A DNA stretch of 32,000 bases, taken from contig JBAZVE010000001.1 in assembly GCA_041661045.1 (NCBI GenBank), forward strand, positions 1,050,001-1,082,000. Reading direction: 5' to 3'. The position numbers and the translations under genes are program-made. Below the pieces are notes generated by a model, which ran no database searches, was not told where the DNA came from, and saw nothing but the letters and a program-made list of their open reading frames with translations. Below, piece by piece: positions 1 to 32,000 of this stretch. Position 1 is the first letter of the stretch. The number at the start of each line of letters is the position of its first letter. This DNA is from Candidatus Saccharimonadota bacterium (GTDB lineage Bacteria > Patescibacteriota > Gracilibacteria > UBA1369 > 2-02-FULL-48-14).

Positions 1-327
1 AAAAACTTCATCTTCAATCAATTTGCTTTGAGCGGCAAATTCCGCATAAGGGGCGAACCAGGCTTCCGGGCTCACATCCGTGAAGGAGGATTTTTCTGGA
101 ATTTCCAGGTCTTCGCCTAAAATTTTGAATAGAATCTTAAAAAATTCGGCGCGGGTGACTTTATCGTCGGGACGAAATTCCGCGGCCGGGTCCACGGCTC
201 CAACCAGCTCTAAATAACTGATCCCATCGTAATAGGGGTGAGTGGTGGGGACATCTTCAAAGGCGGCAAAGGAAGTTTGAACGGCGAGCAAAAGACTGAA
301 TAGAATGGCGGGTATTATTTTTTTCAT
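1..327 (-). CDS. Secreted SLH-like (S-layer homology) repeat protein, N-terminal 109 codons only (gene runs off the window start)
   Basis: Absent from the ORF track because it has no stop in the window. The reverse complement of 1..327 starts at ATG (327..325): MKKIIPAILFSLLLAVQTSFA/AFEDVPTTHPYYDGISYLELVGAV..FRPDDKVTRAEFFKILFKILG..FTDVSPEAWFAPYAEF. This is a signal peptide followed by two F-x-D-V...Y...TRAEF-type repeats typical of SLH domains. Confidence 0.6.
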   Translation of the reverse strand, partial: MKKIIPAILFSLLLAVQTSFAAFEDVPTTHPYYDGISYLELVGAVDPAAEFRPDDKVTRAEFFKILFKILGEDLEIPEKSSFTDVSPEAWFAPYAEFAAQSKLIEDEVF

Positions 328-388
328 GCGGTCAAATTAACATAGGGGCCGTGCTTGTGCCAATCCTCTTTTAAAAAAGCTGAAAATT

Positions 389-397
389 TGCTATAAT
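389..397 (+). promoter_or_regulatory. Extended -10 promoter element (TGcTATAAT) upstream of the 423 ORF
   Basis: tttGCTATAATtaa: TG at 389-390 and TATAAT at 392-397, 25 nt before the ATG at 423. No good -35 was seen. Confidence 0.35.
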
Positions 398-422
398 TAA
401 TAGATTTAAAACAGGTTTACGA

Positions 423-2651
423 ATGAAGTTTTCTTCTCTCCTCAATTCGCTGCTCACCGGACTCTTTGCCGCAGGGCTTGCCTTAGCCTCTTTTGGGGCT
501 TTCCCGAGCTCGGAATCTACGGTGATTTCCGGTGAAGATCCTTGGATTCAGCTCGAAGAGGGAAGCAGCCTTTCGCCTTGGGGCCGGGATTTGGTGAGTG
601 TTCTTGATGGGGGGATGGTGGAATGGGCTTGGGAAGATTCAGAAAAACGGTTGCAAGGAGAGCTTCAGGCCGGTGGCCTGGTCTTTTCTACCCTTGCGGA
701 TGATTTTAAGGTAGAGGTTCACACGGCTTTTGCTCGAGTGGAATCTCAAAACAGTTCGGCCCTCTTGCGCTTGGATGCCGAGGGGCAAAATCTGACGGTT
801 TATGCCTTGGAGCATGCCACCCTGGTGACTTTTGTTTCGGGTGGAGAGGATTTGAACGCGCTTTTGGTGCCGTCCGGTTCCTTTATGAAGATTCCTGCCA
901 GTAAGGTGGGGCCTTCTTTGGCACGACTTCGTCTCACCAAATTGAGCAAAGAATTTCCGGTTTTTGATATTAAAGAAGAAGAACTTATGGAGGCTGAACA
1001 AGCGGTGCTTGCACAGAGCGGAGCCTTGTATAAGGCCAGCGAGTTGGCGTTTACGGAGGATTTGCAGAAAAACAGTCACTTTGGGCCTGCGCGCGTGGGC
1101 TTGGGCTCTTTTGTGAGCCGAACATATGCCTTTTTACGGGCTTCTTTGACCTTTCTGCCCACTGCGGAAAACCGCTTGGAAGAAGTACAAAAAGAGGAAT
1201 CTTTGCAGTATGGGCTCAGCAATCTTTTGTTTGGGGAAACGGCGGTGGGCGAGGAATGGCTTTTGGAGTGGCACAATGCTCAGCCGGACACGGCAAAAGT
1301 TCAAGAGGTGTATTCCTCTTTGTTTTTTGCTCTGCCCGGGGACCCGTTGTATCCCGCCAAGGCGAGCGCGGGCACGCTTCTTTATTCTCAAGAAGATCCT
1401 TTAACGGTGCTTCGAAGGCAATTTCAGGAGATTGAATCTCTTTTGCAAGAAGGGTCTTTGGTGCAAGCGCAAACCGCGTATATAAGCTATAAAACTCAAT
1501 TTGAACAAGTTTTGGATGGAGCTCACTTGGATGATGTTTCTCGTTTGGATGAAATCACGCGAGAATACTATTTATTGGAACTTTTGCTTCGTAGTTATTC
1601 TGTTTTTTATAGCACGGATTCCATAGAGCTTTTATCGGACTTGGAGGACAAAATTCTCTTTCTTGCGGGTTCGGATACCGATTTGGATGAAGAGCGCCAA
1701 GCTTTTGTACAAAGCAAATTGCGCTATTTGGCGCATCTCTTTGAATTTGTGGTGGAAAAGAAGGTTTCCGTCTCCGATGCGGTGCCTTTGGCCAATGAAC
1801 TTTTGGCGGATGCCGAAGCTCTTTTAAGCTCCATCCATTCCGATACGGCGGTTCGGTCTTACTTTGCAGAAAAGATTGAGGATTACAAGCTCTCGGTGCA
1901 ATTCATCGATTCGCCGGAATTCTTCTCTTATGATGATTTTAATGAAGGGCTCCGTGCTTTTGAGGCCAAAGCGGAGGATCTTGAGGATTTGAACGCTTAT
2001 TTGCAGAGCCTTCGATCGGGAGAAGAAGTGCCCGCGGAGCTCGGTTTGGAGGAGGCTATTGCTTCGGTGAAAATGGATTTAACGGAGGCCGGTATTCAAT
2101 TTAAGGAGGTGGAGTCTTTGGGAGACAGCGCCAATCGCTTGTTTGCAGTTGTGGGCGCGCACACCGCGGGTTATGCCTTTGAGGCCAACTACGATCGCAT
2201 CACGGAGATTCTCTATGATACGGTGGTGGAAGGGCAGTTGCGATTTTCCACCGGGCTTACCCTTGAAAATGCCAGTGGGGTTATTGCTTTGGCGATGAAG
2301 GAATCCGAGGAAGTCCCCGTTTCTGAAGAAGAAACTCAGGCTCCGGCAGAGGAATCTTCACTCACTGAAGCGGTGGCGCTTTCCTTGGTGGAAAAAGCCT
2401 TTGACGAGGCCGGACTTAAGTTGGGCGCTTTCCATTTTGAAGTGCTGGATTTGGAAGACAACTTATTCCTTTTTGAAGGGGTTTTGACTCAGGAAAGTCT
2501 TTTGGTCTCCGGGAATTTTGATCTGGATACCGGCTTGGTTTCTGAAGTGGTTTGGGATTTTAATGGAAGTCCACAGTCGTTCCCGGATATTGCGCTGGGT
2601 CAGTTGGAAGCGGCCCTTTTCGCCACTTTTTCGGCTCTTTCAGATCAATAA
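423..2651 (+). CDS. Hypothetical secreted or membrane-anchored protein, 742 aa, no recognisable domain
   Basis: Long uninterrupted ORF with an N-terminal hydrophobic signal/anchor (MKFSSLLNSLLTGLFAAGLALASFGAF). The remainder is acidic and Leu/Glu-rich. I recognised no catalytic motif. Confidence 0.7.
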   Translation: MKFSSLLNSLLTGLFAAGLALASFGAFPSSESTVISGEDPWIQLEEGSSLSPWGRDLVSVLDGGMVEWAWEDSEKRLQGELQAGGLVFSTLADDFKVEVHTAFARVESQNSSALLRLDAEGQNLTVYALEHATLVTFVSGGEDLNALLVPSGSFMKIPASKVGPSLARLRLTKLSKEFPVFDIKEEELMEAEQAVLAQSGALYKASELAFTEDLQKNSHFGPARVGLGSFVSRTYAFLRASLTFLPTAENRLEEVQKEESLQYGLSNLLFGETAVGEEWLLEWHNAQPDTAKVQEVYSSLFFALPGDPLYPAKASAGTLLYSQEDPLTVLRRQFQEIESLLQEGSLVQAQTAYISYKTQFEQVLDGAHLDDVSRLDEITREYYLLELLLRSYSVFYSTDSIELLSDLEDKILFLAGSDTDLDEERQAFVQSKLRYLAHLFEFVVEKKVSVSDAVPLANELLADAEALLSSIHSDTAVRSYFAEKIEDYKLSVQFIDSPEFFSYDDFNEGLRAFEAKAEDLEDLNAYLQSLRSGEEVPAELGLEEAIASVKMDLTEAGIQFKEVESLGDSANRLFAVVGAHTAGYAFEANYDRITEILYDTVVEGQLRFSTGLTLENASGVIALAMKESEEVPVSEEETQAPAEESSLTEAVALSLVEKAFDEAGLKLGAFHFEVLDLEDNLFLFEGVLTQESLLVSGNFDLDTGLVSEVVWDFNGSPQSFPDIALGQLEAALFATFSALSDQ

Positions 2652-2662
2652 AATTGGTGTGA

Positions 2663-4603
<1,941 letters not shown>

Positions 4604-4750
4604 TTTTGGGCGGGGGTTTTGCACATTTGCACACCTTTTTTGCCGTGGTTTTTGAGAATTTGTCAGGAAAGTTTAAGGAAAAATTCAGAAAAAATTCAGG
4701 ATTTCATCAAGGTTGGGCTGTTATAACAGGTGTATCCTTAACTTTTACCT

Positions 4751-5578
4751 ATGGATGCATTGCATGGTTTTGAGTTCGATTCTTTAACGGAATTGAGCGT
4801 TTCCGGCGCTTCACCGAGTTCGCTGAAAAGGCGGACTCGAGCCGCTCTTCCCAGTTTCCGCGCGGCCGTGCTGGGAAATCTGCTCCTGCTTGGAGCATGC
4901 GATAAACGGTGGGCTCAGGATCCGGAGGCTGATCCGTACGCGAACATCAGTTTGGATGGGGGTAGTGAAGCGGAGGAGGAAGAGGATGAGGATGATGATG
5001 AGGAGAGCTGGGATGGAGGCTCGGATGTGGATGAGGACGACGATGATGACGAAGGGGATGGGGGTGGCTCGGCACAAGGCGATGGTGGAGAAGCCTCGGA
5101 AGATGGGGGCGAAAGCTCCGGGGATGGCGGGTCTACGGATGGGGGTTCCGAGACTGAGACGGGAACCACGGTGATGGAGGCGGATTTGTGCAATGATCTG
5201 CGAGGAGAAGTCTCTTCTACTCCTCATTCATCGGTTCAATTTGTGGATACGGCCGAGGTGGCCGCGAGCTATGATCTGGGCACGGAGACTTTTCGGGATA
5301 CTTATGAAGTGGGTGGCTCCGATGCGGAGGCCCCCGTCTACGCTTGTGTTTATAATGAAGATTCTCAGGCCGTGGATCGCACGGAGGTGTTGAGGGAAGA
5401 TGGTGCTGAAATTCTTGTTCATGCGGCTTTTTCTGATCGCCCTGATGTCATTGTCTTGGTTTTTTTCGATCAAGAATTGAATATTCTTGCTGAATCGCCC
5501 ATTCCGGATCAGTCCCAGAACTTTGTTTGGTACTATAGTTTGGATGAGGATGGCAGTCTTCTCGACCACCTCAAGTAG
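4751..5578 (+). CDS. Hypothetical acidic low-complexity protein, possible lipoprotein
   Basis: 275-aa ORF with a lipobox-like LLLGAC preceded by the basic KRRTR. A D/E/G/S-rich tract follows (EAEEEEDEDDDEESWDGGSDVDEDDDDDEGDGGG...), then an ordinary C-terminal domain. An alternative TTG start at 4793 would give a normal-length signal peptide. Confidence 0.55.
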   Translation: MDALHGFEFDSLTELSVSGASPSSLKRRTRAALPSFRAAVLGNLLLLGACDKRWAQDPEADPYANISLDGGSEAEEEEDEDDDEESWDGGSDVDEDDDDDEGDGGGSAQGDGGEASEDGGESSGDGGSTDGGSETETGTTVMEADLCNDLRGEVSSTPHSSVQFVDTAEVAASYDLGTETFRDTYEVGGSDAEAPVYACVYNEDSQAVDRTEVLREDGAEILVHAAFSDRPDVIVLVFFDQELNILAESPIPDQSQNFVWYYSLDEDGSLLDHLK

Positions 5579-5634
5579 TCTTGTTCTTTGATCTGTTTTT
5601 TGATATAATATAAAGATTTGTTCACTCACCTTTT

Positions 5635-5913
5635 ATGAAGACCGAAGCCACGATGCTTGAGATTGGAAACTTCGAAGACCTTGAGCACCTTGTTGGACTG
5701 CTCAATCAAGCGTTTGAAGGCACGAGCTATCGTTTGGAAAAGGTGCAAGATCAAAAGCAAACCTACCTTTTTATTGAAGATCCTTTAGCGGAGGACGAAT
5801 ATGAGTGTGGAATGATTCAAAAAATTGGAAAAAAGGCTTATGCCTACTCGGAAGCGGTGCATCAGATGATTTTTGGGGCGTATCAACGCTATCTGGAAAC
5901 AACGGGAAGGTAA
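5635..5913 (+). CDS. Hypothetical small protein (92 aa)
   Basis: ORF in an otherwise empty gap with no overlapping better ORF. No motif recognised. Confidence 0.4.
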   Translation: MKTEATMLEIGNFEDLEHLVGLLNQAFEGTSYRLEKVQDQKQTYLFIEDPLAEDEYECGMIQKIGKKAYAYSEAVHQMIFGAYQRYLETTGR

Positions 5914-5919
5914 TTCTTG

Positions 5920-5949
5920 TTGACTTCCTCACTCTAGTTCTCGTATACT
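5920..5949 (+). promoter_or_regulatory. Sigma70-like promoter for rpsU-prmC-prfA
   Basis: TTGACT (5920-5925), 18-nt spacer, TATACT (5944-5949), 22 nt upstream of ATG 5972. Confidence 0.45.
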
Positions 5950-5971
5950 CCCCTCGCTTTAGAATTTTTAA

Positions 5972-6193
5972 ATGGCTCATCCAACAAATTTCTGGGTTTC
6001 GGCAGATGCCAACGAGTCTTCTGAAAAGAGGGTTGCCCGCTTCAAACAGTGGTTCAATCGATCTCGAATCGGAGAACTGGTTAAGGGTCGTCGTTACAAC
6101 CAAAAGGATCTCACTCCTCGCTTGATTCGCAAAAAGGCTCTCAAACGAGAAGAGTACCGTGCGGCTCGAGAGAAGAATAAGTTCTATCAATAA
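5972..6193 (+). CDS. rpsU: Probable 30S ribosomal protein bS21
   Basis: 73-aa basic protein. ESSEKRVARFKQWFNRSRIGELVKGRRYNQK...RKKALKREEYRAAREKNKFY aligns by eye with the S21 pattern E..(E/D)..L+RFK+......+..E++.R..Y.KP...RK+...A.KR. Its stop abuts the prmC ATG. Confidence 0.5.
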   Translation: MAHPTNFWVSADANESSEKRVARFKQWFNRSRIGELVKGRRYNQKDLTPRLIRKKALKREEYRAAREKNKFYQ

Positions 6194-7003
6194 ATGACGA
6201 TCGGAAGGGTGCTTGCCCTTGCTCAAAAGGCGGGACTTCGCACAGAGATGGAGGTTTTTTTAGCCTTTTTACTCGATTGTTCTCGTTTGGATCTGATTGC
6301 ACGAAGTGAAGAAGAAATTCCGGTTGAGTCGCTCGCTCCGCTTCAAAAAGGCTGGATCGCTCTTCAGGATGGAGTGCCCGTGGCCTATTTAACACAGCAG
6401 AAAGAGTTTTATGGCCTGCCTTTTTTTGTGGATGAACGGGTTTTGATCCCGAGGCCGGAGACGGAACAGTTGGTGGATTTGGCCCTGCACTACGCCAAAA
6501 AGAGTGTTTTGGAGCTGGGTACCGGGAGTGGGGCGGTGGCCTGCAGCATCAAAAAGAACCGGCCCGAGCTTCGGGTGGTGGCCACGGACATCAGTGAGGC
6601 TGCCTTGGAGGTTGCGAACAAAAATTGTGTTCAACTTGGGGTGGAATTGGAGCTGCTTCAATCTGATCTTTTAGAAAAAGTGCCTCAGGAAGATTTTGAT
6701 GTTTTGGTGGCAAATCTCCCCTATATCGGCACGGAACTTCACGCCTTTGTGTCCGAAGAAGTGGAAAAACATGAACCTCATTTGGCTCTTTTTGGAGGCA
6801 AGGATGGCTTGGAGCTGTACAGGCGACTTTTTGAGGAGGTCTTATCTCAGGAACGGTCGTTTAAGTTTATCTTGGGTGAAGTGGGTTTCAGTCAGGGAGA
6901 AGCTATTCGAGAGCTTTGTACGGCGATGTTTCCGGAAGCCACATTCATGCTTTTGCAGGATTTGCAGGGGCTTGATCGGCATTTTGTCCTGGAAAGAATG
7001 TGA
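6194..7003 (+). CDS. prmC: Release-factor glutamine N5-methyltransferase (HemK/PrmC)
   Basis: SAM motif I VLELGTGSGAVA, a VATDIS segment, motif IV as VANLPYIG (NLPY where NPPY is usual), and the PRPETE segment. It lies directly upstream of prfA. Confidence 0.85.
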   Translation: MTIGRVLALAQKAGLRTEMEVFLAFLLDCSRLDLIARSEEEIPVESLAPLQKGWIALQDGVPVAYLTQQKEFYGLPFFVDERVLIPRPETEQLVDLALHYAKKSVLELGTGSGAVACSIKKNRPELRVVATDISEAALEVANKNCVQLGVELELLQSDLLEKVPQEDFDVLVANLPYIGTELHAFVSEEVEKHEPHLALFGGKDGLELYRRLFEEVLSQERSFKFILGEVGFSQGEAIRELCTAMFPEATFMLLQDLQGLDRHFVLERM

Positions 7004-7025
7004 TTTTTAGGTAGAATGAGCCGCG

Positions 7026-8090
7026 ATGAAAGATAAATTACAAAAACTTGAGGAAGAATACACCCAGGTGGAGCTGCGTATGGCGGATCCGGCTATTTTT
7101 TCGGATCAAGAGGCTTTTCAAAAACTTTTGGCGCGAAGGCGGGAGTTGGAAGGAGCTGTGTCTTTGTTTCGAGAACTTCAAATTCAAGAGAAAAGAATAG
7201 AGGACAGCCAGGTGCTTTTGGAGGACAAGGATGAGGAAATCCGTGAAATGGCTAAAGAAGAGCTTAAGCAAGCCAAAGAAGCGTTCGAAGAGCTCACGGA
7301 AAAACTCAAATTGGAGTTGGTGCCCAGGGATCCTAAGGATGGAAAAAACTGCATTATGGAACTGCGGGCCGGAACCGGGGGAGATGAGGCGGCTTTGTTT
7401 TGTGAAGAGATGTCACGAATGTATCTTCGCTATGTGAAAGAGAAGGGCTACCAGGTGGAGGCCATCAGCGAGAGTTTGGGAGAAAAGGGAATGAAAGAGT
7501 TTATTTTTAAGGTTATTGGTCCCGGGGCTTACGGCCGAATGAAGTATGAAAGTGGCGTGCATCGCGTGCAAAGAATCCCTGAAACCGAAGCCAAGGGGCG
7601 AGTGCATACTTCCGCTGCTTCGGTGGTGGTGCTGCCCGAAGTGGATGAAGTGGAATTGGAAATTCGAGATCAAGATTTGCGCATTGATGTGTACCGATCC
7701 GGCGGTCATGGGGGGCAAAGCGTGAACACCACCGATTCCGCCGTGCGCATCACTCACATTCCTTCGGGACTTGTGGTGGTGTGTCAGGATGAAAAATCTC
7801 AACTCAAAAACAAGATCAAGGCCATGGGCGTGCTTCGCTCTCGCTTGTATGCCCTGGAAAAGGAAAAACGAGATCGGGAGCTGGGCGAGGCTCGCGAATC
7901 TTTGGCAGCCACCGGCGAACGGGGCGACAAAATTCGCACCTACAACTTCCCCCAAGACCGCGTCACCGACCACCGCATCGGCCAAAACTTCAGCAACCTC
8001 CCCGCCATCATGGAAGGCGAAATCGACCCCATCATCGAAGCCTTGATCCTGGAAGATCAAACCAAGAGACTGGCCGCCGCTGCGGAGTGA
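7026..8090 (+). CDS. prfA: Peptide chain release factor 1
   Basis: GGQ motif ([26 protein letters not shown]), RF1-type P-x-T tripeptide ([14 protein letters not shown]) and the C-terminal [15 protein letters not shown]. Confidence 0.95.
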
Positions 8091-8094
8091 GGGG

Positions 8095-8122
8095 TTGACT
8101 TATTAATAGACTATGCTTTAAT
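8095..8122 (+). promoter_or_regulatory. Sigma70-like promoter
   Basis: TTGACT (8095-8100), 16-nt spacer, TTTAAT (8117-8122), upstream of the ORF at 8149. Confidence 0.4.
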
Positions 8123-8148
8123 AGGCTGGCTTATTTATTTTTATTCTC

Positions 8149-8421
8149 ATGCCAGGTGAGGAAAATATTGCTGGGGAGGATAGTGGTGGTGAGCATCTCT
8201 TAGAGGAAATACTTGCACAAGCTCACAGGGAGGCGGAGCATGTGGATGCAGCTTCTCAAGCCCTTCTTGAACAGGCTATGTGCAATTTCGCTTATGAAAT
8301 GAGAGGCACTGGGTGGACGCTAGAGGATCAAATGGCTTTCTTGAGGTGTCCAAAGAATAGAGAACTTGTGTGGTATTTTAGGAAAGGTAACCGTGCGAAG
8401 ATGCCTAGTTGTCACGACTGA
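8149..8421 (+). CDS. Hypothetical small acidic protein (90 aa)
   Basis: ORF preceded by a plausible promoter. No recognisable motif. Confidence 0.4.
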   Translation: MPGEENIAGEDSGGEHLLEEILAQAHREAEHVDAASQALLEQAMCNFAYEMRGTGWTLEDQMAFLRCPKNRELVWYFRKGNRAKMPSCHD

Positions 8422-8435
8422 TCTTTTAACTTAGA

Positions 8436-9212
8436 ATGGCTGCGATGTGGATTGATACGCATTGTCATCCGTTTGCGGCCTCGCTCCGTCAGGAGGAAGG
8501 TGCGGCTTTTGAGCGGGCGCGGGCGGCCGGAGTTTCGAAATTTATTGTGGTGGGGTATGACTTGGAGGCGAATCGAGATGTGTTGAGGATTATTGGTGAG
8601 GAGCCGGATGCTTGGGGAGCGGTGGGCATTCATCCGTGTGAGGCGAATCTTTTTAGTGAGGAGGTCTTGGCCTTGATCGAAACCCAAGCAGCTCACCCTA
8701 AAATTGTGGCGATTGGGGAGATGGGGCTTGATTACTACCACAAAGAGACGACTCGTGAAGAACAAGAAATAGCATTCAGAAGGCAAATTGCTTTAGCCAA
8801 AGAGCTGGACTTGCCTTGCATTGTGCATTCTCGCGACGCGGCCGAAGACACCTTGAGCATTTTGCTTGAAGAAAAAGCCACAAAAGTTGTTTTTCATTGC
8901 TTCAGTTATGGCCCGGACTTTGCTCGCAAGGTCTGGGAGGCGGGTTATTTCACCAGTTTCAGCGGAGTGGTGTCGTACCCCAATGCCAAGGAAATTCAAG
9001 AAGCGGCGCGCATTGCTCCGGCTCACTTGATTCTTACCGAAACCGATTGTCCTTGGCTCGCCCCCCAATCCATACGAGGGCAGCGCAATGAAATGGCCTA
9101 TGTGCGGGAAGTTGGGGAGAAGTTGGCGGAGTTAAGAACTATCTCAAAAGCAGAGATGCAAGCCCTCATTTTGGAGAATAGTCTTAACCTTTTTCGGTTC
9201 AATAATTATTGA
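8436..9212 (+). CDS. TatD-family metal-dependent hydrolase/DNase
   Basis: N-terminal WIDTHCHP metal-binding motif, GEMGLDYY, PCIVHSRDA, VVFHCFSYG and LILTETDCPWLAP. The start could be ATG 8436 or ATG 8445. Confidence 0.85.
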   Translation: MAAMWIDTHCHPFAASLRQEEGAAFERARAAGVSKFIVVGYDLEANRDVLRIIGEEPDAWGAVGIHPCEANLFSEEVLALIETQAAHPKIVAIGEMGLDYYHKETTREEQEIAFRRQIALAKELDLPCIVHSRDAAEDTLSILLEEKATKVVFHCFSYGPDFARKVWEAGYFTSFSGVVSYPNAKEIQEAARIAPAHLILTETDCPWLAPQSIRGQRNEMAYVREVGEKLAELRTISKAEMQALILENSLNLFRFNNY

Positions 9213-10218
9213 AGACTCTCAACCTTGCATCGTACTGGAATAAACCACTGTTTTGGAGGTGAGCGGTTGCCCTTTTTGGATCGATTGGAGCTTGAGTGGT
9301 AACTTCCCTAGTCAAACAGTGGGCCGCCCCCCCCAAAAAACGATTTTGACTGAGATCAAGCGTGTGTCGGGTGACGCCTGTTTCTGCCTCCTGTTGAACT
9401 TGCTTGCTTGTATATTTCCCGCTCGCAAATACTTCATCCCCCCATTGTACTTGATTGGGGGTGAGCGCATCTGCATCTGCCTTGGTGATGGGGTAGAGTG
9501 GTGCTGAAAGGTCTTTGGCAAGCTTTTCCATTTTTCTTCTTGATGGAGCTGTAAAAGCATCCATCCATGCAAAGAATTTAACGCCATCTTGAGTCACAAG
9601 ATGTGTGAAGACACAGTCTAGATGTAATCCGTCGACAAGATCGAAGCATTCATGTCTGATGGTTGGATCTTTTTCTGTTAGGAACTCTGTGACGACTTGT
9701 AGACCCTCTGCATCTGAACGAGTGGAGGTGCCTGAAATGTACCAAGTTTTTCCGTCCAATTTGAAAAATCGTGTATTACCTCCTTCGTGATATCCCTTTG
9801 GCATTGTTTGAGTCGGAACTCCAAGAGCATCGAAAAATACTTTGTTGAGTTCAGGCTCGTTTCTACGAGTGGGTGCACCCATATTTAAGAGGAGCATTGT
9901 GCCGTCCGGCCTTGTAAGGGAAGGATCTCGTAAAAATTCTATATCTTGAGTTAACCCATTTTCTTTAAAGACATCCTCTTTTGGATAGGGGACCACAATC
10001 AATGGCACGCCACTTCGTGCAAGTCGGGCGATCAAAGCTTGATGTTCTTGTCTTAGTCTTGTTACATCCCCCAACCATTTTTTCTCTTGAGCTTCTTGCA
10101 TATGGCCATTCCCGGGGGCTGCCTCTGGGATTCCATTTGGCCAATAGCCCACCTCTGCAGGTGGACTCTCCATGATCATGAGGTAATCACATTTCTCTCC
10201 CTCCATCAAGCTAGTCAT
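9199..10218 (-). CDS. Guanidino-group-modifying (GME) superfamily hydrolase, agmatine/peptidyl-arginine deiminase-like
   Basis: 339 aa. C-terminal catalytic-Cys motif LGGAAHCLTREV (compare GGGNIHCITQQ of agmatine deiminases), GLHLDCVF (His), an N-terminal PAEVGYWP segment, and DIEFLRDPS (compare D.W.RD.GP). The subfamily is assigned by eye only. Confidence 0.65.
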   Translation of the reverse strand: MTSLMEGEKCDYLMIMESPPAEVGYWPNGIPEAAPGNGHMQEAQEKKWLGDVTRLRQEHQALIARLARSGVPLIVVPYPKEDVFKENGLTQDIEFLRDPSLTRPDGTMLLLNMGAPTRRNEPELNKVFFDALGVPTQTMPKGYHEGGNTRFFKLDGKTWYISGTSTRSDAEGLQVVTEFLTEKDPTIRHECFDLVDGLHLDCVFTHLVTQDGVKFFAWMDAFTAPSRRKMEKLAKDLSAPLYPITKADADALTPNQVQWGDEVFASGKYTSKQVQQEAETGVTRHTLDLSQNRFLGGAAHCLTREVTTQAPIDPKRATAHLQNSGLFQYDARLRVFNNY

Positions 10219-10239
10219 AAAAAGAATTTCTTAAGGATA

Positions 10240-11046
10240 TTATCTTGGGAATTCCTTTCCTCGTGCAGTGAGGCTCACTGTCGCAGGATCAAAGGCAAGT
10301 CCTCTTGCTCGGATTTCCTCTAGCACTGGCTGGACATCAAAGCTCCTACAGCTGAAGAGATCAAAAAAGTATCTTCCTTCTGCGTCAACATGCAGGGCAA
10401 TGTGTGATTCTGCAATGAGAAGCACGCCATCTGTCCATCCTCCTTCTTTTGTAACATAAGGGGTCGTTACCGGGGTCATCCCTATTGATGGAGGCAACCT
10501 TTTCATGAAGTCATAGAGCCAATCGAGATCTCTTTGATCTTCAGGCAAGACCCCTTCCATCATAAGGTGAGGGCCAAAGGAGTGATCGATTTCAGCGGTA
10601 TCGGTGGGTTTGGTTTTCCCGCGTTCAAAAAGATCGTGTTTCTTCGTACGGAATTGCTCAATCATTTCACCCTTTAAAAGGTTTTTTAGATCTGGTCTTT
10701 TCCCACTTCGTCTTGTGGAAGTTCCGTTAGTAGGTCTGGCTCCTCTTGCGAGGGCAAGATCTGCAAATACGCAAGCCCTTGTTGGGTCACTGAAGCTATG
10801 GACGGTCATATGGCCTCCGGGGAAGACCCCCATTCCGGAAATTCCTTTATCTTCAGGTTTCTTTCCATCGAAGTAGGGGAAAAGGTGAGGAGGGTTGACC
10901 AGTGCTATTCCTAATTGATCGGCTATGTATTGCATAGAGCTGTGGAGATCCCTTAGATCTTCCAAATCTCTACAATTGCCTTTGTAGCCATCGTACATAA
11001 CATGATCGATTTTAAGGCGTGTTGGGTCAGGTCGTTTCGTGGACAT
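10240..11046 (-). CDS. Tandem-duplicated (pseudo-dimeric) AdoMetDC/SpeD-like pyruvoyl-dependent decarboxylase proenzyme
   Basis: The C-terminal half carries the class-1 AdoMetDC self-processing signature VLLIAE|SHIALHV...FFDLFSCRSFD (E213/S214 at 10405-10410). The N-terminal half has the same fold signature but is degenerate (GISGMGVFPGGHMTVHSF...CVFADLA, with no Ser). A basic linker joins the halves. Confidence 0.7.
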   Translation of the reverse strand: MSTKRPDPTRLKIDHVMYDGYKGNCRDLEDLRDLHSSMQYIADQLGIALVNPPHLFPYFDGKKPEDKGISGMGVFPGGHMTVHSFSDPTRACVFADLALARGARPTNGTSTRRSGKRPDLKNLLKGEMIEQFRTKKHDLFERGKTKPTDTAEIDHSFGPHLMMEGVLPEDQRDLDWLYDFMKRLPPSIGMTPVTTPYVTKEGGWTDGVLLIAESHIALHVDAEGRYFFDLFSCRSFDVQPVLEEIRARGLAFDPATVSLTARGKEFPR

Positions 11047-11327
11047 TTTAAAAAGTGTTAAAGATTACAAAGATTACATTTTTTTAGGAATTTCCATGCT
11101 TAGCATGTGGAATCCTTTTTTAAGTACAGTTTGGACACTTTGAAAAATTCTTCCGTAGACATATTTTTGTTCGTTGGTCATATCTATTACTTTTGTGAGT
11201 CTTTTTCCTTGTGAATAATAAGCGTTGATAGGAAACAGTGCCATCATAGGTTCACGCTTTATTAAAGTCAAATTTTGGCTTTAATAGGCCGCTTCTTCGC
11301 GTCTTTACAGAATTAATTTTTAGTGTT

Positions 11328-11936
11328 ATGCTCGTGACTACAACTCGAAGATTTATGGGACCTTCTGACACTCCTTCATCGGCTACCTGCTTGTATGATG
11401 CTCCAGTGAGTCTTTCCCATCCTTTGCTGCGAGAGATTATTCAGCAACTTTCTGCCGAACAAGTAAGCGCTTTATTTGGGGCGTCGTCTCTTACTCAAGA
11501 CGCAATGATGGAGCACCTTTTATCTCAGGCTGAAAAATTTGGATGTGATGTCCATGAACTTAGGGTTTATCTTTCAGACGCTGGATCTGCTCAATTTGTT
11601 ACTTTCCGTGGAGAAAATGCTGAAGACCGAATACTTGATCTTTGTAGGCCAGAATTGATGAAAGAGGATCCATTAACTTTTTCTGTGCGAACTTCTTTGG
11701 CGCGTGCCTTGGAGGAAGGTTTTGAAGAACTTCATGATTTGGATGCTTTGAGAGGAGAAGGTATCCCCCCTCATTTGGGCTATATCCTGGATCAGATCAC
11801 GATTGCTGGTGGGCAGCTTACAATAGGAGGCAGAATCCGCTCTATGCTTGGGGGCAGTCCTATTCCTCTTCGCTTCACATTTCCCTTGAGAGATCACTTG
11901 GAGGTGAACGGTGGGGATGAACTCACTTTTCAATAA
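11328..11936 (+). CDS. Hypothetical protein (202 aa)
   Basis: ATG-initiated ORF divergent from the decarboxylase operon. No motif recognised. Confidence 0.5.
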   Translation: MLVTTTRRFMGPSDTPSSATCLYDAPVSLSHPLLREIIQQLSAEQVSALFGASSLTQDAMMEHLLSQAEKFGCDVHELRVYLSDAGSAQFVTFRGENAEDRILDLCRPELMKEDPLTFSVRTSLARALEEGFEELHDLDALRGEGIPPHLGYILDQITIAGGQLTIGGRIRSMLGGSPIPLRFTFPLRDHLEVNGGDELTFQ

Positions 11937-11949
11937 GTTAAATTTTTAC

Positions 11950-11977
11950 TTGCAATCCAATTTTTTTGAGGTAGAGT
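11950..11977 (+). promoter_or_regulatory. Candidate promoter of the T-box leader
   Basis: TTGCAA (11950-11955), 16-nt spacer, TAGAGT (11972-11977). Stem I starts about 15 nt downstream. Confidence 0.4.
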
Positions 11978-11989
11978 TCCTTTGAAATG

Positions 11990-12265
11990 TCTGAAGAAAA
12001 GTAAGTGGACCCACGATGTTTGTAGAGAGCTGGGGGTGGTGAAAGCCCGGCAACTCGTCCCACTGAACGCCCTTCAAATTAAGACAGCAGCCGAAGAAAG
12101 CCCTTGTGGCAAGTAGGTGTCGCCGGCAGAGTCCGTTATCAAGCTCACGATATATTTCCTAGCTAACTAGAGATGTATCGAATAAGACTTTCCAGGGTAA
12201 CCTGGAAGTGAACAGGGTGGTACCGCGGATCATAAGATTCGCCCCTGACCTTAAGGGGTGTTTTT
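11990..12265 (+). promoter_or_regulatory. T-box riboswitch leader, putative Arg (CGC) specifier, controlling argG-argH
   Basis: The T-box sequence AGGGTGGTACCGCGG lies at about 12213-12228. The F-box CCGTTA is present in agtCCGTTAtc (about 12132-12140), as is an AGAGAG element (12023-12028). The distal hairpin is GCTGGG-GGTGGTGAAAG-CCCGGC. Stem III is TTCCAGG-GTAA-CCTGGAA (12190-12207). The specifier-loop geometry is UGAAG/AAAAGUA/AGUGGAC...GUCCCACU/GAA-CGC-C/CUUCA. A terminator hairpin follows at the 3' end. Confidence 0.8.
12241..12265 (+). terminator. Intrinsic terminator of the T-box leader
   Basis: GCCCCT-gacctta-AGGGGT followed by GTTTTT. Its 5' arm can instead pair with the AGGG of the T-box sequence (antiterminator). 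It ends 26 nt before the argG ATG. Confidence 0.75.
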
Positions 12266-12290
12266 CTATCATTTAAAACTTTTTCTTCTT

Positions 12291-13559
12291 ATGGACTCTA
12301 ATACTACTTATCAAAAAGCCGCTTCTTACGAGGCTCAGATAGGGCAGGTTAAGAAATGTGTACTGCTTTACTCGGGAGGTCTGGACACTTCTGTAATGTT
12401 GAAGTGGATTAAGGATACCTATGGGTGTGAAATTATTGCTTTGACTCTTGATCTTGGTCAACAGGCCGATGATCTTGAAGAGGTGAAGGCCAAGGCGCTT
12501 CGGTTGGGGGCTTCTAAGGCTTATGTTTTAGATTGTAAGGAAGAGTTTGCCAATGACTATATCTCTAAGGCCATCAAGGCAAATGCTTCTTATCAGGGGG
12601 ATTACCATTTAAGTACACCCATCGGTAGACCTTTGATTGCTAAAAAGGCTGTCGAAATTGCACTTCAAGAGGGGGCTGATGCCATTGCTCATGGATGTAC
12701 AGGCAAAGGGAATGATCAGGTGCGTATTGAGGCAACGGTTCTTTGTTATGCTCCAAAAATGAAAATTATTGCTCCTGTTCGCGAATGGGGAATGGGCCGA
12801 GAGGAAGAAATTGAATATGCAAAAAAACATGGGATAGAAACTCCTCAAACTAAGAAAAATCTTCCTTATTCCTGGGATGACAATATGTGGGGCCTTACCG
12901 GAGAGGGTGGGGAAATTGAAAACCCAAGTCTCAAACCTAAGTTGGAGCTTATTTTGCAGGTTTGTAAGACTCAGGAAGAGGCCTCAGACCAAAAGGAAGA
13001 ATTTGAGATTGAGTTTGCTGCCGGCGTCCCGGTTGCAATCAATGGAGAGAAGAAAGCCTTGCAAGATATTATTAAGGATTGTAATGCCATGGGGGCAAAA
13101 CATGCCATTGGATATGTGATTCTTATTGAAGATCGTTTGGTTGGCTTGAAAGTTCGTGGAGTTTATGAAAACCCCGGAGCGCATATTATTGTTACCACTC
13201 ATAAGAATTTAGAGAAAATTGTTTCTACTCAAACTGAAAATGAACTCAAGGAATTCATGGACAGCAAGTGGGCTTATATGTGCTACAGTGCAAAGTGGAT
13301 GGACCCTACAATGAAGCATGTAAACAGTTTCATCGCCAGTATGAATGAAAAAGTTACGGGTAAGGTGAGATTTTCCCTTTATAAGGGTAAAATAGATGTA
13401 CTCACGGTAAATTCCCCTTATTCTCTTTTCAACGAAAATTTGGCAACTTTCAATAAAAATGTGGCTTTCAACCAAAATGCGTCTGCTGGTTTCATAGAAA
13501 TTTACTCCTTGGCGATGAAAACTCACTACCAAGTAGAACAAGAAAATCACTCCAAATAA
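12291..13559 (+). CDS. argG: Argininosuccinate synthase
   Basis: LLYSGGLDTS ATP-PPase motif, IAHGCTGKGNDQVR, PYSWDDNMWG and IEDRLVGLKVRGVYENPG. The track start GTG 12258 lies inside the terminator hairpin, so ATG 12291 (MDSNTTYQ) is preferred. Confidence 0.9.
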   Translation: MDSNTTYQKAASYEAQIGQVKKCVLLYSGGLDTSVMLKWIKDTYGCEIIALTLDLGQQADDLEEVKAKALRLGASKAYVLDCKEEFANDYISKAIKANASYQGDYHLSTPIGRPLIAKKAVEIALQEGADAIAHGCTGKGNDQVRIEATVLCYAPKMKIIAPVREWGMGREEEIEYAKKHGIETPQTKKNLPYSWDDNMWGLTGEGGEIENPSLKPKLELILQVCKTQEEASDQKEEFEIEFAAGVPVAINGEKKALQDIIKDCNAMGAKHAIGYVILIEDRLVGLKVRGVYENPGAHIIVTTHKNLEKIVSTQTENELKEFMDSKWAYMCYSAKWMDPTMKHVNSFIASMNEKVTGKVRFSLYKGKIDVLTVNSPYSLFNENLATFNKNVAFNQNASAGFIEIYSLAMKTHYQVEQENHSK

Positions 13560-13561
13560 CT

Positions 13562-14866
13562 ATGTCTAAACTTTGGCAAAAGGAAGGTGCTGTTAAACTC
13601 AACAGTGTGGTGGAACGCTATACGGTTGGGGAGGACTATCTCCTAGATAGGGTTCTTTTCCCCTACGACATTATTGGGACGCTTGCTCATGCTAAGGCTT
13701 TGGCCCAAGCGAAAGTTATTTCTTTGGAAGAGCTTTCTAGCATTCAAAAAACTCTCAAAGCTTTAGCGGAATTGGTGAAGAGCGGTGATGTGACGATTTC
13801 TATTGAAGATGAGGATTGCCATACCGTTATGGAAAACTACCTCGTCTCAGAGCTGGGAGATCTTGGTAAAAAGATTCATACGGGTCGTAGTCGAAATGAT
13901 CAATCGTTGGTAGCGCTTAGGTTGTTCATGAAAGAGAACCTCCTGGTTACACAGCAACTTGTTAAAAAACTTGCTGAGGAGATACTGGTGTATGCCAAAA
14001 AGTACCGTTCTGTGGCTATGCCTGGTTACACTCACACACAACAAGCTATGCTCACGAGTGTCGGCCACCACATGCTTTCGTTTGTAGAGAGTTTGTTGGA
14101 TGACTTTTCTTTCCTGGATAGTGTGCTTAAACATATCGATAAAAATCCACTGGGATCGGCAGCTGGTTTTGGCAGTAATGTTCCTCTAGATCGTGAGTTG
14201 ACTACAAAGGAACTTGGATTCGCGTCGACTCAAATTAACTCTATTTATTGTCAGAGTAGCCGGGGTAAATTTGAGAGCGTTTACTTGGAGGGAGTTAATC
14301 AGATCATGATGACTCTTGGACGATTGGCCGCTGATTTTCTAATGTTTACTACCAGGGAATTTTCTTTCTTTGAAGTCGCTGCGGATCTCACGACGGGATC
14401 TTCCATTATGCCCCAGAAAAAAAATCTGGATTTATTGGAAGTTTTACGCGCTAATCTTTCCGTTTGTTTCGCAAACAAAGAAATGGTGCAAGGGATTTCA
14501 AAGGGCTTGCCTTCCGGTTATAACAGAGATTATCAACTTATCAAAAAAGCCGTTATTCAAAGCACTTCCATTGTTCAGGATAGTTTGCAGCTGATTTCTG
14601 TTTTTATTGGCGGTATCAAGCCTAAATCTGATGAGATTTTAACTAAAACACAGGATGACATTTATTCCGCAGATTTAGCTACTCAGCTGAGCTTCGAAAA
14701 AGGAATACCCTTTCGTGATGCCTACCAGGAGGTTATGACGAAGTTTAAAGATGGCTTTCGAGCCCTTGGTGAAGATCCCCAAAAAGTGTTACAAGGTCGT
14801 GCTACTCTGGGTGCACCTGGTAATGATGCTTTGAGTTACTATGAAAGTTTACTGATTTCACTATGA
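13562..14866 (+). CDS. argH: Argininosuccinate lyase
   Basis: Fumarate-lyase family signature GSSIMPQKKNLD, plus HTGRSRNDQ and MPGYTHTQQA. It starts 2 nt after the argG stop. Confidence 0.9.
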   Translation: MSKLWQKEGAVKLNSVVERYTVGEDYLLDRVLFPYDIIGTLAHAKALAQAKVISLEELSSIQKTLKALAELVKSGDVTISIEDEDCHTVMENYLVSELGDLGKKIHTGRSRNDQSLVALRLFMKENLLVTQQLVKKLAEEILVYAKKYRSVAMPGYTHTQQAMLTSVGHHMLSFVESLLDDFSFLDSVLKHIDKNPLGSAAGFGSNVPLDRELTTKELGFASTQINSIYCQSSRGKFESVYLEGVNQIMMTLGRLAADFLMFTTREFSFFEVAADLTTGSSIMPQKKNLDLLEVLRANLSVCFANKEMVQGISKGLPSGYNRDYQLIKKAVIQSTSIVQDSLQLISVFIGGIKPKSDEILTKTQDDIYSADLATQLSFEKGIPFRDAYQEVMTKFKDGFRALGEDPQKVLQGRATLGAPGNDALSYYESLLISL

Positions 14867-15030
14867 CTACTTCCGACTTTTCGCAAGATTCTGAGCCTAT
14901 TTAAAAAAAGACCGTTTTGTGTCAGTGCTTATGATAGAGTCGGTGAAGTTGAGGTAGATCGGAGGATGAAGATGGTGTTATACTCTGCTATTGCAGGTTA
15001 ACGAGTCTCTATTTCATTGCTATCCCTTCT

Positions 15031-15987
15031 ATGTTTCATCTCCGCCAAGTCATTCTTACGAGTTCTCAGCGGACGATTTTGAGTGATCTGTTGGAGTCTT
15101 TTAGTTCCGAAGATGTTTACGCACAGAGCTATTCTATTTCTGGATATCTCCATCAGCGCACGGATTTTTTTCGCCTGGCGCCCCCTTTTTTAAAAGATAT
15201 ATTCTTATCCTATCTCGATGCGGGATCTTTTGCTGATGCACTTGTTATCAAGAACTGTCCACTGGATTTGGATTTGCCATCCACTCCTCTTGATGAATCT
15301 CCATCTTTTTTTAAAAGTACTTTCTTGTCGGAGCATCTACTGCTCATGGCCAGTACTTTGCTGGGTACGCCTTTTGCTATTGATGCCGAAAACGCCGGGT
15401 TTTTGATCCATAACATTTATCCTGTCAAAAAACTTTCACAAAACCAATCTTCCAAATCTTCGGGCGTTATGCTGACTCTTCATACGGAATTGTCTTGTAT
15501 GACGGATCCTCCCGATTTCCTTGTTCTTTTGGGTTTACGCACGGCCGACTATAAGGTGAATACGCCTATTTTGAAATTGGACGAGCTTCTCGACTTCTTA
15601 ACGGAGTCAGAAATTGCTCTTTTGTATGAGCCTCTTTTTATTACAGAAATAGATGAATCACTGCGTAAAGATTTAAACAGTACGGTTTTTACTGAACCTT
15701 TCCGAATTCTTTCCCTCGTGGATGGGATTCGTGTTTGGCGCTATGATGTAGAGTATACCCGAGGTATTACTCCCGAGAGTCAGGCCGTTGTTCAGAAAAT
15801 AGTAGCCGTTCACGGGCCACTTTTCCATAATGTTGTTATTGATCCGGGCGATTTGCTTGTTATTAATAATACAAGAGTTGCTCATGGGCGAGAACCGTTT
15901 GAAGCAAAATACGACGGTTCGGATCGTTGGCTTCAGAGAGTGAATATTCATTTGAGCGATACTCAAAAAACTTTTTATAAAGTATAA
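15031..15987 (+). CDS. Fe(II)/2-oxoglutarate-dependent oxygenase, clavaminate-synthase-like amino-acid hydroxylase family (VioC/AsnO-like)
   Basis: H-x-E facial-triad motif and following segment: LTLHTELSCMTDPPDFLVLLGLR (compare LHTE.AF...RPDF..LLCLR). Distal His/Arg motif: LVINNTRVAHGREPF. Tail: DRWLQRVNI. Confidence 0.8.
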   Translation: MFHLRQVILTSSQRTILSDLLESFSSEDVYAQSYSISGYLHQRTDFFRLAPPFLKDIFLSYLDAGSFADALVIKNCPLDLDLPSTPLDESPSFFKSTFLSEHLLLMASTLLGTPFAIDAENAGFLIHNIYPVKKLSQNQSSKSSGVMLTLHTELSCMTDPPDFLVLLGLRTADYKVNTPILKLDELLDFLTESEIALLYEPLFITEIDESLRKDLNSTVFTEPFRILSLVDGIRVWRYDVEYTRGITPESQAVVQKIVAVHGPLFHNVVIDPGDLLVINNTRVAHGREPFEAKYDGSDRWLQRVNIHLSDTQKTFYKV

Positions 15988-15994
15988 GATTTCT

Positions 15995-17659
15995 ATGAAT
16001 AAAGCTGGGCAACGTTATATCCTCGGTTTCTCAGATTCCTTGCATGATAGATCGGTGTGTATTTTCAGAGATGCTGTTCCCCTCATTGCTATTGAGGAAG
16101 AGAGACTTTCTCGTGTCAAACATGGACTTGCACTCTATGGAGAGTCCAGGAAAAATCCTTCGATCTTTTCCCAAATGGAGTTGGAAAAATCCTCTTCTGA
16201 AGAAAACGAAGCTCGGTTGCAACCCTCCATTGATTACTGCTTAAACGCTTTGGGCATCACTATGGATGACATTGATGTGATTGCGGGGAATTCACTGCAT
16301 TTGGCTTTTCCGTTTCATGGTAACTCCATTCATATTAATCATCATTTGGCGCATGCCTCTGCGGCTTTTTATGCTTCTGGATTTCGAGAGGCTGCTATTT
16401 TTGTGGCGGATGGTTACGGCGATCTTTGCAACAGTCAGTGCTACGAGACCTTGATGTTGGCCAAAGGTAGAGATCAATCTATTAAGAAGCTTAAGTTGGT
16501 CACGGGCCATGTGACGAGCTATTACGATATGGAAAATTCTTTAGGAGTTTTCTATCGGATAGGAACTCTTTTGTCCGGTTTTGGAATGTTTGATGAGGGG
16601 AAAATGATGGGTTTGGCGGCGTATGGCGAACCAAAATATTATGATTTTATAAAGGATTTTCTTATTTTTCAGCCGGATTGTGTTTCGATTAAAAATGGTG
16701 AGCTTTTCAATGCTTTTTCCGATGCTGTGCAAGATAGAAGTGCTTTTGAACTGAGAGCAAATATAGCCGCTTCGTTTCAACGTGTTTTTGAGGAAATTGT
16801 TTTCTTCTACATCCATCATCTTTATGAAATAGCAGAGAGTGAGAATTTGTGTATCTCTGGTGGGATTGGACTCAACTGCGTGATGAATGCCAAGGCTTTA
16901 ATGCAATCGAAATTTAAGAATGTTTTTGTTTTCCCAGGCCCTGGAGACAATGGAATTTCTTTTGGAGCAGCCTATTTTGTTGCTCATCAGCTTTTGGGCC
17001 TTCCGCGTACTGAGCCGTTGGACATTGCTTATTTTGGCAAGGCCTATACTCAGAGTCAGGAGTTGGAAGTCTTAGAGAAGTATAGCGACCAAGTAGAGTT
17101 TGAAGAGCTGAATGAAGATGAGCTCACGACTCTTGCTGCTGATTTATTGGTGAAAGACAATGTGATCATGTGGTTTCAGGAGGGATGTGAATTTGGCCCA
17201 AGAGCTTTGGGCCACCGAAGCTGTTTAGGGAACCCTATGCGTGTAGAGACGAAAGACTATATCAATGCGAAAGTGAAGTTCAGAGAGACATTCAGGCCTT
17301 TGGCGCCGATTGTTTTGGAAGAATACATGCGAGATTTTTTTGATATCAGCTGTCCATCGCCATTTATGCTTTTTTCTCCTCGTGTTAGAGAGAAGACTAA
17401 GGAAATGGCTCCTGGCATTGTTCATGTGGATGGCACTTCAAGGTTGCAGACGATCAATCGCAAACAAAATGCAAAACTGTATTCCTTGATTCATAAATTT
17501 TTTGATCAAACTCAGGTGCCTATTATCCTCAATACTTCTTTCAATGGTAAGGATGAGCCAATTGTGGAGACTCCCGAAGATGCTCTCAAGAGCTTTTTGA
17601 GTTCCCCTGTGGAACACTTATTTATTGATAATTATCACATAACCAAAAACATATCTTGA
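15995..17659 (+). CDS. NodU/CmcH-family (TobZ-like, ATP-dependent) carbamoyltransferase
   Basis: 554 aa. ILGFSDSLHDRSVCIF...AIEEERLSRVKH, HHLAHASAAFYASGF, ISGGIGLNCVMN, FGPRALGHRSCLGNP, FRPLAP, VHVDGTSRLQT and ILNTSFNGKDEPIV. It starts 7 nt after the oxygenase stop. Confidence 0.85.
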   Translation: MNKAGQRYILGFSDSLHDRSVCIFRDAVPLIAIEEERLSRVKHGLALYGESRKNPSIFSQMELEKSSSEENEARLQPSIDYCLNALGITMDDIDVIAGNSLHLAFPFHGNSIHINHHLAHASAAFYASGFREAAIFVADGYGDLCNSQCYETLMLAKGRDQSIKKLKLVTGHVTSYYDMENSLGVFYRIGTLLSGFGMFDEGKMMGLAAYGEPKYYDFIKDFLIFQPDCVSIKNGELFNAFSDAVQDRSAFELRANIAASFQRVFEEIVFFYIHHLYEIAESENLCISGGIGLNCVMNAKALMQSKFKNVFVFPGPGDNGISFGAAYFVAHQLLGLPRTEPLDIAYFGKAYTQSQELEVLEKYSDQVEFEELNEDELTTLAADLLVKDNVIMWFQEGCEFGPRALGHRSCLGNPMRVETKDYINAKVKFRETFRPLAPIVLEEYMRDFFDISCPSPFMLFSPRVREKTKEMAPGIVHVDGTSRLQTINRKQNAKLYSLIHKFFDQTQVPIILNTSFNGKDEPIVETPEDALKSFLSSPVEHLFIDNYHITKNIS

Positions 17660-17743
17660 AGCCATTGCTCTCCATGTTTTCCCTTCTCGCACCTATCAAT
17701 ATAGGTGTGTTTTTGTATGATGTTATTCAAAACTCTTTGAACC

Positions 17744-18736
17744 ATGCTTCCTGATGAAATTTCTTTCCTTGTGGATTTCTTGAATGTTCCGTCTGTAACA
17801 GGAAGCGAGCATGCGTCCGCCATGTTTTTGTTCCAGTGGATGAAACGAAACTTACCCCATGATGTTTTGGAATTGCAGAATGTTATAAACGGGAGATCAA
17901 ATATTGTATTGAGAAGAGGAAATCCTTCACTCACACTAACATCACATCTTGATACTGTGCCTGGTGGTCCTCATGTCAGAATGGCCTCCGGCAGAGTATA
18001 TGGTCGTGGATCATGTGATGCAAAGGGCCAAATTGTTGCTCAGCTTTCCGCTTTGAAGCGAATGATCAAGAGTGGTCTTAGTGAATATGCCTGTTTTTAT
18101 GTGATTGGAGAGGAAGTGGATAGTATTGGGGCGAGACATCTTATTAACCATTCGAGTATTGGTTCCGAATATCTTCTTAATGGAGAGCCAACGGGGAATA
18201 AATTCATACATGCATCAGCTGGAATTTTGGATTTTAGCCTCTCGACGACGGCAAAAAAGCAGCATACTTCTATTCCAGGCTTTCGTTCGGCTATTCATGA
18301 CTTAGTCCTCGACATACATCTATTATTGAACGGGAAATATGGTAGTTCGATAAATGTTGGTTACATTCAAGGGGGTGAAGCGCTGAATGTTAGTACGGGA
18401 ACTGCTACTGCACATATATCTGTTCGTATACAGGAGGACCCCGCTCTGATTTTGCGGAAGATAAAAAAGATATGCTTGAACGCGTCTGTAAAGATGCTGG
18501 ATCCTGCCCTGAAGCCATTTGTCTTTTATGTTCCACCTCAGTATAGGGAGAATGCTATTCGTGTACTTTTTTCTTCGGATAGTCCCTTGTACGCTAAGAA
18601 ATTTAAAAAGATTATGATGTTTGGTCCAGGGGATATTCTTATGGCTCATGCGGATAATGAATATATATCATTATCGCAGATGGATGAGGGTTTGGATATT
18701 ATTTCACAACTCTTACGGAAGTATGATGCCAATTGA
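17744..18736 (+). CDS. M20-family metallo-deacylase/peptidase (ArgE/DapE-like)
   Basis: PSVTGSEH, LTSHLDTVPGG (H.D metal ligand), GRGSCDAKGQ and VIGEEVDSIGA. At 330 aa it is shorter than typical ArgE/DapE. Confidence 0.75.
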   Translation: MLPDEISFLVDFLNVPSVTGSEHASAMFLFQWMKRNLPHDVLELQNVINGRSNIVLRRGNPSLTLTSHLDTVPGGPHVRMASGRVYGRGSCDAKGQIVAQLSALKRMIKSGLSEYACFYVIGEEVDSIGARHLINHSSIGSEYLLNGEPTGNKFIHASAGILDFSLSTTAKKQHTSIPGFRSAIHDLVLDIHLLLNGKYGSSINVGYIQGGEALNVSTGTATAHISVRIQEDPALILRKIKKICLNASVKMLDPALKPFVFYVPPQYRENAIRVLFSSDSPLYAKKFKKIMMFGPGDILMAHADNEYISLSQMDEGLDIISQLLRKYDAN

Positions 18737-19163
18737 AATTCAAATGACTGATGGAAAATCCGACTTCATGTCTGCTATTTTTGATTTGCGTCATGAGGTT
18801 TTTGTAGTTGAGCAGCATGTTCCGATTGAGCTTGAAATTGATGAATTTGATCAAGAGGCCATGCATTTTTTTGCATTACAGGGCGATCAGATAGTTGGCA
18901 CACTTCGTATTCTTGCTGAGGATGATCATGTCAAAATTGGGCGTGTAGCTGTGAAAAAGGATCATAGAAAACTTGGAATTGGACGAAAAATAATGGAGAC
19001 CGCCATGAATTATATTCAGAATAGTGGCTATACAACTATAGTTCTGGGTGCTCAACTGGAGGTCGTGCCATTCTATCAAAAGCTTGGTTTTGTTGAGGAG
19101 GGTGAGATTTTTGATGATGCGGGTATTGATCACATTATGATGGTGAAAAGAGTGAATCATTGA
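18723..19163 (+). CDS. GNAT-family N-acetyltransferase (ElaA/YjcF-like)
   Basis: RHEVFVVEQHVP...DEFD, VGTLRI, the acetyl-CoA motif IGRVAVKKDHRKLGIGRKIM, and FYQKLGFVEEGEIFDDAGIDHIMM. ATG 18723 overlaps the M20 stop by 14 nt. ATG 18744 is an alternative start. The track start at 18621 is unlikely. Confidence 0.75.
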   Translation: MMPIEIQMTDGKSDFMSAIFDLRHEVFVVEQHVPIELEIDEFDQEAMHFFALQGDQIVGTLRILAEDDHVKIGRVAVKKDHRKLGIGRKIMETAMNYIQNSGYTTIVLGAQLEVVPFYQKLGFVEEGEIFDDAGIDHIMMVKRVNH

Positions 19164-19209
19164 TAAGTTTATTCAGTATCTTGAATCTTTGTTTGTAATC
19201 CCTAAAGAG

Positions 19210-19821
19210 ATGAATGCAAGAATAAATAATTTAACCGTTGATCAGCCAAAGGTTAGGGCTGGTGATGTTCGCGTAAGTCCACAAATGTTCGAGCAGTTAC
19301 GGGAAGTCGAAGCTCGGTCTGCCGAGATTACTGGTATACTCCTTAAAGTGATGAATTCTGCTGGTGTTGAAGAGGCGATTTTTGATGGTGGCTTTCTGGC
19401 GTGTAAAGATGACGGGGACTCTACTTCTTCGACTTCCGAGAACCTTACAGTCAGAAAAGAAGAGATTGCTGGACGGTTAGTTGAAAGGATAGTAAGGGAT
19501 TTTACCGATATTCCTGCTGATCAACTCGTATCACGGCACAGTGATGATAGGAATCCACTTGTTGTTTTTTCCGCTCAGGATTTGGAGGTTATTGGATTTA
19601 GTCTCTATGACAAGTACCTAGAAGGATGGATGTCTTATGAGCAGGTGAGAAGAGGCCGTGAACATATGGGATTCATGGATGATGTATTCGCTAAGGTTGT
19701 TTCAAGTTTTGAACAAACCAGTCGTGGATCTGGATCTCATTACTCATTATATTTATTGCCAAGTAAGCGTAGTTTATCGGTCTTTTTGCGTCATACTGGG
19801 CAGGGTTTTCCAGTACCTTAA
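19210..19821 (+). CDS. Hypothetical protein (about 203 aa)
   Basis: The ORF track starts at TTG 19189. The first ATG is at 19210 (MNARINN...). No motif recognised. It is co-directional with the cassette. Confidence 0.45.
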   Translation: MNARINNLTVDQPKVRAGDVRVSPQMFEQLREVEARSAEITGILLKVMNSAGVEEAIFDGGFLACKDDGDSTSSTSENLTVRKEEIAGRLVERIVRDFTDIPADQLVSRHSDDRNPLVVFSAQDLEVIGFSLYDKYLEGWMSYEQVRRGREHMGFMDDVFAKVVSSFEQTSRGSGSHYSLYLLPSKRSLSVFLRHTGQGFPVP

Positions 19822-19975
19822 TGTCGAAAATTTTTGACTGATTTGACGCAGACTACCGCAAAGATTGATGATGCAACCACTTTCAGGCCCATCTTGTATT
19901 GGAAGAGAGTATCTTGATTTGATGCCAGAAAGGCTGTAAGCTGACCTTCTGAAGCAATTACAGTCATTCATTATT

Positions 19976-21976
19976 ATGTCAACTGCAGAATCTCATGTTT
20001 ATAGCCTTTGTGATGAGCTGACCTCTGTTGTTGAAGGTACTCTTGGAAAGAAACTGGGGCAACCTGTTACGAGGGCGAGAGTTGAGGGAGCGGACTATGG
20101 TTTGAACCTCCATGCTTTGCGTGAGGCTACAGAAAGTATAGATGATGTTGTTGTGAGAATCAGGGACCTTATTATAGGATTGATCCCTGCTGGTATTACG
20201 ATTTCTGCTGAAAAAGGTTTTATTAATTTTCAAGTTTCGAACGAAGCGTTGGGACGGGTTGTTGCAAATATTGTTGATCAGCCTAACGGAGGAATAGAGC
20301 CTGTCGGTGATCGTACTATGTTGGAGTTTTTTAGTCCCAACACCAATAAGCCCATGCACTTGGGGCATCTTAGAAATATTGCATTGGGAGAAAGTTTGGC
20401 CCGATTGCTCCAGTTTTTCGGACACGATGTCACCAAAGTGAATCTGTTCAATGATCGTGGTGCTCATATTTGTAAATCTATGCTTGCCTACCAATTGTAT
20501 GGCGGTGAAGCCACGCCTGAGTCCACCGGCGTTAAAGGCGATCATTTTGTTGGGGATTACTATGTTCGTTACGAGAAAGATTTGCAGGCACAGCTAAAAC
20601 CCATTATTGAGCGCATCAAGAGTGAGCCTGAGATGGCAGCAGAGCTGTTGGCATCCAGCGAAGAACTCGCAAAACTTGAATCGGCAATGAAAGATCAGCC
20701 TACTGATAAAACACTCAAGCTTGCTTTTGAAAAAGCCAAGAAAAAACACGCAAACTTGGAAGAACGTGTTGTAAGTCAGGCTAAAGCTGAAGCTCCCCTC
20801 GTTCTTGAAGTGAATGAAATGCTTCAAAAATGGGAAGATGGAGATCCGGAGGTGCGGGCGCTATGGGAAAAGATGAACGGCTGGGCTATTGGAGGTATGG
20901 AACAAACGCTGGATCGTCTCGACACGCATTTTGACATTATCTATTTCGAATCACAGACTTATAAGCTTGCGATGGACATGATTCAGAAAGGTTTGGACAG
21001 TGGTACCTTTGAAAGGGATCCAAGCGGTGCTGTAGTTGCTGATTTAGAAAAACTTGGGGTGCGGGATAGAAAGGGGAATCCCTTGAGTGGTAAGAAAGTT
21101 TTGCTGCGCTCTGATGGAACGAGTGTATACATCACTCAGGATTTGGCTATGGCGGAACTCAAAGCGAAGGACTATCACCCGGATAACAGTATGTATGTAG
21201 TGGCTGATGAACAACTTCGTCACTTCGAAGTCCTTTTTGGAATTCTTAAGGCTTTGGGCTACGGCTGGGCTGATAAACTCAAACACATTCCTTATGGTAT
21301 GGTGGACCTTCCCTCGGGACGAATGAAATCTCGTGAAGGAACGGTGGTGGATGCGGACGATATCCTTGATGCGCTGCGTGACAATGTAAAAGCAGTGAGT
21401 GCTCAATCTTCGGATCTTGCAGATGCCGGAAGGGTGCCTCGACGGGAGGTGCTTGAGGATGAAGTCGCTGACAAAATTGGTATTGCAGCTATGCGCTATT
21501 ACCTTCTGTCGAGTCGCCCTGACAGTAGAATAAAATTTGATCCGGAACAATCGGTAAAGCTTGAAGGGAAGACAGGTCCTTATATTCTTTATCAATATGT
21601 CCGCAGTGGAAAGATTCTCCAAACTGCTGAAGACAATGGTGGGGGAGTTTCAACGCCTGGCGCAGCTCCGGATTTTTCTACTCTGGCTGACCCAGCTGAG
21701 CATGACCTTTTGATGACATTGGTTGAATTTACAGATTGTATGAAAACTATTCAGAGGACTCTTGATCAAACGCTTTTATCTGATTATGTGTACAAGTTGG
21801 CTAAAGCGTTTGCGGTTTTCTACGAGAAGTGTCCGATTTTTAAGCCGGCACTGGCGGGTCAAGACCCCATTGCTCCTGAACTTAAAAATACCCGACTTGC
21901 ACTTGTTCAGTATTCCCATTCCTTGTTATCGAAATCTTTGGAATTGCTTGGAATAGAGAAAGTGGAGCGAATGTAG
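19976..21976 (+). CDS. argS: Arginine--tRNA ligase
   Basis: Class I HIGH motif (PNTNKPMHLGHLRN), NDRGAHI, a KMSKS-equivalent GRMKSREGTVV, and a C-terminal anticodon-binding (DALR-type) region ending in the typical terminal RM. At 666 aa it carries a K/E/A-rich insertion between the HIGH and MKSR motifs. Confidence 0.9.
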   Translation: MSTAESHVYSLCDELTSVVEGTLGKKLGQPVTRARVEGADYGLNLHALREATESIDDVVVRIRDLIIGLIPAGITISAEKGFINFQVSNEALGRVVANIVDQPNGGIEPVGDRTMLEFFSPNTNKPMHLGHLRNIALGESLARLLQFFGHDVTKVNLFNDRGAHICKSMLAYQLYGGEATPESTGVKGDHFVGDYYVRYEKDLQAQLKPIIERIKSEPEMAAELLASSEELAKLESAMKDQPTDKTLKLAFEKAKKKHANLEERVVSQAKAEAPLVLEVNEMLQKWEDGDPEVRALWEKMNGWAIGGMEQTLDRLDTHFDIIYFESQTYKLAMDMIQKGLDSGTFERDPSGAVVADLEKLGVRDRKGNPLSGKKVLLRSDGTSVYITQDLAMAELKAKDYHPDNSMYVVADEQLRHFEVLFGILKALGYGWADKLKHIPYGMVDLPSGRMKSREGTVVDADDILDALRDNVKAVSAQSSDLADAGRVPRREVLEDEVADKIGIAAMRYYLLSSRPDSRIKFDPEQSVKLEGKTGPYILYQYVRSGKILQTAEDNGGGVSTPGAAPDFSTLADPAEHDLLMTLVEFTDCMKTIQRTLDQTLLSDYVYKLAKAFAVFYEKCPIFKPALAGQDPIAPELKNTRLALVQYSHSLLSKSLELLGIEKVERM

Positions 21977-22008
21977 TTTTAGCATCATTTCATTGTTTTT
22001 CACCCTTA

Positions 22009-23322
22009 TCAAGCTATAAAAATAGTCCTTAAGGTGGCTATTGAATGAGGGAGGAGGAGTTCCAGACCCATTTTTTTGGTACTTTTCTCTCGATCTTTAT
22101 CTTTGTAGCTTTTGCGAATTTCACCGGATAGTCCTACTTCGCCTACAATGACATTCATCTCCGGAATAGGCTTTTTAAGTAAGCTGGAAATAATGGCCAT
22201 GCAAACTGCGCTGTCGCAGGCTGGGTCGCTCACATGGATGCCCCCGGTGACATTGATGTACACATCTTGATCCGAAAGAGAATATCCGCCGTGTTTTTGC
22301 AGAACGGCGATAAGGAGCTCCAGCCGGTTTCGATCAAACCCGTTGGCGGATCGTTTGGGGTAGCCAAAATCGGTGTGATTTACCAAGGCTTGGATCTCAA
22401 CAAGCAAGGGTCGATTGCCCTCCATGCTCATGGTGAGACAGGTGCCCAAGCAGCTTTCTTTTCGGTTCTCCAAGATGCGCTGGCCCGGATTTTTGAGTTC
22501 GTGAAGGCCCTCTTCCGTCATTTCGAAAATACCCACTTCGTTTACGGGGCCAAAACGATTTTTCATGGCGCGGAGCATGCGGAGTTCATGATCGCGTTCT
22601 CCTTCCAAAATAAGCACAGTATCTACTAAATGTTCGAGCACTTTGGGGCCGGCGATATTGCCCTCTTTGTTCACATGACCGATGAGCAGGGTTGGAATAT
22701 TGTGCGTTTTGATGGCATTCATCAGCATTTCGGTGACGAATCGCACTTGGCTGAGGCTGCCGGAAGCGCCGGGAATTTCCGCAGAGCTCATCACTTGAAT
22801 GGAATCGACGACTAAAAAGTCCGGTTTTTGCCCTTCGATGACGGCCAGAATGTTTTCCAAATTGTTTTCGTAGAGCAACTCAATATTTTCTTGTTTCGAT
22901 TTTAACCGTTTGGCGCGGTCTGCCACTTGTTCGATGGATTCTTCTCCGGTGATGTAAAGGACGCGGCTTTTTTGAGCAGCCATTTGATTGGTGATTTGCA
23001 GGGTGAGCGTTGATTTCCCTATGCCCGGTTCGCCCGACAGCAGAATCAGGCTGCCTTCCACAAAACCGCCCCCAATCACTTGGTCGAATTCGCCGATGCC
23101 GGTGAGGATTCTGGTTCTTGGAGTGTGAGAGGCGGAAATGGCTTGTGGCTTCCCCGGATTGCGGGGAACAGGTCTTCGGCCGGTGTTGACGGAGTCGGGT
23201 TTGCCCACATTGATGATGTCTTCCAGCAAGGTGTTCCACTGGTCACAACTGGGGCATTTGCCCAGCCATTTCCCACTTTGGAAGGAACAGTTTTGGCAGA
23301 CGAAGATGGTTTTGAGTTTCAT
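22009..23322 (-). CDS. radA: DNA repair protein RadA/Sms
   Basis: Zinc finger FVCQNCSFQSGKWLGKCPSCDQWNT, Walker A GEPGIGKSTL, KNRFG motif and a Lon-like C-terminal domain. ATG 23322 (MKLKTIFVCQNC) is preferred over the track start at 23346. Confidence 0.9.
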   Translation of the reverse strand: MKLKTIFVCQNCSFQSGKWLGKCPSCDQWNTLLEDIINVGKPDSVNTGRRPVPRNPGKPQAISASHTPRTRILTGIGEFDQVIGGGFVEGSLILLSGEPGIGKSTLTLQITNQMAAQKSRVLYITGEESIEQVADRAKRLKSKQENIELLYENNLENILAVIEGQKPDFLVVDSIQVMSSAEIPGASGSLSQVRFVTEMLMNAIKTHNIPTLLIGHVNKEGNIAGPKVLEHLVDTVLILEGERDHELRMLRAMKNRFGPVNEVGIFEMTEEGLHELKNPGQRILENRKESCLGTCLTMSMEGNRPLLVEIQALVNHTDFGYPKRSANGFDRNRLELLIAVLQKHGGYSLSDQDVYINVTGGIHVSDPACDSAVCMAIISSLLKKPIPEMNVIVGEVGLSGEIRKSYKDKDREKSTKKMGLELLLPHSIATLRTIFIA

Positions 23323-23420
23323 ATCACAAGGGTAGTATACACTCACCCTTTTGGCAAGACGAAAATCAATCCCCTGCGATTCTGCTTGGCAGCTCAGGGA
23401 GCTTTTGCTAAAATCCCCCC

Positions 23421-23496
23421 GGATCGGTAGCTCAGTTGGTAGAGCAGAAGACTCTTAATCTTTTGGTCGCGGGTTCGAATCCCGCCCGGTCCACCA
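23421..23496 (+). tRNA. tRNA-Lys (anticodon CUU), CCA encoded
   Basis: Manual cloverleaf. Acceptor GGATCGG/CCGGTCC. D arm GCTC-AGTTGGTA-GAGC. Anticodon stem GAAGA/TCTTT with loop CTCTTAA. T arm GCGGG-TTCGAAT-CCCGC. Discriminator A followed by CCA. Confidence 0.9.
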
Positions 23497-23558
23497 CGCA
23501 CTTTAGTGCGTATCAATAGCTTGTCGCGTAAGCGACTCCTTCTCATTAACCCCAGTTT

Positions 23559-24122
23559 ATGGCACAATCTCTCACCGATCTGCGAGTTGGAGTGGTTCTC
23601 AATCATGCGGGCGCGCCCTGGCAAATCATTTCCAATTCTTTTATGCGCACCGCACAACGCAAGCCGGTGATGAGGACCAAGCTTCGTAATCTTATGAATG
23701 GAAGTGTGATGGAGAAAACTTTTGTGTCTGGAGAGGCGTTTGAGGTGGCGGATGTGGCACGAAAGACCTGCCAATATCTCTACAAAGATGCCACCGATGC
23801 CAATTTTATGGATATGGAAACTTATGAGCAGTTCAGCTTTACCGTGGAAAACCTTGGAGATCTTATGGGATACCTCAAGGACGGAGAAAATGTGGTCGCG
23901 GTTTTGTATGAGGGTCGTCCCATCACCATCCAAATTCCACCTAAAGTGGTTTTGAAGGTTGTGGAAACGAGCCCTGGAGTGAAGGGAGATCGTGCGCAAT
24001 CCGGAACCAAGCCCGCCAAAATGGAAACCGGAATCAATGTCCAGGTTCCTCTGTTTGTGAATGAAGGAGACCTGATCCGTATCAATACGGAGACCGGTGA
24101 GTATGTGGAACGAGCCAACTGA
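23559..24122 (+). CDS. efp: Elongation factor P
   Basis: LRVGVVLNHAGAPWQIISNSF...VMRTKLRNLMNGSVMEKTF and the C-terminal OB-domain motifs (VETSPGVKGDRAQSGTKPAKMETG..VQVPLFV) match EF-P along the full 187 aa. Confidence 0.9.
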   Translation: MAQSLTDLRVGVVLNHAGAPWQIISNSFMRTAQRKPVMRTKLRNLMNGSVMEKTFVSGEAFEVADVARKTCQYLYKDATDANFMDMETYEQFSFTVENLGDLMGYLKDGENVVAVLYEGRPITIQIPPKVVLKVVETSPGVKGDRAQSGTKPAKMETGINVQVPLFVNEGDLIRINTETGEYVERAN

Positions 24123-24131
24123 TTCTCTTTT

Positions 24132-24941
24132 ATGAAAATCCTCCGCGTTTCGCCCGATTATTTTGCCATTCTTTACGCCATCAACCCTCACATGAAAGTG
24201 GGGAGTGTGGACGGCGCCAAAGCGGCGGAACAGTGGGAGGCTTTGGGAGGTGTTTATGAAAAAATAGGTGCTGAACTTTTTGTTTTGCCGGGGCAGCCGG
24301 GTTATCCGGACATGGTTTTTTGTGCCAACCAAAGTCTACCTTTTGAGCGAGCGGATGGGTCAAAGGCGGTGATTCTTTCCAACATGGCCAATCCGGAACG
24401 ATCGGGAGAAGTTGTTTTTTTTGAGCAGTGGTTTTTGGCTCATGGATATGAGCTGGTGAAACTACCTCCGGATCTCACTTTTGAAGGGATGGGAGATTTT
24501 ATTTATTCCGCGGATCGGGCTTTTTTATGGGCAGGAATCGGGCCCCGAACTACAGAGGTGGCGCATCGGGCCATCGAGCACATCATTGGGAAACCGGTGC
24601 GGTCCCTGGAGTTGGCTCATCCGGACTTTTATCATTTGGATACCTGTCTTGCGATTGTGGATGCAGAAACGGCGGTTTTTTATCGGCCGGCTTTTACGGA
24701 GGAGGGCGCTTTAGAAATCTTGCGCAACCACCCTCGTTCGATTGAGGTGACGGAAGAAGAAGCGTATCGGTTTGCATGCAATCTGCATTGTCTGGATCAA
24801 AAATTTGTGGTGATTCCGGAAGGCTGTCCACGACTTGAAGGGATCTTGAAAGAGCGAGGTTTTGAGGTTTACGGCGTGGATACTTCTGAATACTTAAAAT
24901 CGGGGGGGTCTGTTTTTTGCATGAAACTTGATCTGGAATAA
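24132..24941 (+). CDS. Amidinotransferase/DDAH/arginine-deiminase-fold enzyme (GME superfamily)
   Basis: 269 aa. VFCANQ, FEGMGDF, FYHLDTCLA (catalytic His region) and a C-terminal KSGGSVFCM (catalytic Cys), as in DDAH/amidinotransferase-family proteins. Confidence 0.7.
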   Translation: MKILRVSPDYFAILYAINPHMKVGSVDGAKAAEQWEALGGVYEKIGAELFVLPGQPGYPDMVFCANQSLPFERADGSKAVILSNMANPERSGEVVFFEQWFLAHGYELVKLPPDLTFEGMGDFIYSADRAFLWAGIGPRTTEVAHRAIEHIIGKPVRSLELAHPDFYHLDTCLAIVDAETAVFYRPAFTEEGALEILRNHPRSIEVTEEEAYRFACNLHCLDQKFVVIPEGCPRLEGILKERGFEVYGVDTSEYLKSGGSVFCMKLDLE

Positions 24942-24979
24942 GGGGACGAGCTGTGTTACAAATGGAGGGCTTCATTTAT

Positions 24980-25054
24980 GGCAAGGTGGCGGAGCGGTTA
25001 CGCAGCGGTTTGCAAAACCGTACCACACGGGTTCGAATCCCGTCCTTGCCTCCA
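24980..25054 (+). tRNA. tRNA-Cys (anticodon GCA), CCA encoded
   Basis: Acceptor GGCAAGG/CCTTGCC. Anticodon stem GCGGT/ACCGT with loop TTGCAAA. T arm ACGGG-TTCGAAT-CCCGT. Discriminator U (the Cys identity element) followed by CCA. Confidence 0.9.
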
Positions 25055-25087
25055 CTCGTCGAAGACGAGCGTTCCTGTCTGTCCCTC

Positions 25088-25173
25088 GCCTGGGTGGTGA
25101 AATGGTATACACGCGAGACTTAAAATCTTGTGGTCGCAAGACCGTGTGGGTTCGATCCCCACCCCAGGCACCA
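25088..25173 (+). tRNA. tRNA-Leu (anticodon UAA), class II long variable arm, CCA encoded
   Basis: Acceptor GCCTGGG/CCCAGGC. Anticodon stem CGAGA/TCTTG with loop CTTAAAA. Long variable arm TGGTCGCAAGACCGT. T arm GTGGG-TTCGATC-CCCAC. Discriminator A followed by CCA. Confidence 0.9.
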
Positions 25174-25190
25174 TTTTATGTGAACGGCTT

Positions 25191-25907
25191 CTAGCGTTTC
25201 AGCCAAGCTTTTCTTTCTTTTTCCGGAAAGCGTTCTATGGCGTAACGAAACGCCGTGCGTGGTAGTTTTGAATAGTTCTTCTCCAAGAAATCTTTCAATG
25301 TTTTTTCTCCGCAATTTTTCCCAATTTCCCGTAGCATCCATCCCACCGCTTTGTGCATCAAATCATGCGGATCTTTGAGGAGCATTTGAGCAATTTGAAG
25401 TGCTTCTTTTGATTCCCCTTGTCTTATGAAGTAGAAACAACTGATCATGGCGATGCGCCTTTCCCACAAGTTGTTTGAGTTTGCTAAGTTTTCGAGCAGA
25501 GTCTTTGGTTTTTCCCACAAATAATGACCTAAAATATACGGTGCGGAACCATCCACCAGATCCCAGTTATTGATGAACGCGATATTGGCCAAATAAAAAT
25601 CCACCAGCTCCTCCTGTAATACTTCATTGTTTTTCGCTTTTTTATATTGGCTTACCAGGATGAGCAACGCTGCCAGACGGTCTTCATGAATGGGGGAGTG
25701 GAGTAACTTTTCAATTTCCTTGAGTGACAATGCGTTGTATTTGCTCACGACCAGTCGTATCTCTGGAACAGTGACTCCTATAAAGCGATCGCCGTGGCCA
25801 TATTGACCGGGATCTGTTTTAAAAAATCGAGCGGAGTTTTTTGCACGGTCAGGAGTGGCTAAATTTTTGAGCGCGTCAGCAACTTCTTTAGCTGTGTTTT
25901 TTTGCAT
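25191..25907 (-). CDS. DNA alkylation repair protein (AlkC/AlkD-like HEAT-repeat family)
   Basis: MQKNTAKEVADALKNLATPDRAKNSARFFKTDPGQYGHGDRFIGVTVPEIR... and the ...RTAFRYAIERF tail are typical of this family. ATG 25907 is preferred. It overlaps the lgt 3' end by 20 nt. Confidence 0.7.
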   Translation of the reverse strand: MQKNTAKEVADALKNLATPDRAKNSARFFKTDPGQYGHGDRFIGVTVPEIRLVVSKYNALSLKEIEKLLHSPIHEDRLAALLILVSQYKKAKNNEVLQEELVDFYLANIAFINNWDLVDGSAPYILGHYLWEKPKTLLENLANSNNLWERRIAMISCFYFIRQGESKEALQIAQMLLKDPHDLMHKAVGWMLREIGKNCGEKTLKDFLEKNYSKLPRTAFRYAIERFPEKERKAWLKR

Positions 25908-26661
25908 GAGAATAGAGAAATACCGCAAAGCCCAGTGTAAAGAAGGGAATACTCAAGATTTGGCCGGTGGTGAGGTCCAAAAACCCTTGATGGAGAGGAA
26001 AATCTTTGAAGAATTCCACCGAGAAGCGCATGGCAAAATAAAGCATAAAAAAGAGGCCGAAGAAGAAACCGGGTTTGAGGGTTTTGTATTTCTTCAACCA
26101 AAGAGGGAAGAGGATGGCAAAGAGCAACATGCCCATGCCAAACTCGTAGAGCTGTGAGGGATGTCGGGAGAGGGCATCGACTCGTTCAAAGACAACGGCC
26201 CAAGGCACTTCGGTCACTCGTCCCACCAGTTCACTATTGAAAAAATTTCCCAAGCGGATGAGGCTTACCGGAATAGTGGCGCCCACCACCAGCACATCGG
26301 CATAGTCCAAGAATCGCACTTTGGGGTGTCTCCACAAAAAGAATCCAAAGGCCACCAAAAGTCCGATGGCGGCTCCGTGGCTGGCAAGGCCTCCTTCCCA
26401 TACTTTTAGGATCTGTATGGGGTTGGCGAGGTAGTAATCCAGTTCATAAAACACGATGTGCCCCAAACGAGCTCCCACGATGAGCCCCACCAGTAAAACC
26501 ACGGTGAGGTTTTCCACGATATCCAGAGAAAGCCCTTTCTTCTTTGCCATGAAGCGAATCAGGCTGTAGGCCAGAAACAAACCGAGGGCAAAAAATACGC
26601 CATAGTAGCGGATTTCCAGCGGACCCAAATCCACCAGAACAGGATCGATATTCCAAATCAT
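25888..26661 (-). CDS. lgt: Prolipoprotein diacylglyceryl transferase
   Basis: IRYYGVFFALG, VWEGGLASHGAAIG, RLGNFFNSELVG, HPSQLYE, plus multiple TM segments. Confidence 0.9.
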   Translation of the reverse strand: MIWNIDPVLVDLGPLEIRYYGVFFALGLFLAYSLIRFMAKKKGLSLDIVENLTVVLLVGLIVGARLGHIVFYELDYYLANPIQILKVWEGGLASHGAAIGLLVAFGFFLWRHPKVRFLDYADVLVVGATIPVSLIRLGNFFNSELVGRVTEVPWAVVFERVDALSRHPSQLYEFGMGMLLFAILFPLWLKKYKTLKPGFFFGLFFMLYFAMRFSVEFFKDFPLHQGFLDLTTGQILSIPFFTLGFAVFLYSHAKKHS

Positions 26662-27239
26662 TATTTGAGGGTGAAGGAACGGAGCATGGTGTCGATGGTC
26701 TCAAGAATCAGCTCATCTTCGCCACTTCGAGCGGTCCCGGTCACGGTCCAGGCTTCGGTGCCCTTGGTGAGGGTGATCTGCATGAAGCGAAGTTTGGGCC
26801 CGGAATTGTCGTTTTTCCCCTCAAAAATGCTGAGCATGGTTTTGCTTTCAGCTCCACCCACGGTCAGGGTGACAGTTTCCTGTGAGATGAGCGCAAAATT
26901 GACCAGTGTCCCTTCGTGATCTGCGAGTTTTCTTTGACCAAAATCGTAACTGGTGTCTCCGCGAGTATTGTTTTCTTTCAGCACGGTCACATTGGAAGTG
27001 AAGACACTGTCCTGAATGGCATTTTTAAACGCCACTTCCAAATTGTCCGGATATTCTGGAGTGAAGGCATCTTCAATTTCCCAGTCGTCCGGAACTTCCA
27101 TTTCAAACTCAGAAGTTTTGTATGTGAAATAAAAAGCTTCCTCGGAATCCTCTGTAGTTCCATCCGTTGTGGAGTCCGAACCGCCGCACGCCGTTAGGAG
27201 TAGAGAGGTGAGGAATAAACTGATTAGGATTTTCTTCAT
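26661..27239 (-). CDS. Lipoprotein of unknown function
   Basis: Signal peptide with lipobox MKKILISLFLTSLLLTAC/GG. Its TAA stop overlaps the lgt ATG (TAATG on the minus strand, 26659-26663). Confidence 0.7.
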   Translation of the reverse strand: MKKILISLFLTSLLLTACGGSDSTTDGTTEDSEEAFYFTYKTSEFEMEVPDDWEIEDAFTPEYPDNLEVAFKNAIQDSVFTSNVTVLKENNTRGDTSYDFGQRKLADHEGTLVNFALISQETVTLTVGGAESKTMLSIFEGKNDNSGPKLRFMQITLTKGTEAWTVTGTARSGEDELILETIDTMLRSFTLK

Positions 27240-27285
27240 TGGCCGCAGTTTACTTGAATTCTTGTATACGGGCCATTGAAATCTG

Positions 27286-27314
27286 TTGACTTTATTTTAC
27301 TAAAACGGTAAATA
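27286..27314 (+). promoter_or_regulatory. Sigma70-like promoter
   Basis: TTGACT (27286-27291), 17-nt spacer, TAAATA (27309-27314), in an AT-rich gap upstream of the ORF at 27354. Confidence 0.4.
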
Positions 27315-27353
27315 TTTTATTGCTCAGGCTGTTTATTATTAATTTCAAATTTT

Positions 27354-27611
27354 ATGAGTTTAGATAAAAATTGTACATCTCTTGTTGGGGCTGACTTTGA
27401 ACTGCGTCGGGGCGGGGATAATTTTCCTTATGCTCCCTTGTCTGCAACAAGAGGTGCTGAGGGGGTGTGGGCGGAGAGGCACAATGCAGATCAAGTCGCG
27501 GTTTTACAAGATCTTCATAGGAAAGGAACTCTTAATGCATTTTTAGGTACTTCAACTGGGGAAGAGGATCTTGGTCCGGATGAGCCTACCATGGAAATTG
27601 AAAAGGACTGA
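27354..27611 (+). CDS. Hypothetical small protein (85 aa)
   Basis: ATG ORF 40 nt downstream of a plausible promoter. No motif recognised. Confidence 0.35.
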   Translation: MSLDKNCTSLVGADFELRRGGDNFPYAPLSATRGAEGVWAERHNADQVAVLQDLHRKGTLNAFLGTSTGEEDLGPDEPTMEIEKD

Positions 27612-27627
27612 TGTGTGCAGGGTTTGC

Positions 27628-28743
27628 TTACTCCAGGCGTCGTGCGACGCTCTCGCTGATGTGAACAAGGAGTTCGTAAGGGATCAGCTGGGCGGCCTTG
27701 CTTTGTTCCAGCACGGAGTTTTTTTGTTCGGGATGGCGAGAGTACACGATCACGGGATCGTAGAGTTTGGCTTCCGCATGGCTTAAATCCACCATGCAGA
27801 GATTCATGCACACGCGGCCCACAATGGGGCAGAGGGTTCCATTCACTTCCACACAACCGGCATTGCTGAGACTACGGGGCAGGGCCTCGTAATAACCCAC
27901 GGGGATGATGCCGATTCGCATGGGGTGGGGGGCGGTAAATGTTCCGCCGTAGCCCACGGTTTCACCTTTTTTGACTTCGTTGATGGCGATGAGGGTGGAT
28001 TCCAGTTCCATGGCGGGTTTTAGGCCCTCGAATCCTTCAATGACGGGGATGCCGTAGAGGCTGATGCCCAGGCGTGCCATATTGAATTTTGGATTTTTGA
28101 CTTTGAGCGCTCCGGCACTGTTTGCACAGTGAATCCACTTGGGGCTGAAGCCCGTTTTTTCGATCAAGGTCAGAGCGGTCTCAAAGCGCTGCACTTGTTC
28201 CGTGGTTTTCGCATCGTTGTGAGGGTTGTCCGCATCGGCAAAATGAGTGTAAACGCCTTCAATATTCAGACCGATTTTTTTGAAGAAGGGAAGCTGCTCG
28301 GTCAATGCTTCCAAAGAAAAGCCCAGACGAGAAAACCCGGTCTCGATTTTGAGGTGCACGGGGTAGCCCAGTTTGGCAAAAAGCTCGGCGCTTTCTTTAT
28401 TATAGACTGAAAAATGAAAGGGAAGACGGCGGACGCGGCCGATGATTCCGGTGTGCAAACTCTCCGGGTGAGAGGCTCCTATAATAAGAATAGGGGTTTT
28501 GATGCGGGCTTTTTTGAGTTCGTAGGCTTCGTACAGGGAATCCACCACAAAAAAGGGGAGGTTTTCGTCGTCGAGTGCCTTGGCCACCAGGGTGAGCCCG
28601 TGCCCGTAGGCGTTGGATTTTAAAACCGGACAAATGGCTTGGTGGGGGCACCATTTTTGGTAGAGGTGCAGGTTGTGCTTTAAGGCATCCTTAAAAACAT
28701 GCACCACATTCAGGTTGCGATATTTCTTTTTACCAAAAGGCAT
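27628..28743 (-). CDS. alr: Alanine racemase
   Basis: PLP-lysine motif CPVLKSNAYGHGL, an N-terminal TIM-barrel region, and a C-terminal VGYGGTF...GRVCMN region. Confidence 0.9.
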   Translation of the reverse strand: MPFGKKKYRNLNVVHVFKDALKHNLHLYQKWCPHQAICPVLKSNAYGHGLTLVAKALDDENLPFFVVDSLYEAYELKKARIKTPILIIGASHPESLHTGIIGRVRRLPFHFSVYNKESAELFAKLGYPVHLKIETGFSRLGFSLEALTEQLPFFKKIGLNIEGVYTHFADADNPHNDAKTTEQVQRFETALTLIEKTGFSPKWIHCANSAGALKVKNPKFNMARLGISLYGIPVIEGFEGLKPAMELESTLIAINEVKKGETVGYGGTFTAPHPMRIGIIPVGYYEALPRSLSNAGCVEVNGTLCPIVGRVCMNLCMVDLSHAEAKLYDPVIVYSRHPEQKNSVLEQSKAAQLIPYELLVHISESVARRLE

Positions 28744-28751
28744 AAAAGTGC

Positions 28752-29426
28752 TTAGCGGCGAGTTACAATGGCATCCACCAAACCATACTTCTTTGCCTCT
28801 TCGGCACTCATGAAATTATCCCGGTCGGTATCCACTTCCACTTTGCTGAGTTTTTGACCCGTGTGGTGTGCGATGATTCCATTGAGCAGGTTCTTGGTTT
28901 TGATGATGTGGTCGGCGTGAATGCGAATATCGGAAGCCTGACCTTCGGTTCCTCCCAAAGGTTGATGAATCATCACTTCGGCATTGGGGAGTGCAAATCG
29001 TTTTCCCTTGGCTCCGCCACAGAGGAGTACGGCGCCCATGGAGGCGGCCATGCCCATCACGACGGTGGAAACATCCGGCTTCAAGTACTGCATCGTGTCG
29101 TAAATGGCCAAACCTGCGGTCACATGGCCGCCCGGAGAGTTGATGTACATGGTGATGTCTCGCTTGGCATCCTCATTTTCCAAAAAGAGCATTTGGGCGA
29201 TGAGCAAGCTCGCCATGCCGGATTCCACTTCCGTGAACATGAAAATCACGCGGTCCTTGAGCAAACGGGAATAAATGTCGTAGGCCCGTTCCCCTTCGTG
29301 TGTTTTCTCGAGTACGGTGGGAACCAGCATGCTGGTGAGCTCACGGGAAAGCCCTCGATTGTCGCGAAGATATTTGGCCTGAGCTTTAAGAAGACTGCTT
29401 TTTGTATAATGGTGAAAATCGTTCAT
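28752..29426 (-). CDS. clpP: ATP-dependent Clp protease proteolytic subunit
   Basis: [35 protein letters not shown], catalytic Ser in [11 protein letters not shown], and [11 protein letters not shown] 29426 gives a 32-aa N-terminal extension. Internal ATG 29330 ([10 protein letters not shown]...) would give the canonical N-terminus. Confidence 0.9.
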
Positions 29427-29452
29427 TGGGTGCGTGGAGTTAATGTGGCTGC

Positions 29453-29480
29453 ATTATAGCAGTTGAATACCCCCAGCCAA
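29453..29480 (-). promoter_or_regulatory. Promoter for clpP (extended -10)
   Basis: On the minus strand: TTGGCT (29480-29475), 16-nt spacer, TGcTATAAT with TATAAT at 29458-29453. It is divergent from the rRNA promoter. Confidence 0.5.
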
Positions 29481-29509
29481 ATCTATTTTCGTTTAGACTA
29501 AAAATAGTA

Positions 29510-29537
29510 TTGACTTTACCTGGATGCACGCTAGAAT
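29510..29537 (+). promoter_or_regulatory. 16S rRNA promoter
   Basis: TTGACT (29510-29515), 16-nt spacer, TAGAAT (29532-29537), preceded by an A/T-rich UP-like stretch (actaaaaatagta). Confidence 0.6.
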
Positions 29538-29571
29538 CGTCTGGCACATTTCTTTCAAGACTTGTGTTCGT

Positions 29572-29610
29572 TCTTCAATTGACCTTTGACAATTCAGATC
29601 TAATAGAGAG
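29572..29610 (+). other. 5' arm of the 16S processing stalk
   Basis: TCTTCAATTGA (29572-29582) is the exact reverse complement of 31347-31357. CAGATCTAATAGAGAG (29595-29610) pairs with 31297-31312 with one mismatch. The two pairings are properly nested. Confidence 0.7.
29580..29596 (+). promoter_or_regulatory. boxA-like rRNA antitermination element in the 16S leader
   Basis: TGACCTTTGACAATTCA matches the E. coli rrn boxA region TGCTCTTTAACAATTTA (as I recall it) at 13 of 17 positions. Confidence 0.5.
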
Positions 29611-29729
29611 TCCCAAATTCTAGGTTTTAATCTCGGTTTTCCGAGTATAAATAAATTTAAATTTAGGCTAGCCCCCTGGCCAACAGGGGGCATCAGCTTC
29701 GATCTTTCTCAAAAGTACCCTCGGGTACT

Positions 29730-31187
<1,458 letters not shown>

Positions 31188-31296
31188 TAAGGAGTTACGA
31201 AGGACTTCGAAAGAAGTCGTGTAACCATTCCTAGGTCGCCTCTCCCTTTACTGGGAGAGCGAGTGCACCGCGAGATGCATTCACCCTAGAGTTTGC

Positions 31297-31357
31297 CTCT
31301 CTTTTAGATCTGGATTATCAGACTGCAGATTTACTTCCGCAGCGTATCAATTGAAGA
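31297..31357 (+). other. 3' arm of the 16S processing stalk
   Basis: CTCTCTTTTAGATCTG (31297-31312) and TCAATTGAAGA (31347-31357) are complementary to the leader segments at 29595-29610 and 29572-29582. Confidence 0.7.
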
Positions 31358-31364
31358 AACCTAG

Positions 31365-31386
31365 AAGCCCCGAAAGGGGCTTTTTT
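31365..31386 (+). terminator. Intrinsic terminator after the 16S trailer
   Basis: AAGCCCC-GAAA-GGGGCTT hairpin followed by a T6 run, immediately after the 3' arm of the processing stalk. Confidence 0.75.
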
Positions 31387-31448
31387 GCTTGAGTGGAAGC
31401 CGTTTCCACTATATAGTGGGCTCCATTTTAGCATTAAATTTTTATACC

Positions 31449-32000
31449 ATGCCCACTGATCTCCCGTCTCCAGACCCTGTAGTGCCCGAATTCACAGAGG
31501 GCTTTAGGGAAGAGGCTCTGAACTTTGTTCAAACTTGCGTGGAAAAAGCGGGACTTTCTTTAGATGATCCTCGATTGCGGTTTAAGATTGCTAATGATCA
31601 TCCCATTGAAAGCCCGGATTTAACTCGCGAAGAAGTCACTAGAGCTCTCGTCGTTGGACGAGGGCCGAAATACTTTTGGTATGATAAGCCCGGTTCAGGT
31701 GATACGGTCCAAGAAGCTTTTATTGAGGACATAAAGTTCGTGAGTGCTCTTCCTGTCGATCTGATACAGATTCTCATTACTCTTTTCAACTATCCTGATG
31801 GCGAATCGTATGGTGCTGAGGTCTTTGGTCTGGCGCATGAGGGGGCTGACCCGGTGGCCGTCGAAACTCTTCGGAATCGAGTGCATGAAGCTTTAAATGG
31901 TACGAGTGAGGCAGTACCCACATTCAGCCCCGAGTTCCAGACTCAAGCACTAACTCTTACCCAAAAATTAGTGGCTCGCGCGAATTTGGATGGGGATCTT
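31449..32000 (+). CDS. Hypothetical protein with an internal repeat, N-terminal 184 codons (runs off the window end)
   Basis: Not in the ORF track because it has no stop. ATG 31449 opens a frame that stays open to 32000: MPTDLPSPDPVVPEFTEGFREEALNFVQTCVEKAGLSLDD.... A second copy of the N-terminal motif begins near aa 157 (VPTFSPEFQTQALTLTQKLVARANLDGDL). Confidence 0.55.
   Translation, partial: MPTDLPSPDPVVPEFTEGFREEALNFVQTCVEKAGLSLDDPRLRFKIANDHPIESPDLTREEVTRALVVGRGPKYFWYDKPGSGDTVQEAFIEDIKFVSALPVDLIQILITLFNYPDGESYGAEVFGLAHEGADPVAVETLRNRVHEALNGTSEAVPTFSPEFQTQALTLTQKLVARANLDGDL

What the first reader, a model, noticed from the sequence alone, without database searches (positions are those of the whole stretch)
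9199..11046. Fused pseudo-dimeric AdoMetDC-like pyruvoyl enzyme in an operon with a deiminase-like enzyme: candidate arginine-to-agmatine-to-carbamoylputrescine pair
Seen in sequence: the 268-aa protein is two AdoMetDC/SpeD-like halves in one chain. Only the C-terminal half keeps the self-cleavage/pyruvoyl site (IAE|SHIALHV, E213/S214 at 10405-10410). The N-terminal half has GGH in place of ESH, so it cannot form pyruvoyl. A basic linker of about 50 aa joins the halves. The next gene, 21 nt downstream, is a GME-fold hydrolase ending in GGAAHCLT, as in agmatine deiminases. Established knowledge: prokaryotic class-1 AdoMetDCs are small homo-oligomers. Eukaryotic AdoMetDC is a fused pseudo-dimer, but its active site is in the N-terminal half. 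SpeD/SpeH homologues have been neofunctionalised to arginine decarboxylases in Crenarchaeota. Inference: this is a single-active-site fused decarboxylase, acting on arginine or another basic amino acid. It would feed a deiminase, which links it thematically to the arginine block next door.
Basis: partly seen in the sequence, partly recalled or inferred. Interest (0 to 1): 0.7.

Follow-up and report, generated by a model that had tools for sequence, protein, structure and literature searches.

The report
Fused one-site SpeD-like decarboxylase, arginine-linked

Summary
Two minus-strand ORFs lie 21 nt apart. The 268-aa protein is two AdoMetDC/SpeD-fold domains in one chain: GGH in the first, ES|H…C in the second (hhalign of N against C halves 97.5%, E 7e-12; AF2 pLDDT 84.5). 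It is not a one-off. About 70 clusters (50% identity) share this polarity, opposite to the published SpeD-SpeDC fusions and to eukaryotic AdoMetDC. Conservation is complementary between the halves, which fits one composite active site. Both halves descend from the SpeDA (arginine decarboxylase) clade. The protein lacks the AdoMetDC-invariant Pro and the ornithine-decarboxylase (SpeDC) diagnostic residues. In Peregrinibacteria the gene always adjoins ArgRS or an ArgRS remnant. The 339-aa partner is not an agmatine deiminase: it gives no PAD_porph match and its nearest structures are DDAH-1 and ArgZ. It keeps the guanidino-binding Asp pair and the residues aligned to DDAH-1's alpha-carboxylate-contacting Arg pair, so it should act on L-arginine. 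Relatives replace or extend it with CtlX (citrullinase) or an AstA/AstB/AstE-like set. Whether the decarboxylase takes arginine (about 0.5) or ornithine (about 0.35) is unresolved. It is a new variant of a known kind, of moderate to high interest.

The parts
10240..11046 (-). Gene for the 268-aa fused double SpeD-fold pyruvoyl decarboxylase proenzyme (stop codon included)
   Evidence: ORF. Pfam AdoMet_dc 54 bits with 2 matched stretches. Nine close clusters and about 70 full-length fused relatives. AF2 model.
10624..11019 (-). N-terminal 'dead' SpeD-fold domain (about residues 10-141). It lacks the Ser and Cys but keeps D19, S70, H83 and D96.
   Evidence: N-half profile against T. maritima AdoMetDC, E 7e-8. 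D19, G68, H83 and D96 are present in 71/71 fused sequences and S70 is Ser/Thr in 69/71.
10810..10818 (-). G77-G78-H79, which replaces the E-S-H self-cleavage motif in the N domain
   Evidence: Translation. Aligned to T. maritima E62-S63-H64. Ser occupies this position in only 2 of 71 family members.
10690..10746 (-). The actual disordered basic linker (residues 101-119)
   Evidence: pLDDT below 50 at residues 105-113, with no secondary structure. Translation.
10243..10599 (-). C-terminal 'live' SpeD-fold domain (residues 150-268) with E213|S214, H215, H219 and C233
   Evidence: Pfam 33.6 bits. Aligned to 1tlu. 36-42% identical to single-domain SpeDA-type proteins.
10405..10410 (-). Predicted autoprocessing site E213|S214; Ser214 would become the pyruvoyl group
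   Evidence: Translation. Ser in 69/71 and Cys233 in 69/71 fused sequences.
9199..10218 (-). Gene for the 339-aa guanidino-modifying (GME-fold) hydrolase of a small new branch near DDAH/ArgZ
   Evidence: PF19420 26.6 bits. Five clusters. AF2 pLDDT 82. Foldseek hits DDAH-1 (E 4e-13) and ArgZ (TM 0.82). Invariant R97, D98, R118, E145, R167, H199, D201, H300 and C301.
9310..9333 (-). GGAAHCLT, containing the predicted nucleophile Cys301
   Evidence: Translation. Aligned to the Cys of the window's DDAH/ArgZ-like protein.
11074..11271 (-). 65-aa ORF that is a remnant of the ArgRS anticodon-binding (DALR) domain, directly upstream of the fusion; a promoter-like site lies at 11271-11243
   Evidence: 54% identical to the C-terminus of the L001 DALR-only protein. 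Promoter scan.
19976..21976 (+). Arginyl-tRNA synthetase, the constant neighbour of the fusion in related genomes (here displaced and divergent)
   Evidence: Pfam. Adjacent to the fusion in L001, L002, L005, L007, L008, L013, L014, L019 and L020.
24132..24941 (+). Second, more canonical DDAH/arginine-dihydrolase-like enzyme (269 aa) in the same window
   Evidence: NF045659 205 bits and Arg_dihydro 175 bits, both below the equivalog cut-offs. hhalign to the 339-aa family: 87.5%, E 3.6e-6.

Best explanation
The 268-aa protein is an intramolecular pseudo-heterodimer of two class-1b SpeD-fold domains, both descended from the SpeDA (pyruvoyl arginine decarboxylase) clade. It should cleave itself between E213 and S214. 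That would give a 213-residue chain and a 55-residue chain carrying an N-terminal pyruvoyl group. It has one composite active site. The C domain supplies the pyruvoyl group and Cys233. The 'dead' N domain supplies His83, Ser70 and Asp19, the counterparts of T. maritima His68, Ser55 and Glu11. This is the same logic as in eukaryotic AdoMetDC, where Ser229 and His243 lie outside the pyruvoyl-bearing half, but with the domain order reversed. I commit to L-arginine as the most likely substrate (about 0.5), giving agmatine; L-ornithine is second (about 0.35). The 339-aa partner is a Cys-His-Glu guanidino hydrolase of a new branch next to DDAH/ArgZ. It acts on L-arginine or a close alpha-amino-acid guanidine, most likely producing citrulline, which CtlX converts to ornithine in relatives. 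It does not act on agmatine. The operon therefore encodes two exits from the arginine pool, co-located with ArgRS. Shown by computation: the architecture, the polarity, the conservation asymmetry, the ancestry, and the family placement of the partner. Inferred: self-cleavage, the substrates, and how the two reactions relate physiologically.
For: Architecture and fold. Polarity is shared by about 70 fused clusters. Complementary conservation across 71 sequences: in the N domain, D19, G68, H83 and D96 are 71/71, S70 is Ser/Thr in 69/71, and Ser at the pyruvoyl position occurs in only 2/71. In the C domain, S214 and C233 are 69/71, while H219 is 60/71 and the Glu11 equivalent is only 21/71. The roles of human Ser229/His243 and T. 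maritima Ser55 are described in PMC3975893. Ancestry: the C half is 36-42% identical (E 1e-20 to 1e-28) to Vampirovibrionales, Melainabacteria and Omnitrophota single-domain proteins, against E 1e-5 for AdoMetDC and 3e-3 to 9e-3 for SpeDC ODC domains. In 9 of 11 metagenome loci of that single-domain clade a SpeB homologue follows immediately, and SpeY follows in L018 and L030. This is the ADC-type cluster of PMC10407285 and PMC13625781. The protein has no AdoMetDC-invariant Pro and none of the SpeDC Gln/Thr/Phe residues. The Rosetta-stone protein P0087 joins a fused family member to a PAD_porph agmatine deiminase. ArgRS or a DALR ORF is adjacent in every Peregrinibacteria locus. Partner: DDAH-1 and ArgZ are its nearest sequences and structures. 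It carries the guanidino-type motifs F-L-R-D and H-L-D, where CtlX has FPNN and HTN. R118 and R167, aligned to DDAH-1 R98 and R145, stay invariant down to 30% identity.
Against: If the partner uses arginine, the two enzymes of a tight two-gene operon are not consecutive steps, which is unusual. Every downstream module in relatives is predicted to end in ornithine: the 339-aa type plus CtlX, or AstA/AstB/AstE-like. That would fit an ornithine decarboxylase better. CtlX is known to sit next to ornithine-consuming enzymes (PMC9007349). Arg/Orn specificity is known to switch within this clade. No agmatinase, AguA/B, SpeY or HSS was seen in the window or in the Peregrinibacteria loci. P0087 is only about 26% identical to this protein. 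The model coordinates could not be inspected, so the composite site is inferred from alignment and conservation, not from geometry.
Confidence: 0.4

Rival explanations
1. Linear arginine -> citrulline -> ornithine -> putrescine route. The 339-aa enzyme deiminates arginine, or fully dihydrolyses it where CtlX is absent. CtlX, or the AstA/AstB/AstE-like set in other lineages, yields ornithine. The fused enzyme is then an ornithine decarboxylase that arose independently of the SpeDC clade.
For: The fusion-CtlX-339aa operon is tight in L001 and L002. At the same position L014/L015 carry AstA/AstB/AstE-family genes. The only intermediates shared by the two module types are arginine and ornithine. 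The partner keeps alpha-carboxylate-type Arg residues. CtlX scores above its equivalog cut-off (376 against 334 bits) and is typically adjacent to ornithine-using enzymes. Only one specificity switch is needed, of a kind documented in this clade.
Against: The live domain lacks all SpeDC diagnostic residues, and its nearest clade is ADC-type. Li et al. found that ODC activity arose only once among SpeD homologues. The most conserved neighbour is ArgRS, not the ornithine-forming module, and several lineages have the fusion with no adjacent module (L003/L006, L007, L013). These genomes also carry arginine-biosynthesis genes (argB/C/D/F) that would supply ornithine directly.
Confidence: 0.33
2. 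The fusion is an arginine decarboxylase and the 339-aa enzyme is an unconventional agmatine deiminase producing N-carbamoylputrescine. In relatives the CtlX-like enzyme would then hydrolyse N-carbamoylputrescine to putrescine.
For: ADC ancestry of the fusion. P0087 fuses a family member to a true agmatine deiminase. The guanidino-type enzyme followed by a ureido-type enzyme mirrors AguA/AguB chemistry. This would make the operon a coherent linear pathway.
Against: There is no PAD_porph match, hhalign to a true agmatine deiminase gives 2%, and no agmatine deiminase structure appears in the top 50 fold hits. The two Arg residues aligned to DDAH-1's carboxylate contacts are invariant and would sit near the ammonium end of agmatine. 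The CtlX homologue is equivalog-level to the putative citrullinase. The Ast-like module in L014 would also have to act on decarboxylated substrates.
Confidence: 0.12
3. The fused protein is a true S-adenosylmethionine decarboxylase for spermidine synthesis, and its neighbours are unrelated.
For: Source annotations call it an AdoMetDC or 'AdoMet/arginine decarboxylase-like' enzyme. It has the Pfam AdoMet_dc fold.
Against: It lacks the Pro that is invariant in true AdoMetDCs. TIGR03330 scores 38.7 bits against a cut-off of 75.65. No aminopropyltransferase appears in the window or in any related locus. It is far closer to the ADC-type clade than to T. maritima AdoMetDC.
Confidence: 0.03

Closest known systems
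SpeD-SpeDC fusion proteins of Desulfotignum phosphitoxidans, Ca. Omnitrophica OLB16 and Victivallis vadensis (Li et al. 2023, PMC10407285)
   Same: Both are bacterial single chains made of two class-1b SpeD-fold domains. In the V. vadensis form only one domain self-processes.
   Different: In those proteins the N-terminal domain is a true AdoMetDC (ES, HxWPE) and the C-terminal domain is a SpeDC ODC or a decayed copy, and the genes sit next to speE. Here the N domain is the decayed one and the C domain is live. Both halves derive from the SpeDA-type clade, no speE is nearby, and the constant neighbour is ArgRS.
Eukaryotic class 2 AdoMetDC (human 1jl0/1msv)
   Same: A fused pseudo-dimer with one pyruvoyl site, in which residues outside the pyruvoyl-bearing half (Ser229, His243) are needed for processing. 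The whole chains align structurally (prob 1.00, TMq 0.46-0.48).
   Different: The live half is N-terminal in eukaryotes and C-terminal here. No sequence relationship was detected, only a structural one, and the substrate is probably different. This looks like an independent fusion event.
Single-domain SpeDA arginine decarboxylases (Marinimicrobia/Melainabacteria/Omnitrophota type)
   Same: 36-42% identity to the live domain. Shared FGPHLM, IAESH, FSC(K/R)xFD and RGxxFPR motifs, and no AdoMetDC Pro. The N half keeps their PYxxGxxPEDKG(I/V)(S/T)G loop.
   Different: Those are homodimers with two equivalent sites and are encoded next to speB/speY. This is a fused heterodimer-like chain with one site, encoded next to ArgRS.
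Trypanosomatid AdoMetDC/prozyme heterodimer (5tvf, 5tvm)
   Same: A catalytically dead paralogue pairs with a live one. Both structures appear among the fold hits.
   Different: There the partners are two separate class-2 chains, with the dead one acting as an allosteric activator. Here the two class-1b-type domains are fused in one chain.
DDAH-1 and the arginine dihydrolase domains of ArgZ/AgrE
   Same: These are the closest sequences and structures to the 339-aa protein. Shared features are the Cys-His-acid triad, the guanidino-binding Asp pair and the two carboxylate-contact Arg residues.
   Different: Scores are far below every equivalog cut-off (24.7 against 300 bits; 20.6 against 450). 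The protein has about 50 extra N-terminal residues, a His before the nucleophile Cys, and a conserved C-terminal NNY tail. The family comprises only 5 clusters plus a type-2 paralogue.
Agmatine deiminase AguA (PAD_porph, PF04371)
   Same: The same superfamily fold and a GG..HC motif around the nucleophile.
   Different: No Pfam match, no profile match (2%), and no structural neighbour among the top 50.

Membership tests
Class 1b AdoMetDC/SpeD fold (Pfam PF02675) | Pfam match above the gathering score | tested here: met
   54 bits against a cut-off of 25, with two matched stretches.
Class 1b AdoMetDC/SpeD fold (Pfam PF02675) | Self-processing Glu-Ser motif with His at +5 and the downstream Cys (T. 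maritima S63, H68, C83) | tested here: met
   Met in the C domain (E213-S214, H219, C233). Not met in the N domain (G77-G78, no Cys).
Bona fide AdoMetDC (SpeD) | Invariant Pro in the HTWPE segment (Li et al. 2023) | tested here: not met
   The C domain reads H219-V-D-A-E and the N domain reads H83-S-F-S-D.
Bona fide AdoMetDC (SpeD) | NCBIfam equivalog score (TIGR03330) | tested here: not met
   38.7 bits against a cut-off of 75.65.
Bona fide AdoMetDC (SpeD) | Partner aminopropyltransferase (SpeE) encoded in the genome | tested here: inconclusive
   None found in the 32-kb window or in any related locus. The rest of the genome could not be searched.
SpeDC (SpeD-derived ornithine decarboxylase clade) | Diagnostic Gln, Thr, Phe and Tyr around the processing site (Li et al. 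2023, Fig. 8 and Fig. S5) | tested here: not met
   D. phosphitoxidans reads Q-LIE-T-S-LISGH-F..VY.D; this protein reads L-LIA-E-S-HIALH-V..YFFD.
SpeDA (SpeD-derived arginine decarboxylase) | ESH-type site without the AdoMetDC Pro, and nearest relatives encoded with agmatine-using enzymes | tested here: met
   36-42% identity to the clade whose members are followed by speB in 9 of 11 loci, and by speY in two.
SpeDA (SpeD-derived arginine decarboxylase) | Decarboxylation of L-arginine to agmatine | not testable with these tools
   This needs an enzyme assay.
SpeD-SpeDC fusions (Li et al. 2023) | N-terminal domain is a self-processing true AdoMetDC, and the gene lies upstream of speE | tested here: not met
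   The N domain has GGH and no Cys. No speE is nearby.
Eukaryotic class 2 AdoMetDC | Fused two-domain chain with the pyruvoyl site in the N-terminal half | tested here: not met
   The architecture is fused, but the live site is in the C-terminal half. Structural match TMq 0.46-0.48.
Agmatine deiminase (PAD_porph, PF04371) | Pfam or profile match to the family | tested here: not met
   No PF04371 hit at E<=1. hhalign to the agmatine deiminase domain of P0087 gives 2%.
Agmatine deiminase (PAD_porph, PF04371) | Closest structures are agmatine deiminases | tested here: not met
   The top 50 Foldseek hits are DDAH, ArgZ/AgrE, amidinotransferases, AstB and ADI, among others, with no agmatine deiminase.
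DDAH/ArgZ branch of the guanidino-modifying superfamily | Pfam DDAH_eukar above the gathering score, with a Cys-His-acid triad | tested here: met
   26.6 bits against 23. C301, H199 and E145 are invariant.
DDAH/ArgZ branch of the guanidino-modifying superfamily | Two guanidino-binding Asp residues (FTRD and HLD motifs) | tested here: met
   F95-L-R-D98 and H199-L-D201 are invariant. The criterion comes from PMC9007349.
DDAH/ArgZ branch of the guanidino-modifying superfamily | Arg pair that contacts the substrate alpha-carboxylate (DDAH-1 R98, R145) | tested here: met
   R118 and R167 align to them and are invariant down to 30% identity.
Orthologue of DDAH or of arginine dihydrolase ArgZ | NCBIfam equivalog cut-off | tested here: not met
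   24.7 bits against 300 (DDAH) and 20.6 against 450 (Arg_dihydro).

The most novel reading that the evidence does not exclude
This would be a second, independent prokaryotic invention of the 'eukaryote-style' fused AdoMetDC fold, made by duplication of a SpeDA gene followed by complementary decay of the halves into one composite site with reversed polarity. In Peregrinibacteria it would have been recruited as a new ornithine decarboxylase. Together with a new DDAH-like arginine deiminase and CtlX (or an Ast-like module), it would form an arginine -> citrulline -> ornithine -> putrescine route that has not been described and that, by the cofactor needs of the homologous families (my knowledge, not tested here), would probably require neither PLP nor a metal.
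Probability: 0.3. Interest if true: 0.75.

Novelty: new variant of a known kind. Interest (0 to 1): 0.6.

Why it matters
Fusion of two SpeD-fold domains followed by loss of one active site is the accepted origin story of eukaryotic AdoMetDC. The only bacterial fusions described so far are SpeD-SpeDC, with the live AdoMetDC domain at the N-terminus, and they were used to propose which lineage gave rise to the eukaryotic enzyme.

A separate and fairly large family (about 70 clusters at 50% identity) with the opposite polarity and a different parentage shows that this fusion-and-decay path has been taken more than once. That weakens any argument that infers ancestry from the mere existence of such a fusion. 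The family also offers a clean natural experiment on which residues each protomer contributes to a pyruvoyl active site.

Separately, the 339-aa protein founds a small new branch of guanidino hydrolases. The swapping of downstream modules (339-aa type plus or minus CtlX, against AstA/AstB/AstE-like) next to a constant ArgRS-decarboxylase core points to arginine handling in candidate-phyla-radiation bacteria that current annotation misses. The genes are at present labelled 'AdoMetDC' or left unnamed.

Tried and rejected
- The search for related loci with the broad alignment A3 failed because no stretch was conserved enough.
- Short hits matching only the N half looked at first like stand-alone 'dead' subunits (split genes). 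On reading the sequences, most have frameshifted or junk tails, so I did not count them.
- The N-terminal extensions of P0048, P0056 and P0068 show no relation to any partner enzyme.
- Contexts of the distant fused members P0171, P0168 and P0167 were uninformative, as were those of P0172 and P0198.
- I tested whether the AstE-like gene of L014 is the orthologue of the AstE-like gene in L001's arginine-biosynthesis cluster. They are only 26% identical, so they are paralogues and no inference follows.
- Phage records hold only single-domain homologues.
- A defence-system reading is rejected: PADLOC gave no hit, and the AdoMetDC-like domain in the HEC-07 preprint is unrelated.
- There is no riboswitch or T-box upstream, and no convincing terminator between the two genes.
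- The Peribacteria genome paper does not mention arginine or polyamines.
- The metagenome scan added no new fused loci.
- Citrulline and succinylated intermediates were considered as the decarboxylase substrate and rejected. The two alternative downstream modules share only arginine and ornithine.


Full report
**1. Observation**

The two ORFs are real. The first is 10240-11046(-), 268 aa, and the second is 9199-10218(-), 339 aa, with a 21-nt gap between them. Translation confirms ES at 10405-10410, GGH at 10810-10818 and GGAAHCLT at 9310-9333.

Each half of the 268-aa protein matches Pfam AdoMet_dc on its own: 23.9 bits for the N half, 33.6 bits for the C half, and 54 bits for the whole protein against a cut-off of 25. 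Direct similarity between the halves is weak (BLAST E 0.06; 14 of 500 shuffles reach the score), so the duplication is old. Family profiles of the two halves do match each other (hhalign 97.5%, E 7e-12, 97 columns). The N-half profile alone finds T. maritima AdoMetDC over its full length (E 7e-8). In that alignment G77-G78-H79 pair with E62-S63-H64, S70 with S55, and H83 with H68.

An AlphaFold2 model built from eight homologues is confident (pLDDT 84.5, pTM 0.85) and repeats the same secondary-structure order twice. Foldseek superposes one half on T. maritima AdoMetDC (TM 0.80). It aligns the whole chain to human AdoMetDC proenzyme over about 320 columns (prob 1.00, TMq 0.46-0.48).

One detail of the finding needs correcting. 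Most of the supposed 50-aa linker is helix 120-132 plus strand 136-141, which complete the first domain. Only residues ~101-119 are disordered. The longer start codon at 11046 is supported by the conserved RLKIDHVM segment, which forms strand beta-1. The public gene call begins at Met17.

**2. This is a family, not a one-off**

Close homologues form nine 90%-identity clusters. By record titles they come from Peregrinibacteria/Peribacteria MAGs, some labelled Gracilibacteria. A profile search of 1.84 billion representatives gave 1316 hits at E<=1e-3. Among the best 150, about 70 are full-length fused proteins of 200-360 aa.

In 71 sequences that cover both halves, the polarity is essentially constant:

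| T. maritima residue | N-domain equivalent | C-domain equivalent |
|---|---|---|
| Ser63 (pyruvoyl) | Gly in 58, Ser in only 2 | S214 in 69 |
| Cys83 | Cys in 5 | C233 in 69 |
| Glu11 | D19 in 71 | E164 in 21 |
| Ser55 | S70, Ser/Thr in 69 | position 206, Ser 37 / Asp 20 |
| His68 | H83 in 71 | H219 in 60 |
| Asp80 | D96 in 71 | D229 in 68 |

In human AdoMetDC, Ser229 and His243 are required to process Ser68, and T. maritima Ser55 is the Ser229 equivalent (PMC3975893). By residue number those two residues lie outside the pyruvoyl-bearing half. The conservation pattern here is therefore what one expects if a single composite site survives. The pyruvoyl group and Cys would come from the C domain, and His, Ser and Asp from the N domain. 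The mirror-image site has decayed. This is an inference from alignment and conservation, because I could not inspect the model coordinates.

**3. Relation to what is published**

Li et al. 2023 (PMC10407285) described bacterial SpeD-SpeDC fusions. In those the N-terminal domain is a true AdoMetDC and the C-terminal domain is an ODC, or in Victivallis a decayed copy, and the genes lie upstream of speE. The authors used them to model the origin of eukaryotic AdoMetDC. The protein here has the opposite polarity and a different parentage.

- **Not a true AdoMetDC.** Li et al. report a Pro as invariant in true AdoMetDCs (HTWPE). It is absent here: the C domain reads HVDAE and the N domain HSFSD.
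- **Not a SpeDC ODC.** The SpeDC diagnostic Gln, Thr and Phe can be read from their Fig. S5 (MTQLIETSLISGHF…VYLDVFSC). They are absent here (GVLLIAESHIALHV…YFFDLFSC).
- **Closest to the SpeDA type.** The live domain is 36-42% identical (E 1e-20 to 1e-28) to single-domain proteins from Vampirovibrionales, Melainabacteria and Omnitrophota. By comparison, E is 1e-5 for T. maritima AdoMetDC and 3e-3 to 9e-3 for SpeDC domains.
- **That single-domain clade is of the arginine-decarboxylase type.** P0174 sits in a SpeD-homologue/arginase-family/deoxyhypusine-synthase-family cluster. In 9 of 11 metagenome loci of this clade a SpeB homologue follows immediately, and SpeY follows it in L030. A Vampirovibrio chlorellavorus homologue is among the validated ADCs.

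The N half keeps the clade's PYxxGKxPEDKGISG loop, which the C half has lost. Both halves therefore probably come from tandem duplication of one SpeDA-type gene. I found no description of this family in the searchable literature.

**4. The partner is not an agmatine deiminase**

The 339-aa protein gives only weak matches: DDAH_eukar (26.6 bits), ADI (21.5 bits), and the NCBIfam DDAH and arginine dihydrolase models far below their cut-offs. PAD_porph gives nothing. Its family is tiny, with five clusters plus a type-2 paralogue at 30-34% identity.

The AF2 model (pLDDT 82) is closest to human DDAH-1 (E 4e-13) and to the arginine dihydrolase domains of ArgZ/AgrE (TM up to 0.82, rmsd 3.1-3.3 A). 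Amidinotransferases, AstB and ADI follow. No agmatine deiminase appears in the top 50. A profile comparison with the true agmatine deiminase domain of P0087 gives 2%. The same comparison with the window's own DDAH/ArgZ-like protein gives 87.5% (E 3.6e-6).

The residues point to a guanidino substrate that carries an alpha-amino-acid end:

- Price et al. (PMC9007349) note that guanidino-acting members keep two Asp residues (FTRD, HLD), while the putative citrullinase CtlX has Asn there (FPNN, HTN).
- The 339-aa family has F-L-R-D98 and H199-L-D201. The CtlX homologues of L001/L002 have FPNN and HTN.
- Aligned to human DDAH-1, R118 and R167 correspond to R98 and R145, D92 to D73, E145 to D127 and H199 to H173. 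C301 corresponds to C274 by motif position only, since that alignment stops at residue 197.
- In DDAH-1, Arg145 (with Arg98 close by) contacts the alpha-carboxylate and Asp73 the alpha-amino group (PMC10958460).
- R118 and R167 remain invariant in the 30%-identical paralogues. D92 does not, though an acidic residue sits one position earlier in those paralogues.

A pocket with two conserved arginines at the carboxylate end fits L-arginine and argues against agmatine.

**5. Genomic context**

In every Peregrinibacteria locus the fusion lies directly beside ArgRS or a free-standing ArgRS anticodon-domain ORF. In the window, the 65-aa ORF at 11074-11271 is a remnant of that domain.

What follows the fusion varies by lineage:

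| Loci | Genes following (or near) the fusion |
|---|---|
| L003/L006 | nothing |
| this window | the 339-aa gene alone |
| L001, L002 | CtlX (376 bits against a 334 equivalog cut-off) plus the 339-aa type |
| L005, L008, L019 | CtlX, and in L005/L019 the type-2 paralogue, a few kb upstream (L008 is cut at the contig end) |
| L014/L015 | AstA-, AstB- and AstE-family genes |

By homology, all of these modules remove the guanidino group from arginine and end in ornithine.

**6. Substrate of the decarboxylase**

Two lines of evidence pull in different directions.

- **For arginine (ADC):** the ancestry described above, the constant ArgRS adjacency, and a Rosetta-stone protein (P0087) in which a distant family member is fused to a true PAD_porph agmatine deiminase (267 bits).
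- **For ornithine (ODC):** the ornithine-forming modules, and the known habit of CtlX to sit next to ornithine-consuming enzymes.

Arg/Orn specificity is known to switch in this clade. The two alternative modules share only arginine and ornithine as intermediates, which excludes citrulline or succinylated intermediates as the substrate.

The net chemistry, arginine to putrescine, is the same in either order. I put arginine at about 0.5, ornithine at about 0.35 and AdoMet at about 0.03. If the enzyme is an ADC working in parallel with an arginine deiminase, one possible rationale is arginine-dependent proton consumption and ammonia release in a fermentative organism. That is speculation.

**7. 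Verdict**

The sequence observation is confirmed and extended. The mechanistic idea of a single-site fused decarboxylase is supported.

The finding is a new variant of a known kind: a previously undescribed, reversed-polarity, SpeDA-derived fused family, together with a new small branch of guanidino hydrolases. It is interesting mainly for enzyme evolution. It shows an independent route to a eukaryote-like fused AdoMetDC fold, and it bears on arguments about the origin of the eukaryotic enzyme. It also matters for arginine and polyamine metabolism in candidate-phyla-radiation bacteria.

Noticed in passing
window 24132-24941 (+): A second GME-fold enzyme of 269 aa lies just after efp. It is much closer to canonical DDAH and arginine dihydrolase (205 and 175 bits, both below the equivalog cut-offs). 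It has Asn in 'FCAN', which I recall matching the position of ArgZ Asn71. It could convert arginine straight to ornithine.
   Followed up: partly
window ~11000-20000: A lower-GC block (0.40-0.42 against 0.47-0.50 elsewhere) carries argG, argH, a VioC/GntD/clavaminate-synthase-like Fe/2OG hydroxylase (15031-15987), a NodU-like carbamoyltransferase (15995-17659), an ArgE/LysK-like M20 deacylase (17744-18736) and a GNAT (18621-19163). It looks like a small cluster for a modified arginine-type amino acid, possibly acquired horizontally.
   Followed up: partly
window 11074-11271 (-); L003 7516-7944; L001 7191-7979: Free-standing ArgRS anticodon-binding (DALR) ORFs of 142 and 262 aa sit directly upstream of the fusion in relatives. 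The window keeps only a 65-aa remnant. It is unclear whether these are decaying duplicates or functional small proteins. One weakly matches the NrtL 'ArgS-related anticodon-binding protein' model.
   Followed up: partly
P0087, P0057, P0068, P0048/P0056 (proteins): Some members of the fused family carry extra domains: a PAD_porph agmatine deiminase (P0087), a radical SAM domain (P0057), a CxxCxxCC domain (P0068), and an unassigned N-terminal extension of 240-330 aa (P0048, P0056).
   Followed up: partly
L002 4775-5977; L008 3815-4810; L014 4815-5948: A threonine-synthase-like PLP (PALP) gene is conserved immediately upstream of ArgRS-fusion in several Peregrinibacteria. Its role is unknown.
   Followed up: no
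L001 12340-13335 (-); L005 178-1197; L019 1301-2320: A type-2 paralogue of the 339-aa enzyme (30-34% identity) keeps the same catalytic and Arg residues. In L005/L019 an ORF of 407-412 aa with no Pfam match lies between it and CtlX on the other strand.
   Followed up: partly
window 11328-11936 (+), 19189-19821 (+), 423-2651 (+), 4751-5578 (+), 23394-24332 (-): Several sizeable ORFs have no Pfam or NCBIfam match. The last one overlaps a tRNA and the DDAH-like gene and is probably not a real gene.
   Followed up: no
window 29730-31187 (+); 23421-23493, 24980-25051, 25088-25170 (+): A complete 16S rRNA gene and three tRNA genes are present. The 16S gene could place the organism precisely, but no rRNA reference search was available.
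   Followed up: no
window 10999-11046 (-): The public gene call for this protein (P0001, 252 aa) starts at Met17. Conservation and the model support the upstream ATG at 11046. No clear Shine-Dalgarno sequence precedes either gene.
   Followed up: yes

Follow-up and report, generated by a model that had tools for sequence, protein, structure and literature searches.

An amino-acid-tailoring cassette beside a spare arginyl-tRNA synthetase

In the window, the 32,000-nucleotide stretch of DNA analysed here from a groundwater CPR (Peribacteria) genome (1.32 Mb, 3 contigs, 98.8% complete), genes for a hydroxylase, a carbamoyltransferase (CT), an M20 metallohydrolase and a GNAT acetyltransferase form a block (Table 1) that recurs in other genomes beside arginyl-tRNA synthetase (ArgRS) genes. 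These four genes would constitute a cassette that moves horizontally, with a spare ArgRS and not ArgG/ArgH as its constant companion. We tentatively propose, as the leading interpretation, that hydroxylase and CT make a basic amino acid bearing hydroxyl and carbamoyl groups, that this compound acts on ArgRS, and that GNAT and the spare ArgRS provide immunity. No description of the cassette was found in the literature.

Twelve loci define the cassette clade, their CT sharing at least 50% identity with that of the window, and 73 loci whose CT is at most 47% identical served as controls. An ArgRS gene adjoins the CT gene in nine of the twelve (the window, L021, L022, L024/L046, L025, L026, L052, L053 and L054) and was not seen adjacent in L055, L060 and one contig without DNA, whereas argG and argH adjoin the cassette in the window only. 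None of the 73 controls carries an ArgRS, a cassette-type M20 or GNAT, or ArgG/H. The cassette ArgRSs belong to at least five lineages, with no more than 31% identity between them; in L052 GNAT and ArgRS are fused into one protein of 765 aa, and L053 includes an additional ArgRS copy that is confined to the catalytic domain. At least two full ArgRS genes were present in all four cassette genomes tested, compared with a second ArgRS match in none of 21 other genomes of the same order. These counts come from a small sample, mostly MAGs, of which one has three ArgRS genes and one is labelled Nevskiaceae though only 1.1 Mb in size.

Hydroxylase and CT are the most constant elements of the cassette, the two genes being 0-20 nt apart or overlapping wherever both are present (7 nt in the window). 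As hydroxylases share only 25-27% identity from one cassette to another and a radical SAM gene takes the place of the hydroxylase in L025, the chemistry may differ among cassettes. The L022 cassette is located in ICE-like DNA, and that of the window lies within a 41% GC patch in a backbone of 48-50% GC. A dedicated tRNA was not found within or beside any of the cassettes; genes with a tRNA-editing domain are located close to L021 and to L134, a locus in which the ArgRS lineage of the window (ArgRS2) stands beside a complete arg operon and the cassette is absent. Homologues of the two minus-strand genes upstream of the T-box leader (54% and 73% identical) also adjoin the ArgRS2-type gene and arg operon of L134.

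Table 1. Features of the window discussed in the text
Feature	Position	Strand	Support or remark
Guanidino-modifying-fold hydrolase	9199-10218	-	Pfam
SpeD-like pyruvoyl decarboxylase, fused	10240-11046	-	Pfam
T-box leader	11985-12249 (element with terminator: 11985..12265)	+	RF00230
argG, argininosuccinate synthase	12291-13559	+	NF001770 505 bits (cut-off 334); TIGR00032 445 bits
argH, argininosuccinate lyase	13562-14866	+	TIGR00838 303 bits (cut-off 279.5)
Fe(II)/2-oxoglutarate oxygenase, TauD/clavaminate-synthase-like; VioC/KDO-like	15031-15987	+	PF02668 42.7 bits
ATP-dependent NodU/CmcH/TobZ-type carbamoyltransferase (CT)	15995-17659	+	PF16861 206.6 bits; PF02543 125.4 bits
Hairpin of 9 pairs, then T-run, between CT and M20 genes	17688-17714	+	z -2.95
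M20 metallohydrolase, ArgE/DapE/LysK group	17744-18736	+	PF01546 75.5 bits
GNAT N-acetyltransferase, ~145 aa	18726-19163	+	PF13673, PF00583, PF13508
Orphan ORF, 210 aa	19189-19821	+	Directly upstream of ArgRS2
ArgRS2, second arginyl-tRNA synthetase, 666 aa	19976-21976	+	TIGR00456 361 bits (cut-off 262)

Enzymes of the cassette

All genes that the initial annotation had named were found between 12291 and 18736 on the + strand. The oxygenase belongs to the clavaminate-synthase-like group of free basic amino-acid hydroxylases, and its metal motif H151-x-E153 plus H285 is present in the alignment. Its closest solved relatives are the L-lysine 3-hydroxylase 6f2a, the L-arginine hydroxylases 4m23/4ne0 and VioC (E 1e-25 to 1e-17), which act on free Arg or Lys; its score does not reach the equivalog cut-offs for GntD, VioC or clavaminate synthase. 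The NodU/CmcH-type assignment of the CT was borne out by PF02543 and PF16861, both of which exceed their cut-offs, with weak additional matches to TsaD and HypF. Its solved relatives (7xb6, NovN, GdmN and TobZ) are O-carbamoyltransferases without exception. The hairpin that follows the CT gene is a possible terminator or attenuator, 1 of 200 shuffles folding equally well.

The M20 enzyme had been placed in the family of acetylornithine and acetylcitrulline deacetylases, and its membership of the ArgE/DapE/LysK group was confirmed. LysK and N-acetyl-lysine/ornithine deacetylases are its top NCBIfam matches, all of them below the equivalog cut-offs, and its PDB matches include LysK 5xoy, DapE 7uoi (the second best), the N-acetyl-ornithine/lysine deacetylase 4q7a, the acetylcitrulline deacetylase 2f7v and ArgE 7rsf. 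Judged from these similarities, it probably removes the N-alpha-acyl group from a basic amino acid; the M20 proteins of other cassettes are 37-58% identical to it. The GNAT gene, which starts before the M20 gene has ended, is conserved across cassettes, and in size and motifs its product matches an ordinary acetyl-CoA enzyme. The orphan ORF has no Pfam, NCBIfam or PADLOC match and a low-confidence Atlas structure model, and a homologue with 52% identity lies directly upstream of the ArgRS in L024/L046. ArgRS2 retains intact HLGH and RMKSREG motifs and, in the alignment, shows a K/E/A-rich insertion of about 55 aa. It is 26% identical to the housekeeping ArgRS (C1:354388-356043), and its closest relatives beyond its own small clade are Bacteroidota-type ArgRSs (37-44%).

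Arginine genes of the host

The initial annotation had pointed to the absence of argF/argI-type genes, argB, argC and argJ from these 32 kb, and this absence extends to the whole genome. The only gene with the ATCase/OTCase fold is pyrB (TIGR00670, 348 bits), argB and argJ were not found in the genome-wide search, and the single argC match reached 108 bits against a cut-off of 234; carB is present. As no canonical OTC is encoded elsewhere, the idea of an OTC-independent metabolism stood in this respect.

Both argG, which is single-copy, and argH exceed their equivalog cut-offs, and their suspected regulation was corroborated by an upstream T-box leader. The leader scores 77.8 bits (E 2.7e-17), below the RF00230 gathering score of 93, and shows a CGC (Arg) specifier at 12068-12070 within GAA-CGC, the T-box sequence AGGGTGGTACCGCG at 12214-12227 and, 3' of it, a terminator hairpin at 12240-12260 with a T-run up to 12265. 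The genome encodes the matching tRNA-Arg(GCG). A second T-box, in another Peribacteria genome, has CGA at the equivalent model position and precedes a full arg operon. ArgG matches the solved structures 6xnq and 1j1z (E 1e-105 and 9e-102) with conserved ligand residues. The motifs VRIE and KVRG, which had been flagged as unusual, leave the citrulline-contacting residues canonical in appearance: the KVRG position varies among solved enzymes (K-I-R-G in 6xnq), and the altered residue of VRIE neighbours the ligand Arg, which is itself unchanged.

An argG-argH pair without the cassette also occurs in relatives of the same order (about 53-59% identity). Their ArgG is 59% identical to that of the window, and the full-length identity of the ArgH adjoining ArgG is 52-54% in three relatives and 43% in a fourth. 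Since these relatives keep argGH without the cassette and only 2 of 41 genomes of the order have an OTC above the cut-off, argGH without OTC is usual in this order and suggests citrulline salvage. T-box, argG and argH would thus form a citrulline-to-arginine salvage unit separate from the adjoining cassette and turned on by uncharged tRNA-Arg(GCG), in a host that presumably produces neither ornithine nor citrulline by itself.

Comparison with known systems

In tiarins, the ArgRS encoded in the BGC and a GNAT that acetylates the warhead each confer immunity, and every BGC aaRS has a housekeeping duplicate (bioRxiv 10.64898/2025.12.02.691738). Like the cassette, these trifolitoxin-like clusters have spread horizontally and combine an extra ArgRS beside biosynthetic genes, the housekeeping copy being elsewhere, with a small GNAT. 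However, tiarins are ribosomal peptides made by YcaO- and TfxB-type enzymes; the cassette lacks a precursor peptide and those enzymes, and its own are of the free amino-acid tailoring type. In polyoxin synthesis, the substrate that the NodU-like PolO O-carbamoylates is a free hydroxy amino acid, and an acetylation step is run by the GNAT PolN (PMC4029187). The carbamoylpolyoxamic acid branch (PolO, PolN, PolL) resembles the cassette in uniting a NodU-type enzyme, a GNAT for N-acetylation and hydroxylation steps, but it starts from glutamate, needs ArgB-like and reductase steps that are missing from the cassette, and has no aaRS. As PolL is described as lacking detectable homology (PMC4029187), its membership of the TauD family is not established.

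The free L-arginine and L-lysine beta-hydroxylases VioC, OrfP, KDO1 and GntD are the best sequence matches of the window hydroxylase among solved structures. They have in common with it the fold, the iron triad and, where the substrate binds, a conserved acidic residue (D239); identity is about 25-30%, and the window protein stays below every equivalog cut-off. The partner of the window enzyme is a carbamoyltransferase, and no PLP cyclase or NRPS is present. The N-acetylcitrulline route of Xanthomonas and Bacteroidetes (AOTCase and acetylcitrulline deacetylase) likewise employs an N-acetyl protecting group, carbamoyl transfer and an M20 enzyme of the same family, and an operon of this type under T-box control occurs in related Peribacteria. 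Its carbamoyl transfer, however, depends on a transcarbamylase-fold enzyme that is absent here, the CT, which depends on ATP, having the Kae1/YrdC fold, and the cassette is also present in genomes without ArgG.

Alternative explanations

According to the initial annotation, a ureido product of CT and M20 could feed ArgG/ArgH. In such a route, GNAT, CT and M20 would convert imported ornithine or a hydroxylated analogue via N-acetyl intermediates into citrulline or a ureido analogue, and ArgG/ArgH would then yield arginine or hydroxyarginine, much as in the Xanthomonas pathway with a NodU-type enzyme replacing the transcarbamylase. Besides the missing OTC and argB/C/J, the presence of carB, the M20 matches to acetylcitrulline and acetylornithine deacetylases and the T-box-controlled N-acetylornithine transcarbamylase-type operon of related Peribacteria, this is favoured by the position of the window cassette, which relative to L134 fills the place of the missing arg genes. 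Furthermore, no terminator was seen between argH and the hydroxylase gene, so that one T-box-controlled transcript may extend from argGH into the hydroxylase and CT genes. Yet 11 of the 12 loci lack argG/argH, three of five cassette genomes searched lack ArgG, and relatives hold argGH with neither the cassette nor, mostly, an OTC. The route also leaves the hydroxylase without a role despite its tight coupling to the CT; the solved CT relatives are all O-carbamoyltransferases, and the pocket of ArgG appears canonical. We thus consider it unlikely, although a specialised amino-acid-tailoring pathway tied to arginine, to which CT and M20 were assigned, is supported.

A purely protective island, which would keep the cell alive in the presence of an arginine antimetabolite or an inhibitor of ArgRS from neighbours or host, is rather unlikely. 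GNAT would acetylate, M20 cleave and hydroxylase and CT modify the compound, and ArgRS2 would be insensitive to it. GNAT and a resistant aaRS are a demonstrated immunity pair in tiarins (bioRxiv 10.64898/2025.12.02.691738), the L052 fusion joins GNAT to ArgRS, and the tRNA-editing-domain genes fit as well, as do the lack of an exporter and the reliance of CPR cells on imported amino acids; but a hydroxylase with a coupled, ATP-consuming CT typifies biosynthesis rather than detoxification, and it is this pair that recurs most constantly. That the genes are chance neighbours in a variable region, their product having no connection with arginine (carbamoylated hydroxylysine, say, or an osmolyte) and the ArgRS being an unrelated duplicate, agrees with the three cassettes lacking an adjacent ArgRS and with a lysine hydroxylase as best solved relative of the oxygenase; we regard it as quite unlikely, as chance hardly accounts for the independent recruitment of at least five ArgRS lineages, for the one fusion and for the lack of ArgRS in all 73 controls. 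Small GNAT toxins acetylate aminoacyl-tRNAs, and a biosynthetic or coding ArgRS, supplying Arg-tRNA for GNAT, hydroxylase and CT or charging a modified arginine onto tRNA-Arg, would also suit the L052 fusion, the catalytic-domain copy of L053 and the Kae1/TsaD and YrdC folds that CT enzymes share with tRNA-modifying enzymes. It is very unlikely in view of the missing dedicated tRNA, the ordinary GNAT and what we take to be the canonical arginine-binding positions, which ArgRS2 retains.

The proposal of an ArgRS-directed look-alike has to accommodate several contrary observations. No product, exporter or regulator was identified. With no terminator visible after argH, arginine starvation may induce hydroxylase and CT, which accords with a role in supply no less than with toxin synthesis. 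From L134, ArgRS2 in Peribacteria may be a gene of the arginine regulon and not of immunity. The three cassettes without adjacent ArgRS also count against it, and GNAT plus M20 is equally the ArgA/ArgE logic of ordinary arginine synthesis.

Proposed pathway

The data themselves establish the gene identities, the genome-wide lack of arg genes, the recurrence of the cassette, and the linkage and duplication of ArgRS. In the pathway that we favour, the substrate, O- versus N-carbamoylation, the target and the immunity roles are what we infer. The Fe/2-oxoglutarate enzyme would hydroxylate a basic amino acid, either free or N-alpha-acetylated, with arginine as the most likely substrate. The CT, translationally coupled to it, would form carbamoyl-AMP from carbamoyl phosphate and ATP, and the new hydroxyl would then be carbamoylated. 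GNAT and M20 may add and remove an N-alpha-acetyl group, for protection during synthesis or for self-protection. The resulting arginine look-alike would be mis-activated by, or block, ordinary ArgRS, and the producer would survive by means of the divergent ArgRS2 and the acetyltransferase. As the cassette travels with a spare ArgRS and not with argG/argH, the making or handling of such a look-alike is more likely than the supply of arginine.

The argG-argH pair and its leader

The genes that the initial annotation had placed between 12291 and 18736 are all present on the forward strand, and the regulation it had ascribed to argG and argH is borne out by a T-box leader before argG. An Rfam scan at the gathering threshold missed this leader, which was found only under an E-value threshold. 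Its specifier is the Arg codon CGC that follows the GAA motif, and tRNA-Arg(GCG), cognate to CGC, is encoded in the genome; the base after the specifier codon is C, in place of the usual purine. No T-box was seen at the argG loci of four relatives. Arg-specifier T-boxes were found in CPR (Peribacteria) genomes in the window (CGC) and in the MAG G231 (CGA), where argG lies on a contig other than that of the tailoring genes described below, in a T-box operon with genes for an N-acetylornithine carbamoyltransferase, an unknown protein, argC, argD and argB. Such T-boxes over arginine genes in CPR genomes are notable in themselves.

Features of the window, the housekeeping arginyl-tRNA synthetase gene of the same genome (contig C1) and the T-box leader of G231
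Feature	Position	Strand	Evidence
T-box leader upstream of argG	11985-12249		RF00230, 77.8 bits, E 2.7e-17, gathering score 93; 219/219 model positions matched (451 nt searched)
Specifier, GAA-CGC	12065-12070
T-box sequence AGGGTGGTACCGCG	12214-12227
Terminator hairpin and T-run, overlapping the antiterminator	12240-12265
ArgG	12291-13559	+	NF001770, 505 bits, cut-off 334
ArgH	13562-14866	+	TIGR00838, 303 bits, cut-off 279.5
TauD/clavaminate-synthase-like Fe/2OG oxygenase (hydroxylase)	15031-15987	+	PF02668, 42.7 bits, cut-off 27
NodU/CmcH/TobZ-type carbamoyltransferase (CT)	15995-17659	+	Kae1-like domain PF02543, 125.4 bits, and YrdC-like domain PF16861, 206.6 bits, both over cut-offs
M20 hydrolase, ArgE/DapE/LysK group	17744-18736	+	Catalytic and dimerisation domains; PF01546, 75.5 bits; PF07687, 26.8 bits
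GNAT, ~145 aa, start overlapping the M20 stop	18726-19163	+
Orphan ORF	19189-19821	+
Second arginyl-tRNA synthetase (ArgRS2), 666 aa	19976-21976	+
K/E/A-rich insertion in ArgRS2	20570-20750 (residues about 205-265)
DDAH/arginine-dihydrolase-like gene	24132-24941		NF045659, 205 bits, under cut-off
Housekeeping arginyl-tRNA synthetase (ArgRS1)	C1:354388-356043		433 bits
T-box leader with CGA before the G231 arg operon	L049 6082-6372	-

ArgG and ArgH both exceed their equivalog cut-offs and supply the argininosuccinate synthase and lyase step of the canonical arginine pathway. ArgG, encoded by a single-copy gene, aligns with solved ArgGs at E values of 1e-105 and 9e-102, and the positions that we take from the human enzyme to contact citrulline and aspartate are conserved save for one Ser-to-Thr change. 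Two motifs had been flagged as departures from canonical ArgG. The position that distinguishes KVRG is already variable among solved enzymes (K-I-R-G in 6xnq), and in VRIE it is the residue after the ligand Arg that differs, the ligand Arg itself being kept. On its sequence, ArgG thus looks canonical.

The lack of an OTC-type gene (OTC, ornithine carbamoyltransferase), argB, argC and argJ noted for the window holds for the whole genome (1.32 Mb on 3 contigs, 98.8% complete): argB and argJ gave no match, the sole argC match (108 bits) is far under the cut-off of 234, and no ornithine or N-acetylornithine carbamoyltransferase of the ATCase/OTCase fold was found. Neither a canonical argF nor a full arg pathway turned up elsewhere in the genome, the only gene of this fold being pyrB, which adjoins pyrC and scores 348 bits with TIGR00670 and 156 bits with the OTC model TIGR00658 (cut-off 281); carB is present. 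A search of sequencing runs matched groundwater metagenome DNA runs only, one of them probably the source, and no RNA run. Relatives show the same pattern. Strong ArgG matches occur in roughly 50 genomes of a 200-genome sample of the class, and four genomes with ArgG (G006, G050, G118 and G169) yield only a pyrB-level match in the OTC search. Because an OTC exceeds the cut-off in only 2 of 41 sampled genomes of the order, and because several same-order genomes carry argG-argH pairs 53-59% identical to that of the window with no cassette genes nearby, ArgGH without OTC is the usual state in these organisms, and citrulline salvage is its simplest reading. The tempting inference of a hidden citrulline route is thereby corrected. 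The DDAH/arginine-dihydrolase-like gene could be a source of citrulline for ArgG, from arginine derivatives.

A tailoring cassette recurs beside arginyl-tRNA synthetase genes

Hydroxylase, CT, M20 and GNAT genes, together with an ArgRS gene, form a cassette of five genes that recurs at other loci. In the window the GC content is 41% across ~11 to 21 kb, compared with 48-50% in the flanks, which hold the housekeeping genes gyrB, prmC, prfA, radA, lgt, alr, clpP and 16S rRNA. We delimited the CT clade by CT identity (relatives at 50-75%) and not by neighbouring genes; a search of genome contigs with the single CT protein had returned only one close relative. Within this clade, drawn mostly from MAGs and with the window included in the count, 9 of the 12 loci have an ArgRS gene next to the CT gene and one has argG/argH there. 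L059, whose contig stops at the CT gene, was left out of the count, and no ArgRS was seen near the CT in L055, L060 and one contig without DNA. Among 73 control metagenome loci, whose CTs are no more than 47% identical, none had ArgRS, a cassette-type M20 or GNAT, or ArgG/H. ArgG is also absent from three cassette genomes (G200, G201 and G202). The initial annotation had proposed that CT and M20 feed ArgG and ArgH in an OTC-independent route; the comparison, with argG/argH at a single CT locus and ArgRS at nine, does not support it.

Gene content of the comparison loci with an ArgRS gene near the CT gene
Locus	Genes
L021 (G200, 1.1 Mb MAG)	hydroxylase, CT, M20, ArgRS, GNAT; carAB adjoining
L022 (6 Mb genome)	ArgRS, radical SAM, hydroxylase, CT, M20, GNAT; between relaxase, coupling-protein and recombinase genes
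L024, same DNA as L046 (Peribacteria MAG G231)	orphan, ArgRS, hydroxylase, CT, methyltransferase, M20, GNAT
L025	M20, GNAT, radical SAM, ArgRS, CT
L026 (G202, Saccharimonadales)	hydroxylase, CT, M20, ArgRS
L052	hydroxylase, CT, M20, single 765-aa GNAT-ArgRS fusion protein
L053	hydroxylase, CT, catalytic-domain-only ArgRS paralogue, ABC transporter parts, full ArgRS
L054	hydroxylase, CT, M20, ArgRS, GNAT

The proteins of L024/L046 are 52-75% identical to those of the window, and the gene order of this locus (113-7847) is circularly permuted relative to the window (15031-21976): in the window the tailoring block precedes ArgRS2, in the order hydroxylase, CT, M20, GNAT, orphan, ArgRS, and in L024 it follows the orphan-ArgRS pair. 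The fusion protein of L052 (6172-8469) joins the cassette GNAT to the N-terminal, catalytic and DALR domains of an ArgRS. In L053 (9959-15396), which lacks M20 and GNAT, one of the two ArgRS-like genes encodes the catalytic domain only (517 aa), and the two are separated by ABC permease and substrate-binding genes. The MAG that contains L021 is labelled Nevskiaceae at only ~1.1 Mb, and its label or binning may be wrong.

CTs that are 43-47% identical, from Vibrio, Frankia and Actinokineospora, belong to a different conserved cluster and were set aside. This sister clade (L023, L050 and L051, from Vibrio mediterranei, Parafrankia EAN1pec and Actinokineospora baliensis) has genes for PhyH, an unknown protein, a methyltransferase, CT, an aldo-keto reductase, an aminotransferase and a P450.

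Enzymes of the cassette

The best solved relatives of the hydroxylase are an L-lysine 3-hydroxylase and the L-arginine hydroxylases OrfP and VioC (E 1e-25 to 1e-17), and its H-x-E...H iron triad is formed by H151, E153 and H285. Scores with the VioC, GntD and clavaminate synthase models (108, 138 and 106 bits) stay below the equivalog cut-offs of 419, 345 and 450. An assignment to Arg or Lys by pocket residues failed, D239 being the sole acidic residue conserved across the cassette hydroxylases. The CT scores 148.7 bits with the NodU model NF041651 (cut-off 1000) and is not a NodU equivalent by this measure; its His-rich metal motif does not vary across the clade alignment, and its solved relatives are O-carbamoyltransferases throughout. 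Since, in every locus that has both, the genes for hydroxylase and CT either overlap or are separated by 0-20 nt, the arrangement fits a scheme in which hydroxylation would create the acceptor for carbamoylation. The M20 protein matches N-alpha-deacylases of basic amino acids, with all equivalog and subfamily models under their cut-offs.

The orphan ORF gave a low-confidence model without usable neighbours in an Atlas look-up, and PADLOC returned no defence-system match for the cassette proteins. A dedicated tRNA, as in a pyrrolysine-like system, was sought near the cassettes and not found; the tRNA genes there are ordinary ones for Lys, Cys, Leu, Gln and Glu.

Arginyl-tRNA synthetase copies

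ArgRS1 and ArgRS2 are 26% identical. All cassette genomes searched (that of the window, G200, G201 and G202) have at least two full-length ArgRS genes, with three in the Saccharimonadales MAG G202; none of 21 other same-order genomes gave a second ArgRS match. The cassette ArgRSs fall into at least five lineages that are mutually at most 31% identical, which points to repeated recruitment of ArgRS to cassettes. Beyond its small clade, ArgRS2 is closest to Bacteroidota-type enzymes (37-44%). In the alignment it retains the HLGH and RMKSREG motifs and the positions common to all aligned ArgRSs, and is probably an active synthetase. Its K/E/A-rich insertion, ~55 residues within the catalytic domain, is shared with the L024 homologue and missing in the other aligned ArgRSs.

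An ArgRS 72% identical to ArgRS2 is encoded on the metagenome contig L134 directly after a complete arg operon and before homologues of the SpeD-like and guanidino-hydrolase genes of the window; no cassette is found there. Given this arrangement, ArgRS2 in Peribacteria may itself belong to an 'arginine island', and the tailoring block may have been inserted before ArgRS2 in one genome and after it in another. The L134 operon (1-15720) includes an OTCase-fold transcarbamylase, in the position of the N-acetylornithine carbamoyltransferase of the G231 operon, and an AstE/AspA-family deacylase. Between its argH and ArgRS genes, L134 also has a gene with a YbaK-type tRNA-editing domain; the ArgRS gene is followed by genes for a DALR-only protein, the SpeD-like decarboxylase (73%) and two proteins of the guanidino-hydrolase fold.

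Discussion

The most economical reading of these sequence comparisons is that the T-box, argG and argH constitute a citrulline-to-arginine unit induced by arginine starvation, and that CT and M20 are part of a mobile cassette with a functional tie to ArgRS. What we describe is a recurrent and apparently undescribed tailoring cassette that is linked to ArgRS and lies next to an ordinary salvage operon; we found no literature on this gene combination. Two marks of aminoacyl-tRNA synthetase inhibitor clusters are present, namely an extra synthetase beside the housekeeping copy and its linkage to biosynthetic genes across genomes.

For tiarin clusters, immunity was demonstrated both for ArgRS variants encoded in the BGC and for a GNAT that acts by acetylating the warhead, and all of the BGC synthetases have a housekeeping duplicate (bioRxiv 10.64898/2025.12.02.691738). 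Polyoxin biosynthesis shows, in a branch that depends on acetylation, O-carbamoylation of a free hydroxy amino acid by a NodU-type enzyme (PMC4029187). On this basis, we propose that hydroxylase and CT would add a hydroxyl and a carbamoyl group to a basic amino acid and that the product, probably derived from arginine, would act on ArgRS; M20 is predicted to perform a deprotecting step, and GNAT and ArgRS2 to protect the producer. The cassette resembles tiarin clusters in its spare target enzyme, ArgRS, and its small GNAT. It differs from these clusters for TFX-like RiPPs, which encode a precursor peptide and YcaO/TfxB-type enzymes, in that no conserved small ORF and, in any ORF of 11-22 kb, no YcaO- or TfxB-type domain was found.

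The interval from argH to the hydroxylase gene shows no terminator, and downstream of the CT gene there is a clear hairpin, at 17688-17709, with a T-run; hydroxylase and CT may therefore share T-box control with argGH. This possible co-regulation leaves a minority chance that, in the genome of the window, the two enzymes do feed ArgG and ArgH. We judge it improbable that ArgRS2 does more than protect and works, together with a GNAT fused or adjacent to it and with the CT of Kae1/YrdC fold, on tRNA-bound arginine, or that it charges hydroxylated, carbamoylated arginine onto tRNA-Arg; either, if true, would mean that ultra-small bacteria form a non-standard arginine by way of tRNA or use one in ribosomal synthesis.

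The cassette is small and mobile across phyla, and lends itself to a direct test through heterologous expression. CPR bacteria live on other cells and were believed to be nearly devoid of specialised-metabolite chemistry. If the cassette does make an ArgRS-directed amino-acid antimetabolite, it would be, judged by the literature searched, the first pathway for a natural product of the small-molecule, non-peptide kind to be linked to a resistant ArgRS, and one of few specialised-metabolite pathways in CPR bacteria.

Follow-up and report, generated by a model that had tools for sequence, protein, structure and literature searches.

Clusters for non-canonical amino acids that carry guarding tRNA deacylases include that for fuscazine, with its Arg 3-hydroxylase; 3-hydroxyarginine can be translated in arginine's place and its gene cluster encodes a protective tRNA deacylase (Millar et al. 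2026, PMC13149037). In clusters for inhibitors of aminoacyl-tRNA synthetases (aaRS), it is aaRS and GNAT genes that provide self-immunity, the synthetase being ArgRS for trifolitoxin-like compounds (bioRxiv 10.64898/2025.12.02.691738). As to chemistry, the NodU-type enzyme PolO has a free hydroxy amino acid as its substrate for O-carbamoylation (PMC4029187), and in KDO1 the residues D234, S236 and D268 contact the N-epsilon of lysine (PMC6224419).

How does a locus with enzymes of these types directly before an ArgRS gene compare? The five genes and argS considered here lie in a window, the whole stretch of 32,000 nucleotides analysed, and with a probability of about one half they represent one instance of a module that is rare, moves horizontally and serves to make a modified arginine analogue with ArgRS-linked protection.

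The five genes and their host

The window's host is a Peribacteria-type CPR genome carrying a Gracilibacteria label, and due to that label genetic code 25 was considered. As TGA is the stop codon of 10 of the 25 long ORFs in the window, and the ORFs are uninterrupted, the standard code (table 11) applies. The cassette ORFs, on the plus strand like all other features given here, are 15031-15987, 15995-17659, 17744-18736, 18723 (ATG)-19163 and 19189/19210-19821. The 7-nt gap between the hydroxylase and carbamoyltransferase genes (15988-15994) and the 14-nt overlap of the M20 and GNAT genes (18723-18736) are both as the initial annotation had them. Its family assignments were borne out by Pfam search (PF02668; PF02543+PF16861; PF01546; GNAT PF13673/PF00583; one orphan), and, as it stated, NRPS, PKS and ATP-grasp genes are absent from the vicinity of the cassette. 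That the five genes are a real set and not a chance one is confirmed by their being found together again in other genomes. DDAH-like and AdoMet_dc-like genes are also near the cassette in the window.

The first gene (15031..15987) encodes an amino-acid hydroxylase, CAS-like and Fe(II)/2-oxoglutarate-dependent, with a predicted pocket for a cationic side chain. Its Pfam match is TauD (PF02668, 42.7 bits), and the proposal that it is nevertheless of the CAS-like amino-acid-hydroxylase type, not TauD, holds: the best PDB matches are the L-lysine 3-hydroxylase KDO1 (1.1e-25) and OrfP (1.3e-25), then VioC, AsnO and CAS, with no TauD or AtsK chain among the matches at E<=0.01. The quoted motifs are found, LHTE at residues 150-153, VAHGR at 283-287 and DRWLQR at 298-303. 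Close homologues number about nine, all metagenomic, in a search of 5.8 billion protein clusters; H151/E153/H285, R299/R303 and D208/S210/D239 are unchanged in 9 homologues, and the last three also in both dioxygenase types that occur in cassettes. D208/S210/D239 align to KDO1 D234/S236/D268, and so, by alignment, the enzyme has the acidic pocket that had been anticipated for a basic side chain. Judged in this way, it retains the Fe/2OG residues and a two-Asp pocket for cationic side chains.

The second gene (15995..17659; Carbam_trans_N and C, PF02543+PF16861, 125 and 207 bits) specifies a NodU/CmcH/TobZ-type carbamoyltransferase with a Kae1-like N-terminal and a YrdC-like C-terminal domain, the motif NHHLAHA at residues 115-121, and PDB matches to 7xb6 (1.5e-69), NovN, GdmN and TobZ. 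The 84-nt gap 3′ of it contains a terminator-like hairpin (17688..17709; 9-bp stem, z -2.4) followed by UUUUUG, in the position where relatives (L001 and L003) have a methyltransferase gene.

The third product is an M20 metallo-deacylase of ArgE/LysK/DapE type (17744..18736; Peptidase_M20 and M20_dimer, PF01546+PF07687), with metal and catalytic motifs intact (H68, D92, E123-E124, E148, H302). Its best NCBIfam models are LysK and N-acetyl-lysine/ornithine deacetylases, all under cut-off, and its PDB matches include LysK (5xoy), 4q7a and acetylcitrulline deacetylase (2f7v). The small single-domain GNAT of ElaA/YjcF type (18723..19163; Acetyltransf_10/1/7, PF13673/PF00583) has the motif RKLGIG at residues 82-87 and PDB matches to SACOL1063 (1e-25), YjcF, ElaA and glyphosate N-acetyltransferase; presumably it is an N-acetyltransferase acting on a small amine or amino acid. 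The fifth product, of 203 aa (19210..19821), has zero matches in Pfam, NCBIfam, PADLOC and PDB, and just four relatives, one a fragment, in a search of 1.8 billion representatives. Its gene is in every case directly 5′ of argS in the Peribacteria cassettes, adjoining it in L001 and L062, and one relative (P0024, 35%) is in an unrelated context in L061.

The module at other loci

With the carbamoyltransferase as marker gene, the module was found beside argS at five loci besides the window, in permuted gene orders, though three of the six loci are from one Peribacteria clade and may stem from a single ancestral insertion beside argS. The order at L001/L012 is orphan, argS, dioxygenase, carbamoyltransferase, methyltransferase, M20, GNAT, and at L003 with L062 it is dioxygenase, carbamoyltransferase, methyltransferase, M20, GNAT, orphan, argS. 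L063, where a tRNA gene and fragments of transposases are adjacent, has dioxygenase, carbamoyltransferase, M20, ArgRS, GNAT, carB and carA; L064 has M20, GNAT, radical SAM, ArgRS and carbamoyltransferase; L065 has ArgRS, radical SAM and a gene labelled unk and, after a break, dioxygenase, carbamoyltransferase, M20 and GNAT. The conserved neighbourhood that the initial annotation had put up for checking is there: the genes are co-localised in related genomes, so ‘never co-localised’ does not apply.

The constants are thus the NodU/TobZ-type carbamoyltransferase (54–75% identity between orthologues in cassette loci), the ArgE/LysK-like M20 enzyme (39-43%), the ElaA-type GNAT (34-47%) and ArgRS, plus a C-H-oxidising enzyme that differs by locus, being one of two CAS-like dioxygenase types or a radical SAM/SPASM protein. 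Not every locus has the orphan, carAB or a HemK-like N-methyltransferase; the closest relatives have the methyltransferase gene (HemK/PrmC-like) between those for the carbamoyltransferase and M20, and the window lacks it. Around generic NodU-type control loci, M20, GNAT or ArgRS neighbours occur at 0 of 79 (760 kb). The Nevskiaceae MAG label of L063 disagrees with its ArgRS and CarB, leaving its host uncertain. L065, bracketed by relaxase/primase genes on one side and T4CP/serine-recombinase genes on the other, has a GC content of 0.455 versus 0.53 in its flanks; its module is carried by a mobile element, in a genome of 6 Mb.

The radical SAM proteins of L064 and L065 are SPASM-type with peptide maturases as best models, and so hint at a peptide substrate there, which counts against the arginine-analogue reading. 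Could the enzymes then modify an arginine residue within a small, RiPP-like peptide? At the edges of the same two cassettes are short ORFs without annotation (94 and 73 aa), and the ArgRS-inhibiting tiarins are RiPPs. It is nonetheless very unlikely, as the window, L001, L003 and L063 are without a radical SAM gene or an evident precursor gene, the two radical SAM proteins have no detectable mutual similarity, and free amino acids are the typical substrates of CAS-like hydroxylases with such a pocket, of ArgE-like M20 enzymes and of ElaA-type GNATs.

argS as a partner

In the window argS (19976..21976; TIGR00456, 361 bits versus a cut-off of 261.65) encodes an ArgRS of 666 aa with HLGH at 128-131, YITQD at 385-389, Q413 and MKSR at 450-453. 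The initial annotation had it as a mere flank, and it is indeed beside the cassette, but ArgRS adjoins the carbamoyltransferase orthologue at all six loci with enough flank, the window included, and is a conserved partner. The four ArgRS types across the module loci share merely 23–27% identity, quite a contrast to the better-conserved carbamoyltransferase (54–62% in the same comparison), M20 and GNAT, and so ArgRS has apparently joined the cassette more than once, by recruitment, instead of being passed down with it.

What was first proposed, a cassette for tailoring a free amino acid, would do without any functional ArgRS tie, and argS would often adjoin it only because conserved or arginine-related regions are where the cassette inserts. 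The Peribacteria enzyme is in keeping with this, as the ArgRS adjoining the cassette there is the ordinary, housekeeping lineage type, 67–73% identical to that of cassette-less L009-L011, and TrmB-argS adjacency in L011 suggests insertion beside a pre-existing argS. Such indifference to argS is unlikely, however, with ArgRS of four lineages adjoining orthologous genes in permuted orders, embedded amid the cassette genes in L064 and within the mobile-element cargo in L065, and with the control loci lacking such neighbours.

Does the adjoining ArgRS have marks of resistance? Two positions are specific to cassette-bearing genomes, and random partitions give as many. The columns that we take, after the yeast ArgRS structure, to be first-shell arginine-binding have the canonical residues in three of the four types, with a conservative Glu to Asp change in L064, and so there is no sign of a resistant ArgRS in these sequences. 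A tolerant ArgRS is what a resistance or detoxification island would have, one directed at an arginine antimetabolite or ArgRS inhibitor from outside and including enzymes to acetylate, hydroxylate and carbamoylate the toxin. GNAT paired with an aaRS copy is an established form of immunity (bioRxiv 10.64898/2025.12.02.691738); mobility of the module would also fit, and in cassette-less L010 a YbaK-type tRNA-editing gene adjoins argS. Though the least improbable of the rival explanations, it is unlikely: ATP-dependent carbamoylation with hydroxylation and a deacylase looks like build-up, not inactivation, the deacetylase would reverse GNAT-based protection, and a literature search for precedent found none.

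The upstream arginine genes

Directly 5′ of the cassette in the window are argG (12291..13559; argininosuccinate synthase, NF001770, 505 bits versus a cut-off of 334) and argH (13562..14866; argininosuccinate lyase, TIGR00838, 302.8 versus 279.5), which like argS are above their NCBIfam equivalog cut-offs. The T-box claimed for argG is supported by a leader (11985..12249) that fits Rfam RF00230 at 77.8 bits (E 5.5e-16), though under the gathering score of 93; it carries the AGGGUGGUACCGCG box, reads GAA-CGC (Arg) at the specifier position, and has a terminator-like hairpin at 12240-12260, 3′ of which is the argG ATG (12291). The 164-nt spacer between argH and the dioxygenase gene has no terminator and its structure is unremarkable (z -1.0).

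Do these genes point to arginine or citrulline being supplied by an unconventional route? The GNAT would in that case be akin to a short ArgA, the M20 enzyme to ArgE or acetylcitrulline deacetylase, to which with LysK it is closest, and the NodU-type enzyme would replace ornithine carbamoyltransferase, all feeding an argG-argH pair controlled by the T-box(Arg); carAB, adjoining in L063, would provide carbamoyl phosphate there. The terminator-free spacer and the nearby DDAH-like and AdoMet_dc-like genes would suit this. Such a route is quite unlikely, as equivalents of ArgB, ArgC and ArgD are absent, the hydroxylase and radical SAM enzyme would have no task, the closest relatives carry an N-methyltransferase, and the module is as rare as its few dioxygenase homologues and is mobile cargo in a 6-Mb genome. 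Furthermore, argG-argH are missing from every other locus, and no T-box was found in L062-L065; the partnership of T-box and argG-argH with the cassette that had been suggested is therefore not conserved. They are context in this window, outside the conserved module, while argS is inside.

A candidate pathway

The preferred reading, of a module for a modified arginine analogue, has as probable product an arginine-type amino acid that is hydroxylated and O-carbamoylated, against which GNAT and ArgRS would protect the producer. The linkage of ArgRS suggests that the product is an arginine-like amino acid to be kept from the host's own protein synthesis. We infer which substrate is used (Arg, Lys or Orn), where it is hydroxylated and that carbamoylation is at O rather than N.

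The hydroxylase would act on L-arginine in its free form, or on a closely similar basic analogue, and add a hydroxyl, probably at C-beta. GNAT acetylation of the alpha-amine would next block charging by ArgRS and protect the intermediate, and the carbamoyltransferase, forming carbamoyl-AMP from carbamoyl phosphate and ATP, would O-carbamoylate the new hydroxyl. In the closest relatives, not the window, the HemK-like (NPPF) methyltransferase may N-methylate a carbamoyl or guanidino nitrogen. The M20 enzyme would finally strip the acetyl group to yield the free arginine analogue. The proposed reason for ArgRS staying linked is competition with arginine at this enzyme, by the product or an intermediate acting as inhibitor or mis-charged substrate; the linked ArgRS and GNAT would then be the producer's protection. 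In the window the arginine neighbourhood (T-box-argGH, DDAH-like, AdoMet_dc-like) may supply substrate and may lift arginine when tRNA-Arg is uncharged.

Comparison with known systems

The dioxygenase is of the same fold family as KDO1, OrfP/VioC (L-Arg) and GntD, sharing the HxE...H triad, the 2OG-binding Arg and the two-Asp cationic sub-pocket (PMC6224419), while having low identity to solved CAS-like enzymes and being far under equivalog cut-offs (GntD, 138 bits versus 345; VioC, 108 versus 418).

The carbamoylpolyoxamic-acid branch of polyoxin synthesis resembles the cassette as read here: it includes a hydroxylation, its N-acetyl chemistry is taken from the arginine pathway, and the substrate of PolO is a hydroxy amino acid in free form (PMC4029187). 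Still, the cassette is without a PolP-like kinase, PolM-like reductase, nucleoside or ligase genes, its deacylase is an M20 enzyme, and it has a linked ArgRS; the analogy drawn earlier survives for the NodU-type step and not for the remainder, with neither kinase nor reductase present.

For physostigmine (psm), Liu et al. in 2014 are said to have described hydroxylation, N-acetylation, O-carbamoylation, N-methylation of the carbamate and deacetylation. If so, this set of reaction types equals that of the methyltransferase-bearing relatives L001 and L003, though the psm substrate is reportedly a tryptamine rather than a basic amino acid, the enzymes unrelated and an aaRS lacking.

On the side of immunity, tiarins/trifolitoxin (ArgRS) and microcin C (MccE) have an aaRS copy and GNAT (bioRxiv 10.64898/2025.12.02.691738), and like such clusters the cassette has ArgRS and GNAT with biosynthetic genes, is in unrelated hosts and is mobile; it differs in lacking genes for a precursor peptide, for YcaO and for tfx enzymes of nitroreductase type, and in its wholly different enzymology. 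Fuscazine-type clusters are likewise small and class-independent, with a hydroxyarginine that threatens translation and a co-located translation-quality gene (PMC13149037). The cassette has no N-N bond or ATP-grasp genes, and its guard, in place of an AlaX-type deacylase, would be ArgRS, GNAT or the orphan.

A recurrent gene module and its arginyl-tRNA synthetase

Five co-directional genes lie between argG-argH and argS: a dioxygenase (15031-15987; PF02668), a carbamoyltransferase (15995-17659; PF02543 and PF16861), an M20 deacylase (17744-18736; PF01546 and PF07687), a GNAT (ATG at 18723, to 19163; PF13673/PF00583) and an orphan without Pfam match that begins at TTG 19189 or ATG 19210 and extends to 19821, the public annotation (P0021) having the 203-aa ATG form under locus tag WC777_05180. 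The gap of 7 nt between the dioxygenase and carbamoyltransferase genes, the 14-nt overlap of the M20 and GNAT genes and the Pfam families are all as the initial annotation had it. NCBIfam equivalog cut-offs are reached by argG, by argH and by argS (TIGR00456), whose product is MFA6024572.1, and the sequences nearest to the ArgRS are from Peribacteria/Peregrinibacteria MAGs (64-73% identity). In some Gracilibacteria TGA is decoded as glycine, and the Gracilibacteria label of the source prompted consideration of genetic code 25, which was rejected: TGA serves as a stop in the window, where it ends 10 of 25 long ORFs, and the ORFs run without interruption, as they should under the standard bacterial code. 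The window also has genes for 16S rRNA, tRNA-Lys(CUU), tRNA-Cys and tRNA-Leu(UAA) (29730-31187; 23421-23496; 24980-25173).

Is the cassette peculiar to one genome? Conservation of the neighbourhood, which the initial annotation had proposed looking for, is found, and the module is conserved, mobile and linked to ArgRS. In two lineages the cassette recurs with one extra gene, for a HemK/PrmC-like methyltransferase with an NPPF motif, between the carbamoyltransferase and M20 genes. The order is orphan-argS-dioxygenase-carbamoyltransferase-methyltransferase-M20-GNAT in a Peribacteria MAG (L001, the same as L012), and TrmB-like-dioxygenase-carbamoyltransferase-methyltransferase-M20-GNAT-orphan-argS in a locus assembled from L003, L004 and L062 by 100% identical overlaps. 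The wider family of carbamoyltransferase orthologues is at 45-62% identity, with members at 45% or more in Vibrio mediterranei, Actinokineospora baliensis, Actinoplanes and Parafrankia EAN1pec among others, and every further context retrieved for it holds M20, GNAT and ArgRS: L063 (dioxygenase-carbamoyltransferase-M20-ArgRS-GNAT-carB-carA, adjoining tRNA-Gln and transposase fragments), L064 from a member of the Peribacteraceae (M20-GNAT-radical SAM-ArgRS-carbamoyltransferase) and L065, where ArgRS-radical SAM-unknown is divergent from dioxygenase-carbamoyltransferase-M20-GNAT. Across these loci the carbamoyltransferases are 54-62% identical, the M20 enzymes 39-43% and the GNATs 34-47%. The L065 cassette is within a 6.03-Mb contig, between relaxase/primase/RadC/methylase genes on one side and T4CP-like and large-serine-recombinase genes on the other, and has a GC content of 0.455 against 0.53 for its flanks. 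An Acido-Lenti-1 RNA motif (L065 20238-20283, minus strand; 42 bits, over the gathering score) adjoins the large serine recombinase gene at the edge of the mobile element. As for L063, whose MAG is labelled Nevskiaceae, neither its ArgRS, at 145 bits to that of E. coli, nor its CarB is typical of gammaproteobacteria, and its carB (14059-18302, minus strand), next to the cassette, scores higher against human CPS1 (1054 bits) than against E. coli CarB (845 bits). The island must have a foreign origin or else the bin a wrong label.

The four ArgRS types involved are mutually only 23-27% identical. An ArgRS gene is beside the carbamoyltransferase orthologue in 6 of 6 orthologous loci and in none of 79 generic carbamoyltransferase loci, the latter being NodU-type loci from metagenomes (29-37% identity, 760 kb) that have no ArgRS, M20, GNAT or dioxygenase of the cassette kinds; that scan included one orthologue, L067 at 55%, with a dioxygenase gene directly upstream, on a contig that stops within the carbamoyltransferase gene. 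That ArgRS is a mere neighbour of the cassette is contradicted by a linkage which spans several lineages in permuted orders. ArgRS being one gene out of about a thousand or more in each genome, we infer that four unrelated ArgRS lineages, in permuted orders, do not adjoin the cassette by chance. Co-location across hosts beyond chance is one mark of a target-copy self-resistance cluster of the aaRS-inhibitor or antimetabolite type. The argS gene, earlier taken as a boundary, is the real conserved partner, and the earlier stress on argGH was misplaced: argG, argH and the T-box adjoin the cassette in the window only.

The methyltransferase, carAB and radical SAM/SPASM genes are optional members. 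The presence of SPASM radical SAM genes in two variants does suggest that the cassette enzymes might have a peptide as substrate, though the window is without a radical SAM gene or an evident precursor gene. The orphan, for which Pfam, NCBIfam, PADLOC and PDB profile searches gave nothing informative, is limited to Peribacteria cassettes, and there is always immediately upstream of argS. An exhaustive search found just four true relatives, one of them a fragment, and two further matches that are spurious repeat proteins; a relative at 35% identity occurs in an unrelated context.

The enzymes

The dioxygenase scores 42.7 bits to PF02668, the TauD family, where the gathering score is 27. Its PDB matches are KDO1, which is an L-lysine 3-hydroxylase, the arginine hydroxylases OrfP and VioC, NapI, AsnO, CAS and CmnC; no TauD or AtsK chain is among them at E<=0.01, and so by PDB matches it does not group with sulfonate/sulfate dioxygenases, which upholds the initial description of it as CAS-like rather than TauD-like. 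Nine homologues, among them a second dioxygenase type of other cassettes that is only 24-27% identical, all keep the iron triad H151/E153/H285 and, for 2OG, the arginines R299 and R303. Invariant in the same nine are D208, S210 and D239, the counterparts by alignment of KDO1 D234, S236 and D268. In KDO1 those residues hold the epsilon-amine of lysine, and such a ‘DXXD’ sub-pocket is typical of CAS-like enzymes that act on cationic side chains (PMC6224419). By alignment, then, the window enzyme has the predicted two-Asp sub-pocket for a cationic side chain. Identification as an orthologue of VioC or of GntD was rejected because the scores are far below the NCBIfam equivalog cut-offs (108.4 against 418.6 for VioC; 137.9 against 345 for GntD). 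Among 5.8 billion protein clusters there are only about nine close homologues, which makes them very rare, and the more distant P0011 and P0013 are in unrelated contexts.

Dioxygenase homologues at 46-53% identity occur in other small cassettes. One (L008 662-3985) has a phosphoribosyltransferase, a Peptidase_S66 (MccF-like) and a SAM methyltransferase, another (L002 5751-10773) has PRTase, HAD, ScmC, GT28 and polysaccharide deacetylase genes, and the third (L005 1161-6269) has genes of sugar-nucleotide type. These possibly make other products from the same hydroxy amino acid.

By both its domains, Kae1-like at the N-terminus (PF02543, 125 bits) and YrdC-like at the C-terminus (PF16861, 207 bits), and by the HHxxH metal motif (NHHLAHA at 115-121), the second enzyme is of NodU/CmcH/TobZ type and its putative reaction is O-carbamoylation. 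Among solved structures it resembles the O-carbamoyltransferases TobZ, GdmN and NovN (E 1e-57 to 1e-69), as well as 7xb6, a carbamoyltransferase without a name, and at 148.7 it does not reach the NCBIfam NodU equivalog cut-off of 1000. A search of plasmids gave no orthologue (best match 35% identity), and in viral contigs the matches reached 35% at most. In the M20 enzyme both the catalytic (PF01546) and dimerisation (PF07687) domains were found, and its metal and catalytic motifs are intact, with H68, D92, E123-E124, E148 and H302 presumably having the metal and general-base roles of their counterparts in DapE and CPG2. NCBIfam and PDB comparisons place it closest to LysK, N-acetyl-ornithine/lysine deacetylases and acetylcitrulline deacetylases, all of the ArgE, LysK and DapE equivalog models being under their cut-offs (the best, LysK, 109.5 against 363). 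The GNAT is, from PDB matches, of the small ElaA/YjcF type, a family that includes glyphosate N-acetyltransferase; its nearest solved relative is SACOL1063, for which a search gave no substrate information.

argGH, a probable T-box and a variable neighbourhood

The T-box claimed upstream of argGH (11985-12249) is a probable one: it has the conserved T-box sequence, a terminator hairpin and CGC (Arg) read in the specifier position, and its score of 77.8 bits is under the RF00230 gathering score of 93, but with E 5.5e-16 over the full model. Such a T-box(Arg)-argGH unit would raise arginine when tRNA-Arg is uncharged, and since the spacer between argH and the dioxygenase gene is without a terminator, co-induction of the cassette is possible. 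At the other cassette loci no T-box or other regulatory RNA was found. Within the window's 84-nt gap between the carbamoyltransferase and M20 genes is a 9-bp GC-containing hairpin followed by UUUUUG (17688-17709; z -2.4). It occupies the exact place of the methyltransferase gene in relatives, and it may be what a deletion left behind or may act as an internal terminator/attenuator.

GC3 in the block 9199-21976 is 0.33-0.42, lower than the 0.47-0.62 of the DNA on either side; the block may be an island, or its expression may differ. Besides T-box-argGH, cassette, orphan and argS, it contains two minus-strand genes divergent from the T-box operon, one of the DDAH/arginine-deiminase superfamily (9199-10218) and one of the AdoMet_dc family (10240-11046), possibly a pyruvoyl arginine decarboxylase, together with a plus-strand ORF of 202 aa just upstream of the T-box (11328-11936; orf202), for which Pfam, NCBIfam and PADLOC gave no match and the loci compared gave no homologue. 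Two relatives that lack the cassette, L009 and L010, have homologues of the DDAH-type and AdoMet_dc-family genes on the flanks of argS. In L010, from Peregrinibacteria, argH and argS are separated by a methyltransferase gene, two genes of DDAH type and one for a free-standing tRNA-editing domain of YbaK type (867-5410). The region is therefore a hotspot of arginine metabolism whose content varies, and the L010 arrangement suggests that Arg-tRNA quality control recurs as a theme of this locus. In cassette-less L011 (9085-11932) the gene directly upstream of argS is for a TrmB-family regulator, and in L003/L004 such a gene immediately precedes the cassette, and so it looks as if cassette and orphan were inserted between TrmB and argS.

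Might the cassette be just an unconventional supply route for arginine or citrulline? With argGH, carAB and an ArgE-like M20 enzyme such a route would agree, but it leaves the hydroxylase, the radical SAM enzyme and the methyltransferase with no role, ArgB, ArgC and ArgD are missing, and the rarity of the module and its carriage on a mobile element are poorly reconciled with it.

A candidate arginine antimetabolite

The enzyme families, intact active sites, cation-binding pocket (by alignment), module conservation, mobility and ArgRS linkage are established here. In the chemistry that we would propose, L-arginine in its free form, or a basic analogue close to it, would first be hydroxylated, after which the GNAT would acetylate the hydroxylated intermediate at N-alpha and the carbamoyltransferase would O-carbamoylate it through carbamoyl-AMP. 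Where the NPPF methyltransferase is present, it may then N-methylate, the expected target being, as for HemK, a planar amide or guanidino nitrogen. Deacetylation by the M20 enzyme would free the product. The ArgRS linkage would be explained if the product, or an intermediate, competed with arginine at ArgRS. That frame is supported by two recent studies: translation can take 3-hydroxyarginine for arginine, and a tRNA deacylase in the 3-hydroxyarginine cluster is protective (PMC13149037); and in clusters for aaRS inhibitors, including ArgRS-directed relatives of trifolitoxin, immunity comes from GNATs and copies of the aaRS (bioRxiv 10.64898/2025.12.02.691738). For the carbamoylation, PolO is a NodU-type enzyme able to O-carbamoylate a free hydroxy amino acid (PMC4029187). 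At roughly three chances in ten, we would tentatively consider the module a mobile cluster for an undescribed arginine antimetabolite, of O-carbamoyl (in relatives N-methylcarbamoyl) hydroxy-arginine type, acting on ArgRS, with the linked ArgRS and GNAT providing producer immunity.

How far does ArgRS itself bear this out? Within Peribacteria the linked ArgRS is the ordinary enzyme of the lineage, the two ArgS clades there (window, L009 and L010; L001, L062 and L011) each mixing cassette-bearing and cassette-less genomes, and no resistance signal is apparent in it, only two positions (399 and 590) being cassette-specific, no more than for random partitions. In the columns that we take, from the yeast ArgRS structure, to be the first shell of arginine binding, three of the four ArgRS types have the canonical residues, and in L064 there is a conservative Glu to Asp change. 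Comparison of the types with 46 background ArgRS sequences was uninformative, the set being biased to the window's subfamily. An extra argS copy in the host can be inferred for the mobile-element-borne L065 alone.

Could the genes instead be a detoxification island, directed against an external arginine analogue? It is possible, the reaction set however looking like a build-up sequence, and the deacetylase would reverse any protection given by the GNAT. Were it detoxification, or salvage, the module would still define a new arginine-linked enzyme set. If it does specify an antimetabolite, this would be a chemical weapon or competition factor against translation for genome-reduced CPR bacteria (Peribacteria), and CPR bacteria are thought to possess very little secondary metabolism. 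To our knowledge, few natural small molecules that act on ArgRS are known. As a conserved unit of ~6-8 kb, expressible as one piece and with its own ArgRS, the module is directly testable for a new arginine analogue, for possible ArgRS-directed action and for how producers exclude analogues from their proteins. More generally, aaRS adjacency can mark amino-acid clusters that standard cluster-finding rules miss.

Relation to known systems

The initial annotation's reading of a hydroxylase-plus-carbamoyltransferase cassette for amino-acid tailoring stands, its observation being confirmed and its interpretation supported in part. The likeness to the polyoxin family set extends to the NodU-type step only. 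The CPOAA branch of polyoxin synthesis (PolL-PolP) has the acetylglutamate kinase PolP and the reductase PolM alongside PolN and PolO, whereas no kinase or SDR is around the cassette in the window or in the related loci. Full-text searches of open-access papers turned up neither an account of a module joining ArgRS, carbamoyltransferase and hydroxylase nor one of a carbamoylated hydroxyarginine as product. Each of the enzyme families is already known, as is the idea that a translation gene can guard a small cluster for an amino acid; what is new is how the enzymes are combined, where the combination occurs, namely on a mobile element and in CPR bacteria, and the tie to ArgRS.
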